From Anaerolineae bacterium (GTDB lineage Bacteria > Chloroflexota > Anaerolineae > S140-20), in assembly GCA_027021705.1 (NCBI GenBank), contig JALUTT010000028.1, positions 1 to 63,438 of the forward strand: DNA of 63,438 nt, given 5' to 3'. This document shows, piece by piece, positions 1-63,438 of the stretch. Position 1 is the first letter of the stretch. Every line of letters starts with the position of its first letter. The translations under genes and the position numbers were made by a program. Under the pieces are notes generated by a model. That model saw nothing but the letters and a program-made list of their open reading frames with translations, was not told where the DNA came from and did not search any database.

Positions 1-2
1 AC

Positions 3-31
3 ATTGTACCCTATTTCGCGGGTTGGCTCAA
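3..31 (-). promoter_or_regulatory. Putative sigma70-type promoter firing out of the left window edge
   Basis: Minus strand reads TTGAGC-17 bp-TACAAT. Confidence 0.5.
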
Positions 32-212
32 ATTCATTATGGGCAAGCTCCCCCCCCTTTTTCGACCATTTTACGAAGCCCAGAGCCCATTTCGGCTACC
101 TGTAGGTCCCCAACTCGATACGCTCGCAAGGGGAGGCTGGCGGTGCCCTCGGCGAGACGATAGGGGGCATCTCCCTCCCTCCGACCTCGACATTCTCACC
201 CAAGGACGCACG

Positions 213-1328
213 ATGCGCGTGCTGATGCTCTCCAAAGCCTGCCTGGTCGGGGCTTACCAGCGCAAACTCGAGGAGATCGCCCGCCTGGGGGTCGAGCTCC
301 TGGTCGTGGTCCCGCCCTCCTGGCGCGACGAGCGGGGCACAATCCCCCTGGAGCGTGCCTACACCCGGGGGTACGACCTGGTCGTCGAGCCCATCGCCCT
401 CAACGGTCACTTCCACCTGCACTTCTACCCCCGCCTGAGACGCCGGTTCCGCTGTTTCCATCCCCACATCGTCCACATAGACGAAGAACCTTACAACCTG
501 GCGACCTTCCAGGCGATGAGGCTGGCCCGGCGCTACGGAGCCCGCGCCCTCTTCTTCTCCTGGCAGAACCTCCTCCGCCGCTATCCCATCCCTTTCCGCT
601 GGATGGAGCGGTACGTTCTCCGCCACGCTGCCTACGGCCTGGTGGGCAACCGAGAGGCAGCCCAGGTGTGGCGGGCCAAGGGGTATCAGGGGCCGCTGCG
701 GGTGATCCCCCAGTTCGGCGTGGACCCCGATCTCTTCCACCCCCCCGCGTCCGGCGCACGCCCTCCCGGTTCGGAGGTCACCATCGGCTACGTGGGGCGG
801 CTGGTGGCGGCAAAGGGGGTGGATCTGCTGCTGGAGGCCGTGGCCGGCCTTTCCGGCCCCTGGCGGCTACGCCTGTGGGGCGACGGTCCGGAGCGCCCCC
901 GGCTGGAGATGATGGCCCGACGGCTGGGGATCGCCCATCGGGTCGCCTTCCAGGGGCAAGTCTCGTCGCTGGAGATGCCTGCCTGCTACCACCAGATGGA
1001 CCTCTTGGTGCTCCCCTCCCGCACCCTGCCCAACTGGAAGGAGCAGTTCGGACGGGTGCTGGTGGAGGCGATGGCCTCCGGCCTCCCTGTCGTGGGCTCC
1101 GACAGCGGCGAGATCCCCCACGTCATCGGGGAGGCCGGGCTCATCTTCCCCGAGGGGGACGTAGCGGCCCTGCGAGTCCACCTGGCGCGGCTGTTGGGGG
1201 ATGCGTCGCTGCGGGAACGGTTGGGCCGGCGAGGCCGGGAGCGCGTGCTGGCCCACTACACCCAGGCCCGGATCGCTGCCCAGACGGTGGCCGTCTACCG
1301 GGAGATGCTCTCAGCACACGCCGGTTGA
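213..1328 (+). CDS. Glycosyltransferase family 4 (GT-B fold)
   Basis: MRVLMLS start, GYVGRL..KGVDLL, EQFGRVLVEAMASGLPVV GT4 signature; start trimmed to ATG 213. Confidence 0.9.
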   Translation: MRVLMLSKACLVGAYQRKLEEIARLGVELLVVVPPSWRDERGTIPLERAYTRGYDLVVEPIALNGHFHLHFYPRLRRRFRCFHPHIVHIDEEPYNLATFQAMRLARRYGARALFFSWQNLLRRYPIPFRWMERYVLRHAAYGLVGNREAAQVWRAKGYQGPLRVIPQFGVDPDLFHPPASGARPPGSEVTIGYVGRLVAAKGVDLLLEAVAGLSGPWRLRLWGDGPERPRLEMMARRLGIAHRVAFQGQVSSLEMPACYHQMDLLVLPSRTLPNWKEQFGRVLVEAMASGLPVVGSDSGEIPHVIGEAGLIFPEGDVAALRVHLARLLGDASLRERLGRRGRERVLAHYTQARIAAQTVAVYREMLSAHAG

Positions 1329-1353
1329 CCTTCTCCCGCTGGTGTGTTAGAAT
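1325..1353 (+). promoter_or_regulatory. Putative sigma70-type promoter for the membrane-protein operon
   Basis: TTGACC-17 bp-TAGAAT with TGn extended -10. Confidence 0.65.
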
Positions 1354-1387
1354 AGCCCGGCTTCAGGTGCGGCTATACGACCCCAGG

Positions 1388-1444
1388 CCGCAGACCGCCG
1401 ATCAACCGGCCTAGGGGCGGACTGAGGACTGAGGACTGAGGACC
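1388..1444 (+). repeat. Short heptamer array (GGACTGA x3 plus CCGCAGA/CCGCCGA units)
   Basis: Direct reading; same units recur at 23.0, 34.1 and 37.7 kb. Confidence 0.8.
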
Positions 1445-1446
1445 GC

Positions 1447-3237
1447 TTGACGACTATGGACCACTCGATCACCCTTTTACCCCTGCTCGTCCTGATCGCG
1501 GGAGCCGGATTCGCCCTCTTCCTGGGGGCCATCCCCCGGTTCCGTTGGCCAACCCGCCTGGCCTCCTGGACGACCCTGCTAACCATCATCGCCGCCTGGC
1601 TCCTCTGGCTTCAACGGGGCCGCTCCCTGCCCACGCCCCCCGTCCTCATCCTCTGGCGACCCGGAGAGCTCTTCCGAGTAGCCCTGCTCTGGCGGCTGAC
1701 CACACTCCCCTGGCTGATAGGAGCGACTTTCCTGGGCATCGGCGTTGCCTGGGCGCTCTTCACCGCCACCGCTCCGCCCATCGGCTGGTCCAGCCTTCGC
1801 ACCCTCCGCAGGAGAGCTTCCCAGGTCCACCGCATCGGCCTGCGGCTGCTCAGGAGAGGGGAAGAGGCCAAGGAGGCTGATGCCGAAGCATCCCCTCCCC
1901 CAAATGCGGAGCCGCCGGAAGCCAAATCCACAGGGCCGCTCCAATCCCCCCTGGCCCGGGCGGCCGAACTCTTGTTGCTGGCCACGGCCCTGGCCACTCT
2001 CACAGCCGGCAACTTCGTCACCCTGGCTGTGACCTGGGGGTTGGTGGACCTGATGCTGGCCACCACCCTGGCGCTGCACGGTTCCGCCGGAGGCCGACGG
2101 GCCGGCCTGACCCTGGCCGTCAACGGGCCATCCATCCTCCTCCTGATGATGGTCGCCCTCCTGGCCCAGGACCTGCCCGGCGGCGGCGACCTGACCCGGA
2201 CGGTCCTGGAGCCCCCGGCCTCCGTCTGGCTGATGGGAGCGGCCGTGCTCCGGCTGGGGCTCTACCCCCTCCACCTCTGGGTTCCGCTGGACCTGGAGAG
2301 CGAGCCGGCGAAGGCCCTGCCCGTCTACCTGGTCCCCCCCCTCGTCGCCCTGGCCCTGTGGGCCCGCCTGCCCGCCCTGCTGGGCAACGTGCTCCCCCCC
2401 CGCGTCGGCCCCATCGCCGGAGCCACCCTATTGGTCGGGGCCGTAGCCGCCTGGGGGGAGGCCGACCGACGGCGGAGCGTTCCCCTGCTGGCGATGGCCG
2501 GCTTGGGGTTGGTGGCCCTGACCGCCACCGTCGCCCCCCAAGCGGTGGCCGAACCCATCGTCGTGCTGGGAACGCTGCTCTGGATGTTGACGGTGAGCCT
2601 GCTGGCCTTGGGGTGGGGATTCCAGCACCGACGCCCCGGCTGGAGCCTCCCCTACACCGTGACCCTCCTCTCCGCTTTGGGCCTGCCGGGCACCCTGGGC
2701 TTCCCCCTACGGACGATCCTCTACCAATACGTCGTACTCCTAACCCCCGGCGGCCCCCTGCTGGCCCTGGTGACGCTCCTGGGCGAGACCATCTGGATCG
2801 CCACGCTCCTTCGATTCTGGTGGAGCCTCCCCCTGCCGGGGGGAGGATCGGGGGAGCAACGCATCCGCCAGGCCGTTGGCAGCGCGATCCCGGCGCTCCT
2901 GCTGCTCTTCCTGGGGCTGCGCCTGGGCTGGCCGTTGGTGGAACCCATGCTCCAAGCCAGCGATCGGGCCACCTGGCTGGGATGGGGTCTGCCCCTGATC
3001 GCCGGCGGGCTTCTCGCCTGGTGGGGCCATCGGGTCTGGTCCTACGTCGCCAACGTCTGGACTTCTGTGACCGAAGTACTCTGCCTAGATTGGCTCTACG
3101 GCCTCCTCTACAGCCTGGCTTGGCAGGCTGCCCGCCTCCTGCGCGGCACGCTGGGAACCTTCGAGGGAGAAGGCGCATTGCTCTGGGTAGCCCTCACCCT
3201 GCTTCTCCTGGTGCTTTTCCTGCAAGGAGGACTCTAA
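1447..3237 (+). CDS. NuoL/MrpA-like proton-conducting membrane transporter family protein (degenerate)
   Basis: Many TM segments, LRLGLYPLHLWVP and SALGLPGTLGF motifs; start TTG 1447 or ATG 1456. Confidence 0.7.
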   Translation: MTTMDHSITLLPLLVLIAGAGFALFLGAIPRFRWPTRLASWTTLLTIIAAWLLWLQRGRSLPTPPVLILWRPGELFRVALLWRLTTLPWLIGATFLGIGVAWALFTATAPPIGWSSLRTLRRRASQVHRIGLRLLRRGEEAKEADAEASPPPNAEPPEAKSTGPLQSPLARAAELLLLATALATLTAGNFVTLAVTWGLVDLMLATTLALHGSAGGRRAGLTLAVNGPSILLLMMVALLAQDLPGGGDLTRTVLEPPASVWLMGAAVLRLGLYPLHLWVPLDLESEPAKALPVYLVPPLVALALWARLPALLGNVLPPRVGPIAGATLLVGAVAAWGEADRRRSVPLLAMAGLGLVALTATVAPQAVAEPIVVLGTLLWMLTVSLLALGWGFQHRRPGWSLPYTVTLLSALGLPGTLGFPLRTILYQYVVLLTPGGPLLALVTLLGETIWIATLLRFWWSLPLPGGGSGEQRIRQAVGSAIPALLLLFLGLRLGWPLVEPMLQASDRATWLGWGLPLIAGGLLAWWGHRVWSYVANVWTSVTEVLCLDWLYGLLYSLAWQAARLLRGTLGTFEGEGALLWVALTLLLLVLFLQGGL

Positions 3238-3264
3238 GCCTTCCCGCAAGGAGCTGACAAGGTT

Positions 3265-3912
3265 ATGCCCACCTGGATCGAAATCCTGGGCCGGCTGGCC
3301 GCCTTCACCGCAGCCCCGGCCGCCATCGGCGTAATGCTCACGGCAGGAACCCTGGTCGTCATCCAGGACTGGCGTATCTCTGTCTTCACCCTAGTCATCC
3401 AATACATCCTCGTCGGCTTGCTGCTGATGACGGTGATCCGCCCGGAAGTGGCCGTGATCAAGATGCTGGTCGGGACGATGATCTGCCCCGTCTTCTACGT
3501 GACCGCCCGCTGGGTCGGCTGGGGACGCGCTCCGGAACCGATCCCTGAGAGGGCCGCGCGCCCCCGATGGTACCTGCCTACGGAGATGCCCTTCCGCCTC
3601 CTGGCCGTGCTGATCGTGATGCTGGCGACCTATCGCCTTGCGGCCCAGTATCCGCTGCCGGAACTGCCCCCCGCCGCCAGCCTGGCCACCTACACCCTGG
3701 TCGCCTTAGGGATGCTGGCCCTGGGGTTGACCGAGGAGCCGTTGAAGGCCGGTATGGGTCTGCTGACCTTTATGGCCGGCTTTGAGCTCTTCTACGCCGC
3801 ACTGGAACCCAGCATCAGCGTCATCGGTCTGCTGGGCCTGATCAACTTCCTCATCACCCTGGCTACCTCCTACCTGACGGCGGCCCGGGCCGGCCTGGGA
3901 GGGATGCCATGA
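3265..3912 (+). CDS. Polytopic membrane protein (HyfE/small membrane-arm subunit-like)
   Basis: About 7 hydrophobic helices, AGGAG RBS, ATGA overlap with next gene. Confidence 0.6.
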   Translation: MPTWIEILGRLAAFTAAPAAIGVMLTAGTLVVIQDWRISVFTLVIQYILVGLLLMTVIRPEVAVIKMLVGTMICPVFYVTARWVGWGRAPEPIPERAARPRWYLPTEMPFRLLAVLIVMLATYRLAAQYPLPELPPAASLATYTLVALGMLALGLTEEPLKAGMGLLTFMAGFELFYAALEPSISVIGLLGLINFLITLATSYLTAARAGLGGMP

Positions 3913-5372
3913 TCCCGGGAGTCGCCCTGCTCGTCCTCCTCCCTCTGCTCCTCTCCCCCCTGGCCTACCTGTTCCGTCGCCGGGCCACCTTGGCCTCCTT
4001 CCTCTCCACAGGCGTCGCCCTGGTCCTGGCCGCCGGGATGCTCTGGCTGCCGGCCGACCGGCCCATCCAGGTCCGAGGGTGGCAGATCATCCTCAGCGAG
4101 CCCGTGACCCTCCTGGGGCGGGAGATGGCCCTGACTCCGGCCAACCGCCTCGGCCTGGCCTACCTCTTCCTGGTTATCGCCGGCCTCTTCCTCTTCGCCT
4201 GGCGGGTCTCCCAGGGCTGGACCGTCTTCCCCCTGGGGTTGGTCCTGCTCAGCGTCCTCAGCGGCGTGCTCATCATCCGTCCCTTCATCTTCTCCTTCCT
4301 GTTCCTGGAAGTGGCCGTCACCCTGACCGTCTTCCTCATCCAAGGGGGCCAGACCGGCTCCACCCGGGGAGCGCTCCGCCTGCTGGTCCTGACAACGCTG
4401 GCGCTGCCCACCTTCCTGATCGCCGGATGGCTGGTGGACCTCTACCGCTTCACCCCCGACAACGTCTCCCTGGTCCAGCGGGCCTCCCTCCTGATCACAG
4501 TCGGGTTCGCCATCCTGCTGGGGATCCCCCCTTTCCACACCTGGATCGTCACCGTGGCCGACGAAGCGCCACCGGCCGTCGCCGCCTCCATGCTCAGCGG
4601 CTACCATGGTATCCTCCTCTTCCTGCTCCTGGACCTCCTCCAGCGCTTCGAGTGGCTGACCGCCCAGCCCTACCTCACGGTGCTCTGGACGGTGGGCGGG
4701 CTGTTCCTCGTCGGGATCGGCGGGGGGATGGCCCTGATCCAACGCCGTCTGGGAAAGCTGATGGGGTACGCTGTCTTGGTGGACATCGGCGGGATGCTCC
4801 TCGCCCTGGAGATCGCCGGACCGGCCGGCCTGACGACGGCCCTCCTATTGCTGGGCAACCGGGCCGTGAGCCTGGGGGCGATGGGCATGGGGCTGAGCCT
4901 CATCCGCCACCGGGCTGAGGGGGACACCTACGAACAGATCCAAGGCTGGGGACGGGCGATCCCCTGGGCCACGCTGGCCCTGGGAGTGGGGGGGTTCTCC
5001 CTCGCCGGCTTCCCCCCCTTCGCCGGCTTCGTCGGCCGCTGGGCGCTCCTCCGCCTCCTGATGCCGGAGCATCGCAGCTGGGCCCTGCTCCTCATCCTGG
5101 CTCAACTGGGAATCGCCCTGGGGCTGGTGCGGGGACTGACCGCTTTGCTGACCCGTCCCCCGGAGCGATCCCTCTCCCCCCTGTCGGCAGCGGAAAGGAG
5201 CCCGGAGGAGGTCGAGGCAGAACCCTCCCGATCCCAACGCGAGCCCTTCCTCGTCGTGCTCTTCCTGGTCGCGGGAGTCTTGCTCTGCTTGGGGCTGGGC
5301 CTCTGGCCCCAATCCCACATCGAGGCCATCCGCCGCGCCGTCGAAGCCTTCACCTTCCATCCATCCCCCTGA
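3909..5372 (+). CDS. NuoN/MrpD/HyfF-like proton-conducting membrane transporter family protein
   Basis: FLFLEV, GIPPFHTWI, SLAGFPPFAGFVGRW motifs. Confidence 0.75.
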   Translation: MIPGVALLVLLPLLLSPLAYLFRRRATLASFLSTGVALVLAAGMLWLPADRPIQVRGWQIILSEPVTLLGREMALTPANRLGLAYLFLVIAGLFLFAWRVSQGWTVFPLGLVLLSVLSGVLIIRPFIFSFLFLEVAVTLTVFLIQGGQTGSTRGALRLLVLTTLALPTFLIAGWLVDLYRFTPDNVSLVQRASLLITVGFAILLGIPPFHTWIVTVADEAPPAVAASMLSGYHGILLFLLLDLLQRFEWLTAQPYLTVLWTVGGLFLVGIGGGMALIQRRLGKLMGYAVLVDIGGMLLALEIAGPAGLTTALLLLGNRAVSLGAMGMGLSLIRHRAEGDTYEQIQGWGRAIPWATLALGVGGFSLAGFPPFAGFVGRWALLRLLMPEHRSWALLLILAQLGIALGLVRGLTALLTRPPERSLSPLSAAERSPEEVEAEPSRSQREPFLVVLFLVAGVLLCLGLGLWPQSHIEAIRRAVEAFTFHPSP

Positions 5373-7075
5373 TGTTTGACGCCCTCACCCTCTCCGCCCT
5401 GCGCGATGAGTTCCGCACCCTGCTGGTGGGTGGACGGGTCCAGGCCATCGTCCAGACCGACGACCTCTCCATCGGCCTAGAGATCTACGCCCACCGCCGA
5501 CGCCACTACCTCCTGGCCTCTGCCCAGACCGACCTGCCCTACCTCTATCGGACGGAAGAGCGCCCCCGCCGGGGTGTCGAGGGGATCCCCGCCTTCCTCC
5601 AGCTCCTGCGCAAGTACCTGCGCGGTGCCCGCCTCCTGGCGGTGGAACAGCCCCCCTTCGAGCGGGTGCTGCACCTCGTCTTCGGCAGCCCCGCCGGTGA
5701 GGTCACCCTCTCCATCGAGCTGATGGGCCGCCACAGCAACCTTATCCTCATCGGTCCCCAGGGGACGGTGCTGGACGCCGTCAAGCGGGTGCCCCCCACC
5801 CGCAGCCGGGTGCGTCCCATCCTGCCGGGCCGCCCCTACCGGCTTCCTCCCCCCCAGCCCAAGCTGGATCCCACCGACCTGGACGAGGACCGACTGCACC
5901 GGCTGTTGGTGGCCGCCGACCCCCATCGCCCGGCCTGGCTGATGCTCGTCAACGGCCTGCGGGGCATCAGCCCCCTCCTGGCCCGGGAGATCGTCAGCCG
6001 CGCCCTGGGCGACCCCGAAGCCCTGGTAGCCGACATTCGGGACCCCCACCGGCTGCTGGACGCCTTCGAAGAGGCCCTGATCCCCCTCTGGGAGCACGAC
6101 TGGTCCCCCTGCGTCGTCCGCGACGCAGGGGAAGTGATCGCCTTCGCCCCCATCCCCCTGACCCACCTAGGGGAGCCAGAACCCTGCCCCACCATCAGCC
6201 AGGCGGCCGCCCTCTGGGTGCAGGCCCGGCGTGGGACGGACCCCTACGCCGCCGCCCGAGCGCCCCTCCAGGCAGCCATCGAGGAGGCCCGGCGGCGGAT
6301 CCAACGCCGGATGGAAGCGGTCCGCCGGGCCACCCCCTCTCAGGAGACCATCGCATCACTACGCGAAAAGGGCCAGTGGATCCTCACCTACGCCCATGCC
6401 ATCCGGCCCGGCCAGACCGAACTGGTCGTAGACCTGGGCACCGGCGAGCCCTTGACCATCCCCCTGGACCCCCACCGCTCCCCCAGCGAGAACGCCCAGC
6501 GCTACTTCCGGGAGTACGAGAAGGCGAAACGGGCCGCCGCCCAGGCCCCCCAGCGGCTGGAAGCCGCCCGACAAGAACTGGCCTACCTGGACCAACTGGC
6601 CACCGACCTGGCCTTGGCCGAGGACCGGCCCGCCATTGACGCCGTCGCCCTGGCCCTGCAGGAGGCCGGCTACTTGCCCCCTCAGCCAGGCCCTAGGCCC
6701 CCCAAACGAGGCCCCTTGCGCATCACTTCCCCGGACGGCTTCCTCATCTTGGTCGGGCGGAACGCCCGCCAGAACGACGAGGTGACCTTCAAGCGGGCCG
6801 GCCCGGACGACCTCTGGCTGCACGCCCGGGGGGTGCCGGGAGCCCACGTGGTCATCAAGAGCGGCGGACAGGCCGTGCCGGAGACAACGCTGCAACTGGC
6901 CGCCACCCTCGCCGCCTACTACTCCACCGCCCGGGGCGAGGCCCAGATCGCCGTGGATGTGACCGAGCGCAAGCGGGTCCGCCGGCTCAAGGGCCACCGC
7001 CCCGGCATGGTCACCTATCGGGGCGAGCGAACCCTCTGGGTCAAGGGGCCAGCCCTTCCTCCTATTTCGATTTAG
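5372..7075 (+). CDS. rqcH: NFACT family ribosome quality control protein RqcH/FbpA
   Basis: MFDALTL start, ELMGRHSNLIL, ENAQRYF..YEKAKR, VGRNARQND, WLHARGVPGAHVVI. Confidence 0.9.
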   Translation: MFDALTLSALRDEFRTLLVGGRVQAIVQTDDLSIGLEIYAHRRRHYLLASAQTDLPYLYRTEERPRRGVEGIPAFLQLLRKYLRGARLLAVEQPPFERVLHLVFGSPAGEVTLSIELMGRHSNLILIGPQGTVLDAVKRVPPTRSRVRPILPGRPYRLPPPQPKLDPTDLDEDRLHRLLVAADPHRPAWLMLVNGLRGISPLLAREIVSRALGDPEALVADIRDPHRLLDAFEEALIPLWEHDWSPCVVRDAGEVIAFAPIPLTHLGEPEPCPTISQAAALWVQARRGTDPYAAARAPLQAAIEEARRRIQRRMEAVRRATPSQETIASLREKGQWILTYAHAIRPGQTELVVDLGTGEPLTIPLDPHRSPSENAQRYFREYEKAKRAAAQAPQRLEAARQELAYLDQLATDLALAEDRPAIDAVALALQEAGYLPPQPGPRPPKRGPLRITSPDGFLILVGRNARQNDEVTFKRAGPDDLWLHARGVPGAHVVIKSGGQAVPETTLQLAATLAAYYSTARGEAQIAVDVTERKRVRRLKGHRPGMVTYRGERTLWVKGPALPPISI

Positions 7076-7084
7076 CGCGGAATA

Positions 7085-7093
7085 TGGTATAAT
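7085..7093 (+). promoter_or_regulatory. Extended -10 promoter upstream of the methyltransferase
   Basis: TGGTATAAT. Confidence 0.6.
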
Positions 7094-7197
7094 CTAGGTG
7101 CCCGACCGGGGAGGATTCGGAAGGAACTGAAGAGGTCCACTGCCTCCGCGAAGCCGGGAGAAGGCCATCCCGTCGGGTTGGCAAGGAGAGCATCGCT

Positions 7198-8289
7198 ATG
7201 GAACAAGTTTCCGGCGCTGGTAACGCCTTTCGGGAAAGATCAACGCGATACACCCGCAACACAGAAATTCCGTCTTTCTTTGGGCAGCCCATGTACAAAG
7301 GCCAGTTTTTGGAAATTGACTTAGAAGCTATCACCCCTGACCATCCGGTGCTGTTCTACCGCCACCCTAACGGGGAGATATGGCTAGGGGATGCCATCGC
7401 TTGGCTGCGCTCCCTGGAATCCGAATCCGTTGACCTGGTTTTCGCCGATCCCCCCTATAACATCAAAAAAGCCGAATGGGACAGTTTTGAGTCTCAGCAA
7501 GCCTACGTCGAATGGTCTCTACAATGGATCGAACAAGCCGCCCGGGTGCTGAAGCCAAACGGAACCCTCTATGTATGCGGCTACTCCGAAATTCTGGCTG
7601 ACATCAAATTGCCGGCGATGCGCTTCTTCGCAGGATGCCGTTGGCTGGTATGGTATTACAAGAACAAAGCCAACCTGGGCAACGATTGGGGGCGCTCCCA
7701 CGAAAGCCTCCTGCACTTCCGAAAGAGCCGGGATTTCACCTTTAACCTAGACGACATCAGGATCCCTTATGGAAGGCACACTTTAAGGTATCCTGAGCAC
7801 CCTCAAGCGAGAACAAGCCAGTATGGGCAAGGACAGAAGCGAGTCTGGCATCCCCACTCCAGGGGGGCAAAGCCACGGGATGTCATTGAAGTTCCAGTCC
7901 TTAACAACGGTATGCCGGAGAAAACCCCCCATCCTACCCAAAAGCCGGAAGAGCTTCTGAGGAAAATCGTCCTGGCCTCCTCGAATCCCGGCGATCTGGT
8001 CGTTGACCCCTTTCTGGGCTCTGGAACCACGGCGGTCGTTGCAGAGCAGCTAGATCGAAAGTGGATGGGATGCGATATATCGCCGGAGTACTGCCGGTGG
8101 GCTTTTGGCGTCAACTCAACGTTCAAAAGCAACCACTTTCTGGGTTACACGGTAGCCCTCACCCGGCTAGATGGGGTGTACTATGTTGACCGTAGGCCCG
8201 TTATGGTAAAGGACCCTCGTCTAAGCCGGGAAATTCAGGACTTCCAACGATTCCTGGTCAAAGACCTTTGGAGCCTTTCGGCAAGATAG
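7198..8289 (+). CDS. Site-specific DNA methyltransferase (N4-C/N6-A, beta class)
   Basis: FADPPYN precedes HPTQKPE and DPFLGSGTT; visibly more AT-rich than its neighbours; atypical C-terminal tail. Confidence 0.9.
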
Positions 8290-8317
8290 CGAGCCTCAGG
8301 AGGACCAACGAAGCAAG

Positions 8318-12295
<3,978 letters not shown>

Positions 12296-12395
12296 GGAGA
12301 AGCCTTACAGGGTGCCCCATCCAGGCAAGAGGCGACACCTCCTCAGACCGAGCCGGGGACGGGCATGCACTTCGCAAAGAAGGAGGAAGGGAAGC

Positions 12396-12776
12396 ATGGT
12401 GTCCGCGAGCGGGAATGACCTGGCGGCCAGGCTCATGGGGGATATGGACCCCCGCCTCCTGGAGTTCCTGAAAACCAAGGTCAACTCCTTCGTCAAATGG
12501 GACCTGGTGCGGTTCTTCCATGAGAACCCACACACCACCGACACGGCTGAAAATGTGGCGCGGTACGCAGGGCGAGATCCGGCGACCATCGCCGCCGAAC
12601 TGGAAGAACTGACGGAGAACGGTGTACTAGAACGACGGCAGGTCGGGAATCTGACAGTCTACTCGCTGGCCACCGATGAGGAGATGCGCAAGCTCATCGA
12701 GCAGTTCATCCTGGCCTGCGAAGACCGCCAGTTTCGAGTCAAGGCGATCTACCACATCATCCGGGGAATGCGCTGA
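12396..12776 (+). CDS. Small winged helix-turn-helix-like protein
   Basis: AGGAGG RBS; TAENVARYAGRDPATIAAELEELTENGVL then a beta-hairpin (VYSL) pattern. Confidence 0.7.
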   Translation: MVSASGNDLAARLMGDMDPRLLEFLKTKVNSFVKWDLVRFFHENPHTTDTAENVARYAGRDPATIAAELEELTENGVLERRQVGNLTVYSLATDEEMRKLIEQFILACEDRQFRVKAIYHIIRGMR

Positions 12777-12887
12777 ATCGCCATCCTGAAAACGGTCCCA
12801 CAACCGGCGATCCGGCGGTGCACGAGCCACCCACTTCTGAATCTGGGATGAACCCTGAGACGAGCACGGAAGAGGGGAGTCCAGCCG

Positions 12888-13658
12888 ATGGAACGAATGA
12901 AGACGGGAATAGCTGGCCTGGATACGATGTTGCGAGGAGGGTTTCTGCCTCAGACGGCCAATCTAGTGGAGGGTGCACCGGGCACAGGAAAGAGCGTGTT
13001 GGGCATGCAGTTCATCTACAACGGCATTGTCCACTACGACGAACCCGGAATCATCCTGACCTTTGAGACCTTCCCCCGGCAGTACTACCGAGATGCCCTC
13101 AACTTTGGTTGGGACTTCCGGCAGTTGGAGCGGGAGAACCGCCTTCGCATCCTGATGAGCAGTCCTGAGGTCAGCAAGGCCGACCTGGAGCAACTGGGAG
13201 GAACGATCGAACAGTTGGTGGAGGAGATGGGCGCCCGCCGCATCCTGGTGGACAGCCTCTCCCACTTCGAGCGCTTGACCGATGACCCCGTCGAACTCCG
13301 CAGCTTGATCTACAGCTTCATCAACGGGCTCAAGCGCGAAGGGCTCACCGCCGTCCTGACCCGAGAGAGCCCGGCCATTCTGGGCGAAGGGCTCTTCGCC
13401 GACGAGGATGAGAACATCGCCTTCGTCGTGGACTCTTACATCCTGCTCCGCTACGTGGAGATGGACAGCACTGTATGCAGAGCACTGCTGGTGCTCAAGC
13501 TACGGGGTTCGGACCACGCCAAGGAGATCCGACGATTTGAGATCACCTCTTCCGGCATCCAGGTGTTGGACACCTTCAAAGGACGCGAGGGCATCATGAG
13601 CGGCAGTCCGCGCCGGATGCCCGAGGCCTTCATTGAAGCGTTTATCCGCCACCCATAG
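12888..13658 (+). CDS. Single-domain KaiC-like (RecA-fold, RAD55/KaiC family) ATPase
   Basis: TGIAGLDTMLRGG, Walker A GAPGTGKS, Walker B ILVDS, KLRGS arginine finger. Confidence 0.9.
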   Translation: MERMKTGIAGLDTMLRGGFLPQTANLVEGAPGTGKSVLGMQFIYNGIVHYDEPGIILTFETFPRQYYRDALNFGWDFRQLERENRLRILMSSPEVSKADLEQLGGTIEQLVEEMGARRILVDSLSHFERLTDDPVELRSLIYSFINGLKREGLTAVLTRESPAILGEGLFADEDENIAFVVDSYILLRYVEMDSTVCRALLVLKLRGSDHAKEIRRFEITSSGIQVLDTFKGREGIMSGSPRRMPEAFIEAFIRHP

Positions 13659-13705
13659 GTCCGACTGTGCTGAGCACTGGCGAGACCTGAACGACAGGTC
13701 CCATC

Positions 13706-13999
13706 ATGGCAATCCTTACCCGCCTGCTCACCGTCTACATCTGGATCGGTGTCGCCCTGCTCCTCCTGCTGCTCTTCGAGATCGCCCGCTTCTACCAGCG
13801 GACTTCAGGGCAACGCTCCTTCTACCAGGGATTTCTCATCCCCGCCCTCTGCTTTCTGCTGGCGGCGGGCCGCTACGTCCTAGTAGCCTCCGATTTTACC
13901 GGCGATGCCGTGGGGGACCTGCTCTTGTTCGGTGGAGGTGCAACCTTGATCCTCCTGGGCCACTATTTGCTCAAACTGATGACGGGAGGGCGGCCGTGA
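13706..13999 (+). CDS. Small membrane protein, about 3 TM, unknown function
   Basis: 97 aa with three hydrophobic stretches; GTGA overlap with next gene. Confidence 0.75.
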   Translation: MAILTRLLTVYIWIGVALLLLLLFEIARFYQRTSGQRSFYQGFLIPALCFLLAAGRYVLVASDFTGDAVGDLLLFGGGATLILLGHYLLKLMTGGRP

Positions 14000-14334
14000 G
14001 TGTGCTTACTGCACCGCTGAGCGCTCTGGGGCTCCTGGCCCTCACCTATATGCTCTACATCTTGGCCAGCCTCAGCCAACGTCTGGGCGCGGTCATCCGC
14101 ATGCGTCCTTACTATCGAGGCTTTTACCTTTCCATCGCGCTGACCCTCATCGCTTTCGTGGCCCACCTGATGCGGAGCAGCGTCCTGCTGGCCCCGGAAG
14201 AAGGACCTCCTCTGCTCAACAACACGATCTTCTACCTTCTGGCTTATTACCTTCCCCTCACCCTCGCTGTGACCATCAGCCTGGTCGTGGCTTGGCGTTA
14301 CTGGGGATGGCTGTTGCAAGAGCGAGACGGATAG
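13996..14334 (+). CDS. Small membrane protein, about 3 TM, unknown function
   Basis: GTG start overlapping upstream stop after GGAGG; 112 aa hydrophobic part of ORF 13633..14334. Confidence 0.75.
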   Translation: MSVLTAPLSALGLLALTYMLYILASLSQRLGAVIRMRPYYRGFYLSIALTLIAFVAHLMRSSVLLAPEEGPPLLNNTIFYLLAYYLPLTLAVTISLVVAWRYWGWLLQERDG

Positions 14335-14337
14335 CCA

Positions 14338-17300
14338 ATGGCGGGCTTCTATGCCGATCCCACCCACCCCGCTAACCCATCAGGGGAGACAACGCTCCAA
14401 GAACTGCAACAACGGATCGCCGAATTCCAGGCCCTGGATCGGGTGACCAAGACGGTCACCCGCTCTCTAGACCTGGACGAGGTGATGGAGGCAGCCCTGG
14501 ACGTGGCCCTGGACCTGCTCCGTGTCGAGGCAGGAGCCATCAGCCTGGTGGACGAACAGAAGGAGGCGCTGGTCTTCCGAGCTCAAAAGGGATGGCGACA
14601 CCAGGACTTCGTCCGTCAGGGGATCTCCGTGCCCCTCCACCACGGCCTCTCCGGCCTGGCCGTGCGCACCGGTCAGATCGTCGTCACCGGCGATGTCTCC
14701 AACGATCCCCGGGTTGCCATCCCCGCCTTTCGTGAAGAGGGCATCCAAGCCATGGCCCTGGCCCCGATGCGTGCCCGGGGACGGGTCGTGGGGGTTCTGG
14801 GCGTGATGAGCTATGAGCCCCGCACCTTCACCGAGCACGAAACAGCCATCCTCTCCAGCATCGCCGATCGCATCGGCCTGGCCATTGACAACGCCCGTCT
14901 GTACGACGAAGCGTTGGACCGAGAGCAGTTCGCCACCGCGCTGGGACGGGTTGCCCTGGCGCTGAACAGTACGCTGGAACTCCCCCGGGTGCTCGACCTC
15001 ATCTGTCGGGAGAGCATTGGCCTCTTCGACCTGGACGGTGCCTTTGTCTGGCTCGTGGAGGGGGACCGGCTGGTCGGCATCGCCGGGGAAGGACCGGGGC
15101 GGGATGCCTTCTTGGGCATGAGCCTCCCCCTCTCCGAACAGAAAGCCCTGGGCGTCCGGGTCATCCAGGAGGCCCGCCCCATCTACCTGAACGCGGTCCA
15201 GCAAATGCCCGAAGCGGAGAAGCCCGCCAACCGCTACCTCTTCGAGCTCTTCAACGTCCAGTCCATCCTGGGCGTCCCGCTACTGAAGGGCAAGCGACCG
15301 GTAGGAGCCCTGATGCTGGTGGACGCCCGCCATCCGGATCGCTTTGGGGCCCGCGACGTGGAGCGGGCCGCGCTCCTGGGCACTCAGGCAGCGCTGGCCA
15401 TCGAGAACGCCCGCCTTTACGCCCAGACCCAACGGCGGCTCCAGGAACAGTCCGCCCTGCACGAGGTAGCTGTCGCCACTCGGGGGCTTCTGAACCCCCA
15501 GGCAGTCATCGAGCGCGGGCTGGCCGCCCTCATCGCCCTCTTCGAACTCGATATGGCCGCCCTCTTCTTTATGGATCGCCAGGGCCGGCTCATCCCTCAC
15601 ACGATGCGAGGAGCCTCCCGCCGGGAGTGGGAAGCCCTGCGCCGCAAGCCGATCCCGCTACAGATGCTCCTCCTCTCCCCGCCCTCGGATCCGATTGAGG
15701 CCCACCACACCGCCGAGATCGCTGAGGACGTGGAAGCCCTCCCCCCCGAGGCATCGCCCTTGGCCCGCCAGATGGGCATGCGCACGATGGCCATCCTCCC
15801 CCTGGTGGTCAGCGGGCGCCTCCTGGGCTTCGTCAGCCTGGGAGCCCGCCGGCCGGCAGCCCTCAACCGCAAGGACATCCCCCTCCTGGAGAGCCTGAGC
15901 ACCCAACTGGCCGTCGCCATCGAAAACGCCCGCCTCTACGAGCAGATGGAACGACGCCTGGAGGAGCTCTCCTCCCTCTCCCGGGTCAGCGCCGCGCTGA
16001 ACCGGGCCTTGAGCCTGGAGGAGATCCTCACCATCGTCCTCGACGAAGCCCAGTCCCTGATCCACTACCAGACCGCTGCCATACTCCTGCGCCGGGAGGA
16101 GGACGAAACCCTCTACGTGGCCGCGGCCCGAGGGATGTCCCAGGAAGAGATCCATCGCTTTAACCAGCAACAGATCACCTGCCGTCAAGGCTGCCTCGCT
16201 CAGGTCTGGGACCGGGGAAGCTGCCTGGAGATTGACGAGGCCCACCGAGTTCCCGACGTCATCCCCCTAACCCAGACCATCCCACCCCGCCTCACCTACG
16301 TCCCTCTGCGCACGGAGGTGGGGGTCATCGGCCTGATCGTCCTGGACGACGTACCGACCAACGAGGCGACCCGGCATCTCCTCCTGAGCCTGGCCGACAT
16401 CGCCGCCGCTGCCATCCGGAAGGCCCGTCTTTACGGGGAGACAGAACGGCGGGTGGCCGAGTTGACCGCCCTGCAGGAAGTCAGCCTCCAGGTTACTTCC
16501 TCCCTGGACCTCTGGACGGTGCTGGAGACGATCACCCAATCGGCCCTGAAGCTGACCCAAGCTCAGACCGTCCAGATCTACCTCTATGATCCCCAGCGGG
16601 AGCGGCTGATCTTCGGGACGGCGATGTGGGCCGACGGTTCCCGTCGGCCCTTGGTGGGCCATCCCTCCCACGATGGCTTCATCGCCCAGGTGGCACACAC
16701 AGGCCATCCCGACTTCGTAGAAGAGGTGGCCAGGTATCCCCATCAGGACCGCCTGGAGATCGGCGAGCATCCCTTGCAGGCCCTGGCCGGCTTCCCCCTA
16801 AAGCGGGCCGACCAGGTGCTGGGCGTCCTCGCCATCGCCTATGGAGAGACCCACCGTTTCTCCGACGACGAGGTGCGGATGCTGAACCTGCTGGCCGATC
16901 AGGCCGCCATCGCGGTGGACCACGCCCGCCTCTTCGCCTTGGAGAGCCGCCGCTCCGCCCACATGGCCCTCATCAACCAGGTTGCCCGCCAGGCGACGGC
17001 CACCTTGGACCTGGGCCGGCTTCTCCAACGGGCAGCCCAGGCGATCCGCACCAACTTTGGCCGCTTCCACGTCGCCCTCTTCCTGATGGACGAGGAGCGG
17101 GATCACGTCGTACTGCGGGCGGTGGCCGGAGGCCACGCCGACCTGATCCAGCCGGGATACGAACTGCCGCTGGGCGAGGGCATCGTCGGTTGGGTCGCCC
17201 AGCAGGGAGAGACCCTGGTCATCAACGACGTGGAGCAGGACCCCCGCTACCAGCCCTTCTCCCCAGAGCAGAAAGCGGTCTGCTCGGAGATGGCCGTGCC

Positions 17301-19686
17301 CCTCAAGCTGGCCGGCCAGGTGATCGGCGTGCTGGATGTCCAGGACCTGGAGCCCGGCGCCTTCGATAAGGACCACGTGCGGGCCCTAGAGACGCTGGCC
17401 GATCAACTGGCCGTTGCCATAGACAATGCCCGCCTCTACGAAGAGGTGCGTCGCCGCCTAACCGAACTGAGTGCCCTGCAGGAGGTCACCCTGCAGATCA
17501 CCGCCTCGCTAGACGTGCACACCGTCCTAGACACCATCGTCCGCCACGGTCTGAGCATCACCAAGGCGGACAACGTCCACATCTACCTATATGATGAGAC
17601 CCAAGGTCGGTTCACCATCGGCACCGCCCTCTGGCAAGATGGACGGCGCACGCCGGCGGTGAAGGCGCCCCGCCCCCACGGGTTGACGAGCACCGTGCAG
17701 CGGACCGGCCGCCCCCTCATCATCAACGACGCCCCCAGCCACCCCCTCTTCCAAGACGGGAAGGCGATCCAGTGGGAACTCCACGCCATCGCCGGGTTCC
17801 CCCTGCGCCACGGTCACCAGGTCCTGGGGGTCTTCACGGCCGCCTACCGTCGGCCCCACCGCTTCAGCGAGCACGAGATCCGCCTCTTCACCCTTCTGGC
17901 CGACCAGGCGGCCATCGCCATCGCCAACGCTCGCCTCTTCCAGGAGACCCAGCGCCGCCTGGAGGAGGTCACCCTGCTCCACCGGGTCGCTCTGGCCGCT
18001 ACCTCTGCGCCCGACTTCAACACCCTGGTCTCTCAGGTCGTGGAGGCCCTGCGGCGTACCCTGGATGCCGACTACATTGACTTGCTGCTCCTGGATTCTG
18101 AGCAAGAGATGCTCGTCTTCCACCCCTCGCTGAAGGGGGAAACCACCCGGGGGGAGATCCATCAGATCGCCCGGATCCCTCTAGGGCAAGGCATCACCGG
18201 AACGGTCGCTCAGACCGGCGAACCGCTCCGGGTGAACGACGTTCGCCACGACCCCCGCTACCTGGAACTCTACGAAGATGTCCGGTCTGAGCTATGCGTT
18301 CCCCTCCAGGTGGGCGACCAGGTGATCGGCGTCATCAACCTGGAGAGCACCCGCCCCAACGCTTTCTCCCTCGATGACGAGCGGTTGATGGTCACGGTGG
18401 CCCGTCAGTTGGCAGTTATTATGGAAAATACTCGCCTACATCAAGAGACCCGGCGCCGGCTGGCCGAAGTGACCACCCTCTACAAGTTCGCCCAGCAGCT
18501 CAGCCGCAGTCTGGAGATGGATGAAGTCCTGGAGACCATCGTCTCCTCTCTCAAGGAAGTGCTGGGCTGTCGGGGGGTCTCCATCGCCCTGCTAGACCCG
18601 GAGACGGAGGTCCTGGAGATCCGGGCGGCAGCCGGCCTCCAGGAACGATGGAAGCGGGAAGCACGGCTGAAGGTGGGCGAGGGCGTGATGGGACAGGTGG
18701 CCATCACCGCCACACCGATGTACGTCGCCGATACCTACACCTACGAGGGGTTCATCTTTTTCGACAAGGCCGTCCGCTCCCTGATGGTTGTCCCCCTGCT
18801 GGTCAAGGACCGCGTCATCGGGACCCTCTCGGTGGACCACGCAGTCCCCAACGCCTTCACCGAGGACGATGAGCGGCTGTTGACCATCGCCGCTGCTCAG
18901 GCGGCCATCGCCATCGAGAACGCCCGCCTCGTCCAGGGGCTCCGGGAGCGGGCTGCGGCGCTGGCCAAAGCCTACGAAGAGCTCAAAGAGTTGGACCGGA
19001 TGAAGGATGAGTTAATCCAGAACGTCTCCCACGAGCTGCGGACTCCCCTCACCTTCGTCAAAGGATACGTGGAACTGCTGCTGGCCGGAGATATGGGTCC
19101 CCTGAACGAAGAGCAGATAAAGAGTCTGCGCATCGTGGCCGACAAGACCAACACCGTCACCCGGCTCGTGGGTGACATCGTGCTGCTCCAGCAGATCGAG
19201 CGCGAACAGATGGAACTGGTCCCCATCTCCATCGTCAGCATCGCGCGCCGGGCCATCGCCGGCAGCCAGGCCACCGCCGTCCGCCAGGGGGTTCGGATCG
19301 AACTGGAGGCTCCACCCGACCTGCCCCCGGCCTTAGGAGATGAAGGGAGACTGGAGCAGGTTTTCGATAACCTGTTGGGAAACGCTATCAAGTTCAGCCC
19401 CGATGGGGGTGAAGTGCGCGTGACGCTGAAAGAGACAGAGGACGCCATCCTAGTTCAGGTCTCCGACGAAGGGATCGGCATCCCCGCCGACAAGCTGGAG
19501 CGGATCTTCGACCGCTTCTACCAGGTGGATGGTTCTTCCACCCGACGGTTCGGCGGCACCGGTTTGGGGCTGGCCATCGTCAAACGGATCGTTGAGGCCC
19601 ACGGGGGGCGCGTTTGGGTCACCAGCCAGGAAGGGGAGGGGAGCACCTTCTACTTCACAGTTCCCAAAGCCGAAGCGAAGGCCTGA
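14338..19686 (+). CDS. Cytoplasmic sensor histidine kinase with nine tandem GAF domains
   Basis: Nine AIENARL-type linker helices; SHELRTPL H-box, [22 protein letters not shown]; no TM segment. Confidence 0.93.
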
Positions 19687-19808
19687 GAGGAGGGAGCGGA
19701 GAAGCAGCGTCTTAGCGAACGAGCGAGAGGTGGACGCGGACTCGTCCCCTGGCCCGCTCACCATCTTACCCAATCGGACCCATTCGGCCCATTGAAGGGG
19801 GGAGATTC

Positions 19809-20894
19809 GTGGCGCGAAGAGAACGGTTCAATCGGCAAGCTCGCGTGAACTTGCGACAGGAACTCTATGCCTTACCCAAAGTAGACCTACACCGACACCT
19901 GGAAGGGAGCCTGCGCCTAAAGACCCTGGCCGAAATCGCCCAGGAACATGGGCTGGACCTGCCCAGCTACGACATCGAGCAGTTACGCCCCTACGTCCAG
20001 GTCACCAACGACCCACCCGACTTCCACCGCTTTCTGGAGAAATTCCGGCTGCTACGCCGCTTCTACACGACACCGGAAGCAGTGAAGCGGGTGGCCTACG
20101 AGGCAGTGGCCGATGCTGCCGAGGACAATGTCCGCTACCTGGAACTCCGGCTGAATCCCGAGGCCCTGGCCGAGGCCCGTCGCTTCTCCCTGAGCGACGT
20201 GGCCGATTGGGTGATCGAAGCGGTCCACCAGGCCCAGGCCGACTACGACATCCAGGTCCGGCTCATCGCCATGATCCGCCGAGACAAAAGCCTGGAGAAC
20301 GCCTGGGAGATCGCCCGACTGGCCATCGAACGCAGAGATGATGGATTCGTGGGTCTGGACCTGGCCGGCGACGAGGTGAACTATCCGGCCACCCCCTTCA
20401 TCTCCGTCTTCCAGGCTGCTAAGGAAGCCGGCTTGGGGATCACCATCCACGCTGGCGAGCACGGAAGCGCTGAAAACGTGCGCGAAGCCATCTGCGAGAT
20501 GGGCGCGGACCGCATCGGCCACGGCGTCCGTTCCATCGAAAACCACCAGGTGATCCAGCTGCTCCGGGAACACAAGACCGTCCTGGAAGTCTGCCCTACC
20601 AGCAACCTCCAGACCGGCGTGATGCACAGCTTCGCCCACCACCCTCTGCGCGACCTCTACTACTTGGGAGTCCGGGCTACCATCAACACCGATGACCCCA
20701 GCGTCTCCGACACAACCCTGACCGACGAATACTTGGTAGCCGTGATGGGCATCGGCATAGCCATCCCCGACATCAAGCAGATGATCCTCTATGCCGCCGA
20801 AGGAGCCTTTCTCCCCCCTGACGAAAAAGCCGCCCTCATCGCCCGCCTACGCCAGGAGATGGGCATAGAAGTGCAGGTAGGGACTGAAGGGTAG
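19809..20894 (+). CDS. add: Adenosine deaminase family amidohydrolase
   Basis: DLHRHLEGS, GLDLAGDE, HAGE, RIGHG, CPTSN, NTDDP; substrate cannot be determined by eye; start GTG 19809 or 19845. Confidence 0.88.
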   Translation: MARRERFNRQARVNLRQELYALPKVDLHRHLEGSLRLKTLAEIAQEHGLDLPSYDIEQLRPYVQVTNDPPDFHRFLEKFRLLRRFYTTPEAVKRVAYEAVADAAEDNVRYLELRLNPEALAEARRFSLSDVADWVIEAVHQAQADYDIQVRLIAMIRRDKSLENAWEIARLAIERRDDGFVGLDLAGDEVNYPATPFISVFQAAKEAGLGITIHAGEHGSAENVREAICEMGADRIGHGVRSIENHQVIQLLREHKTVLEVCPTSNLQTGVMHSFAHHPLRDLYYLGVRATINTDDPSVSDTTLTDEYLVAVMGIGIAIPDIKQMILYAAEGAFLPPDEKAALIARLRQEMGIEVQVGTEG

Positions 20895-20968
20895 GGCACC
20901 GACCGCGAAGCCGCCGCTAGGCCGCTAACCGGCCGGCCGATAAATCACCAATCCACGGGAGGTTGATA

Positions 20969-21844
20969 ATGGAACAACCCGATCTGACGGAACACTTTCT
21001 GGAGTTGGTCCGCCGCACCTCCACCGACCTGCGCTCCGACGTCGAAGAAGCGCTGCGGCGCGCCCGTGACCAGGAAGAGCCCGGTTCGGCAGCCCGAGCT
21101 GCCTTGGACACCATCCTCAAGAACATCGAACTGGCCCGCCAAAAGTCCACCCCCATCTGTCAGGACACCGGTACCCCTATCTTCTACGTCTACTACCCCA
21201 CCGGCTGGTCCACCCTCAAGCTGAGGCAGCAGATCCGCCAGGCCGTGGCCGAAGCCACCCGGCGGGCCTACCTGCGCCCCAACGCCGTGGACAGCCTGAC
21301 GGGCCGGAACACCGGCGACAACCTCGGCGACGCCTTCCCCTACATCCACTTCGAGGAGTGGGAGGAGGACTACCTGAAGGTGGACCTGATGCTCAAAGGG
21401 GGCGGCTGCGAGAACGTGGGGGCCCAGTACAAGCTGCCCGACACCCGGCTCAAAGCCGACCGAGACCTGGAGGGGGTGCGCAAAGTCGTCCTCGACGCCG
21501 TCCACAAGGCCCAGGGGAAGGGATGTGCCCCCGGCATCATCGGTGTGGCCATTGGCGGTGACCGGACGACCAGCTACATCCGCTCCAAGGAGCAGTTCTT
21601 CCGCCCCCTGGACGACGAAAACCCCAACCCCGATCTGGCCGCGATGGAGAAGCGGCTGACGGAGCAGGCCAACAGCCTGGGGATCGGCCCGATGGGCTTC
21701 GGGGGCCGAACGACGGTGCTGGGCATCAAGGTGAGCGCACTGCACCGGCTGCCTGCCTCCTACTTCGTCACCGCCAGCTACATGTGCTGGGCCGACCGCC
21801 GGCGCACCCTCACCTACCGCGACGGCCAGGTCGAGATCCGCTGA
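20969..21844 (+). CDS. Class I Fe-S fumarate/tartrate hydratase, alpha subunit
   Basis: PICQDTG, KGGGCEN, GCAPG, HRLPAS motifs. Confidence 0.9.
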   Translation: MEQPDLTEHFLELVRRTSTDLRSDVEEALRRARDQEEPGSAARAALDTILKNIELARQKSTPICQDTGTPIFYVYYPTGWSTLKLRQQIRQAVAEATRRAYLRPNAVDSLTGRNTGDNLGDAFPYIHFEEWEEDYLKVDLMLKGGGCENVGAQYKLPDTRLKADRDLEGVRKVVLDAVHKAQGKGCAPGIIGVAIGGDRTTSYIRSKEQFFRPLDDENPNPDLAAMEKRLTEQANSLGIGPMGFGGRTTVLGIKVSALHRLPASYFVTASYMCWADRRRTLTYRDGQVEIR

Positions 21845-21853
21845 TGCCGGGGC

Positions 21854-21946
21854 CCCTCCCGCAGGTTGCCCCCACGGCCCGAAGCGTGTCACCGATGGCC
21901 TCCGCTAGCCATTGCCGCCATCAAGCTCGCGTGACCTGCAGGAGGG
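21854..21946 (+). repeat. Inverted-repeat-bounded element, copy 1 (subfamily A)
   Basis: CCCTCCCGCAGGTT ... GTGACCTGCAGGAGGG; interior resembles copy 3. Confidence 0.85.
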
Positions 21947-21974
21947 CGACCACGCCGATCACAGGAGGAAGAAG

Positions 21975-22601
21975 ATGGCCACCTATCACCTGAACATCCC
22001 CATCTCCGACGAGGAGATCCTGAAGCTGCACGCGGGCGATACCGTCTACCTGAACGGCGTGATGGTGACGGCCCGTGACGCGGCCCACAAGTACATAATG
22101 GAAAACTTCATCAAGACCGGCGGCAACCCTCCTGAGTCCGAAGCTGCGTTGTACGAAGAACTGAAGCGGCTGCTGCGCGGTGGCGTCCTCTACCATTGCG
22201 GCCCCGTCGTGCGTCAGGACGAGGCGGGGAAATGGCACTTCGTCGCCGCCGGCCCCACCACCAGCATCCGTGAGGAGCCCTACGAGGCCGACGTCATCGC
22301 CCACTTCGGCCTCAAGGGGGTGATAGGCAAGGGGGGGATGGGACCGAGGACCCTGGCCGCCTGCCAGGAGCACAAAGCGGTCTACTTCCACGCCGTGGGT
22401 GGGGCCGCCACCCTCATCGCCGACGCCGTCAAGGAGGTGCTGGCCGTCTACAAGAAAGAGGAGTTCGGCGTCCCCGAAGCCTTCTGGGTGATCCGCGTCG
22501 AGGAGTTCCCCGTCGTCGTCACGATGGACGCCCACGGGGAATCCATCCACGCCGTGGTGGAGGAGCAATCCAAAGAGAAGCTGGCCGCGCTGATCGCCTG
22601 A
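21975..22601 (+). CDS. Class I Fe-S fumarate/tartrate hydratase, beta subunit
   Basis: TARDAAH, YHCGPV, AGPTTSIRE, GKGGM, MDAHG; AGGAGG RBS. Confidence 0.9.
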   Translation: MATYHLNIPISDEEILKLHAGDTVYLNGVMVTARDAAHKYIMENFIKTGGNPPESEAALYEELKRLLRGGVLYHCGPVVRQDEAGKWHFVAAGPTTSIREEPYEADVIAHFGLKGVIGKGGMGPRTLAACQEHKAVYFHAVGGAATLIADAVKEVLAVYKKEEFGVPEAFWVIRVEEFPVVVTMDAHGESIHAVVEEQSKEKLAALIA

Positions 22602-22610
22602 GAGGGAGGG

Positions 22611-23015
22611 ATGCCTGCATCGGACCGGCCTCCCAAGACGGCGGCCGACCTCACGCCCGAGGAGATCGAAGCCTACCGCCGGGCCGCCCAAGAGCGCCGA
22701 GCGGCGCGGGAGCGGGCCATCGAAGCCCGGCGGCAGCGAGCCTGGAACGTGGCCCACGCCTCGGCGCAGCTCCTCAAGACACGCTTCGGAGCCCGCCGGG
22801 TGTGGGCCTTTGGCTCCCTGCTGCGCCGGGGGTTCGATCTGGACTCCGACGTGGACCTGATGGTCGAGGGGCTATCGCCGGCCCTGCTCGGCCAGGCCCT
22901 GGAGGCCGTCCAGGAGCTGGACCCCGAGATCGGCGTGGACCTGCTACGCTGGGAGGAGACGACCCTCCCCGCCAGCCTGCGCCGCCGCGTCGAGCGGGAG
23001 GGGGTGGAGCTGTAG
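22611..23015 (+). CDS. Minimal nucleotidyltransferase (MntA-like antitoxin)
   Basis: GS-X10-DXD motif (FGSLLRRGFDLDSDVDL). Confidence 0.85.
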   Translation: MPASDRPPKTAADLTPEEIEAYRRAAQERRAARERAIEARRQRAWNVAHASAQLLKTRFGARRVWAFGSLLRRGFDLDSDVDLMVEGLSPALLGQALEAVQELDPEIGVDLLRWEETTLPASLRRRVEREGVEL

Positions 23016-23256
23016 GGCCGACGGCCGACCGAGGGAGAGGCACTGAGGGGGAAGGCACCGAGGGGGGAGGCACCGAGGACTGAGGACTGAGGACTTCAGA
23101 ACCGACCGCCGACCGCCGACCGCCGACCGAGGGAGAGGCACCGAGGGGGGAGGCACCGAGGACTGAGGACTTCAGAACCGACCGCCGACCGCCGACCAAC
23201 GGCCGACCACCCGACTACTCGACCACTTGACCACCCGACCAAGCGACCACCCGACC
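23016..23256 (+). repeat. Mosaic tandem array (GAGGCACC, GGACTGA, CCGACCG, CGACCAC units) with an internal block duplication
   Basis: The block GAGGCACCGAGGACTGA...GGACTTCAGAACCGACCGCCGACC occurs twice. Confidence 0.9.
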
Positions 23257-23274
23257 AGAGCTAGGGAGGAACCC

Positions 23275-23760
23275 GTGGGACGCGAAGAATGGCTGCGCCT
23301 GGCCCTCTTCATCCGGGATGAACTGGGGGAGATCGAGAAGCTGCTGCACCGGGTCGAGCGTTTTCTGACGCTGGGCCTCCAGAGCGGCGAGGACGCCTAC
23401 TGGGATGCCATCGCGCTGAACCTGCACGGATTCTACAGCGGCGTCGAGCGCATCCTGGTGGAGATCGCCCGCGAGATGGATGAAGCCCTCCCCACCGGGC
23501 CGGACTGGCATCGGGCCTTGCTGCGCCAGATGGCCTGGGAAGTCCCCTCCCGCCGCCCGGCCGTCCTACAGCGCCCCACCCGGGAGTGCCTGGACGAGTA
23601 CCGGCGCTTTCGCCACCTGGTGCGCAACGTCTACACCTTCACCTTCGACCGCGCCCGCCTGCGAGAGCTGGCCGAGGCCCTACCCCGGTGCTACGAAGCC
23701 GTCCGCCAGGACCTACTCGCCTTCGCCCACTTCTTGGAGTCGCTATCCCCCCCTCCGTAA
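23275..23760 (+). CDS. HEPN domain (HepT-like) toxin
   Basis: LHGFYSGVERI, WHRALL..MA, RRFRHLVRNVY; GGAGG RBS before GTG 23275; adjacent to an MNT. Confidence 0.85.
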   Translation: MGREEWLRLALFIRDELGEIEKLLHRVERFLTLGLQSGEDAYWDAIALNLHGFYSGVERILVEIAREMDEALPTGPDWHRALLRQMAWEVPSRRPAVLQRPTRECLDEYRRFRHLVRNVYTFTFDRARLRELAEALPRCYEAVRQDLLAFAHFLESLSPPP

Positions 23761-25223
23761 CGGGCCACCATCCCTAACAACACCCCCACCCACAGGTGCA
23801 CGTTGTTCACGTAGAGGTTGTCGAAGAGGTGGTGGACGCTGAAGGCGGTGAAGCCGGCCAGCAGCCCCAGGGCCAGCCCCCGCTGCCAGCCGGCCGCCCG
23901 TTGACCCCACCGCCAGGTGAACCAGAAAACCGCCCCCCACAGGACCAGGTAAGCCACCAGCCCCAGAAAGCCCGCCTCGGCCGCCACGTTCAGGTAGTAG
24001 TTGTGAGCGTGGCCCAGCGGGATGGGCCAGTTGAGGAGCCGATAGCGGGGATAGGCCGGCTCGTAATCCCCAAACCCCACCCCTGTCCAGAAGTGGTCCT
24101 GCCACATCGCCAGCGCCGCCTGCCAGTGGGCCAGCCGCTCGATCACCGCGTAGTTGGCATCGTTGATCCCCACCCCCCGCACATCCTGCAAGCGCAGGTA
24201 GGTGGGGATGTCGGCCAGCCGGCCGGCGATGGGCGCCGGCAGCAACCCCGCCCCGGCGAGCCCCCCGACGAGCAGCAAGAGGGCCAGGACCAGCCCGGCC
24301 CCCATCCAGCGCCGTCGAGGCAGGGCGAAGAGCATCGCCAACATCCCCGCCCCGAAGCCCAGCCAGGCCCCCCGCGACCAAGAGGCGACCAGCCCCCCCA
24401 CCATCAGGAGGGCGGGCAAGAGGCTCAGGAAGCCCGGCAGGAGGGGGTTGCGCCAGGAGAACCGTGGGGCCAGGCCAGACCGAAGACCTCTCCCCGCCTC
24501 GAACAGACCGGCCCGGACGGCCTCGGCCAGGAGACCCAAAGCCAGGGGAGCCACCAGCCCCAGGAAGCCCGCGTAGGGGTTGGGCTGCTCAAAGGTGCCG
24601 TAGGCCCGGTAGAAGCGGCCCGGCACGATGGCGAAGTGGTCAGGCCCTGTGCCCCGCAGCCCGAACTGCCAGAGCCCTACCGCCGCCTGAACGCTGCCGA
24701 TGACCAGCAGGCCGGCCACCATCCAAGGCAACCGCCGCTCTCCCATCCAATCGGCGACGAAGAGGAAGAGCGCCACGATCTGGAGCCACTTGACCAGCTC
24801 CGGCAGCCCGTAGACGGGCAACTCCGTCGCCCCCCAGAGGGAGAGCCAGGCCACGCCGACGAAGAGGAGCAGCGGGAAGAGCAACGGCGGCGCCGGGAGG
24901 TGGATCCGACGGCGGGCCGCCCCCCGGGCCAGCCAGGCCGCCAGCGTCAGGGCCAGGACGGGCTGGGCGATCTGGGCAGGGACCGAAGGGACGTTGGCCC
25001 GCAGGTAGGCCCAGAGAGGCCCCAGGAAGAGCGCGGCCAGCAGCCCCACCAGCGGCTCGATGAGGGTGCCCACGCCGACGAAGGCGAAGAAGACCAGCAG
25101 GCCGGCGTTCAACAGCGAGAGGCGGACCAAGGCCAGGCCGGAGAGCGCCGCCAGGCCGGCCACGCCCAGCCGGAAGCCGGGAGCCCCCCAGGAGAAAGCA
25201 CGACCCAAGCGTCCGATGCCCAC
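23691..25223 (-). CDS. O-antigen ligase (Wzy_C) family membrane protein
   Basis: RAYGTFEQPNPYAG, SWSRGAWLG, GVGFG, HAHNYYL..AAE.G. Confidence 0.85.
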   Translation of the reverse strand: MGIGRLGRAFSWGAPGFRLGVAGLAALSGLALVRLSLLNAGLLVFFAFVGVGTLIEPLVGLLAALFLGPLWAYLRANVPSVPAQIAQPVLALTLAAWLARGAARRRIHLPAPPLLFPLLLFVGVAWLSLWGATELPVYGLPELVKWLQIVALFLFVADWMGERRLPWMVAGLLVIGSVQAAVGLWQFGLRGTGPDHFAIVPGRFYRAYGTFEQPNPYAGFLGLVAPLALGLLAEAVRAGLFEAGRGLRSGLAPRFSWRNPLLPGFLSLLPALLMVGGLVASWSRGAWLGFGAGMLAMLFALPRRRWMGAGLVLALLLLVGGLAGAGLLPAPIAGRLADIPTYLRLQDVRGVGINDANYAVIERLAHWQAALAMWQDHFWTGVGFGDYEPAYPRYRLLNWPIPLGHAHNYYLNVAAEAGFLGLVAYLVLWGAVFWFTWRWGQRAAGWQRGLALGLLAGFTAFSVHHLFDNLYVNNVHLWVGVLLGMVARYGGGDSDSKKWAKASRSWRTAS

Positions 25224-25244
25224 CGAACCTCGCCCTCGCTCCCC

Positions 25245-27710
25245 TTACCCCTTGGCCTCCTCCACCAGCACCCGCCGCAGCACCTTGCCCACGAAGCTCT
25301 TGGGCAATTCGTCCCGGAACTCGATCTCCCAGGGGACCTGCCACTCGGCCAGGCGGGCGCGACAGAGGCCCAGCAGCTCCTCGGCCGTCACCCGGCTCCC
25401 TTCCCGAGGCACCACGTAGGCCTTCACCCGCTGGCCGGCCGGCGTCGCCGGGACGCCCACCACCGCCACCTCCTTGACTTCAGGGTGCTCGTAGAGCACT
25501 TCCTCCACGTCGCGGGGATAGACCTGATACTCCCCGGCCAGGATCATATCCTTCTTGCGGCTGATGATCTGAAAGTAGCCATCGTCGTCCATCCGGGCCA
25601 CGTCGCCGGTGAAGAGCCACCCATCCCGCACCACCTGGGCCGTCGCCTCCGGGTCCTGCCAGTAGCCCGCCATCACCTGCGGCCCCCGCACGACCAGTTC
25701 ACCGATCTGGCCCGGCGGCAGGTCCTCCCCCGTCGCCAGGTCCACCACCTTGGCCTCGGTGCCCGGCAGCGGAATCCCGATGGAGCCCACCTTGCGCAGC
25801 CCGTGAAGGGGGTTGGCGTGGGTCACCGGGCTGGCCTCCGTCAACCCGTACCCCTCCACCAGCCGGCCCCGGGTCAGCTTCTCAAAGGCCTCCTGGACCT
25901 CGACAGGCAGCGGGGCCGCCCCGCTGATGCAGGCCCGGATGGACTGGATGCCGTACTTGCGCACGCCGGGGAAGTTGTTGATGGCCACGTACATCGTCGG
26001 CACGCCGGGGAAGATGGTGGGGCGGTACCGGCGGATCGCCTTCAACACCTCCTCCGTGCGGAAGGTGGGCAGGAGAACCAGCGTGGCCCCCAGGCTGATG
26101 GGCACGTTGAGGGCCGTCGTCATCCCGTAGGAGTGGGAGAAGGGGAGCACGGAGAGGAAAACCTCCCGCCCCTCCCGCAGGTCGGGGATCCAGTGGCGGA
26201 CCTGGAGGGCGTTGGCCACCAGGTTGCGGTGGCTGAGCATCACCCCCTTGGGCAGGTCCGTCGTGCCGCCCGTGTAGATGATGACCGCCACATCCTCCAG
26301 GTCAACGGCCTCCTCGGGAGGGACAGGGGAATGGTCCATCAGCCAGTCCTGCCAGAGGATGACGCCCTCCGGCTGTGCACCCCGGATCCGGTGACCCTCT
26401 TGGGCCTCCCGCGTCCAGGTGAAGAGCCAACGCCGGTGGGGGGGCAGATAGCGCTTCACGTTGGTCAGGACCACCCGCTCGACACCCGTCTCCGCCAGCG
26501 CCTGTCGGGCCAGCTCCTGGTAGCGCGTCAGCGTGACCAGCACCTTCGCGTCGGCATCCCGAAGCTGGGCGAGCAGTTCTTGGGGTTCGGAGAGGGGGCT
26601 GGCGAAGACGACCGTCGCCCCGGCCCGCAGCGTGCCGAAGTAGGCGATCACCGTCTGGGGCAGGTTGGGGAGCAAGAGCATCACCCGCTCCCCGGGGCGG
26701 ACCCCCAGGGCCCGCAACCCCTGAGCGAAGCGGCTGGCCAATCGGTCCAGCGTCCGGTAGCGCATTGTGCCGCCGCCGTAGCGCAGGGCCGGTCGGCGCG
26801 GGAAACGGCGGGCGGAACTGCTCAGGAAGCGGTCCAGCGGGCGTCGGGTCAACCCCACCGTGAAGGGCACGCCCTCATCGTAGAAGCGGAGCCAGGGGCG
26901 CTGACGCACCCACTGCCGCCGCCGTTCGTCGTCCCGCCAGGAGCGCGTCCCCTCCCCCAGGAAGCGCTCGATGGCCCGGTTGACGGCATCGGGCCGTTCC
27001 AGGAGCACCAGGTGAGCGGAGACGCCCACGTTGACCGCCTGGGCGTTGGGCAAAGCGCGGGGCACCTCCTCGTAGACGGCGCGGGGGAAGACCCGATCCC
27101 GGTGGCCCATGATGACCAGCGTCGGCGTGCGGATGTCGCGGAAGAGGGACCAGCCGTTCCAGCGCTTGAGGGTGTTGTGGTAGAAGCGCTTCAGGAGGTC
27201 GGGGGGAGCGCCCAGCCAGGGGCGGGTGTACCGCTCCAGGAGGCGGAGGAAGGGGCCGGGGAGGGAGAAGGCCCAGCGGTAGGCCGGCGACAGAGGGTAC
27301 TCCCCCGCCGAAGCGATGAGGATCAGCTTCTCCACCTGATCGGGATGGCGGGCCGTGTACTCGGCGACGATGGCCCCGCCGAAGGAGTGACCCGCCAGCA
27401 CGAAAGGGGGGTCCACGTCCAGTTGGTCCAGGACCGCCTCCAGGTCGGCCAGGAACTCGTCCATCGTGTAGGCGCTGGCCGGGCGGTCCGACCGGCCGTG
27501 GCCCCGCAGGTCCAGGGCCACCGTCCGGTTCACATCCGAGAAGGCCCAGAGTTGGTAGCGCCACTGGGCAGCCCACCCTCCGAAGCCGTGGACGAAGACC
27601 ATCGTGCGGCGGGCCGCCTCGGGCTCCACGTCAATCACGCTGAGCCAGACGGGCGGCCGCTCTGAGACCCGCACCCGCCGCCGATAGAGCTCTAGGTCTA
27701 CCTGCTGCAT
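25245..27710 (-). CDS. Alpha/beta hydrolase fused to long-chain fatty acid-CoA ligase
   Basis: N-half VHGFGG, GHSFGG, AHLVLLE; C-half YTGGTTDLPKG, EGYGLTE, TGDVA, GKVLRR. Confidence 0.9.
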   Translation of the reverse strand: MQQVDLELYRRRVRVSERPPVWLSVIDVEPEAARRTMVFVHGFGGWAAQWRYQLWAFSDVNRTVALDLRGHGRSDRPASAYTMDEFLADLEAVLDQLDVDPPFVLAGHSFGGAIVAEYTARHPDQVEKLILIASAGEYPLSPAYRWAFSLPGPFLRLLERYTRPWLGAPPDLLKRFYHNTLKRWNGWSLFRDIRTPTLVIMGHRDRVFPRAVYEEVPRALPNAQAVNVGVSAHLVLLERPDAVNRAIERFLGEGTRSWRDDERRRQWVRQRPWLRFYDEGVPFTVGLTRRPLDRFLSSSARRFPRRPALRYGGGTMRYRTLDRLASRFAQGLRALGVRPGERVMLLLPNLPQTVIAYFGTLRAGATVVFASPLSEPQELLAQLRDADAKVLVTLTRYQELARQALAETGVERVVLTNVKRYLPPHRRWLFTWTREAQEGHRIRGAQPEGVILWQDWLMDHSPVPPEEAVDLEDVAVIIYTGGTTDLPKGVMLSHRNLVANALQVRHWIPDLREGREVFLSVLPFSHSYGMTTALNVPISLGATLVLLPTFRTEEVLKAIRRYRPTIFPGVPTMYVAINNFPGVRKYGIQSIRACISGAAPLPVEVQEAFEKLTRGRLVEGYGLTEASPVTHANPLHGLRKVGSIGIPLPGTEAKVVDLATGEDLPPGQIGELVVRGPQVMAGYWQDPEATAQVVRDGWLFTGDVARMDDDGYFQIISRKKDMILAGEYQVYPRDVEEVLYEHPEVKEVAVVGVPATPAGQRVKAYVVPREGSRVTAEELLGLCRARLAEWQVPWEIEFRDELPKSFVGKVLRRVLVEEAKG

Positions 27711-27714
27711 CCTC

Positions 27715-28431
27715 TCACCCCCCTCCCAAAAGCACGGCCAGCACGGCCGGCAAGTCGCTCAGGTCTGGAAACAGGTGATCGGGGCCGGCTGCCTGCAGTT
27801 CTTCCGGGCTGGGTCGCCCTGTGGAGACCGCGACCGTTCGAGCACCGATGGCCTTCCCCGCCTCCACGTCGGCCGGCGTATCCCCCACAACGACGACCGA
27901 AAGCAGCCGTCTACCCCCTTCCCCGCCTGCCTCCCGGCCCAGCAGCGCCCGGGCCCGGGCCAGCGCGATGCGGGCCAACTCCCGGCGGTCGGCCCCGTCG
28001 GAGCCGTAGGCCCCCACCCGGAAGAGGGCCGGATCAATCCCCGCCGCCCGAAGCTTGATAGGAGCCGTCTCCTCCAAGTTCCCCGTCAGCAGCCCCAGCA
28101 CCACCTCCCGGCGGGCCGAGAGCGCCGTCAGCAGGGGCAGGACACCGGGCAGCGGAGTGACGGAGAACTCCCGCACCGTCTGGGCCAGGTGGCGGGGCAG
28201 AGCCTGGCAGAAGCGGGACCAACCGGCTCCGATCCGCCCCTCTTCCAGGCCGGCCGCCCGCAGGATGCCCTGCACGATCAGGGGGTCCGTTTTGCCCGCC
28301 ATTGGGAAGCGGTCCACATCCCCCGTCACCCCGTAGACCTCCCGCAGGGCCCGCTTCACCGCCTCCCGCCCGGCCCCGCCCGGCCAGATCAGGGTGCCGT
28401 CCACGTCGAAAAGGATCAGCCGATACCCCAC
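27715..28431 (-). CDS. HAD superfamily hydrolase (phosphoglycolate phosphatase-like)
   Basis: LFDVDGTL, LLTGN, VGDTPADV; GTG start overlaps the thiolase stop (TAGTG). Confidence 0.85.
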   Translation of the reverse strand: MGYRLILFDVDGTLIWPGGAGREAVKRALREVYGVTGDVDRFPMAGKTDPLIVQGILRAAGLEEGRIGAGWSRFCQALPRHLAQTVREFSVTPLPGVLPLLTALSARREVVLGLLTGNLEETAPIKLRAAGIDPALFRVGAYGSDGADRRELARIALARARALLGREAGGEGGRRLLSVVVVGDTPADVEAGKAIGARTVAVSTGRPSPEELQAAGPDHLFPDLSDLPAVLAVLLGGG

Positions 28432-29633
28432 TACACCATCATCTCCACGCTCATCGCCACCGCCTCTCCACCGCCCAGGCAGAGGGTCGCCAGGCCATGC
28501 TTCAGCCCTCGCTGTTTCAGCGCGTAGAGAAGCGTCACCAGCACCCGCGCCCCGCTCGCCCCGATGGGATGGCCCAAGGCGATGGCCCCGCCGTTCACGT
28601 TCACCTTCAACCAATCCCAGCCATCCTCCTCCAGCGCCCGCCCATCGGCCAGCGTCTGCGCGGCAAAGGCCTCGTTGATCTCGATGAGGTCGTAGTCGGC
28701 CAGCGTCTTGCCGTCCTTCTTCAGGAGATTGCGCACGGCGTAGATGGGCGCGGTGAAGATGCGCAGGGGCTCGACGGCAGCCTGGGCGTAGTTGACGATG
28801 CGGGCCAGGGGCCGGAGCCCCAGCGCCTCAGCCCGGGCCTGGCTCATCACCACGACGGCGGCCGCACCGTCGGTAATGCCCGGCGAGTTGCCCGCCGTGA
28901 CCATCCCGCCCTCCTCAAAGGCCGGCTTCAGCTTCGCCAGCTTCTCCAGGCTCGTATCCCGCCGGGGCGCTTCATCGGTGTCGAAGAGGATGGGCGGCCC
29001 CTTGCGCTGGGGCACTTCGACGGGGACGATTTCCTCTTTGAAAGCCCCACGGTCAATGGCCGCGATGGCCTTCCGATGGCTGTTGTAGGCGTACTCGTCC
29101 AATTCCTCCCGGGTCAGGCCGAACTCCCGGGCGATCCACTCGGCTGCGTTGCCCATATGGTGGTTCTCAAAGGCGCACCAGAGCCCATCGTGGACGAGGG
29201 CATCAATGAGCACATCGTTGCCCAAGCGGTAGCCGGTGCGGGCCTTGGCCAGGAGGTAGGGGGCCAGGTTCATGTTCTCCATCCCGCCGGCGACGAAAAC
29301 CTCCCCATCTCCGGCTCGGATCATCGAGGCGGCCAGCATCACCGTCTTCAGGCCAGAGCCGCAGACCTTGTTGACGGTCACAGCCCCGACGGTGGGCGGC
29401 AGCCCACCCCGAATGGACGCCTGGCGGGCCGGAGCCTGACCGATGCCGGCCGGCACCACACAGCCCATCAACACCTCGTCCACGCTGGCGGGGTCAATGC
29501 CCGCCCGCCGGACCGCTTCTCGGATGACGATGCCCCCCAGCGTAGGGGCCGGTACCGTGGACAGGGTCCCCCCAAAACGCCCAATAGGCGTTCGGGCAGC
29601 CCCGACGATGACCGGCTGACGGTTATCGCGCAT
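28431..29633 (-). CDS. Acetyl-CoA C-acetyltransferase (thiolase)
   Basis: [26 protein letters not shown]. Confidence 0.95.
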
Positions 29634-29663
29634 ATCTTGCTCCTTGTTCGATGCTTGGGCTCT

Positions 29664-30635
29664 TCAAGCGTAGTCGCCTGCTTTGCTGACAACGCGCTGT
29701 TTCACCTGGCGGGGCAGGAGCAGCCCAGCGTAGAAGGTCTCCCGGCTGCTGTAGCGGGGCGCCCATCCTTGGGCCCGCAGGCGAGCGTTGCTCAGGATGA
29801 TGGGATAGCGGAGCTCATCCAGCATCTTGGGATGGATGAGGGAGCGCCCGGTGCGGTAGGCCAAGAAGGTGAGCAGACGGACCAGCCTATAGGGGAGCTC
29901 CAGCACAGGCCAGCCGATGGCCCGCATCACGTCGGCCACCTCGATCCAGTCATCGGGAGCCACGTTGTAGGCCCCCGGCAAGTCGCGCCGGATGGCCAAG
30001 TGGATGGCCGTCGCGACATCTTCCTCGTGGACCATCTGCATCGGTGGGCCGTTGCGGATGGCGAAGAAGGGGCGGGTGGTATACCCGGCCATTCGACCGG
30101 GATCAGCCTGCGGCCCCATCACGCCACAGGCCCGCAGGACCGTGACGGTCATCTCAGCGTGCTCCCTGGCAAAGCGAGCGAGAAATCGCTCCAGCATCAC
30201 CTTGGCCCGACTGTAGAAGAAGTCGAGACGCCCCCGAAGCGGATGGGTCTCCAGGATGGGGATGGGGTTGTCGGGGCGACCGCCATAGGCCAGCACGCTG
30301 CTGAGGGTGACGAAGCGGCGCACCCCTACTTGGGCCGCAGCCCGAACTACATTCTGGCTCCCCTGGATGTTCACATCGTCGGGCCAGTCGTCCGACTGCC
30401 CCGGTTTCAGAAAGAGGATGAAGGCCAAGTGGACCACCACATCGGCCCCCTGGAACAGCGCCGTAATTCCCTCGTCCCGAACATCGGCCTGGTGGAAGAC
30501 CACCTTGGCCCCTCCCCGGGTCGGCGGCACCAGGTCAATCCCGATGATCCGCTCAACCGTCGGATCCTGCTCCAGCAAGGGCAACAATCCGCGCCCAACG
30601 TGGCCGCTGATCCCTGTCACAGCCACCACTGTCAT
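29664..30635 (-). CDS. NAD-dependent epimerase/dehydratase (extended SDR)
   Basis: TGISGHVG, VVHLA, SSVLAYG, YSRAK. Confidence 0.85.
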   Translation of the reverse strand: MTVVAVTGISGHVGRGLLPLLEQDPTVERIIGIDLVPPTRGGAKVVFHQADVRDEGITALFQGADVVVHLAFILFLKPGQSDDWPDDVNIQGSQNVVRAAAQVGVRRFVTLSSVLAYGGRPDNPIPILETHPLRGRLDFFYSRAKVMLERFLARFAREHAEMTVTVLRACGVMGPQADPGRMAGYTTRPFFAIRNGPPMQMVHEEDVATAIHLAIRRDLPGAYNVAPDDWIEVADVMRAIGWPVLELPYRLVRLLTFLAYRTGRSLIHPKMLDELRYPIILSNARLRAQGWAPRYSSRETFYAGLLLPRQVKQRVVSKAGDYA

Positions 30636-30723
30636 AGCACACCCCCCGGCACACTGGCTTGTGTTCAGATGCCTGGCACCTCCGACGCCGATGACACCAG
30701 AACGATCCTTCGTCCTTCAACCC

Positions 30724-33207
30724 TCAATCGGTCTGTCCCTCTGCACCACCTGAGCCATCGGGAATGGGCAGAATCACGGTGAAGATGGTCCCCTTGCCCA
30801 CCTGGCTTTTCACCACGACCTGTCCGCCGTGGGATTCTACGATGGACTTGACCAGGGCCAGCCCCAATCCCGTCCCCTTTCGGCTGGCGTGCTCGGCATC
30901 CTGCACCCGGTAGAACTTCTCGAAGATGTGGGGCAGGTCTTGAGGGGGGATCCCCAGGCCCGTATCGGCCACGCTCATCCGCAGGTGGGTGTCGGTCGCA
31001 TCCAGCCCGACCAGCACCTGCCCCCCCGGGGGGGTATACTTGAGCGCATTGCCGACCAGGTTGCTCACCACCTGTCGTAGGCGCATCGGACGCCCAAGAA
31101 TTCGAGGGAGGTCCCGGCGGACGGCAAAACGGAGCCGAATCTCCCGCTCGGCCGCTACCCCCTGCATCTCCTCCACCACCTGAGCCGCGATCTCGTCCAG
31201 CGAGCAGGGCTCCAGCTCCTCGTCCAGCCCGGCCTCGATGCGCGCCAGGTCCAGCAGGTTGTTGATCAGCGCCTCCATACTCCAGGTGACCTCGATGATC
31301 TGCTGGACGTAGCGCTCCTGACGCTCGTTGAGAGGTCCGATGCGCTTCAGGAGCTTGGCAAACCCCAGAATCGAGGTCAGCGGGGAGCGAAGATCATGGG
31401 AGACAATGGAGACGAAGTCCGACTTGGCCCGGTCCAACTCCTTCAGGTAGGTGATATCCTGCATCTCCAGCATCATCCCTACATCGGGGATGGGCGCCGC
31501 GGTGAGAAGATAGGTGCGATTGTCCACGGTGCCCTCCTCCGTGCGGGCCTGTCCGACTTCCAGGGTGTCCCGCACCAGCCCCTCCAGCTTCTCACAGGCG
31601 ACGACCTCGGCCAGAGGACGCCCTACCGCCTCCTGGGGAGAGACCGAGAGGACCGAGGCTGCAGCCGGGTTGAGCATCAGGATCTCCCCTGCATCGTTGC
31701 AGATGAACATCGGGTTGAGGGCATTGTCGAGCATCGCCCGCAGCGTTGCCCGCTCCCGTTCCACCTGAGCGAAGAGGCGGGCGTTATCCACCGCCACGGC
31801 CACCGGGCCGGCAATCGCCTCCAACCGCTCCAGATCATCCTGGGTGAACGGGCCACTCCGCCGGTTCACCAACTCGATCACCCCGATCACCTGCTGCCGG
31901 GCCACCAAGGGGACAGCCAAGATGGAACGGGTCTCGAAGCCGGTGAGCACGTCCACCTGCCCGTAGAAACGGGGGTCCTCCCGGACATCGTTGGAGAGGG
32001 CCGACTGAGCGTGTTGGGCCACGTAGCCGACGATCCCCCGCCCCACCGGGAGTTCCATTGGGTAGAGCATCGCCGCCGTCACGTCGGCGCTGATAGCGAA
32101 CAGAAGCCGCTTCCGGTCCGAGTCCATCAGCCAGACCGAGGCAGACTCCACATCGAACATCTCCTGGACGACCTCGATGACGTGCTGGAGAATCCGATCC
32201 AGGTCCAGCGAAGCGTTGACGGTACGGGCCACGTCGTTCAGCGCCGTCAGTTCGCGCAGCCGCTGGCTGAGGGCCTTGTCCGTCTGCTGGTAGAGCCGAG
32301 CGTTCTCCACGGCGATGGCAGCGTAATCGGCCAGCGTGCTCAGGAGAAATTGCTCCCACTCGGTGAAGACGTGAGGCTGGGTCCGATAGGCCACCGCCAG
32401 GACCCCAATCCCTCGATCCCGCAGCATCATCGGCAGGTAGAGGACCGACTGCACCAGATAGCCCGTCTTGATCTTGATGGGCGGACGGTCGTGAGCGGCG
32501 ACCCGTTGGAGGGGCCTGCGGGTCCGAATCGCCTCTCCGGCCAGGCTATCCGCCATCGGAAGGCGGGAGAAGACGAAGCTCTCCTGCTGCTGCCCCTTCT
32601 CCGCCACCAGCATCAGCATCTTCGTCTTCTCATCCAGCAGCCAGACCGTCGCCTCCTCGGCCCGGCAGAGGAAGATGGCCGCATCCATCACCTGCTCCAA
32701 CACCTGATTCACATCCAGCGTGGCCGTGATGGTACGCCCGATGTTGGAGAGAGTGATGATCTGCTGGACCTGCCGCTGCAGCGCCTGGTTGGCCCGCCGG
32801 AGCTCCTCGCTGAGTTGGGAGCGGTCCTGACGCAGACGGGGCTCGGCCAGAGCCCTTTCGATGGCATCAATCACCTCCTGAGCCTCAAAGGGCTTGGTCA
32901 GGTAATCCCGCACTCCCAGGCGGAAGGCCTCCACCGCCACCTGCTCAGAGCCGTAAGCGGTCATCAGGATCACGGGGATCTGCCCGCCCTGCTGGTTGAG
33001 GTTCCGCAACAGGTCGAGACCGCTCATATCGGGGAGGTTCAGGTCCAGGAGGATCAGGTCAGGGGACTCGCGGGCTGCGACCTCCAGCCCTTTGCGCCCT
33101 GTGGTCGCAATGAGAGGGGCATATCCCAAGGTGGGCAAGACTTGCTGGGCCAGAAAGGAGATGACCTGCTTGCTATCATCAATGACAAGGATTCGTTCGC
33201 CTGCCAT
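30724..33207 (-). CDS. Hybrid histidine kinase: receiver-GAF-GAF-PAS-HisKA-HATPase
   Basis: ILVIDD..LLDLNLP..KP receiver; two V(E/D)NARL linkers; SHDLRSPL; GTGLGL. Confidence 0.9.
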   Translation of the reverse strand: MAGERILVIDDSKQVISFLAQQVLPTLGYAPLIATTGRKGLEVAARESPDLILLDLNLPDMSGLDLLRNLNQQGGQIPVILMTAYGSEQVAVEAFRLGVRDYLTKPFEAQEVIDAIERALAEPRLRQDRSQLSEELRRANQALQRQVQQIITLSNIGRTITATLDVNQVLEQVMDAAIFLCRAEEATVWLLDEKTKMLMLVAEKGQQQESFVFSRLPMADSLAGEAIRTRRPLQRVAAHDRPPIKIKTGYLVQSVLYLPMMLRDRGIGVLAVAYRTQPHVFTEWEQFLLSTLADYAAIAVENARLYQQTDKALSQRLRELTALNDVARTVNASLDLDRILQHVIEVVQEMFDVESASVWLMDSDRKRLLFAISADVTAAMLYPMELPVGRGIVGYVAQHAQSALSNDVREDPRFYGQVDVLTGFETRSILAVPLVARQQVIGVIELVNRRSGPFTQDDLERLEAIAGPVAVAVDNARLFAQVERERATLRAMLDNALNPMFICNDAGEILMLNPAAASVLSVSPQEAVGRPLAEVVACEKLEGLVRDTLEVGQARTEEGTVDNRTYLLTAAPIPDVGMMLEMQDITYLKELDRAKSDFVSIVSHDLRSPLTSILGFAKLLKRIGPLNERQERYVQQIIEVTWSMEALINNLLDLARIEAGLDEELEPCSLDEIAAQVVEEMQGVAAEREIRLRFAVRRDLPRILGRPMRLRQVVSNLVGNALKYTPPGGQVLVGLDATDTHLRMSVADTGLGIPPQDLPHIFEKFYRVQDAEHASRKGTGLGLALVKSIVESHGGQVVVKSQVGKGTIFTVILPIPDGSGGAEGQTD

Positions 33208-33260
33208 GTCATCTCTCCCAGGAGCACACACATGCCCAGTTCACCGCCCCCCCAAGTCCC

Positions 33261-33269
33261 ATTTTAGCA
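33261..33269 (-). promoter_or_regulatory. Extended -10 element upstream of the hybrid kinase
   Basis: Minus strand TGCTAAAAT. Confidence 0.45.
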
Positions 33270-33298
33270 CGATTGGAAGAGATGCGCCAATGGACCGT

Positions 33299-34078
33299 TC
33301 AAAGGCGCTGGCGAGATGCGATGAAGGTCTCGTAGAGCGCCGGGCTGACCGCTGCCGCCGTGGTCACAGGGCGAGCGTTCAGGTCCACGCCAGGGTGCAG
33401 CGGGAAATGGCTCTCCCCATCGGGACAGCCGATCACTCCGCCGGCCTCTTCTACCAAAACCCACGAAGCAGCCACATCCCATACCTTCGGCGTCAGTTCC
33501 ATCCCGGCCACGGCCACGCCCTGGGCCACCAGGGCCAGGTTGTAGGCCGCCGACCCCAGGATGCGGGGCTTGGCCGCCACCCGAAACCGGTAGCGCCGCA
33601 TTGTCCGCGTACAGGCCGTGTAGAGATGATCCGCTGTAAAGGCGGTGGGCGGGTTCAGCCGCAAAGGGCGCCCCTCTAGAAAGGCCCCCTCCCCCCGGGC
33701 CGCATAGAAGGTCTGTCTCAGGGCCGGCAGGTGCACGACGCCGACCACCGGATACCCCCGGTGGAGCAACGCGATGGCCACCGACCAGATGGGCAACCCC
33801 CAACTGAAGTTGGCTGTCCCGTCCAGGGGATCCACCACCCAGACGTAGGACTCCCCTCGGTAGACCGTGCTCAGCTCCTCGGAGACGATGCCGTGGTCAG
33901 GGTAACGGCCGCGCAGCATCCTGGCGATGATGCGGTCTGCATCCACATCCGCCTGGGTGACCAGGGTGCCGTCGGCCTTGTGGGTCGCCTTGATCTCCCC
34001 AAAAGCTTTCAAAAGCTGCCGGCCCGTGTGCCAGGCCAGGTGGCGGGCGAATTCCATCGCTTCTCGATAGTCAACCAT
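33299..34078 (-). CDS. Inositol monophosphatase family protein
   Basis: SEE, WVVDPLDGTANF, WDVAA. Confidence 0.9.
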   Translation of the reverse strand: MVDYREAMEFARHLAWHTGRQLLKAFGEIKATHKADGTLVTQADVDADRIIARMLRGRYPDHGIVSEELSTVYRGESYVWVVDPLDGTANFSWGLPIWSVAIALLHRGYPVVGVVHLPALRQTFYAARGEGAFLEGRPLRLNPPTAFTADHLYTACTRTMRRYRFRVAAKPRILGSAAYNLALVAQGVAVAGMELTPKVWDVAASWVLVEEAGGVIGCPDGESHFPLHPGVDLNARPVTTAAAVSPALYETFIASRQRL

Positions 34079-34082
34079 CCTC

Positions 34083-34152
34083 ACTCCTCAGTCCTCGGTG
34101 CCTCATCTCTCGGTGCCTCTCCTCTTGGTGCCCCCCTTGGTCGGCGGTCGGG
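34083..34152 (-). repeat. Mosaic tandem array in reverse orientation (GAGGCACC, GGACTGA, CCGACCG units)
   Basis: Reverse complement of the units at 23.0 kb. Confidence 0.75.
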
Positions 34153-34155
34153 CGC

Positions 34156-35565
34156 TCACCGGCTCCCCGGCTCCCTCCCCCACCAGAAGGCCCAAAGGGT
34201 GAGGAGGAGAAGCGCAGCGGAGAAAGCCCCTGTCAGCACAAAGCGTACCTCCACGGACCGCCCTGCGGGAGGCGACGAGAGAGAGGAAGCCATCCTCTCC
34301 TGTTCTCCTCGGCCCGCTGCCTCTCCGCCCTCCGCGTCTCCGGGCGGACGCAAGGAGATGGCTGTGGGCAAAAGGGTAGGGATGGGGGATGGAACCGGTG
34401 TGGGGGTGGCGGTCGCGGTGGGAGCCAACGTCGCCGTAGGGGCCGGCGGTCGGGGGACCGTCGGAGAGGCCACCACCCCCGACTGCGCAGAGAGGACAGG
34501 CGCTGCCGGGGCCCTCGTCGGCGGGGCCGTCGGGACAGGGGAAGGCGGCACCGCCTCCGGCGGCGGTGCGCTCCCGTAGACCCCCGTCTTGTACTCGGCG
34601 GCATAAAGCGCCGTCAACTCCAGGTAGAGATCCCCGTAGGTCACGCTGGGCTCGATCATCGAGCCCTCCAACCACTCGTTGAAGCTGGTGATGACGATCA
34701 TGTCGGGAGCACTGGCGATGGCCGCCTGCCACGTCTCCCGGTAGAAAGCCCCTCCCCGCCGCTCCCGGACGTAGCTGTCCGCCCGATCCGGGATCCGGGT
34801 ATCATCCCAACCCGGCATCACCGTCGCCACCCAGTACTTGTAGGCCCCATAGGCCTCGATGGCCCTGCGGACCCGGGCCGACCAGCGGCTGGCGGTGGCC
34901 GCGAAATCGCGGGACCAGGCGATGTTGTAGAGGTGCAGCCCATCGAAGACCGCCAAATCCTCCAGCGCCGCCCCCTCGGCGATCCAGATGCTTTCCCGCC
35001 GGGGGTCCACCTGAGCCCGGATGGCCGCCCAGCGGTTGACGCTGAAACGCTGCTGCTTCCAGAAGAAGATGACCGGCTTCCCATCCAGCCGCAGGTAGGC
35101 CGGGTGACGGGCGTGGACGGTCAAGAGATAGCGAAGGGCCGCGATCACATCCTCTTCGCTGGCGAAGAAGGGGCTGTAGACCTCAAAATCTACAGCGGCC
35201 CGGAAGCCCCGGGCCGCCGCCACATCCAGCAGGAGGCGGAAGTTGGTCTCCGTCTGGTTGTTGGTCTCCACCGGCCCATACCACGACTGCACGAAGGCAT
35301 CAATGCCGGCCCGCTGGGCCTGAGCCACGTGTCGCTCGATGACCGCCGGGTCCGCAGAAGCGTAGGGCTGCAGGGGCTGGTCGGCCACCTGGCCCGACTC
35401 CCAAGTGGTCATGTCGAACCAGGCGTAGTAGAAGGCCAGGACCAGGGGAGAGGTCTGGGCATCGGTCGGAGACGGGGACCTGGACAACCCAGCGACCAGC
35501 AGGATCAGCAGGAGGAGCACCCGGGCTGACCGACTCCACACCCATCGTGGCATCATCCGACCCAT
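34156..35565 (-). CDS. Secreted, membrane-anchored glycoside hydrolase (GH99/GH71-like)
   Basis: Signal peptide, LAFYYAWF, ITSFNEWLEGSMIEP, Pro/Thr-rich linker, C-terminal TM; TGATG coupling to the upstream kinase. Confidence 0.75.
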   Translation of the reverse strand: MGRMMPRWVWSRSARVLLLLILLVAGLSRSPSPTDAQTSPLVLAFYYAWFDMTTWESGQVADQPLQPYASADPAVIERHVAQAQRAGIDAFVQSWYGPVETNNQTETNFRLLLDVAAARGFRAAVDFEVYSPFFASEEDVIAALRYLLTVHARHPAYLRLDGKPVIFFWKQQRFSVNRWAAIRAQVDPRRESIWIAEGAALEDLAVFDGLHLYNIAWSRDFAATASRWSARVRRAIEAYGAYKYWVATVMPGWDDTRIPDRADSYVRERRGGAFYRETWQAAIASAPDMIVITSFNEWLEGSMIEPSVTYGDLYLELTALYAAEYKTGVYGSAPPPEAVPPSPVPTAPPTRAPAAPVLSAQSGVVASPTVPRPPAPTATLAPTATATPTPVPSPIPTLLPTAISLRPPGDAEGGEAAGRGEQERMASSLSSPPAGRSVEVRFVLTGAFSAALLLLTLWAFWWGREPGSR

Positions 35566-36623
35566 CAACCGAGGGGGATCTCCACCGTCACTTTGGTGCC
35601 TCGGCCAATACTGCTGTCAATGTGGACCTCTCCCCCCAGCATCTCCACCCGCTCCCGCAGGGTGGCCAGGCCGATGGTCTTCTGTTGGGCGGAAGCAGCC
35701 ATCACCTCGTTGACGTCGAAGCCGCTCCCGTTGTCCTCCACCGTGGCTCGAACCAGTTCCTCACCCAGGTCGAGGGTGACCTGGACGTTGCTGGCGTGGG
35801 CGTGCCGCCAAGCGTTGGTCAAGAGCTCCTGAATGACGCGGAAGATGGTCACTTCGTAGTGCTGTTCCAGCCGCCGCTCCTTGCCCGTAACCGCGAGATT
35901 GGTGGGCAGGCCGCTCTTCTCCTGGAAGCTGGCCACGTAGCGCTTGAGGGTGGGAACCAGGCCCAGGTCGTCCAACATCATCGGGCGCAAGTCAAAGATG
36001 AAGTCCCGCACCTTCTGGAAGGTAGTCGTGACCGCTTGTTTGAGGTTGGCCAGTTCCACGCGGGCCCGGTCCGGGTCCTTGTCGAAGAGGCGTTCGCAGA
36101 TCTCCGCCTGCAGGATCAGGTTGGTCAGCGACTGGGCCGGCCCGTCGTGCATCTGGCGGGCGAGTCGCTGGCGCTCGTGCTCCTGGGCTTCGATGATGCG
36201 CACTGCCGTCGGTTCTTCCCCATCGCCGCTGAGCATGCGCCGTCGGCCCTGGGGAACGCTGACCTCGCTGAGCAGTTCGAGCACCCGGCGCAGGAGCTCC
36301 GCATAGCGCTGCAGGTGCTGCTGATCGCTCTGGAGCTTCTCCAACTGCCCCCGCATAATGAACAGCCGTTTCTGGGCATCCTGGGCGGCCGTGTAGACCT
36401 CCTGGATGTCCTCGCGGGGCACCGTGTCGAAGGTGGCCTCCACCTGGCGCAGCCGATTGGTGATCTGGGCATTGCGCCGGGTGAGCTTCTCCACCTCGCC
36501 GGTGCTCTGCTGGATCAGCACCTCGATCTCCCGCAGCTCCTGCTGAACCCGCTCGTACTCCTTCTGGCTCTCCTCGATGAACTGCTCCATCGGGGAAAGC
36601 TCCCCGTCACCTCGTGGGTCCAT
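35565..36623 (-). CDS. DegS-like soluble sensor histidine kinase (HisKA_3)
   Basis: N-terminal coiled coil, ERQRLARQMHDGPAQ, DLRPMMLDDLGL, DNGSGF. Confidence 0.85.
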   Translation of the reverse strand: MDPRGDGELSPMEQFIEESQKEYERVQQELREIEVLIQQSTGEVEKLTRRNAQITNRLRQVEATFDTVPREDIQEVYTAAQDAQKRLFIMRGQLEKLQSDQQHLQRYAELLRRVLELLSEVSVPQGRRRMLSGDGEEPTAVRIIEAQEHERQRLARQMHDGPAQSLTNLILQAEICERLFDKDPDRARVELANLKQAVTTTFQKVRDFIFDLRPMMLDDLGLVPTLKRYVASFQEKSGLPTNLAVTGKERRLEQHYEVTIFRVIQELLTNAWRHAHASNVQVTLDLGEELVRATVEDNGSGFDVNEVMAASAQQKTIGLATLRERVEMLGGEVHIDSSIGRGTKVTVEIPLG

Positions 36624-36667
36624 AGCCTCACTCCTGTCCGCCTCTGTCAAGGCTTCTAAGGAAAGGA

Positions 36668-36703
36668 CCCTCCCGCAGGTTCGCCGTGGGACCTGCGGGA
36701 GGA
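36668..36703 (+). repeat. Inverted-repeat-bounded element, copy 2 (minimal)
   Basis: CCTCCCGCAGGT-10 nt-ACCTGCGGGAGG. Confidence 0.85.
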
Positions 36704-36717
36704 TGACCGTCAGGTAG

Positions 36718-37440
36718 CTAGTCGTAGGACAGGTCTCCTGTGGTATCCTGGAGCCGAACCCACCCCCGCCGCAGCGCGTAGACGGCCGCCTGAGTGCGGT
36801 CCTCCACGTCCAGCTTGCGCAGAATGGAGGTCATGTGGTTCTTGACCGTCTGGTGGCTGATCCCCAGAGAGTAAGCGATCTCCTTGTTGCTCAGCCCACG
36901 GCAGACCAGCAGGAGGATCTCCATCTCGCGAGGCGAGAGGGGGACGAACTTCTCCTCCCGCTCGCCGGGGATGACGCCAAAGCGCTCGAACTCCTTGGCC
37001 AGCCACCGTTTGATCTCCCGAGGGGTCATCACCTGGGAGCCGATGACATAGTTCCCCCGGCTGACCTGACGGATGGCCTCGATGAGCTGCAACGGGGTCA
37101 CGTCCTTGGGAAAGTAGGCCGATGCTCCCGCCTGGATGGCGTGGTAGACCTGCTCATCGTCGTGGTAAGCGGTGAGCATCACCACCTGCACCTGAGGCTG
37201 CCGGGCCTTGAGCTGCCGAGTCGCCTGCAGACCGTTGAGAGAGGGCAAGTTGATGTCCATCACCACCACGTGGGGCTGAAGCCGGCTGACCTGATCCACC
37301 ACCTGAGCCCCATCGTCCACCTCGCCCACGACCTCCAAGTCGTCCTCAGCATCGAGCACATCCCGCAGCCCCTGCCGGAAGAAAGGATGATCATCCACAA
37401 TAACGACACTGATCTTCTCGTGAGTTTGTCCTTCGTTCAT
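36718..37440 (-). CDS. NarL/LuxR family response regulator (DegU-like)
   Basis: VDDH..MDINLP receiver; LSPREMEIL..NKEIA..TVKNH LuxR HTH. Confidence 0.92.
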   Translation of the reverse strand: MNEGQTHEKISVVIVDDHPFFRQGLRDVLDAEDDLEVVGEVDDGAQVVDQVSRLQPHVVVMDINLPSLNGLQATRQLKARQPQVQVVMLTAYHDDEQVYHAIQAGASAYFPKDVTPLQLIEAIRQVSRGNYVIGSQVMTPREIKRWLAKEFERFGVIPGEREEKFVPLSPREMEILLLVCRGLSNKEIAYSLGISHQTVKNHMTSILRKLDVEDRTQAAVYALRRGWVRLQDTTGDLSYD

Positions 37441-37474
37441 GTCTCGCCTCCCCTCGCCGCTTCAACACACCTGG

Positions 37475-37504
37475 AGTATACCACAAAGGGGCGGTTCTGC
37501 GCAA
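37475..37504 (-). promoter_or_regulatory. Putative promoter for the response regulator/kinase pair
   Basis: Minus strand TTGCGC-18 bp-TATACT with TGn. Confidence 0.55.
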
Positions 37505-37512
37505 GGGGGGAG

Positions 37513-37753
37513 CAAGGGCAAAGGGGGCAAGTTGCAAGTTGCAAGTTGCAAGGGGCAGGGGGCAGGGGGCAAGTTGCAAGGGGCAAGGGGTAAGAGCGGA
37601 CACCGCCGCGCGAAGGGCGATGCCCGCTCGAACGAAGGGAGAGGCACCGAGGGACGAGGCACCAAGGGCCGATCACCGACGGCCGACGGCAGACCGCCGA
37701 CCGCCGACCGCAGACCGCAGACCGCCCCCGGACTGAGGACTGAGGACCAAGGA
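37513..37753 (+). repeat. Mosaic tandem array (CAAGGGG/CAAGTTG, GAGGCACC, CCGACCG, GGACTGA)
   Basis: Direct reading downstream of ftsZ. Confidence 0.9.
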
Positions 37754-37761
37754 CTTTATAC

Positions 37762-38922
37762 TCACCGCTCCAGCCGGCGCCGCAGGAAGGCCGGGATGTC
37801 CAGATCGTCCTTGTCGAAGGCCGGCGTCGAGGGCGGGGTCGGTCCCCGGCCACCGCCCCGGGTCGCCGGTCGGCCAGCCGGCTGCTGGGCTCTCTGGCTG
37901 GCCGGCTGAGTCGCCGGCTGGGAGATCGCCTGGGGCCGCTGCACCCGGCGGGTCACCGTCCCCGGCTGGTCAAAGCCGGTGGCGATGACGGTGATGCGCA
38001 CCTCGTCGCCCATCTTCTCGTCAATCACCGCCCCGAAGATCAGGTTCACCTCGGGGTGGGCCGTCTCCTTGATGATGGCCGCCGCCTCGTTCACCTCGAA
38101 GAGGGTCAGGTCAGGCCCTCCGGTGATGTTGAAGAGGATCCCCCGGGCACCATCAATGGTCACGTCCAGCAGCCGGCTGGAGATCGCCTGCTCGGCCGCC
38201 ACCCGAGCCCGGTCCTCCCCGCTGGCCCGTCCCACCGCCATCAGCGCCGCGCCGCCCTCGGCCATAATCGTGCGCACGTCGGCGAAGTCCAGGTTGATCA
38301 GGCCGGGCACGGTGATCAGCTCCGAGATCCCCTGGATGCCCTGCCGCAACACGTCATCGGCCAGCCGGAAGGCATCCTGGAGGGAGACCCGCTTGTCCGT
38401 GATCTCCAACAGCCGGTCGTTGGGGATCACGATGAGGGTATCCACCTGCTCCTTGAGCATCTCGATCCCTTCCCGCGCCGTCCGTTCCCGCGCCGCCCCC
38501 TCGAAGCTGAAGGGGCGGGTGACGACGCCGATGGTCAGCGCCCCGATCTCGCGGGCGATGCGGGCGATGACCGGCGCGGCCCCGGTGCCCGTCCCCCCGC
38601 CCAGGCCGGCGGTCACGAAGACCATGTCAGACCCTTCCAGCACCTGGTACAGCTCCTCAGAAGATTCCTCGGCCGCCTTTCGCCCAACCTCCGGGTCACC
38701 GCCCGCCCCCAGCCCTCGGGTCAGCTTGTCACCGATGCGAACCCGCTTCGGAGCCTGCGAGAGCATCAGGGCCTGAGCATCGGTGTTGACAGCGATGAAC
38801 TCAACGCCCGACAACCCCTCTTCGATCATCCGGTTGACCGCGTTTGAGCCACCGCCCCCTACACCGATGACGCGGATCTGGGCAAAGTTCTCTACCGATG
38901 GCACCTGTGTTCCCTGATACAT
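37762..38922 (-). CDS. ftsZ: Cell division protein FtsZ
   Basis: [25 protein letters not shown]-terminal DIPAFLRR. Confidence 0.98.
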
Positions 38923-39033
38923 CGTAACCTCCTGCTGAAGCGATCAACTCCTTCGACGCGACCGTTGCGCCGCCCCCCTATCCGCGCCCAGGGCGGTCAT
39001 CCTCACCCGAGCTACCTGACATGTTCCCAGGCC

Positions 39034-39128
39034 CCCTCCCGCAGGTTCCCTCCCCGGCCTGAAGCACGTCATAGACAGCCTCCGATCAACTATTGCCGTC
39101 GCCGGGCACCGCGTGACCTGCGGGAGGG
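39034..39128 (+). repeat. Inverted-repeat-bounded element, copy 3 (subfamily A)
   Basis: CCCTCCCGCAGGT / ACCTGCGGGAGGG, perfect 13-bp IR. Confidence 0.85.
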
Positions 39129-39171
39129 TTAGAACACACATCCCTGTTGGGTCTCACCCCACCAGGACACT

Positions 39172-40404
39172 TCACCCCGGCAAGAAGTTCCGCAACCACC
39201 CCCCCAACCACTTCAGAAAGGGGGAAGAGCCGTTGGAGTGATAGAGCGGATAGCGGGGATGCAAGGCCCCCTCTACACCCCATTGGAGCAACCCGACACT
39301 GGTGGCGTAGGCCGGATGGACCAAGGTATCCACCAGCCCCTGCAGGTCGCGGGGCCGGCCCACGCGCACCGGCATTCCCAGGACCTCCTGCCCCATCTGG
39401 CGCAGGCCCGGCAGTTGGGCCGTGCCGCCACAGACGACCAGTCCGGCGGGCAGCAACCCCTCGTACCCCGAGCGCCGGATCTCCTGCCCGATGAGGCTGA
39501 AGATCTCCTCCACGCGGGCCTCCAGGATGCTGACCATCTCCCGACGGAAGACCTGTTGGCGTGGCTCATCGCCGAAGCTCTGGACCGTGAAGGTCTCCTC
39601 GGCGGGCACATCCTGGGGCCGGGCGTGGCCGTAGCGGAGCTTGATCGCCTCCGCCGTCTCAAAGGGCAGCCGCAATCCGATGGCCAGGTCGTTGGTCAGG
39701 TGATACCCCCCCACGGGCACGACCACCGTGTGCCAGATCGTCCCGTCAATGAAGATGGCGATGTCCGTCGTCCCTCCGCCGATGTCGGCCAGGGCCACCC
39801 CCATCTCCCGCTCCGTCTCCGTCAGCACTGCTTGACCAGAAGCCAGGGGGGCCAGGACGATCTCGTCCACGGCGACGCCGACCTCCTCTACGCAACGGGC
39901 CAGGTTGTAGAGGGCGGTGGCGGCTGCCGTCACGATGTGAGCCTCCAGTTCCAGACGGAACCCGTGCATCCCCACCGGATTGCGCACGCCGTTCTGCCCA
40001 TCCACCGTGTACCCCCGGGGGATGACGTGGACCACCCGGCGGTTGTGGGGGATGGCGATGGCCCCCGCCGCCTCCAGCGCCCGGTCAATGTCCTCGTAGG
40101 AGATAATCCGCTCCCCCCGGCCCACGGCCACGACCCCCCGGCTATTGAGGGAAGCGATATGGGCACCTGAGATGCCGACGAAGGCCCGCTCGATCCGGTA
40201 GCCGGAGACCCGTTCGGCGGCGGCCACGGACTCGGCGATGGCGGCCGAGGCTTCCTGGACGTTGACCACAACCCCCTTGCGCATCCCCCGGGATGGGACC
40301 ACGCCCACCCCGACGATGCGCAGGGCACCCTCGGCGTCCACCTCGCCGACCAGCGTGCAGACCTTGGTTGTTCCTACGTCTATGCCCACGATCGTGCGTT
40401 CCAC
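39172..40404 (-). CDS. ftsA: Cell division protein FtsA
   Basis: GIDVGTTKV, DIGGGTTD; GGAGG RBS before GTG 40404. Confidence 0.95.
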   Translation of the reverse strand: MERTIVGIDVGTTKVCTLVGEVDAEGALRIVGVGVVPSRGMRKGVVVNVQEASAAIAESVAAAERVSGYRIERAFVGISGAHIASLNSRGVVAVGRGERIISYEDIDRALEAAGAIAIPHNRRVVHVIPRGYTVDGQNGVRNPVGMHGFRLELEAHIVTAAATALYNLARCVEEVGVAVDEIVLAPLASGQAVLTETEREMGVALADIGGGTTDIAIFIDGTIWHTVVVPVGGYHLTNDLAIGLRLPFETAEAIKLRYGHARPQDVPAEETFTVQSFGDEPRQQVFRREMVSILEARVEEIFSLIGQEIRRSGYEGLLPAGLVVCGGTAQLPGLRQMGQEVLGMPVRVGRPRDLQGLVDTLVHPAYATSVGLLQWGVEGALHPRYPLYHSNGSSPFLKWLGGWLRNFLPG

Positions 40405-40458
40405 CCTAGACCTCCCTGCGCCAACCAACGCCCCCCCGGCTTTCCTCACGCCAATCCA

Positions 40459-41244
40459 TCACTCCCCAACAGCATAGTACGGCGCTTCCAGATAGCGCAA
40501 ATCCACAAAGGCCGGCTGGATACCCTGGGCGGTCAGCTCCTGGGCCAGGGCCTCCAACATCACCAGCTTGAGGGCCACATCCTCTCCGACCCCCAATCGG
40601 ACCACCCATCCCCGGCGGTCCACGAAGGTGAAGCCGTAGCGGGCCGTGTACTGGACAACGGTCCCCGGCGGCAGGAGATCGTGCAGTTGGAGCGCCGTCT
40701 CCACGATGCGGGGGTCCAGCCGCTCCCCAGGACGCAGCGTTCCCCCAGGGCTCTCCACGACCATCATCCCCGGCCGCTCTCCCCGGGCCGGCACCGCCAC
40801 GCCGTCCGCCCCGATCCAGATGCGGGCCTCACCCTGCCGCCAGACCAGCAGGGGCGGACGTTCGACCACCGTGATCTGGCAGCGGGCTGGGAGCCCACAG
40901 CGCACCCGAACCTCCGTCAGGTCCGGCAGCGCTTCCCGGACACGAGCCGCCACCGCCCCGGGATCGGCCCAGAAGATGTTCAGGTCCCGCAGCCCACTGG
41001 CGGCCACGATCTCCTCCACCGTCACCCGCTGGTTCCCCCGCACCTCCACCTCGCTGATGAAGAAAGCGTCCTGGGTGCCGAAGAGATAGAGCAGCCAGAC
41101 ACCGGCCACCAGCATCGCCGCCGCCACCAACCGGGAGGTCCTGCCGGCGGGCCGTGCCTGCTCCCGGGCCGGCTGCACACCCAGCGCTACCGGCGCGGTG
41201 ATCTCGTATCGGGTGTAACGGCTCCGCTTCCTTCTGAACGGCAT
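40459..41244 (-). CDS. ftsQ: Cell division protein FtsQ/DivIB
   Basis: Single TM, POTRA-like VEVRGN, VER.P, C-terminal VDLR; position between ddl and ftsA. Confidence 0.85.
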   Translation of the reverse strand: MPFRRKRSRYTRYEITAPVALGVQPAREQARPAGRTSRLVAAAMLVAGVWLLYLFGTQDAFFISEVEVRGNQRVTVEEIVAASGLRDLNIFWADPGAVAARVREALPDLTEVRVRCGLPARCQITVVERPPLLVWRQGEARIWIGADGVAVPARGERPGMMVVESPGGTLRPGERLDPRIVETALQLHDLLPPGTVVQYTARYGFTFVDRRGWVVRLGVGEDVALKLVMLEALAQELTAQGIQPAFVDLRYLEAPYYAVGE

Positions 41245-41262
41245 CCTACCCCCCCACCCCCC

Positions 41263-41320
41263 GTCGCCTCATCGCCTCATTGCCCCATCGCCTCATCGCC
41301 TCGCCGCCTCATCCCTCGCC
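41263..41320 (+). repeat. Octamer array (CGCCTCAT-like, about 6 units)
   Basis: Direct reading at the 3' end of ddl. Confidence 0.75.
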
Positions 41321-42445
41321 CCCCAACGCCATCCGCCCCAGATCGTAGCGGGTCTCCCGCTGGACCTGCTCCCGGTGACGGGCCAGGGCCAGCTCGATCA
41401 GCCGGTCCACCAGGGCTGCGAAGGGGAGCCCCGTCGCCTCCCACAGCTTCGGGTACATGCTAATCGAGGTGAAGCCGGGGATGGTGTTCGCCTCGCTGAT
41501 GAAGAACTCCCCCGTCTCCCCGTTCATCAGGAAGTCCACCCGGGCCATCCCCGCGCCGTCCATCACCCGATAGGCCCGCACCGCCAGCTCCCGTACCCGC
41601 TCCGTCTCCTCGGGGGTCAGTGGGGCCGGGATGAGCAGTTGGGAGGCCGCCTCGCCGTCGTCAATGTACTTGGCGGCGTAGTCGTAGAACTCCCGGCTGG
41701 GGATGATCTCCCCCGGCAGGGAGGCCTCGGGCTCGTCGTTGCCCAAGACGCTGACCTCGATCTCGCGGGCGTGGGGGACCGCTTCCTCGGCCAGGAGCTT
41801 ACGGTCGAAGCGGGCCGCCTCCATCAGCCCCTCCAGCAGGTCCGAGCGGTTGCGGCACTTGCTCACGCCGACGCTGGAACCCAGGTTGGCCGGTTTGGTG
41901 AAGATGGGGTAGCGCAACGCCCCCTCGACCCGGTCCAGCACCGCCTCCGGCGCTTCCTCCCACTCCCGGCGCAGGATGGTCTGGTAGCGCACGACGGGGA
42001 GGCCGTGAGCCCGCATCAGGTCCTTGAAGAGCCCCTTGTCCATCGCCAATGCCGAGGCGGCCACGCCGGCCCCCACGTAGGGGATGCCTGCCATCTCCAG
42101 GAGCCCCTGGATCGTCCCATCCTCGCCGTAGGGTCCGTGGAGCACCGGGAAGACCACGTCCAGCCCCTGGTCCAGCAGGGCGCTGACCTGGGCCAGGGGA
42201 CCGCCGGCCGGGCGTGGGGCCTGCCTCTCGCCCCGGACCTCGGCCCGCAGGAGGGCCATCGGGTCGCCCCCCACCAGCCAGTACCCATCCCGGGTGATGC
42301 CGATGGGAACCACCTCGTACCGCTCCCGGTCCAGGGCCGCCATCACCGAGACCGCCGACCGGAGGGAGACCTCGTGCTCCCCCGACCGTCCGCCGAAGAT
42401 CACTCCGACGCGCAGACGGCCCCTCTCGCCTGATGCTCCGCTCAC
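41309..42445 (-). CDS. ddl: D-alanine--D-alanine ligase
   Basis: [33 protein letters not shown]. Confidence 0.95.
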
Positions 42446-42488
42446 ACTGCCTCCCTTCTACCGGCGAATATCCATCGCGGAACTGTTC

Positions 42489-42585
42489 ACCCTCCCGCAG
42501 GTTGGGCGCGTTTCCGACGCGAAACCGTGGGGCAAATAGCCCATCGGGGCTGAAAGCGCTCTCGACCGGTGACCTGCGGGAGGGT
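42489..42585 (+). repeat. Inverted-repeat-bounded element, copy 4 (subfamily B)
   Basis: 14-bp perfect IR ACCCTCCCGCAGGT; closely similar to copy 5. Confidence 0.9.
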
Positions 42586-42640
42586 AGGCTGAACAGACAC
42601 TCCATCGCAAGGATTCCGGTCCCCCTTCTACCCCCATCCC

Positions 42641-43588
42641 TCATCCCTCAGTGCCTCGTCCCTCCCCATCCCACGCCCCCACCAGCTCGATCTCCAACTC
42701 CAGCCTCACCCCGAACTGCTCCTCCACCCGCTGCCGGGCCAGGTCAATCAACGCCTTGACGTCGGCCGCCCGGGCCGCACCCCGGTTGATGAAGAAGTTG
42801 GCGTGGTGGGGGGAGATCTGGGCCTCGCCCACCTGCATCCCTTTGAGCCCGGCCGCTTCGATGAGCCGGCCCGCGTAGTCCCCCGGTGGGTTCTTGAAGA
42901 TGGACCCCATGCTGGCCCCCGGCGGCTGGCTCGCCTTCCGACGTCGGCTGACCTGCTCGGCGAAGGCCTCCAGCGCTGACCGATCCGCCGGCTGCAGCCG
43001 GAAGGTAGCCACCAGCACCACCCGATCTCCATCCCCCTTGAGGCGGCTCGTCCGGTAGCCATACTCCAGCGCGGCGGCCGGCCACTGGCGGATGCGCCCG
43101 TCGGACTCCAGCAGCGCGACACTGTGCAGGACGCCGGCCACGTCGCCGCCGAAGGCCCCGGCATTCCCCACCACCGCCCCGCCCACCGTCCCCGGCACGT
43201 TGACCGCCCACTCCAGGCCGGCCCACCCCCGGGCGATGCACTGGCGGGCCAGGGTGCTCAGGCTGGCCCCCGACTCGGCGCGGACCCACCCCTCGGCGGG
43301 AAAATGGACCTGCCGGGCCCGGTTCAGGATCACCAGCCCCCGCACGCCCGCGTCGGCCACCAGCACGTTGGAGCCCCCGCCCAGGATGCACCAGGGCACC
43401 CCGTGGGATCGGGCCAGGCGGACGACCCGGGCCAACTCTCCGGCGCTGCGAACCTCCACCAGCAGGTCCGCCGGCCCCCCGATCCGGGCCGACGTGTGCC
43501 GGGCCAAAAGCTCGTTCCGGCGCACCCCGTCGCCCAGCGCCGAGGCCAGAGCATCCAGCGCATCGGACGCGGGAACGGTTGAGGTCAT
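42641..43588 (-). CDS. murB: UDP-N-acetylenolpyruvoylglucosamine reductase
   Basis: RIGGPA, GGGSN, PGTVGGA..NAGA, GSIFKNP, HANF. Confidence 0.95.
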   Translation of the reverse strand: MTSTVPASDALDALASALGDGVRRNELLARHTSARIGGPADLLVEVRSAGELARVVRLARSHGVPWCILGGGSNVLVADAGVRGLVILNRARQVHFPAEGWVRAESGASLSTLARQCIARGWAGLEWAVNVPGTVGGAVVGNAGAFGGDVAGVLHSVALLESDGRIRQWPAAALEYGYRTSRLKGDGDRVVLVATFRLQPADRSALEAFAEQVSRRRKASQPPGASMGSIFKNPPGDYAGRLIEAAGLKGMQVGEAQISPHHANFFINRGAARAADVKALIDLARQRVEEQFGVRLELEIELVGAWDGEGRGTEG

Positions 43589-45051
43589 CCTCCACCCTCC
43601 CCGGTAGATCCCGACCCTCGGAACACCGAATCCCGATCCCTCAGCCGCTCCAACAGCATCTCACCCACCCGATAGCCATCCCCGGCCCCCAGGGTGATCA
43701 CCACATCGCCGGGGCTGACGCCGGCCAGAAGCTGCTCCACCGCCTCCTCGAAATCGGCGACCACGCGGGCGTCGTGGTAGGGCATCCCGGCCACGATCTC
43801 CTCGACGCGCACCGTCGGGTCCTCGGGCTCCCGGGCGGCGTAGATGGGCAACACCAGCACGTGGGTCGCCTCAACCAAGGCGGCCGGAAAATCGTCCAGC
43901 AGAACACGGGTCCGGCTGTAGGTGTGGGGCTGGAAGACGGCCCAAATGGGCGTCCTCCGCCCGTAGCGGGCCCGCGCTGCCGCCAGCGTGGCCCGCACCT
44001 CGGTGGGATGGTGGGCGTAATCGTCCACCACCGTCACCCCCCGGACCACCCCCTTGATCTCGAAGCGCCGGCGGGTTCCCCGGTAGTCGGCCAGCACCCG
44101 GGCGGCCTGGTCGAAGGGCACCCCCTGGCCCGTCGTCACCGCCAGGGCGGCCAGGCTGTTCTGGACGTTGTGACGGCCCGGCACCAGGAGGCTCATCCGC
44201 CCCAGCGGCTCCCCGTCCACCCGCACGGTGAAGTCGAAGCCGCCCCGCTCGTTGCGCTTCAGGTCGGTCGCCTGCCAGTGGGGACCGCACCGGGGGCCGG
44301 TCGGCGCCCCCTCCCCCAGCCCGTAGGTGATCACCTCCCCTTCCCAGGCCGCCGCCAGCCCCATCGCGCCGGGATCGTCGGCACAGAGCACCAGCCGCCC
44401 TTCCGGGGGCAGCAGCCTGACGAAGGCCGTGAAGGCGTCCACCATCTCCTCATAGGAGGGGTAACAGTCGGGATGATCGTGCTCCACGTTGGTCACCACG
44501 CTCACCTGAGGCCGCAACCCCAGGAAGGTGTGATCGTACTCATCGGCCTCGATGACGAAATGGGGTCCACCGCCGTAGCGGGCATTCGTCTCCGGCCCCA
44601 CCAGCACCCCGCCGACGATGAAGGTCGGGTCCAGCCCCGCCGCCAGGAGCACCGTGGCGATCATCGCCGTCGTCGTCGTCTTGCCGTGGGTGCCGGCCAC
44701 CGCCAGCCCCACCCGGTCGGCCATCATCGCGCCCAGGACCCGGTCCCGCTTGACGACGGGGATCCCTGCTTCACGGGCGGCTACCACCTCGGGGTTGTCG
44801 GGAGGCACCGCCGAGGAGACGATCACCAGGTCGGCACCGCGCACCTGGTCGGCCCGATGGCCGATGTAGACGGTGGCCCCCTCGGCCTGCAGCGCTTCGG
44901 TCAGCGCCGACGCTTGCCGGTCGGAGCCGGAGACCCGGTAGCCGGCGCCCATCAGCACCCGGGCGATGGCCGAGAGGCCGGCCCCGCCGATGCCCACCAG
45001 GTGGACTTGTGCTCCCGGTGACAACCCGACGATCCGCATCGTCTCCCTCAC
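43585..45051 (-). CDS. murC: UDP-N-acetylmuramate--L-alanine ligase
   Basis: GIGGAGLS, GTHGKTTT, EADEYD, DDYAHHP, FQPH. Confidence 0.95.
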   Translation of the reverse strand: MRETMRIVGLSPGAQVHLVGIGGAGLSAIARVLMGAGYRVSGSDRQASALTEALQAEGATVYIGHRADQVRGADLVIVSSAVPPDNPEVVAAREAGIPVVKRDRVLGAMMADRVGLAVAGTHGKTTTTAMIATVLLAAGLDPTFIVGGVLVGPETNARYGGGPHFVIEADEYDHTFLGLRPQVSVVTNVEHDHPDCYPSYEEMVDAFTAFVRLLPPEGRLVLCADDPGAMGLAAAWEGEVITYGLGEGAPTGPRCGPHWQATDLKRNERGGFDFTVRVDGEPLGRMSLLVPGRHNVQNSLAALAVTTGQGVPFDQAARVLADYRGTRRRFEIKGVVRGVTVVDDYAHHPTEVRATLAAARARYGRRTPIWAVFQPHTYSRTRVLLDDFPAALVEATHVLVLPIYAAREPEDPTVRVEEIVAGMPYHDARVVADFEEAVEQLLAGVSPGDVVITLGAGDGYRVGEMLLERLRDRDSVFRGSGSTGEGGG

Positions 45052-45052
45052 A

Positions 45053-45613
45053 TCACCGCGCCACCCGCAACCAGACCATCCCGATGACCAGGAAGGTCAG
45101 GATCAGCCCGCTCAGCAAGGAAGGCGGCAGCAGCGGGATCATCATCTGAGCCGTCGGCGTCAGCTCCATACGGAACCAAGAGAAGCGCTGGATGGGATAG
45201 CCGTACCGATCTAGGTAGAACCAGACCGTCCCGCCCACCAGATAGCCGTTCACCGCCCCCACCAGCCAGCCCAACAGCACCCCCAGCGGCCCCTTGGGAG
45301 GCGTGCCCTGGAAGGCCAGCGTCTCTCCGTGGTACGAGGCGAAGGTGGTGATGACCACCAACAGGGTGTAGAGGGCGACCAGGGCCAGCCGGCTCCCCTG
45401 GAAATCCAGGGTCATCACCCCCGTCCGAGCGATCAGATCGGCCAGGAGCCCGGGCAGACGCTCCGTGCCTATCAGCGCCTCCAACTGGGTGAAGAAGAGG
45501 AGGAGCACCAACAGGGGAAGGGTCACCCCCAACTCCTTGAGGAACCCCCGACCGACGCCGATGAGTCCGAAAATGAGGATGATCAGCACCAGGAAGAACT
45601 CAAGACCGGCCAC
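45053..45613 (-). CDS. Membrane protein, CvpA-like
   Basis: G..RGFLKEL and LGWLVGAVNG patterns, about 5 TM. Confidence 0.6.
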   Translation of the reverse strand: MAGLEFFLVLIILIFGLIGVGRGFLKELGVTLPLLVLLLFFTQLEALIGTERLPGLLADLIARTGVMTLDFQGSRLALVALYTLLVVITTFASYHGETLAFQGTPPKGPLGVLLGWLVGAVNGYLVGGTVWFYLDRYGYPIQRFSWFRMELTPTAQMMIPLLPPSLLSGLILTFLVIGMVWLRVAR

Positions 45614-45643
45614 CGTCGTTTCCCTTTCTCGCGAGCCTCCACG

Positions 45644-46252
45644 TCACCGCGACGCACGAATGCCGAAGATGAACACGATGAAGAGGGCGATGGCCAACAC
45701 CTGGCCCACATTGACCCGCGTCTGCAGCATCCCGGAGATCTCCCCCGCCGGCACGGCGAAAGAGATCACGCGCTGGGCGATCAGACGCGGGAAGACGAAG
45801 AGGAGCACCAGGTAGCCCGTCACCCCACCGACGACGAACCCCATCGCCCGATCCAGGCGGCTAACCCCCCAGCCCTTCCGCTGTCCCCACCATCCCCCTG
45901 CGCCGTAACTGAGGGCGAGGAGGAGGATGAAGAGCAGAGCCTCGACGATCTCCTGCCCCCTGGCCCCGTCCAGAGGGGTCGGCGCGTTAGCTACCTGGAC
46001 CCAGACGTCCGGGGGGTTATCGGCGATCAGTCCTCCCCGCACGATGAAAGCGATCATCCGGTAGAAGCGGACGAACAAAGGCTGCGCAGCAGCCCCCAAC
46101 CCGTTGACCAGGACTACCGCCACGACAGCCGTAGCCAGGACAATAAGCTCCCGGTTGACCCCTCGCCGGGCACCGATGTAGGCGAAGAGGAGAACCACCA
46201 GCGCGACGACCCAAATCTGGGCGATGACGATCTGCTGAGCTTCCTGGGCCAT
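45644..46252 (-). CDS. Membrane protein, CvpA-like
   Basis: GARRGVNREL and LDRAMGFVVG patterns, about 5 TM. Confidence 0.6.
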   Translation of the reverse strand: MAQEAQQIVIAQIWVVALVVLLFAYIGARRGVNRELIVLATAVVAVVLVNGLGAAAQPLFVRFYRMIAFIVRGGLIADNPPDVWVQVANAPTPLDGARGQEIVEALLFILLLALSYGAGGWWGQRKGWGVSRLDRAMGFVVGGVTGYLVLLFVFPRLIAQRVISFAVPAGEISGMLQTRVNVGQVLAIALFIVFIFGIRASR

Positions 46253-46363
46253 AGCCTTTCCTCTCGATGGTTCAGCGATGAGAACATCAGCAAACGTATG
46301 GCACGAATCGGCGCTCCGCTCCTACGCCGGCCACCGGCCCGTCAGCCGCCACACCACCGGCCG

Positions 46364-47479
46364 CTACGCCGCCAGCCGAACCAGCTCCTTCGCCAGGCGA
46401 GAGGCCGCCTCCGGCCGGGCCAGCGCCCGAGCCCGTTCCCGCATCGCCGTCAGCCGCCCCCCGTCGGTCAGGACCTCCCGCAGCAGGGGCCACAACCGCT
46501 CTCCCATCTCCCCATCGTCAAGGCGGAGGGCCGCGCCCTGCTCGACCAGGTAGTCGGCGTTCACCCGCTGGTAACGCCAGGCATACGGGTAGGGCACCAG
46601 GATGGCCGGCAGCCCGAAGAAGGGGAGCTCCCCCAAAGTGGAAGCCCCTGCCCGGGCCACTGCCAGGTCCGCCGCTGCCAGGGCCATCCCCATCTCCTCG
46701 TCGTGCAGGTAGTCGAAGAGATGGTAGCGGGCCTGCTGATCCGGCGAGAGCGCCGCCCGTCGCGCCCGGGCCTCGGCAGCATCCAGCCGACCGCTGATGT
46801 GAATCACCCGGGCCAGCGCGAGCAGCGACGGCAGGATGGTCGCCAGCGCCCGGTTGATGCTCCGCGCCCCGTGGCTCCCGCCGAAGACGAGGAGCACCCG
46901 CTCCTCCGGCCCGATCCCGAAGTGGGCCCGGGCCACCTTCCGCGTGATGGTGGCGAAGCAGGGCCGCACCGGATAGCCGGTCACGACCACCTTTTCGGCC
47001 GGCAGGTAGCGCCGCGATGCCTCGGCCGTCACCGCCACCCGGGTCGCCAGCCGGCTCAGCACCCGGATGGCCAGGCCGGGCTCGATGTCGGGCAGGTAGA
47101 CCAGGATGGGCACCCGCCGCAGCCGGGCGGCCAGGGCCACCGGCACGCTCACGTACCCGCCGGTGACGAAGAGGGCAGCGGGCCGGAACCGTCCGATGAT
47201 GCGCCAGGCCTGGGCGAAGCCCCGCAACAGCCGCACCACGTTGCCGGGCAGCCGGCGCCAACCGACCCCGTGAAGGCCGCCGCCATGGACGGTGACCAGG
47301 GGCAGGCCGGCCCGCCGGACCAACTCCACCTCCCGTCCCCCCACGCTGCCCACATATAGGAAGTCTGGGGAGGACGCCGATCCTGCCGCCCCCTCCCCCC
47401 TTCCCCGCAGGGCCTCAACGACGGCCAGGGCGGGATAGACGTGTCCGCCGGTCCCACCCCCGCAGAAGAGCAGACGCAC
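46364..47479 (-). CDS. murG: Lipid I N-acetylglucosamine transferase
   Basis: GGGTGGHVYP, GGYVS, GGSHGA, RAGAST, Q..NA. Confidence 0.95.
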   Translation of the reverse strand: MRLLFCGGGTGGHVYPALAVVEALRGRGEGAAGSASSPDFLYVGSVGGREVELVRRAGLPLVTVHGGGLHGVGWRRLPGNVVRLLRGFAQAWRIIGRFRPAALFVTGGYVSVPVALAARLRRVPILVYLPDIEPGLAIRVLSRLATRVAVTAEASRRYLPAEKVVVTGYPVRPCFATITRKVARAHFGIGPEERVLLVFGGSHGARSINRALATILPSLLALARVIHISGRLDAAEARARRAALSPDQQARYHLFDYLHDEEMGMALAAADLAVARAGASTLGELPFFGLPAILVPYPYAWRYQRVNADYLVEQGAALRLDDGEMGERLWPLLREVLTDGGRLTAMRERARALARPEAASRLAKELVRLAA

Positions 47480-48617
47480 GACCTTCCACCTCCAGGCGGC
47501 TCCCCCGAGAGACGCTCAGCAGCACCCCAACGGCGGCCAGACAGGAGACCAGCGACGAGCCGCCGGCGCTGAGGAAGGGGAGCGGGATGCCGGTGAAGGG
47601 CACCACCGCCGTCATCACCGCGATGTTGATCAACGTCTGAAAGACGAGCCAGAAGGTGATGCCGGAGGCCAGCAGCGCCCCGAAGCCATCGCGCGCCTCC
47701 AGGGCGATCTTGAAGCCCCGCTGGGCCAGCAGGGCGAAGAGCCCGATGACCAGCAGGCAGCCCACCAGCCCCAACTCCTCCCCCACCACGGCGAAGATGC
47801 TGTCGGTGTGGGGGGCCGGCAGGTAGCCGAACTTCTGGTAGCCGGCCCCCAGCCCTCGCCCGAAGATGCCGCCGGAGCCCAGGGCGATCAGCGCCTGACG
47901 GACGTGGTGGCTGGCCTGCTCCGGGCGCTGCCAGGCCGCCACGTAGTCGGCCAGCCGCTGCGAGGCGTGGGCCGAGTGGGTGATCAGCAGGTAGAAGGTC
48001 CCCCCACCGACCAGCCCTCCGATGAGGATCTGCAACAGGTCGGCGCCGGCGACGAAGAACATCGCCCCGGCCACCAGGGCGATCAGGATCGCCGTGCTGA
48101 AGTCGGGCTCCAGGACGATGAGGCCGACCACCACGCCGATGAGCACCGAGAAGGGGATCAAGCCGTAGGTGATGCGGCGCAGCTTCTCCCCCTTCGAGGA
48201 GAGCCAGGCCGCCACGTAGATGACGATGGCCAGTTTGGCCGGCTCGCTGGGCTGCAACGACCCCCGCAGGAGGGTCCGCCGGGCCCCAAAGGTCTCATCC
48301 CCCACCAGGAGGACCAGGACCAACGCCCCGATGGCCAGCACCAGCACCGGCACGGCCAGCCGTCGCCACCAGCCGTAGTCCACCCGGGAGAGCACCGCCA
48401 TCCCCACCAGCCCCAGCGCCGCCCAGACCATCTGACGGAGGAAGAAGGTCAGCGGATTCCCCGTGGCCTGGTAGGCCCAGTCAAAGGTGGTGCTGTAGAC
48501 CATCATCAGCCCGATGGCCAGCAGCGCCAGCGTCACCAGGACCAGGAGGTAATCGCTTCGCCGGGCTGCCGTCCGGGCCCGCTCAATTCGCCGTATCGTA
48601 ACCCCTGTTGTCGCCAT
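47415..48617 (-). CDS. ftsW: SEDS peptidoglycan polymerase FtsW
   Basis: QPSE..K, EPDFST, HTDSIF..GEELG, TGIPLPFLSAGGSS. Confidence 0.93.
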   Translation of the reverse strand: MATTGVTIRRIERARTAARRSDYLLVLVTLALLAIGLMMVYSTTFDWAYQATGNPLTFFLRQMVWAALGLVGMAVLSRVDYGWWRRLAVPVLVLAIGALVLVLLVGDETFGARRTLLRGSLQPSEPAKLAIVIYVAAWLSSKGEKLRRITYGLIPFSVLIGVVVGLIVLEPDFSTAILIALVAGAMFFVAGADLLQILIGGLVGGGTFYLLITHSAHASQRLADYVAAWQRPEQASHHVRQALIALGSGGIFGRGLGAGYQKFGYLPAPHTDSIFAVVGEELGLVGCLLVIGLFALLAQRGFKIALEARDGFGALLASGITFWLVFQTLINIAVMTAVVPFTGIPLPFLSAGGSSLVSCLAAVGVLLSVSRGSRLEVEGRASALLRGWDRRTRLSRPGRR

Positions 48618-48650
48618 CCTTCAACCCCCCAACGCCTTACTCCAGACCCC

Positions 48651-50051
48651 CTACTCCAACTCCCTCACCAACTCCTGGAAGCGGTCTCCCCGCTCGGCGA
48701 AATCCCGGAAGGCGTCGAAACTGGTGCCACCGGGGGAGAGCAGCACCACCTCGCCCGGACGGGCGATCCGGGCCGCCACCTCCACCGCCTCCTCCAGCGT
48801 CTCGACGCGGGTGATCCCCTCCAGCAGCGGGCTTTCCCCGCCGTTGGAGGGGGCGGCCTCCCGCACCACCCGCTCGATCATCGCCGCTGCCTCACCGAAG
48901 GTGATCAGATGACGCACCTTCTGCCAGGTCAAGCGGGCCATCTCCTCCCAGGGGAGGTCCTTGTCCCGCCCACCGGCCAGCAGCACGATGGGCTCGTCGA
49001 AAGAGCGAAGGGCTGCCACCGTCCGTTCTGGCGCGGTGGCGATGGAATCGTCGTAGTAGCGGACCCCCCGCATCTCCCGGACCAGTTGCAGCCGGTGGGG
49101 CACGCCCCGAAAGGTAGTCGTGATCTCCCGGATAGCCTCCAGCGGGACGCGGACGACGGCGGCCAGGGCGCTGGCCGCCAACACGTTCAGCACGTTGTGT
49201 CGGCCCAGCAGCCGGATCTCCGACGTGGAGCAGACCACCCGCTCCCGTCCGTCCAGGCGAACCACCACCTGGTCGCCCCGCAGGAAAGCCCCTTCTTCCA
49301 CCGGCTCTTGCAGGCTGAAGTAGAGGAGCCGCCCCCGCACCAGCGGGGCCAGGGCCCGCGCGCCGGGATCGTCGTAGCCCAGGAGGGCCACATCTCCCGG
49401 CCCCTGGAAGGTCAGAATGTGAGCCTTGGCCGCCGTGTAAGCTTCCATCGTCTTATGGCGGTCCAGGTGGTTGGGCGTGATGTTCAGGACGGCGGCGACC
49501 TCTGGACTGACGGTCATCAGCTCCAGTTGAAAGCTGGAAAGCTCCAGCGCCACCCGATCCGTCGGCTTCATCTCGAAGAGGTGGTCCACCAACGGGCGAC
49601 CGATGTTGCCCCCCACCCAAGTGAGGAAGCGGCCCCGCTGGAGCATCCGTCCCACCAAGGCTGTCGTCGTCGTCTTGCCGCTGGAGCCGGTGATCCCGAT
49701 GACCAGGCCCGGACAGCGCTCCAGGAAGAGCTGGGCGTCGTTGCTCAAGGGGATGCCTCGGCGCACCGCCTCGCGAACGATGGGGATGTCCGGCGGGACA
49801 CCCCCGCTCAGGCAGAGCAGGTCGGTGCCCTCGAGCAGGCTCAGGGGGTGCTCGCCCAGCACGTAGCGGATGGGGAGCCCCCGCAGCGTCTCCAGGTAGG
49901 AGGCGAGAGCGGCCGCCGGCTTCAGGTCGGAGATGATGACCCGCGCTCCCTGCCCCACCAGGAAGCGGGCCATGGCCGTCCCCTGCCGGGCCAGCCCCAG
50001 GATGACCACCTGCTTTCCCCGCAACGGTGTACGCCTTCGGTGTCGTATCAA
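48651..50051 (-). CDS. murD: UDP-N-acetylmuramoyl-L-alanine--D-glutamate ligase
   Basis: GSSGKTTT, ELSSFQL, NHLDRH, LLSPGGTSFD; start estimated at TTG 50051. Confidence 0.93.
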   Translation of the reverse strand: MIRHRRRTPLRGKQVVILGLARQGTAMARFLVGQGARVIISDLKPAAALASYLETLRGLPIRYVLGEHPLSLLEGTDLLCLSGGVPPDIPIVREAVRRGIPLSNDAQLFLERCPGLVIGITGSSGKTTTTALVGRMLQRGRFLTWVGGNIGRPLVDHLFEMKPTDRVALELSSFQLELMTVSPEVAAVLNITPNHLDRHKTMEAYTAAKAHILTFQGPGDVALLGYDDPGARALAPLVRGRLLYFSLQEPVEEGAFLRGDQVVVRLDGRERVVCSTSEIRLLGRHNVLNVLAASALAAVVRVPLEAIREITTTFRGVPHRLQLVREMRGVRYYDDSIATAPERTVAALRSFDEPIVLLAGGRDKDLPWEEMARLTWQKVRHLITFGEAAAMIERVVREAAPSNGGESPLLEGITRVETLEEAVEVAARIARPGEVVLLSPGGTSFDAFRDFAERGDRFQELVRELE

Positions 50052-50071
50052 CGTCCTTCGACTCCCCCAAC

Positions 50072-51055
50072 TCAAAGGATCGCCAGAGCAACGCCCAGCA
50101 TCGCCGACATCAGCCCCACGAGCCAGAAGCGCTGCACTACTTGGGTCTCCGACCAGCCCAGCAACTCGAAGTGGTGGTGCAAAGGGCTCATCTTGAAGAG
50201 CCGCTTGCCCCCCGTCCATTTGAAGTAAGCGACCTGCAGGATCACCGACAACGCTTCGGCCACCGGGATCACGGCCACGACGGGCAGGACGAGCCACTGA
50301 CCGCTCATCAGGGCCACGACGGCCAGTGTCGCCCCCAGGGAGAGGGACCCTGTGTCCCCCATAAAGAGCTCGGCCGGGTGGGCATTGTACCAGAGAAAGG
50401 CGAAACAGGCACCCACCACGGTGAAGCTGAAGCGGGCCAGGTAAGTCCAGCCCTGCAGGAAGGCGATGACGCCATAGGCAGCGAAAGCGCTGCCCACGAT
50501 GATGCCGGCCAGCCCATCGAGGCCATCGGTCAGGTTGACGGCGTTGGCCGTGCCCACGATGATAAAGGTGGCGATGGGCACGTAGAGCAGCCCGATGTCA
50601 ATGCTCTGGGGCACCCCCGGCAGGGCGACCCGCCGATAGCCCAGGCCGAAGTGGAGGGCCAGGGCGGTGGCCAGGGCCAGGCCGATCTGGATGGGGAACT
50701 TCCAGCGGGCCGGCAGGCTCTCCCCGTGCCGGTAGCCGCGCACCCCCAAGTAGTCGTCCACCGCCCCCAGCAGGGCGAAGCTCAGCATCACCCCCATCGG
50801 GACCAGGATGGAACGCCCGATGACCGTCCGACCCAGCAGGTTGGCTACGTTCAACGCCGCCGTGATGAAGAGCACCGGGATGACGATAAGCAGCCCGCCC
50901 ATCGTCGGCGTGCCCATCTTCACCCGGTGGGTGGAGGGGCCGTTGATGCGGATCTGTTTGCCGATCCGGTGCTCCCGCAGCCAGCGGATGAGGGGACCTC
51001 CCCACACCACGGCCAGCAGGAAGGAAAGGCTGCTCAGGGCCAGGGCAAAACCCAT
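50072..51055 (-). CDS. mraY: Phospho-N-acetylmuramoyl-pentapeptide transferase
   Basis: TPTMGG, NLTDGLDGL, FMGDTGS, PLHHHFE. Confidence 0.96.
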   Translation of the reverse strand: MGFALALSSLSFLLAVVWGGPLIRWLREHRIGKQIRINGPSTHRVKMGTPTMGGLLIVIPVLFITAALNVANLLGRTVIGRSILVPMGVMLSFALLGAVDDYLGVRGYRHGESLPARWKFPIQIGLALATALALHFGLGYRRVALPGVPQSIDIGLLYVPIATFIIVGTANAVNLTDGLDGLAGIIVGSAFAAYGVIAFLQGWTYLARFSFTVVGACFAFLWYNAHPAELFMGDTGSLSLGATLAVVALMSGQWLVLPVVAVIPVAEALSVILQVAYFKWTGGKRLFKMSPLHHHFELLGWSETQVVQRFWLVGLMSAMLGVALAIL

Positions 51056-51110
51056 AGGATAACCTGCCTCACGGCCAGCGGCCAGCGGTCGGCGGTTCGC
51101 CCACCGCCCG

Positions 51111-52565
51111 CTATCCGGCAGCCGCCGTCGGGGTCTCGGCCTCCCAGACCGGGACGACCAGCGCGTTGACGATTTCCTCCATCCGCATCGCCCGGGACCC
51201 CTTCACCAGCACCACGTCGCCGGGCTGCAGACGTTCCCGAAGCAGGGCGGTCGCCGCTTCGTTACTCTCCAAGATGTAGACCCGGTCGCCGGGCATGCCA
51301 CAACGCAGCGCCTCCTCGCCGATCAGCCGCCCCAGCCGGCCGACGGTGATGAGCAGGTCGGCCACGTCCATCGCCCGCCGGCCTACCTTGCGATGCCCTT
51401 CGACCTCATAGGAGCCCAACTCCAGCATATCCCCTAGGACGGCAATTTTACGCCCTTCCAGTTCGGCCAACAAGTTTAGCGCCGCGATGGTGGAGGCGGG
51501 ACTGGCGTTGTAGGTGTCATCAAGGATGGTCGAGCCGCGCAGCCCCGGCACCGCCACCAGGCGCAGTTGAGGCGCTCCCCTTTGCAACCCCTCCACGATC
51601 TCCTGCCAGCTCTCTCCTTCCACCAGCCCAACGGCTGCCGCCCGCAGGGCCGTATGCACGCTGTGCCGGCCCAGCAGCGGCACCCGCAGATGCAGCGTCT
51701 CCCCCTGGTAGTGCAACTGAAAGCGAACCCCCTCCAGCCCCATGCTCACAATGTCACTGGCCCACAGGTCGGCCTGGGGGGAGAGGCCATAGGTGAGGAC
51801 CCTGGCCTCGGTCCGCTCCGCCATCGCCAGCACCCGGGGGTCATCGTAGTTCAGGATGGCGACGCCCTCAGGGGCCGGCGGCAGCGCCTCGACCAGCTCC
51901 GCCTTGGCCTGAGCGATCCGCTCCAGGCTGCCCGCCCGCTCCAGGTGGACCGGCCCCACGTTGGTCACCACCCCCACGTGGGGCAAGGCGATCTCGGCCA
52001 GGGCTGCGATCTCCCCCACGTCGTACATCCCCATCTCCAGCACGACCCGCTCGTGGGCCGGCGTCAATTGGAGCAGGGTCAACGGAAGGCCGATCTCGTT
52101 GTTGTAGCTCCCTCGGCTGCGCAGGGTCTTGTAGCGGCGGGCCAGGACGGCAGCCGTCAGCTCCTTGGTCGTCGTCTTCCCCACGCTGCCGGTGATGCCG
52201 ATGACCCGGGGAGAGTGCAACCGCCGCCAGAAAGCGGCCAGCTTCTGGAGGGCCTCCAAGCTGCTCTCCACCCGCAGGCAGAGGGGCAACTCCAGGGAGG
52301 CCGGCGCCGGCTCCAGCCCCCCCCGCAGGTCCACCCGCTGGCAGTCCAGGACCAGATCGTCCTCGACGATGGCGGCGATGGCCCCTCGGGCAAAGGCCTC
52401 TGCCACGTAGGCGTGGCCGTGGGTCCGCTCCCCCTGCAGCGCGATGAAGAGACAACCCGGGATCACCAGGCGGGAGTCAATGACCACGTCGGTGACCGGC
52501 TGCTGGGCTCCCAACGTCGTCTTCTGCCCGGTTATCGCCTCGAAGATGTTGGCCAACGTCAGCAT
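51111..52565 (-). CDS. murF: UDP-N-acetylmuramoyl-tripeptide--D-Ala-D-Ala ligase
   Basis: GSVGKTTTKE, NNEIGLP, DDTYNASP, GDMLELG, KGSR. Confidence 0.95.
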   Translation of the reverse strand: MLTLANIFEAITGQKTTLGAQQPVTDVVIDSRLVIPGCLFIALQGERTHGHAYVAEAFARGAIAAIVEDDLVLDCQRVDLRGGLEPAPASLELPLCLRVESSLEALQKLAAFWRRLHSPRVIGITGSVGKTTTKELTAAVLARRYKTLRSRGSYNNEIGLPLTLLQLTPAHERVVLEMGMYDVGEIAALAEIALPHVGVVTNVGPVHLERAGSLERIAQAKAELVEALPPAPEGVAILNYDDPRVLAMAERTEARVLTYGLSPQADLWASDIVSMGLEGVRFQLHYQGETLHLRVPLLGRHSVHTALRAAAVGLVEGESWQEIVEGLQRGAPQLRLVAVPGLRGSTILDDTYNASPASTIAALNLLAELEGRKIAVLGDMLELGSYEVEGHRKVGRRAMDVADLLITVGRLGRLIGEEALRCGMPGDRVYILESNEAATALLRERLQPGDVVLVKGSRAMRMEEIVNALVVPVWEAETPTAAAG

Positions 52566-52598
52566 AGGTGCGTTCCGTGCCGGATATGGAGGGTTCCG

Positions 52599-54275
52599 TC
52601 AGGACGGCGGGATGCCCAGGAGGACGAAGAGACGTGCCGCCAGCCGCCCGAAGACCGGTGCCGCCGTCTGAGAGCCCCAGGGAGAGCTCTTCGGCTTGTC
52701 CAGCCGGACCAGGATGATCAGGCGGGGGTCCTCGGCCGGCCCATAACCCACGAAGGAGGCGATGGTCTGCTGCGGATCGTAGCCGCCGGGGATGGGCACC
52801 TGGGCTGTGCCCGTCTTACCGGCGATGGTGTACCCCTCCACCTGGGCCTGGGGCACCTCCCGCGCCACCGCTTCCACCAGCATCTGGGTTAGGGTGCGGG
52901 CCGTCTCCTGGGAGATGGCCCGTCCCTGGACGGCAGGCCGCGCCCGAACGACCCGCCCGTCGGGCCAGCGCTGCTCCGCCACCACGTAGGGCCGCATCAG
53001 CAGCCCATCGTTGGCCACCGCCGCCACCGCCACGATCATCTGCAAGGGGGTGACCGCCAGCCCCTGCCCGAAGGCGTTCGTGCCCAGGTCCGACTCGTGC
53101 CAGGTCGGATCGCTGGGCAGGCGCAGCTCGCCGGCCACCTCGCCCTCCAGGTCCACCCCCGTGGGCCGGTCAACGCCAAAAGCGCGGATGCCCTGGTAGA
53201 AGGCAGGGGGCCCCAGCAGGGTCGCCAGCCGGGCGACACCCACGTTGAGGGAGTAGGCCAGGACATCGGCCATCGTCACCCAGCCGTAAGCCTGCCGGTC
53301 CCAGTTGCGGATCACCTGCCCGCCGACCTCGATCTCCCCCTGGTCCTGGTAGCCGCTCTCCGGCGTGACCAGGCCCGCCTCCAGGGCCACGGCCATCGTC
53401 AGAATCTTGAAGACAGAGCCCGGTTCGTACTGAGCCCCCACCGCCAGGTTGACGAACTGCCGTTCCTCAGCCTCGAAGTAGCGGTTGGGATCGTAGGTGG
53501 GACGGGCAGCCAGGGCCAGGATGCGCCCTGTGCGGGGGTCCATCACGATGATGCAGCCCTGTTCCGCCCCCGTCTCCTCCAGCGCCCGGTCTAACTCCGC
53601 CTCGACCACAGCCTGGACGGTCCAGTCCACCGTCAGCACCAGGTCGGCTCCGGGCCGGGGAGGATCGCCCTGGGCCAGGGAGAGGGGGATGCGCCCGCCA
53701 TAGGGATCCCGCCGGTCCACCCGCGTGCCTTGGCTTCCGGCCAGCTCTTGCTGATAGAAGCCCTCGACACCGTAGTACCCCACCTGTTCGGCGTTGACGA
53801 AGCCCAACAGGTGGGCCCCCAATGTTCCCTCGGGGTAAACACGCCGCCAGCGGGGGACGACATTGACGCCGGCCAGCCCCAGGCCGGCGATCTGCTCCCC
53901 CACGCCCTTCTCCACACGCGGGGCCAGGAGCACCCAACGCTGCTGCCGGGTGATGGCTTCCCAGAGGGAGAGAGGATCTCGTTGGAGGAGAGGGGCTAAA
54001 CGGATGGCAACGGCCACCGGATCGGCGACCAGTTCAGGAGTGACGGAGACCTCGTACTCCACCTGATTGCCGGCCACCAGGTGGCCTCGCTGGTCGTAGA
54101 TGCGCCCCCGCAATGGGGTGATCTCTCCCCGCCGGGTGTAAAGCGCCTCGGCTGCCTGGACCAGTTCGGCGTGACGAAAGAGCTGGACCTGGACCAGTTG
54201 CCCGACCAGCACCAGGCTCACCACCAGGCTGAGCCCTGCGATGAAAGCCAACCGCCTGCGAGGACGTTCCGCCAT
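52599..54275 (-). CDS. ftsI: Class B penicillin-binding protein (FtsI/PBP3-like)
   Basis: N-terminal TM, RGRIYD, EPGSVFK, SLN, KTGT. Confidence 0.88.
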   Translation of the reverse strand: MAERPRRRLAFIAGLSLVVSLVLVGQLVQVQLFRHAELVQAAEALYTRRGEITPLRGRIYDQRGHLVAGNQVEYEVSVTPELVADPVAVAIRLAPLLQRDPLSLWEAITRQQRWVLLAPRVEKGVGEQIAGLGLAGVNVVPRWRRVYPEGTLGAHLLGFVNAEQVGYYGVEGFYQQELAGSQGTRVDRRDPYGGRIPLSLAQGDPPRPGADLVLTVDWTVQAVVEAELDRALEETGAEQGCIIVMDPRTGRILALAARPTYDPNRYFEAEERQFVNLAVGAQYEPGSVFKILTMAVALEAGLVTPESGYQDQGEIEVGGQVIRNWDRQAYGWVTMADVLAYSLNVGVARLATLLGPPAFYQGIRAFGVDRPTGVDLEGEVAGELRLPSDPTWHESDLGTNAFGQGLAVTPLQMIVAVAAVANDGLLMRPYVVAEQRWPDGRVVRARPAVQGRAISQETARTLTQMLVEAVAREVPQAQVEGYTIAGKTGTAQVPIPGGYDPQQTIASFVGYGPAEDPRLIILVRLDKPKSSPWGSQTAAPVFGRLAARLFVLLGIPPS

Positions 54276-54320
54276 CTACACACTCGACCCAACAACTCGA
54301 CAACCCGACAAATCCCGACG

Positions 54321-56142
<1,822 letters not shown>

Positions 56143-56155
56143 TTGTTCTAAAGCG

Positions 56156-56245
56156 CCCCACCTAGCCTCAATTTTTGGCCCACTCCGCGCCACTTTGCCC
56201 CACAATCCCCCACAAACAACCTCATTATAACCCATTTCTCCCCAC
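56156..56245 (-). promoter_or_regulatory. dcw promoter with MraZ-binding GTGG(G) repeats
   Basis: Minus-strand TATAAT at 56224-56229; GTGG(G/C) boxes in 10-bp phase at 56179, 56189, 56199, 56209, plus boxes near 56157, 56231 and 56241. Confidence 0.8.
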
Positions 56246-56334
56246 TGCGCTAGTCCCCTCCCGCCTGTCTAGGGGCCAGCCTGGGCAATTTTAAGGTTAG
56301 AGGGTGCAAAATGGGGGCTTTGGGTAGGGGATAA

Positions 56335-56449
56335 AGGCATCGAGGCACCGAGGCACCGAGGCACCGAGGCACCGAGGCACCAAGGCACTGAGGGGCTACC
56401 CGACCGCTGACGGCCAACCGCCGACCGCCGAGGGACGACCGCCGACCAC
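56335..56449 (+). repeat. Mosaic tandem array (GAGGCACC x6-7, then CCGACCG units)
   Basis: Direct reading. Confidence 0.9.
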
Positions 56450-56980
56450 CTAGCCCAACCGTTCCCGCAACCAGCTCAGGACCTGACCGGGCAGGGCGTC
56501 CCGGTTCTCCCGGGTCACCTCCCAGAGGGTGATGCCGGGCATCATCTTGAGGGCGTCGGCCCAGGCGTTTTTCTTGGCCATGATTGTCGCCACCAGAGGA
56601 CGGGGTGAGAGGACGGCCCGCATCACCGCCTCCTTGAAGTTGCCGGAGAAGAGCTCCATCTTGCCGATCTCATCCACGATGATCACCTCCCGATCGGCCA
56701 GGGCCCGTTCAATGGCGGCCACCCCCACCCGGTCCAAGGCGGCCACATCCACCCCGTACCGTCCGACGCGGGGCCGGCCACCTCCCTTGAGCCGGACGTG
56801 GGCCAGGATGGTCTCCTCTCCGTCGAGGGTGATGAGGCGGAACCCCTTGCGCCCACCGGGCCCCCGAATCTCCTCGGTGTAGAAGCCGCCGGCCCGGTCC
56901 CCCAGAGCCTGAACCACAGCCTTGATGATGGTGGTCTTACCGATGCCAGGGCGCCCGGTCAACAGCAGCGTCGGTCCCAT
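56450..56980 (-). CDS. Nucleoside triphosphatase, THEP1/NTPase_1 family
   Basis: TGRPGIGKTT, GFYTEE.R, VGRY.V, DEIGKME. Confidence 0.9.
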   Translation of the reverse strand: MGPTLLLTGRPGIGKTTIIKAVVQALGDRAGGFYTEEIRGPGGRKGFRLITLDGEETILAHVRLKGGGRPRVGRYGVDVAALDRVGVAAIERALADREVIIVDEIGKMELFSGNFKEAVMRAVLSPRPLVATIMAKKNAWADALKMMPGITLWEVTRENRDALPGQVLSWLRERLG

Positions 56981-57023
56981 CGCACGCCTCCGCACCTCTC
57001 ACGATCTCTTTCAGCAACTGTTC

Positions 57024-57120
57024 ACCCTCCCGCAGGTTAGGCGCGTTTCCGACGCGAAACCGCGCTTCCAATAGCCCATCGGGGCTGAAAGCGCCCTCGA
57101 CCGGTGACCTGCAGGAGGAT
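57024..57120 (+). repeat. Inverted-repeat-bounded element, copy 5 (subfamily B)
   Basis: CCCTCCCGCAGGTT ... GTGACCTGCAGGAGGA; closely similar to copy 4 including flanks. Confidence 0.9.
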
Positions 57121-57152
57121 AGGCTGAATAGATACCTCTTTCAAATGGAATG

Positions 57153-57181
57153 AGTATAGCATATCCTGCCCACCCTGTCCA
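57153..57181 (-). promoter_or_regulatory. Putative promoter for the NTPase gene
   Basis: Minus strand TGGACA-17 bp-TATACT with TGn. Confidence 0.6.
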
Positions 57182-57183
57182 TG

Positions 57184-57425
57184 CAGACCGCCGACCGCCG
57201 AGCACCCGGCCGGAGGGAGGCACCGAGGATCAAGGGGCAAGGGGCAAGAGGCAAGGGGCAAGGGGCAGGAGGCAAGGGGCAGGGGTAAGGGGCAAGCGAC
57301 CAAGCGACCATCCGACCACCTGACCACCTGACCATCCGACCACCTGACCATCTGACCACCCGACCATCTGACCATCCGACCACTTGACCACCCGACCACC
57401 TGACCATCCGACCACCCGACCATCC
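57184..57425 (+). repeat. Mosaic tandem array (CAAGGGG heptamers, then about 15 GACCACCT/GACCATCC-type octamers)
   Basis: Direct reading between two divergent promoters. Confidence 0.9.
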
Positions 57426-57426
57426 G

Positions 57427-57455
57427 TTGCCCGTTCGCCCGTCCTGTTGTACAAT
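57427..57455 (+). promoter_or_regulatory. Putative promoter for the AI-2E/MFS genes
   Basis: TTGCCC-17 bp-TACAAT. Confidence 0.6.
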
Positions 57456-57504
57456 CCGCTATGACTCCCCATCCCGATAGGCTCTCGCTGTTAGGAGGAG
57501 AAAG

Positions 57505-58725
57505 GTGCAACGCGAGCACGCCACCCGTACCCTGATCCTGCTGGGCATCCTCTCGGCGCTGATCTTCATCAGTGAGAAGCTGTGGAGGATCATCAGCAAC
57601 ATCTCCGACCTGGTGCTCATCTTCGCTATGGCCTGGTTGCTGGCCTTCATCCTGGGTCCCATCGCCCAATGGATGGACAAGGGCTTGGTCCCTTCGCCGG
57701 TGATCCACTTCGTCCGGCAACGGTGGGGAGAACGCCGGGCCAACCTGTTGGCAGCGTTGCGCATTCCCTACAACTTGGCGGCCGTCCTGCTCTACCTGCT
57801 CTTGCTCTTCACCCTCAGCCTGCTGGCGGTGATCCTGGTGCCGGCCATCATCGCCCAGTTGATCGAACTGGCCAACCTGGCCCCCGACTACGCCCGACGG
57901 ATCCCTGACTGGTGGCTGAGCATTGAAGATGGACTGGTCGCCCGTTTCAACGTGGATCGGGCGATGTTGGCAAAGCTGATCCCCCTCGACGAGGTGGTCC
58001 GTCGGGCTACCATCACCATCCCCGATCTGCTCCAGAATGTCATCACCTTTGTCCAGGGGATCGTGACGGGTGTGGCCAACACGCTCCTGGTGCTCGTCCT
58101 CAGCCTCTACATTATGTTGGACGGCCACCGCCTCTCCCGTCAGTTCTACGACCTGGTGCCCATCCGCTACCAGAGCGAGGTACGCTTCCTCGCCCTGACC
58201 CTGGACCGGACCTTCGGGGGGTTCCTCCGGGGTCAGGTGCTGATGGCCCTGCTCTACGGCGTGGTGGCCGGGCTGGTGATGCGCATCGCCGGCCTTGATT
58301 TCACCATCATCGGCGGGGTGCTCTCCGGCTTCCTGATGTTCATCCCCGAGCTGGGCGCTCCCCTGGCCAACCTGCTCCCGGCGCTGATGGCCTGGCTGCA
58401 GAGGCCCAGCACGGCCCTGCCCGTCTTCCTCATCCTCTTCGCCTACCAGCAGGTGCTCCTACGGGTGATCCTGCCCAAGGTGATGAGCGAGATGCTGGGC
58501 ATGCCCCCCCTGCTCATTCTGGCCTCGCTCCTGCTCAGCGCCCGGGTGATGGGCTTTTGGGGCTTCGTCTTCGGCATCCCCCTCTCCGGGGCCATCTACT
58601 CGGTGGGATTGGTCCTGCTGGGCCGCTGGAAGCGGGCTCAGGATGCGTGGGATCGAGAGATGAGGACGATGGCGAGGGCTCAGAAGCAACAGCCGCAGCC
58701 CCAACAATCAACAGAAGAGCTATGA
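57505..58725 (+). CDS. AI-2E (PerM) family transporter
   Basis: LAFILGP, GFLRGQ, FIPELG, PKVM...GMPP, GFWGFVFGIP. Confidence 0.88.
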   Translation: MQREHATRTLILLGILSALIFISEKLWRIISNISDLVLIFAMAWLLAFILGPIAQWMDKGLVPSPVIHFVRQRWGERRANLLAALRIPYNLAAVLLYLLLLFTLSLLAVILVPAIIAQLIELANLAPDYARRIPDWWLSIEDGLVARFNVDRAMLAKLIPLDEVVRRATITIPDLLQNVITFVQGIVTGVANTLLVLVLSLYIMLDGHRLSRQFYDLVPIRYQSEVRFLALTLDRTFGGFLRGQVLMALLYGVVAGLVMRIAGLDFTIIGGVLSGFLMFIPELGAPLANLLPALMAWLQRPSTALPVFLILFAYQQVLLRVILPKVMSEMLGMPPLLILASLLLSARVMGFWGFVFGIPLSGAIYSVGLVLLGRWKRAQDAWDREMRTMARAQKQQPQPQQSTEEL

Positions 58726-59879
58726 GCCGCGACAACCGCCGGGTCGCCTTCGCCCTCTTCCTGTGGGGCAGCGGTGAGGGGCTCTTCTACTACATCCAGT
58801 CCCTCTACATCGAAGCGCTGGGGGCCAACCCGGTGCAGATCGGGACGGCGCTCTCGGTGGCCGGGATGGCGGCGGCGATCTCCTTCATCCCCGCCGGCTG
58901 GCTGGCCGACCGGGTGGAGCGCAAGCGGCTGATGATGGGGGGATGGGTGCTGGGCTCCATCGCCGTCTGGGGGATGGCCCTGGCCCGGGATTGGCGGGAG
59001 TTCACGGTGGGCCTGGTCCTCTACTCCCTCTCCGCCTACTGCGTTCCGGCCATCAGCGCCTACGTGGCCCACGCCGCCGGTGGCACCCCTCTGGAGCAGG
59101 CGCTGACGACCGTCTACGCAGGCTACACCCTGGGCACCATCCTCTCGCCGACGGTGGGGGGCTGGCTGGCCGATGCGCTGGGGATGCGTTCGGTCTACTA
59201 CGGGGCCGGCCTCCTCTTCGGCCTCTCCACGCTGACGGTGAGCACGGTGGCCCCCCAGCCGGCCAGCGGGACGGCCCCACAATGGACGTGGCAGCCCTTG
59301 CTGCGGGGGGTCAGGAGCTGGTGGCCCTTCCTCCTCTGGCTCCCCCTGGCCTTCCTGGCGATGTACCTGCCCACGCCCCTCACGCCCAACTTCCTGGCCG
59401 ATACGCGGGGGATGCCGGTGGGACGGATCGGGGCGCTAGGCACGGCCTACTCCCTGGGCGCGACGGTGTTGAGCCTAGTGCTGGGCCGGCTGCCCAACCG
59501 GCGGCCCTGGGGGCTGATGCTGGCCCAGGCGCTGGTGATGGTCTCCGTGATCCTGGTCTGGCAGGGACCCCTCTGGCCGCTGCTGGCCCTGGGCTACTTC
59601 CTGCGGGGGAGCTACAGCACCGCCCGCTCCCTCTCGTCGGCCTGGTTGGGGAAGCACCTCTCCCCCACCAGTCGGGGGATCGCCTTCGGCGCGGTGGAGA
59701 CGTTGATCGCCCTGGCCCAGATGGTCGCCCCCTACCTGGCCGGCCATCTCTACGCGACCGACCCTGCCCGGCCCTTCGCCGTCGCCCTGATGCTCCTCCC
59801 CATCACCACGCTGACCACGCTGGTGGTCTCCCAAGCCCACTCCGGGCAACACCCTCTCGAGAAGCCGTCGGCCGGCTGA
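58722..59879 (+). CDS. Major facilitator superfamily transporter
   Basis: About 12 TM, GWLADRVERK motif A; ATGA overlap with upstream gene. Confidence 0.88.
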   Translation: MSRDNRRVAFALFLWGSGEGLFYYIQSLYIEALGANPVQIGTALSVAGMAAAISFIPAGWLADRVERKRLMMGGWVLGSIAVWGMALARDWREFTVGLVLYSLSAYCVPAISAYVAHAAGGTPLEQALTTVYAGYTLGTILSPTVGGWLADALGMRSVYYGAGLLFGLSTLTVSTVAPQPASGTAPQWTWQPLLRGVRSWWPFLLWLPLAFLAMYLPTPLTPNFLADTRGMPVGRIGALGTAYSLGATVLSLVLGRLPNRRPWGLMLAQALVMVSVILVWQGPLWPLLALGYFLRGSYSTARSLSSAWLGKHLSPTSRGIAFGAVETLIALAQMVAPYLAGHLYATDPARPFAVALMLLPITTLTTLVVSQAHSGQHPLEKPSAG

Positions 59880-59957
59880 CCGCCCTCCCCCCACCCGGCG
59901 GGGAACTTTCGTCGCGCAATCGTCGTCCACCCGTTGTAGACCCGTCGGTCGGTGTCG

Positions 59958-59966
59958 TGCTATAGT
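59958..59966 (+). promoter_or_regulatory. Possible extended -10 element
   Basis: TGCTATAGT just before repeat copy 6. Confidence 0.4.
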
Positions 59967-59970
59967 GGAG

Positions 59971-60032
59971 CATCCTCCCGCAGGTTCCCCTTAATGGCTG
60001 TCCCCGGGCACCGCGTGACCTGCGGGAGGATG
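59971..60032 (+). repeat. Inverted-repeat-bounded element, copy 6 (shortened subfamily A)
   Basis: 15-bp perfect IR CATCCTCCCGCAGGT; shares CCGGGCACCGCGTG with copy 3. Confidence 0.88.
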
Positions 60033-60117
60033 ACAACGGTTAGGTAGCTAGACCGCAGGACGCACCGAAGCCGGCCGATCCGCAACCCTACCAGACGCTC
60101 TCAAAGGGAGGTGTGCG

Positions 60118-63100
60118 ATGCGATCCCGGAGGATCCCTCTCCTGCTCCTCGCCGGAGCCCTTGGCCTGATGGGCACCCTGACGCTGCTGGAGGTCTTGCC
60201 GGCCGTCGCCCAGGCCGATGCCCCGCCCCCCGCCCCAACTCTGGCCCCCACGCTCCTCTCCCCCGCCATCCGGATGGCCCCTCAGCGCAACCTCACCCTC
60301 ACCCTCAGCGTGGGATTGCACAGCCGGATGGCGAGCGGAGCCACCCCCTTCCCCGATCCCGTCGCCCTGACGCTGCGCCGGGGCGATGAGGTGCTCGTCC
60401 ACACGACCGTCACCCCTTTTCCCGACGGGACCGGCGGGTACCTCTACGTCGCCACCCTGACCTGGTACGGCTCCTACAGAGGGGGCTATTCCGCAGGCAC
60501 CCTGCAACCCGGCGACGTCCTGGAAGTGGTGCAGGTCGGCGAAACCCTCTCGCTCACCATCCCCACCCTGACCGCCCTGGCGGACGCGGCCACCGCGACT
60601 GTCTTCGGGCAAGCGACGCCCGGCACCTCCCTGGAGGTCCGCCTCTACGCCTCCGACAGTCCGGGGACCTTCTTCACCCAAACGGTCACCAGCACGGCGA
60701 CGGGCGACTACCGGGCCGATTGGAGCAGCGTGACGGCTTTAGCGCCCCGCGACTACGGCTACGTCGTCCAGCGGCTGGACGCCCGACGGCAAGTCTACCT
60801 GCGCTACAACGTGCCCTACCTGGAGGTCGGTCTGCAAGCCCACTATGGAACGGTCCTGCTGGCGCCGGCAACGTCCTTCACCGCCACCCTCTTCGCCCCC
60901 ACGGGCGAGACCCGGTCCACTTTCAGGCAGCACACCGACAGCCAGGGGGAGGCTACCTTCTATTTCCAAAAATCCCCCCAGGTGAGCGACACGGTGGTGG
61001 TGACGGCAGCGGGGCAGGTGGTCAGCCTCACCCTCTTCCCGCTGGAGGTCCGGCCCGACCCCAACGCGGACCGGCTGGTGGGCCAAACCCTGCCCAACCT
61101 GCGCCTACAAGCCGACCTCTACCCCGGTCCCTTGTGGGAGGACGAGGGGGCGCTGTACGGACGGCCCGGGGGAACGCCGGAGGTCAGCCGGACGGTCACG
61201 GCGACGGCCGGCGGGCAGTACACCGTCTCCCTGGCCGGCCTGGTAGACCTGGTCCCCGGTTACTACGGCGTCCTCTACGCCACCACCCCCCAGGGCTACC
61301 GGCTCTACCGCCTCTTCGCCGCCCCTTTTCTCCGGCTCCATCTCCCGGGCTACACGCTGCAAGGCCAGCTCAACGGTGGAAGCCGGGTGACGGTCACCAT
61401 TGCCGGTCCCTCGGGAATCCCCAAAGATGTCCGTTCCTTCGCCCTCGCCTCGTCGTCCCCCACCTTTCTCGACTTCTCCCCCTCTCTCGCCCTCTCCCCC
61501 GGCGACCGGATCACGCTGACCACCGACGTCGGCCGCTTGCTCACCCTGACGGTCCCTCTTCTCACCGCCCGGCTGGACCGGTCCCACAGTCAGGTGATCG
61601 GACAGGCACCGCCGGGGTCCCGTGTGCGCGTTGAGATCGGGCACTACGCCTGCGAGGGAAAGGCCTCCTACGAAGGGGGATGCCCGTTCACCCTGCTCCA
61701 GAGCCTCTGGACGACGGCGACGGTGAGCGGTCGTTACACAGTCACCTACGACAGTTCCCTCCTCGTCCAGCCCGACCTGCTCGGCCTGGTCTACGTCACC
61801 CTCCCCGGGGGCCACGAGGTCTACCGGAGCTTCCCGGTTGCGGGGGCCAAAGTCCAGGTAGGCGGACGGTGGGTTGAGACCGGCCCTTTCATCACCCGCC
61901 TCTTGCTGCGAGATGCCTCCGGGCAAGTGAAGGCCACAGCCCGGCTCGGGGGAGGATGTTCCTACAGCTACCCGCTCTGCTGGTATCTCTCCCAACCCAT
62001 CGCGCCGGGGGACCAGATCGAGATGGAGACCAGCCAGGAGACGATCACGATCTCCGTCCCCCCGCTCTCCCTGGAGGCGGACCCGGCCCACGCCCAACTG
62101 AAGGGAGTAGCCCCCCCCGGAGCAACGCTTCGGATCACCTGGCACGGGCGGGTTATCTCTCCCCACGGATGGAAGGGCCCTTACCCATACCCCGAATACC
62201 CGGTTGCCGACTGGGTGAACCGGGTGTACCAGACCGTCACCGCCACCCAGGCGGGGACTTTCACGCTGGAGCTCGAGGGGGCGACCCTGCGCCACGGTGA
62301 CTGGGGGGAGGTCCACTACACCGACGCCGAGGGTTACGAGTTCTGGGCCGCCGACTACCTCCCCGGCCTGGACCTCACCCTGGGGGACACCCAGATCACC
62401 GTGATCGCTCCGCCCGACCGCCCGATGACCCTCACCCTGTTCAGCGACTCGGGCGAGCGGCTCTACCGGACCACCGTCCAGCGCAAGGAAGGGGGATGGT
62501 GGGGAGGCCAGGCCACCGTCCGGCTGGGAAGCACCCTGCTACGGCCGGGGCAACGGGTCCAACTGACCGGCATCACGCCTACCTCTGTCCTGACCATCCC
62601 CCGATTGTCCGCCTATCTGGACCGGGATCGGAAGCTCCTCCGAGGGGAGGCCCCCATTGGGGCCCGGCTACGGGTGGGGATTCAGGACAACGAGTGGACG
62701 GTGACGGCCACCACCGGCACGTATCAAGTGGACTTGACGGAGGTGGCGCTCACGGCCGAGACGGGGGGGCAGGTGCTCTACGAGAGCGACAGCGGGGACG
62801 CAGTACGCCTCGACTTCTTCGCTCCTCAACTCTGGACAAAACTGGGGAAGTCCTGCGTGGGTGGAAGGATGCCGGCGGTTGGGGAACCCGTCACCGTGAC
62901 CCTCCGGGGGGCTCAGGGGGGGATCAAGGCCCAAGCCATCATCACCCCCTCCCAATGGACCCTCAGCTTTTTCCAATGCTGGCCCGAGATCACCGTGGGA
63001 GGGGGGGATCAGGTGGAGATGGCAGGCACCGATTACCGCTACACGATGACCGTCCCATCGCTGACGGCCCGCTTCGACCAACGAACGGGCCTGCTCAGGG

Positions 63101-63354
63101 GGACGGCCCCACCGGGAGCGTGGTTGGAGGCATTGCTCTGGAGACGGGACAACGGTGGCCTCTATGGAGCCACGCGCCACGTCCGGGCCGACGACGAGGG
63201 CATCTATGCTCTGGACTGGTCCGACCTGACCTTTCGGTCGGGCGACGAGGGGTGGATCGCCTACACCGACGAGCGGGGCAACAGGACGATGCTTGGCTTC
63301 ACCATACCCTACTACTGGTTTGTCAAGTTTGAATTTGTGGATAGAGGTGCTTGA
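60118..63354 (+). CDS. Large secreted beta-rich protein with six tandem modules of about 160 aa; C-terminus disrupted by IS
   Basis: Signal peptide ending AQA; recurring motif P.L.A..D......G.APPG ... TAT..G.Y. Confidence 0.8.
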   Translation: MRSRRIPLLLLAGALGLMGTLTLLEVLPAVAQADAPPPAPTLAPTLLSPAIRMAPQRNLTLTLSVGLHSRMASGATPFPDPVALTLRRGDEVLVHTTVTPFPDGTGGYLYVATLTWYGSYRGGYSAGTLQPGDVLEVVQVGETLSLTIPTLTALADAATATVFGQATPGTSLEVRLYASDSPGTFFTQTVTSTATGDYRADWSSVTALAPRDYGYVVQRLDARRQVYLRYNVPYLEVGLQAHYGTVLLAPATSFTATLFAPTGETRSTFRQHTDSQGEATFYFQKSPQVSDTVVVTAAGQVVSLTLFPLEVRPDPNADRLVGQTLPNLRLQADLYPGPLWEDEGALYGRPGGTPEVSRTVTATAGGQYTVSLAGLVDLVPGYYGVLYATTPQGYRLYRLFAAPFLRLHLPGYTLQGQLNGGSRVTVTIAGPSGIPKDVRSFALASSSPTFLDFSPSLALSPGDRITLTTDVGRLLTLTVPLLTARLDRSHSQVIGQAPPGSRVRVEIGHYACEGKASYEGGCPFTLLQSLWTTATVSGRYTVTYDSSLLVQPDLLGLVYVTLPGGHEVYRSFPVAGAKVQVGGRWVETGPFITRLLLRDASGQVKATARLGGGCSYSYPLCWYLSQPIAPGDQIEMETSQETITISVPPLSLEADPAHAQLKGVAPPGATLRITWHGRVISPHGWKGPYPYPEYPVADWVNRVYQTVTATQAGTFTLELEGATLRHGDWGEVHYTDAEGYEFWAADYLPGLDLTLGDTQITVIAPPDRPMTLTLFSDSGERLYRTTVQRKEGGWWGGQATVRLGSTLLRPGQRVQLTGITPTSVLTIPRLSAYLDRDRKLLRGEAPIGARLRVGIQDNEWTVTATTGTYQVDLTEVALTAETGGQVLYESDSGDAVRLDFFAPQLWTKLGKSCVGGRMPAVGEPVTVTLRGAQGGIKAQAIITPSQWTLSFFQCWPEITVGGGDQVEMAGTDYRYTMTVPSLTARFDQRTGLLRGTAPPGAWLEALLWRRDNGGLYGATRHVRADDEGIYALDWSDLTFRSGDEGWIAYTDERGNRTMLGFTIPYYWFVKFEFVDRGA

Positions 63355-63438
63355 GCCGAATACGGGCATCTTCGGTTGTGAACTGCCAATCCACCTGCTT
63401 CTGAGAAGCGTTCCGCTCGCTATACCAGGCCCGTGTCT
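63313..63438 (-). mobile_element. End of an IS630-family insertion sequence (partial)
   Basis: Transposase C-terminus on the minus strand, element end next to TA (63313-63314), abrupt drop in GC. Confidence 0.8.
63323..63436 (-). CDS. IS630-family transposase, C-terminal fragment (5' part outside window)
   Basis: Manual translation TRAWYSERNASQKQVDWQFTTEDARIRLKHLYPQIQT* matches the recalled WQFTT.DAR.KL..LYP tail of IS630 transposases; not in the ORF track. Confidence 0.82.
   Translation of the reverse strand, partial: TRAWYSERNASQKQVDWQFTTEDARIRLKHLYPQIQT

Follow-up and report, generated by a model that had tools for sequence, protein, structure and literature searches.

The window (the whole 63,438-nucleotide stretch of Anaerolineae DNA that was analysed) carries, between secA and add, four genes in the order wHTH-KaiC-TM1-TM2, which constitute a conserved, uncharacterised unit in Anaerolineae; this conclusion is well supported by a survey of 80 loci. 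We see an even chance that this four-gene cassette is the functional unit of the block, inserted between two housekeeping genes that are linked with or without it, and that it encodes a membrane-tethered KaiC-type switch with the wHTH protein as its output. Our best guess is that such a switch acts on an ArsR-fold regulator.

Organization of the gene block

Domains were assigned to the six genes at positions 12396-20894 from Pfam/NCBIfam profile matches, and hydrophobicity was scored by the Kyte-Doolittle method over stretches of 19 residues, with a threshold of 1.6. The genes, together with the secA gene preceding them, are as follows.

8318..12295, + strand: secA, 1325 aa, with SecA_DEAD, P-loop_SecA, SecA_SW, SecA_PP_bind and SEC-C domains; upstream bookend
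12396..12776, + strand: wHTH protein, 126 aa, predicted ArsR/SmtB-like fold, from a family without a name
12888..13658, + strand: KaiC-like P-loop ATPase, single-domain, 256 aa (PF06745, 179 bits)
13706..13999, + strand: TM1, 97 aa, three hydrophobic segments, motif ARFY(E/Q)xTSGQ
13996..14334, + strand: TM2, 112 aa, TM1 paralogue, motif LSRRLGxV and tail AWRYWGWLL
14338..19686, + strand: soluble histidine kinase with nine GAF domains, 1782 aa (GAF x9, HisKA, HATPase_c); optional member of the block
19809..20894, + strand: adenosine deaminase (ADA), 361 aa (A_deaminase, 315 bits; TIGR01430); downstream bookend

A sequence-only reading had described six co-directional genes separated by gaps of 111, 47, -4, 3 and 122 bp, and the ORF coordinates, all on the + strand, confirm this layout. 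It also held that the cluster lacked a response regulator, KaiA and KaiB, and that the kinase had no transmembrane segment. These statements stand: no response regulator domain is encoded at 12396-20894, neither KaiA nor KaiB found a match in the whole genome (94.9% complete), and the most hydrophobic 19-residue stretch of the kinase (1.96, residue 394) falls within a GAF region and is not taken to span the membrane.

Conservation in Anaerolineae

The survey, seeded with the wHTH protein, covered 80 species-level Anaerolineae loci and yielded a recurring order secA-wHTH-(KaiC)-TM1-TM2-(kinase)-ADA. The gene upstream was secA in 78 of the loci; TM2 was present in 77, TM1 in 75, ADA in 68, KaiC in 66 and the kinase in 26. 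The full order was found in 24 loci and the same order without the kinase in 30, and both sets retain wHTH-KaiC-TM1-TM2 in order. A further 13 loci lacked both KaiC and the kinase; since they keep wHTH, TM1 and TM2, the ATPase is dispensable for the role of the other three. The median gaps were 75 nt (secA to wHTH), 41 nt (wHTH to KaiC), 16 nt (KaiC to TM1) and -4 nt (TM1 to TM2), with a 4-nt overlap in 44 of the 75 loci with both membrane protein genes. The arrangement recurs in dozens of other genomes, and its recurrence is therefore far more than chance would produce.

The bookends secA and ADA mark the limits of the conserved gene order: when 13 other genes from the window were sought in the 80 loci, 12 were found in none, and the remaining one, encoding a glycosyltransferase, was found in a single locus. 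Among 41 relatives, wHTH matches at E <= 1e-20 were obtained in 16, exactly those with TM2, and the remaining 25 had neither. Homologues thus co-occur across many genomes, as the sequence-only reading presupposed, and the survey upholds the part of that reading in which the wHTH protein, the KaiC-like ATPase and both membrane proteins act as one conserved unit. No match to a published system was found, in keeping with its description there as a candidate undescribed system. The same survey does not extend this unity to all six genes: no more than 26 of the 80 loci have the kinase, which varies in length (790-1782 aa).

The wHTH protein and the KaiC-like ATPase

The wHTH gene gave only weak, sub-threshold winged-helix matches in Pfam/NCBIfam, such as 17.9 bits for NF033788 (cut-off 55). 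The profile of its family matched PDB 3r0a best (E = 1.2e-6), followed by ArsR proteins. For the AF2 model (pLDDT 86.5), the top Foldseek matches were CadC, CzrA and SmtB, with E values from 2.4e-4 to 1.5e-3 and target-normalised TM-scores of 0.55-0.71. The model shows a predicted winged-helix fold of the ArsR/SmtB type, shared with these repressors, from which the protein differs in its sub-threshold sequence similarity and in an additional helix at the C-terminus, DDRQFRVKAIYHIIRGMR, that is highly conserved. The family comprises 1895 clusters, and the names among the 120 matches listed are all “hypothetical” or a generic regulator label.

In the PDB, the ATPase matched KaiC best, through its CI and CII domains (8zn5_B; the two stretches jointly gave E = 5.4e-78). 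Its sequence indicates a one-domain KaiC homologue with intact nucleotide-binding and catalytic motifs and without the CII phosphorylation pair: the orthologues keep GAPGTGKS, the glutamate of LTFE and VDSLS, whereas the “IST” positions of KaiC CII are occupied by A-F in this ATPase and vary between AF, TF, PF and SF among the orthologues. With cyanobacterial KaiC it shares the domain fold, the Walker A, Walker B and catalytic-glutamate motifs, and a C-terminal F..REGIMSGSPRR stretch that aligns with the end of CII. It differs from that two-domain protein in having a single domain of 256 aa, in its score on TIGR02655 (169 bits, cut-off 546), in the A-F pair and in the lack of any KaiA or KaiB match in its genome. 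The best single-domain-type matches in NCBIfam were the archaeal models TIGR03880, TIGR03877 and TIGR03881, but the ATPase did not reach the cut-off of any archaeal model (for TIGR03880 it scored 131.8, cut-off 249.45), and by sequence PH0186 and PH0284 are more distant from it (E = 4e-26) than cyanobacterial CI/CII (E = 5e-78).

The membrane pair

Neither TM1 nor TM2 had a valid family in Pfam/NCBIfam, and a search for a match of the pair to any known fold returned none; DUF7536 was matched by only one of 37 TM2 members. Each protein was read as having three hydrophobic segments, with 16 and 18 stretches of 19 residues scoring above 1.6. Alignment of the two by hhalign gave a probability of 85.5% (E = 5.7e-6), and the GTGA start of TM2 overlaps the TM1 stop. 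TM2 had 254 representatives in 1.84 billion proteins, three of which are natural TM1-TM2 fusions. TM1 and TM2 are therefore paralogous three-segment membrane proteins that are probably translationally coupled and are rarely fused, and this coupling and fusion argue that they form one membrane unit. The invariant residues of the pair, which in TM1 are W13, A27, F29, Y30 and M92 (alignment A1, 37 orthologues), fall mostly within loop 1, which is basic, and the tails at the C-terminus, not in the membrane helices. The two halves of the fusions both look N-out/C-in, and the linker joining them is short and modelled with low confidence.

The kinase and the adenosine deaminase

The kinase consists of nine GAF stretches followed by HisKA and HATPase_c, with the H-box at residue 1565; kinases in the equivalent position at the loci of 10 relatives are 790-1591 aa long. 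It is an optional add-on to the cassette. A regular-expression scan of the kinase for NKFDE, the cyclic-nucleotide GAF signature, found none, which is weak evidence.

ADA passes the TIGR01430 equivalog model with 317 bits (cut-off 216.55), and in the PDB it comes closest to two adenosine deaminases from bacteria, 6n9m and 6n91 (E = 1e-66). It aligns with these housekeeping enzymes over its full length, including the HRHL(D/E)G (HxH), HAGE and NTDDP motifs, and nothing notable sets it apart from them except its conserved place after secA or the cassette. It scored much less well against Cad1 (E = 2e-27) and RdrB (17 bits, cut-off 800), and is the sole PF00962 (A_deaminase) match in the genome. 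As far as its sequence tells, ADA is a canonical adenosine deaminase of the housekeeping kind, and it is best regarded as an ordinary neighbour of the cassette, whose position probably stems from an older linkage between secA and add: in two genomes without the cassette (G024 and G038) these genes lie side by side. Two genomes with the cassette (G015, 99% complete, and G020, 95% complete) yielded no ADA. The proposal that the deaminase makes or removes a ligand of the GAF domains is therefore not supported. Its author had called the deaminase link the weakest part of the scheme; as a matter of gene order, the adjacency of ADA is instead among the most constant features (68 of 80 loci).

Alternative explanations

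The original scheme, a single six-gene signalling system whose deaminase makes or removes an adenine nucleotide read by the GAF array, with the membrane pair as input and KaiC and wHTH as switch and output, is highly improbable. The tight spacing between kinase and ADA (median 35 nt, 24 loci), the presence of this adjacency in one genome (G016) that lacks the rest of the cassette, and the frequency of ADA after the cluster speak for it. They are outweighed by the absence of the kinase from 54 of the 80 loci, with at least three changes on the ADA tree (8-9 by parsimony), by the canonical, single-copy deaminase, its better fit to housekeeping Add than to Cad1 or RdrB, the failure to find it in two near-complete cassette genomes and its adjacency to secA elsewhere, and, weakly, by the empty NKFDE scan. 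A purine-nucleoside operon, with an ArsR-type repressor, a heteromeric 3+3-segment permease (TM1/TM2) and adenosine deaminase, to which KaiC and the kinase were added later, would account for the minimal wHTH-TM1-TM2-ADA form (13 of 80 loci, wHTH to TM1 gaps of 6-54 nt) and for the short distance from TM2 to ADA (median 62 nt, 44 loci); transporters are also commonly built from small membrane proteins in pairs or fusions. We nevertheless find it decidedly unlikely, given the retention of the cassette where ADA was not found, the concentration of invariant residues outside the membrane helices, and the 59-79% identity of the wHTH protein over the 80 loci, which is unusually high for a local repressor.

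The position of secA, directly upstream and co-directional in nearly all loci at a short median distance, and the unusual length of SecA in the source genome would suit a module, made up of TM1/TM2 plus wHTH and KaiC, that helps with or monitors SecA-dependent export. This is unlikely: secA is an essential gene, whereas the cassette occurs in only 16 of 41 relatives, secA is equally linked to add, such that its adjacency may be historical, and we know of no translocon role for an ArsR-type winged helix or a KaiC ATPase. Gene order alone is weak evidence in Anaerolineae, because secA and add are equally conserved as neighbours, although no functional tie between them is known, and this could be taken to mean that the whole block is frozen synteny of functionally unrelated genes. 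We consider that quite improbable in view of the perfect co-occurrence of wHTH and TM2 (16/16 versus 0/25 genomes), the frequent TM1/TM2 overlap, the fusions, the paralogous wHTH-KaiC pairs in other genomes and the lack of conserved order past the block.

A putative KaiC-type switch

In the preferred reading, that of a four-gene membrane-tethered switch, the TM1/TM2 pair would serve as membrane anchor or sensor, and its invariant first-loop and tail residues may be cytoplasmic docking sites. A KaiC-type ring would switch through ATP binding and hydrolysis, and the wHTH protein would be the output, released to DNA or withheld, probably at its own operon. The soluble multi-GAF histidine kinase may have been retained at the locus in the source lineage as an extra, separable input, and ADA would be the ordinary purine-salvage enzyme of the cell, outside the signalling chemistry.

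Makarova, Galperin and Koonin reportedly proposed in 2017 that archaeal single-domain KaiC-like ATPases are signal-transduction hubs. The cassette resembles these hubs in that a KaiC homologue of one domain is encoded next to putative small regulators and to membrane proteins, without KaiA or KaiB, but it is bacterial (Anaerolineae) and its partners wHTH, TM1 and TM2 have no Pfam family.

A precedent for the link between wHTH and KaiC is provided by Haloferax volcanii, in which the 13-kDa winged-helix regulator CsmR and the KaiC-like protein CirA belong to one regulon, and post-translational control of CsmR has been proposed (PMC13286277). As described there, csmR adjoins archaellin genes rather than cirA, and no membrane pair is involved (PMC13286277).

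Against the preferred reading, the second KaiC-like gene in the source genome has no wHTH partner, and distant wHTH homologues elsewhere in Chloroflexota are solitary and lie in unrelated contexts. The link between wHTH and KaiC is supported by paralogous wHTH-KaiC pairs, in which the genes overlap by 4 nt, at two other loci (L028 and L029) in other genomes.

Gene layout and domain content

The six open reading frames (ORFs) that the sequence-only reading had joined into one signalling system were recovered at the same positions, all on the plus strand and with the same gaps of 111, 47, -4, 3 and 122 bp. Together with the gene upstream, they are:

8318-12295, +: secA, encoding a 1325-aa SecA
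12396-12776, +: wHTH gene (126 aa)
12888-13658, +: KaiC-like ATPase gene (256 aa)
13706-13999, +: TM1, small membrane protein
13996-14334, +: TM2, small membrane protein
14338-19686, +: kinase gene with nine GAF stretches (1782 aa)
19809-20894, +: ADA gene (add), adenosine-deaminase family

Domain scans bore out the domain make-up proposed for the cluster, with a KaiC domain in the second gene (179 bits), HisKA and HATPase_c plus nine GAF stretches in the 1782-aa protein, and A_deaminase in the last gene (315 bits), which also scored 317.3 bits with TIGR01430 (equivalog cut-off 216.55). The winged-helix matches of the first gene were all sub-threshold, and TM1 and TM2 had no valid family match. 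Fumarase subunit genes and unrelated genes lie downstream of the cluster. An Rfam scan of window positions 8000-23000 (E ≤ 0.1) gave zero matches, a promoter and terminator scan of 12000-21500 gave counts not above those of shuffled sequences, and a search of two intergenic regions for inverted repeats yielded no convincing repeat. PADLOC returned domain-level matches only, and assignment to a known defence system was rejected.

Conservation of the neighbourhood

The wHTH family comprises 1895 clusters and has no name; among its 120 listed matches, the source names were all "hypothetical" or generic regulator labels, and the organism names given were Anaerolineae. A wHTH match at E ≤ 1e-20 was present in 16 of the 41 same-class relatives. 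A scan at one genome per species gave 80 loci, with wHTH orthologues of 59-79% identity, labelled as Thermoflexales, Anaerolineales, Aggregatilineales, Ardenticatenia, Thermoflexus and Phototrophicaceae. The homologues co-occur across genomes: the order secA-wHTH-KaiC-TM1-TM2-ADA, with or without the kinase, was found in 54 of these 80 wHTH-seeded loci. Overall, secA was present in 78, KaiC in 66, TM1 in 75, TM2 in 77, the kinase in 26 and ADA in 68. One carrier of the cluster is a Thermoflexus MAG (L106). In six of the 12 loci lacking ADA, the sequence ends no more than 700 nt past the last gene; the other six have at least 1.7 kb more sequence and no ADA.

Architectures of the 80 wHTH-seeded loci, and median gaps between neighbouring genes
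24 loci: secA-wHTH-KaiC-TM1-TM2-kinase-ADA
30 loci: secA-wHTH-KaiC-TM1-TM2-ADA, without kinase
13 loci: wHTH-TM1-TM2-ADA, without KaiC or kinase; secA seen upstream in 11
13 loci: variant or truncated forms
secA to wHTH: 75 nt
wHTH to KaiC: 41 nt
KaiC to TM1: 16 nt
TM1 to TM2: -4 nt
kinase to ADA: 35 nt
TM2 to ADA: 62 nt

The edges of the block were examined by seeking 13 other genes of the window (six upstream and seven downstream) in the 80 loci. Twelve of the 13 were found in none of the loci, which indicates that the conserved block stops sharply at secA and ADA; the remaining gene, encoding a glycosyltransferase, was found in one locus.

The KaiC-like ATPase

The ATPase matched PF06745 over residues 4-228 with 179.2 bits (cut-off 26.6) and aligned with both KaiC domains of 8zn5_B (E 5.4e-78). 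Its GAPGTGKS, VDSLS and LTFE (glutamate) motifs align with the Walker A, Walker B and catalytic glutamate of KaiC, and are at least 95% conserved in a MAFFT alignment of the window protein and 65 orthologues, two paralogues in the alignment being excluded from the count. Circadian KaiC has two tandem domains, whereas the ATPase has one, and it scored below both circadian models (169.3 bits versus 546.25 for TIGR02655 and 213.6 versus 408 for NF006799). The CII segment "hISTitdt" of KaiC pairs with "nIAFvvds", for which the orthologues read AF, TF, PF or SF, and the CII-type Ser/Thr autophosphorylation pair (S431/T432) thus has no counterpart here. The partners KaiA and KaiB of circadian KaiC, already noted as absent from the cluster in the sequence-only reading, were not found in the source genome either (94.9% complete; no match to PF07689 or PF07688). 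The ATPase also fell below all of the archaeal KaiC-domain models (TIGR03880, 131.8 versus 249.45; TIGR03877, 114.7 versus 307.25; TIGR03881, 93.1 versus 247.8) and below both models for the archaellum ATPase ArlH/FlaH (NF052589, 42.9 versus 215; NF004723, 49.6 versus 194).

At two loci in relatives (L028 and L029), paralogues of wHTH and KaiC are paired, their genes overlapping by 4 nt, and TM genes are missing. The source genome (G000) has a second single-domain KaiC-like gene, on contig C113 (locus L146, 2004-2774). It is an orthologue of the L028 paralogue (59% identity) and has no wHTH neighbour; a SurA/PpiC-like gene and two family-less ORFs precede it, and it adjoins rsmI.

In the ADA tree (FastTree), the 13 rows lacking KaiC, corresponding to 12 of the 80 loci and one locus (L030) of the relative G031, form a single clade with a support of 98. 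This clade is nested among KaiC-bearing rows, which slightly favours a single loss of KaiC over a single gain; the nesting has a support of 88-91, under the 95% mark. In one further locus, on a 5.2-Mb scaffold (L055, 10385-12313), two overlapping ORFs make up a split KaiC gene, and after them come an ORF of 114 aa and a Cys/His-rich one of 136 aa that looks HNH-like by eye; TM1, TM2 and ADA were sought at this locus and not found.

The wHTH protein and the membrane pair

The wHTH family profile matched 3r0a, a putative regulator of Methanosarcina mazei, in the PDB (E 1.2e-6), followed by ArsR proteins. The AF2 model of the protein (pLDDT 86.5) had CadC, CzrA and SmtB as its best Foldseek matches, with E values from 2.4e-4, and predicts a winged-helix fold with flanking helices, of the ArsR/SmtB type. 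The predicted fold agrees with that of the ArsR/SmtB metalloregulators, whereas the score with the sequence model NF033788 is below its cut-off (17.9 bits versus 55). Links to the haloarchaeal families DUF7342 and HVO_A0114 were below cut-off and were not retained. More distant wHTH homologues elsewhere in the phylum (27-42% identity) are solitary and adjoin recX-recA, ABC-transporter auxiliary genes, queG or cvpA.

TM1 and TM2 each have three hydrophobic segments, and their comparison with hhalign (probability 85.5%, E 5.7e-6, 71 columns) indicates that they are paralogues. Most of their invariant residues lie either in a basic first loop (ARFY in TM1, LSRRLGxV in TM2) or in the C-terminal tails (LMTG.R in TM1, AWRYWGWLL in TM2); by the positive-inside rule, these first loops and tails would be cytoplasmic. 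A search of 1.84 billion proteins gave 254 representatives of the TM2 family, nearly all of 100-115 aa. Three members (P0212, P0247 and P0253; 215-220 aa) are natural fusions that join a TM1 half to a TM2 half. Because MAFFT stacked TM2 rows onto the TM1 half, the fusion was modelled from another alignment (A6), with only three sequences spanning the first half. The resulting model has six long helices (pLDDT 80.8), and its short low-confidence linker is hard to reconcile with the same orientation inferred for the separate TM1 and TM2. The best Foldseek match of this model had an E value of 0.15, with generic helical bundles only, and the best VIA-align match, to a designed helical barrel (Z 9.2), was under the helical-bundle noise level stated for the tool. 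DUF7536 (PF24380), a further candidate link to haloarchaeal families, was rejected for TM2 (17.5 bits versus 27), only one of 37 TM2 orthologues matching it, and an ESM Atlas search with TM2 returned unnamed Chloroflexota clusters only. Complex prediction for TM1 and TM2 with the wHTH protein as partner scored 0.00 against a mark of 0.32 and has no bearing either way.

Rival readings and interpretation

The best-supported reading is that of a four-gene membrane-associated module (hereafter the cassette), in which the KaiC-type ATPase would act as a switch and the winged-helix protein as the output, flanked by housekeeping genes; the multi-GAF kinase found at the same locus in the source lineage is best read as separable from it. 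The rivals are a ligand circuit of all six genes, an accessory module of the Sec system, an operon for nucleoside transport and pure synteny. The six-gene circuit, in which the deaminase makes or removes an adenine-nucleotide ligand for the GAF array, takes the kinase as a fixed member, a status that its presence in about a third of the loci does not bear out. The kinase varies in length from 790 to 1782 aa, and its distribution on the ADA tree requires at least three changes (eight or nine by parsimony). It has HisKA (PF00512, 51.9 bits), HATPase_c (PF02518, 127.7 bits) and a normal H-box (SHELRTP) at residue 1565, and the missing response regulator is confirmed, zero Response_reg domains being encoded in 12396-20894. 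GAF domains bind many different ligands, and NKFDE is the signature of those that bind cyclic nucleotides; a regex scan of the kinase with this motif gave no match and not even an "NK" dipeptide, which is weak evidence. ADA, the sole A_deaminase of the source genome, can be aligned from end to end with housekeeping adenosine deaminases of bacteria (6n9m, E 1e-66), including the zinc-ligand and catalytic motifs HRHLEG (HxH), HAGE and NTDDP. The same COG includes members with other substrates; by family model and motifs, ADA is a predicted canonical adenosine deaminase, which would act on adenosine rather than on cAMP, ATP or aminofutalosine. The ATP deaminases invoked earlier find little agreement here: the RdrB (RADAR) model NF041744 scored 17.3 bits against a cut-off of 800, and the Cad1 match (E 2e-27) was far weaker than that to 6n9m. 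The PADLOC CARF_ADA profile was matched over positions 250-601 of 605 only which, for a protein of 361 aa, argues that ADA lacks the CARF part. The deaminase link had been judged the weakest part of the six-gene model; its adjacency proved very constant, without indicating a shared function.

A Sec accessory module or a nucleoside transporter operon would tie the cassette to secA or to add, respectively, and the conserved order is consistent with both. Among the 41 relatives, TM2 and ADA were both found in 13, TM2 without ADA in three, ADA only in seven and neither in 18; the three (G005, G015 and G020) are 93%, 99% and 95% complete, and ADA was sought in them and not found. Conversely, two genomes (G024 and G038) have an ADA orthologue (59% and 50% identity) directly after secA and no cassette, a third (G016) has a PAS/GAF kinase and ADA after secA and no wHTH, KaiC or TM genes, and a fourth (G246) has only one distant wHTH homologue between secA and ADA. 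In the ADA tree, with paralogues as the outgroup, genomes without the cassette are placed among those bearing it. The cassette-less secA-ADA loci and the ADA-less cassette genomes show that the secA-add linkage is independent of the cassette and the cassette independent of ADA, so that secA and add are bookends. As ADA illustrates, a neighbour may be tightly conserved and still be a historical bookend rather than a component. Pure synteny would extend this to the cassette genes; TM2 occurs in exactly the 16 relatives with wHTH, in one copy each and at the same locus, and both are missing from the other 25.

As far as the accessible part of the literature goes, no paper describing the cluster was found. 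Single-domain KaiC-like ATPases are widespread, and we know of none, beyond the clock and the archaellum, with a defined partner set or mechanism. The ATPase described here, its gene present in most but not all of the loci, has a fixed partner set of one winged-helix protein and one membrane heteromer. A more specific and rather improbable version would have the cassette correspond, in bacteria, to the KaiC "hub" of archaea, with a membrane-anchored non-clock KaiC ring on the cytoplasmic loops of a dedicated 3+3-segment pair gating an ArsR-fold transcription factor. If true, a membrane signal would reach transcription by a new route, with no two-component phosphorelay; since its transcription context is always that of secA and add, the cassette might link gene expression to export or to purine status. 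The natural clade lacking KaiC and the natural fusions of the membrane pair make this a compact, testable system for non-clock bacterial KaiC function, and three protein families lacking annotation are now singled out.

Other features of the region

Just upstream of secA, at 7198-8289 (+), lies a DNA methylase gene (N6_N4_Mtase, 182 bits), which may have been acquired horizontally; its third-position GC content is 0.61, versus 0.76-0.90 in its neighbours. The SecA_DEAD match of SecA spans residues 7-423 for a profile of only 290 positions, suggesting large insertions. In G016, secA and the kinase are separated by a tandem-repeat stretch of about 1.2 kb (L134, 13000-14200), several frames of which encode the same peptide repeatedly; wHTH, KaiC and TM genes are absent there. 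Further downstream of the cluster, the nearest Response_reg domain belongs to an 835-aa hybrid REC-GAF-PAS histidine kinase (30724-33231, -), 10 kb away. A 1289-aa ORF at 23796-27665 (+), without a Pfam match at E ≤ 1e-4, lies where the GC content of the region is highest (0.70-0.715). Ahead of it, 23227-23760 (+) encodes a HepT-like_2 toxin-type protein (125 bits), which may form a HepT/MntA-type pair with the preceding 134-aa ORF (22611-23015, +).
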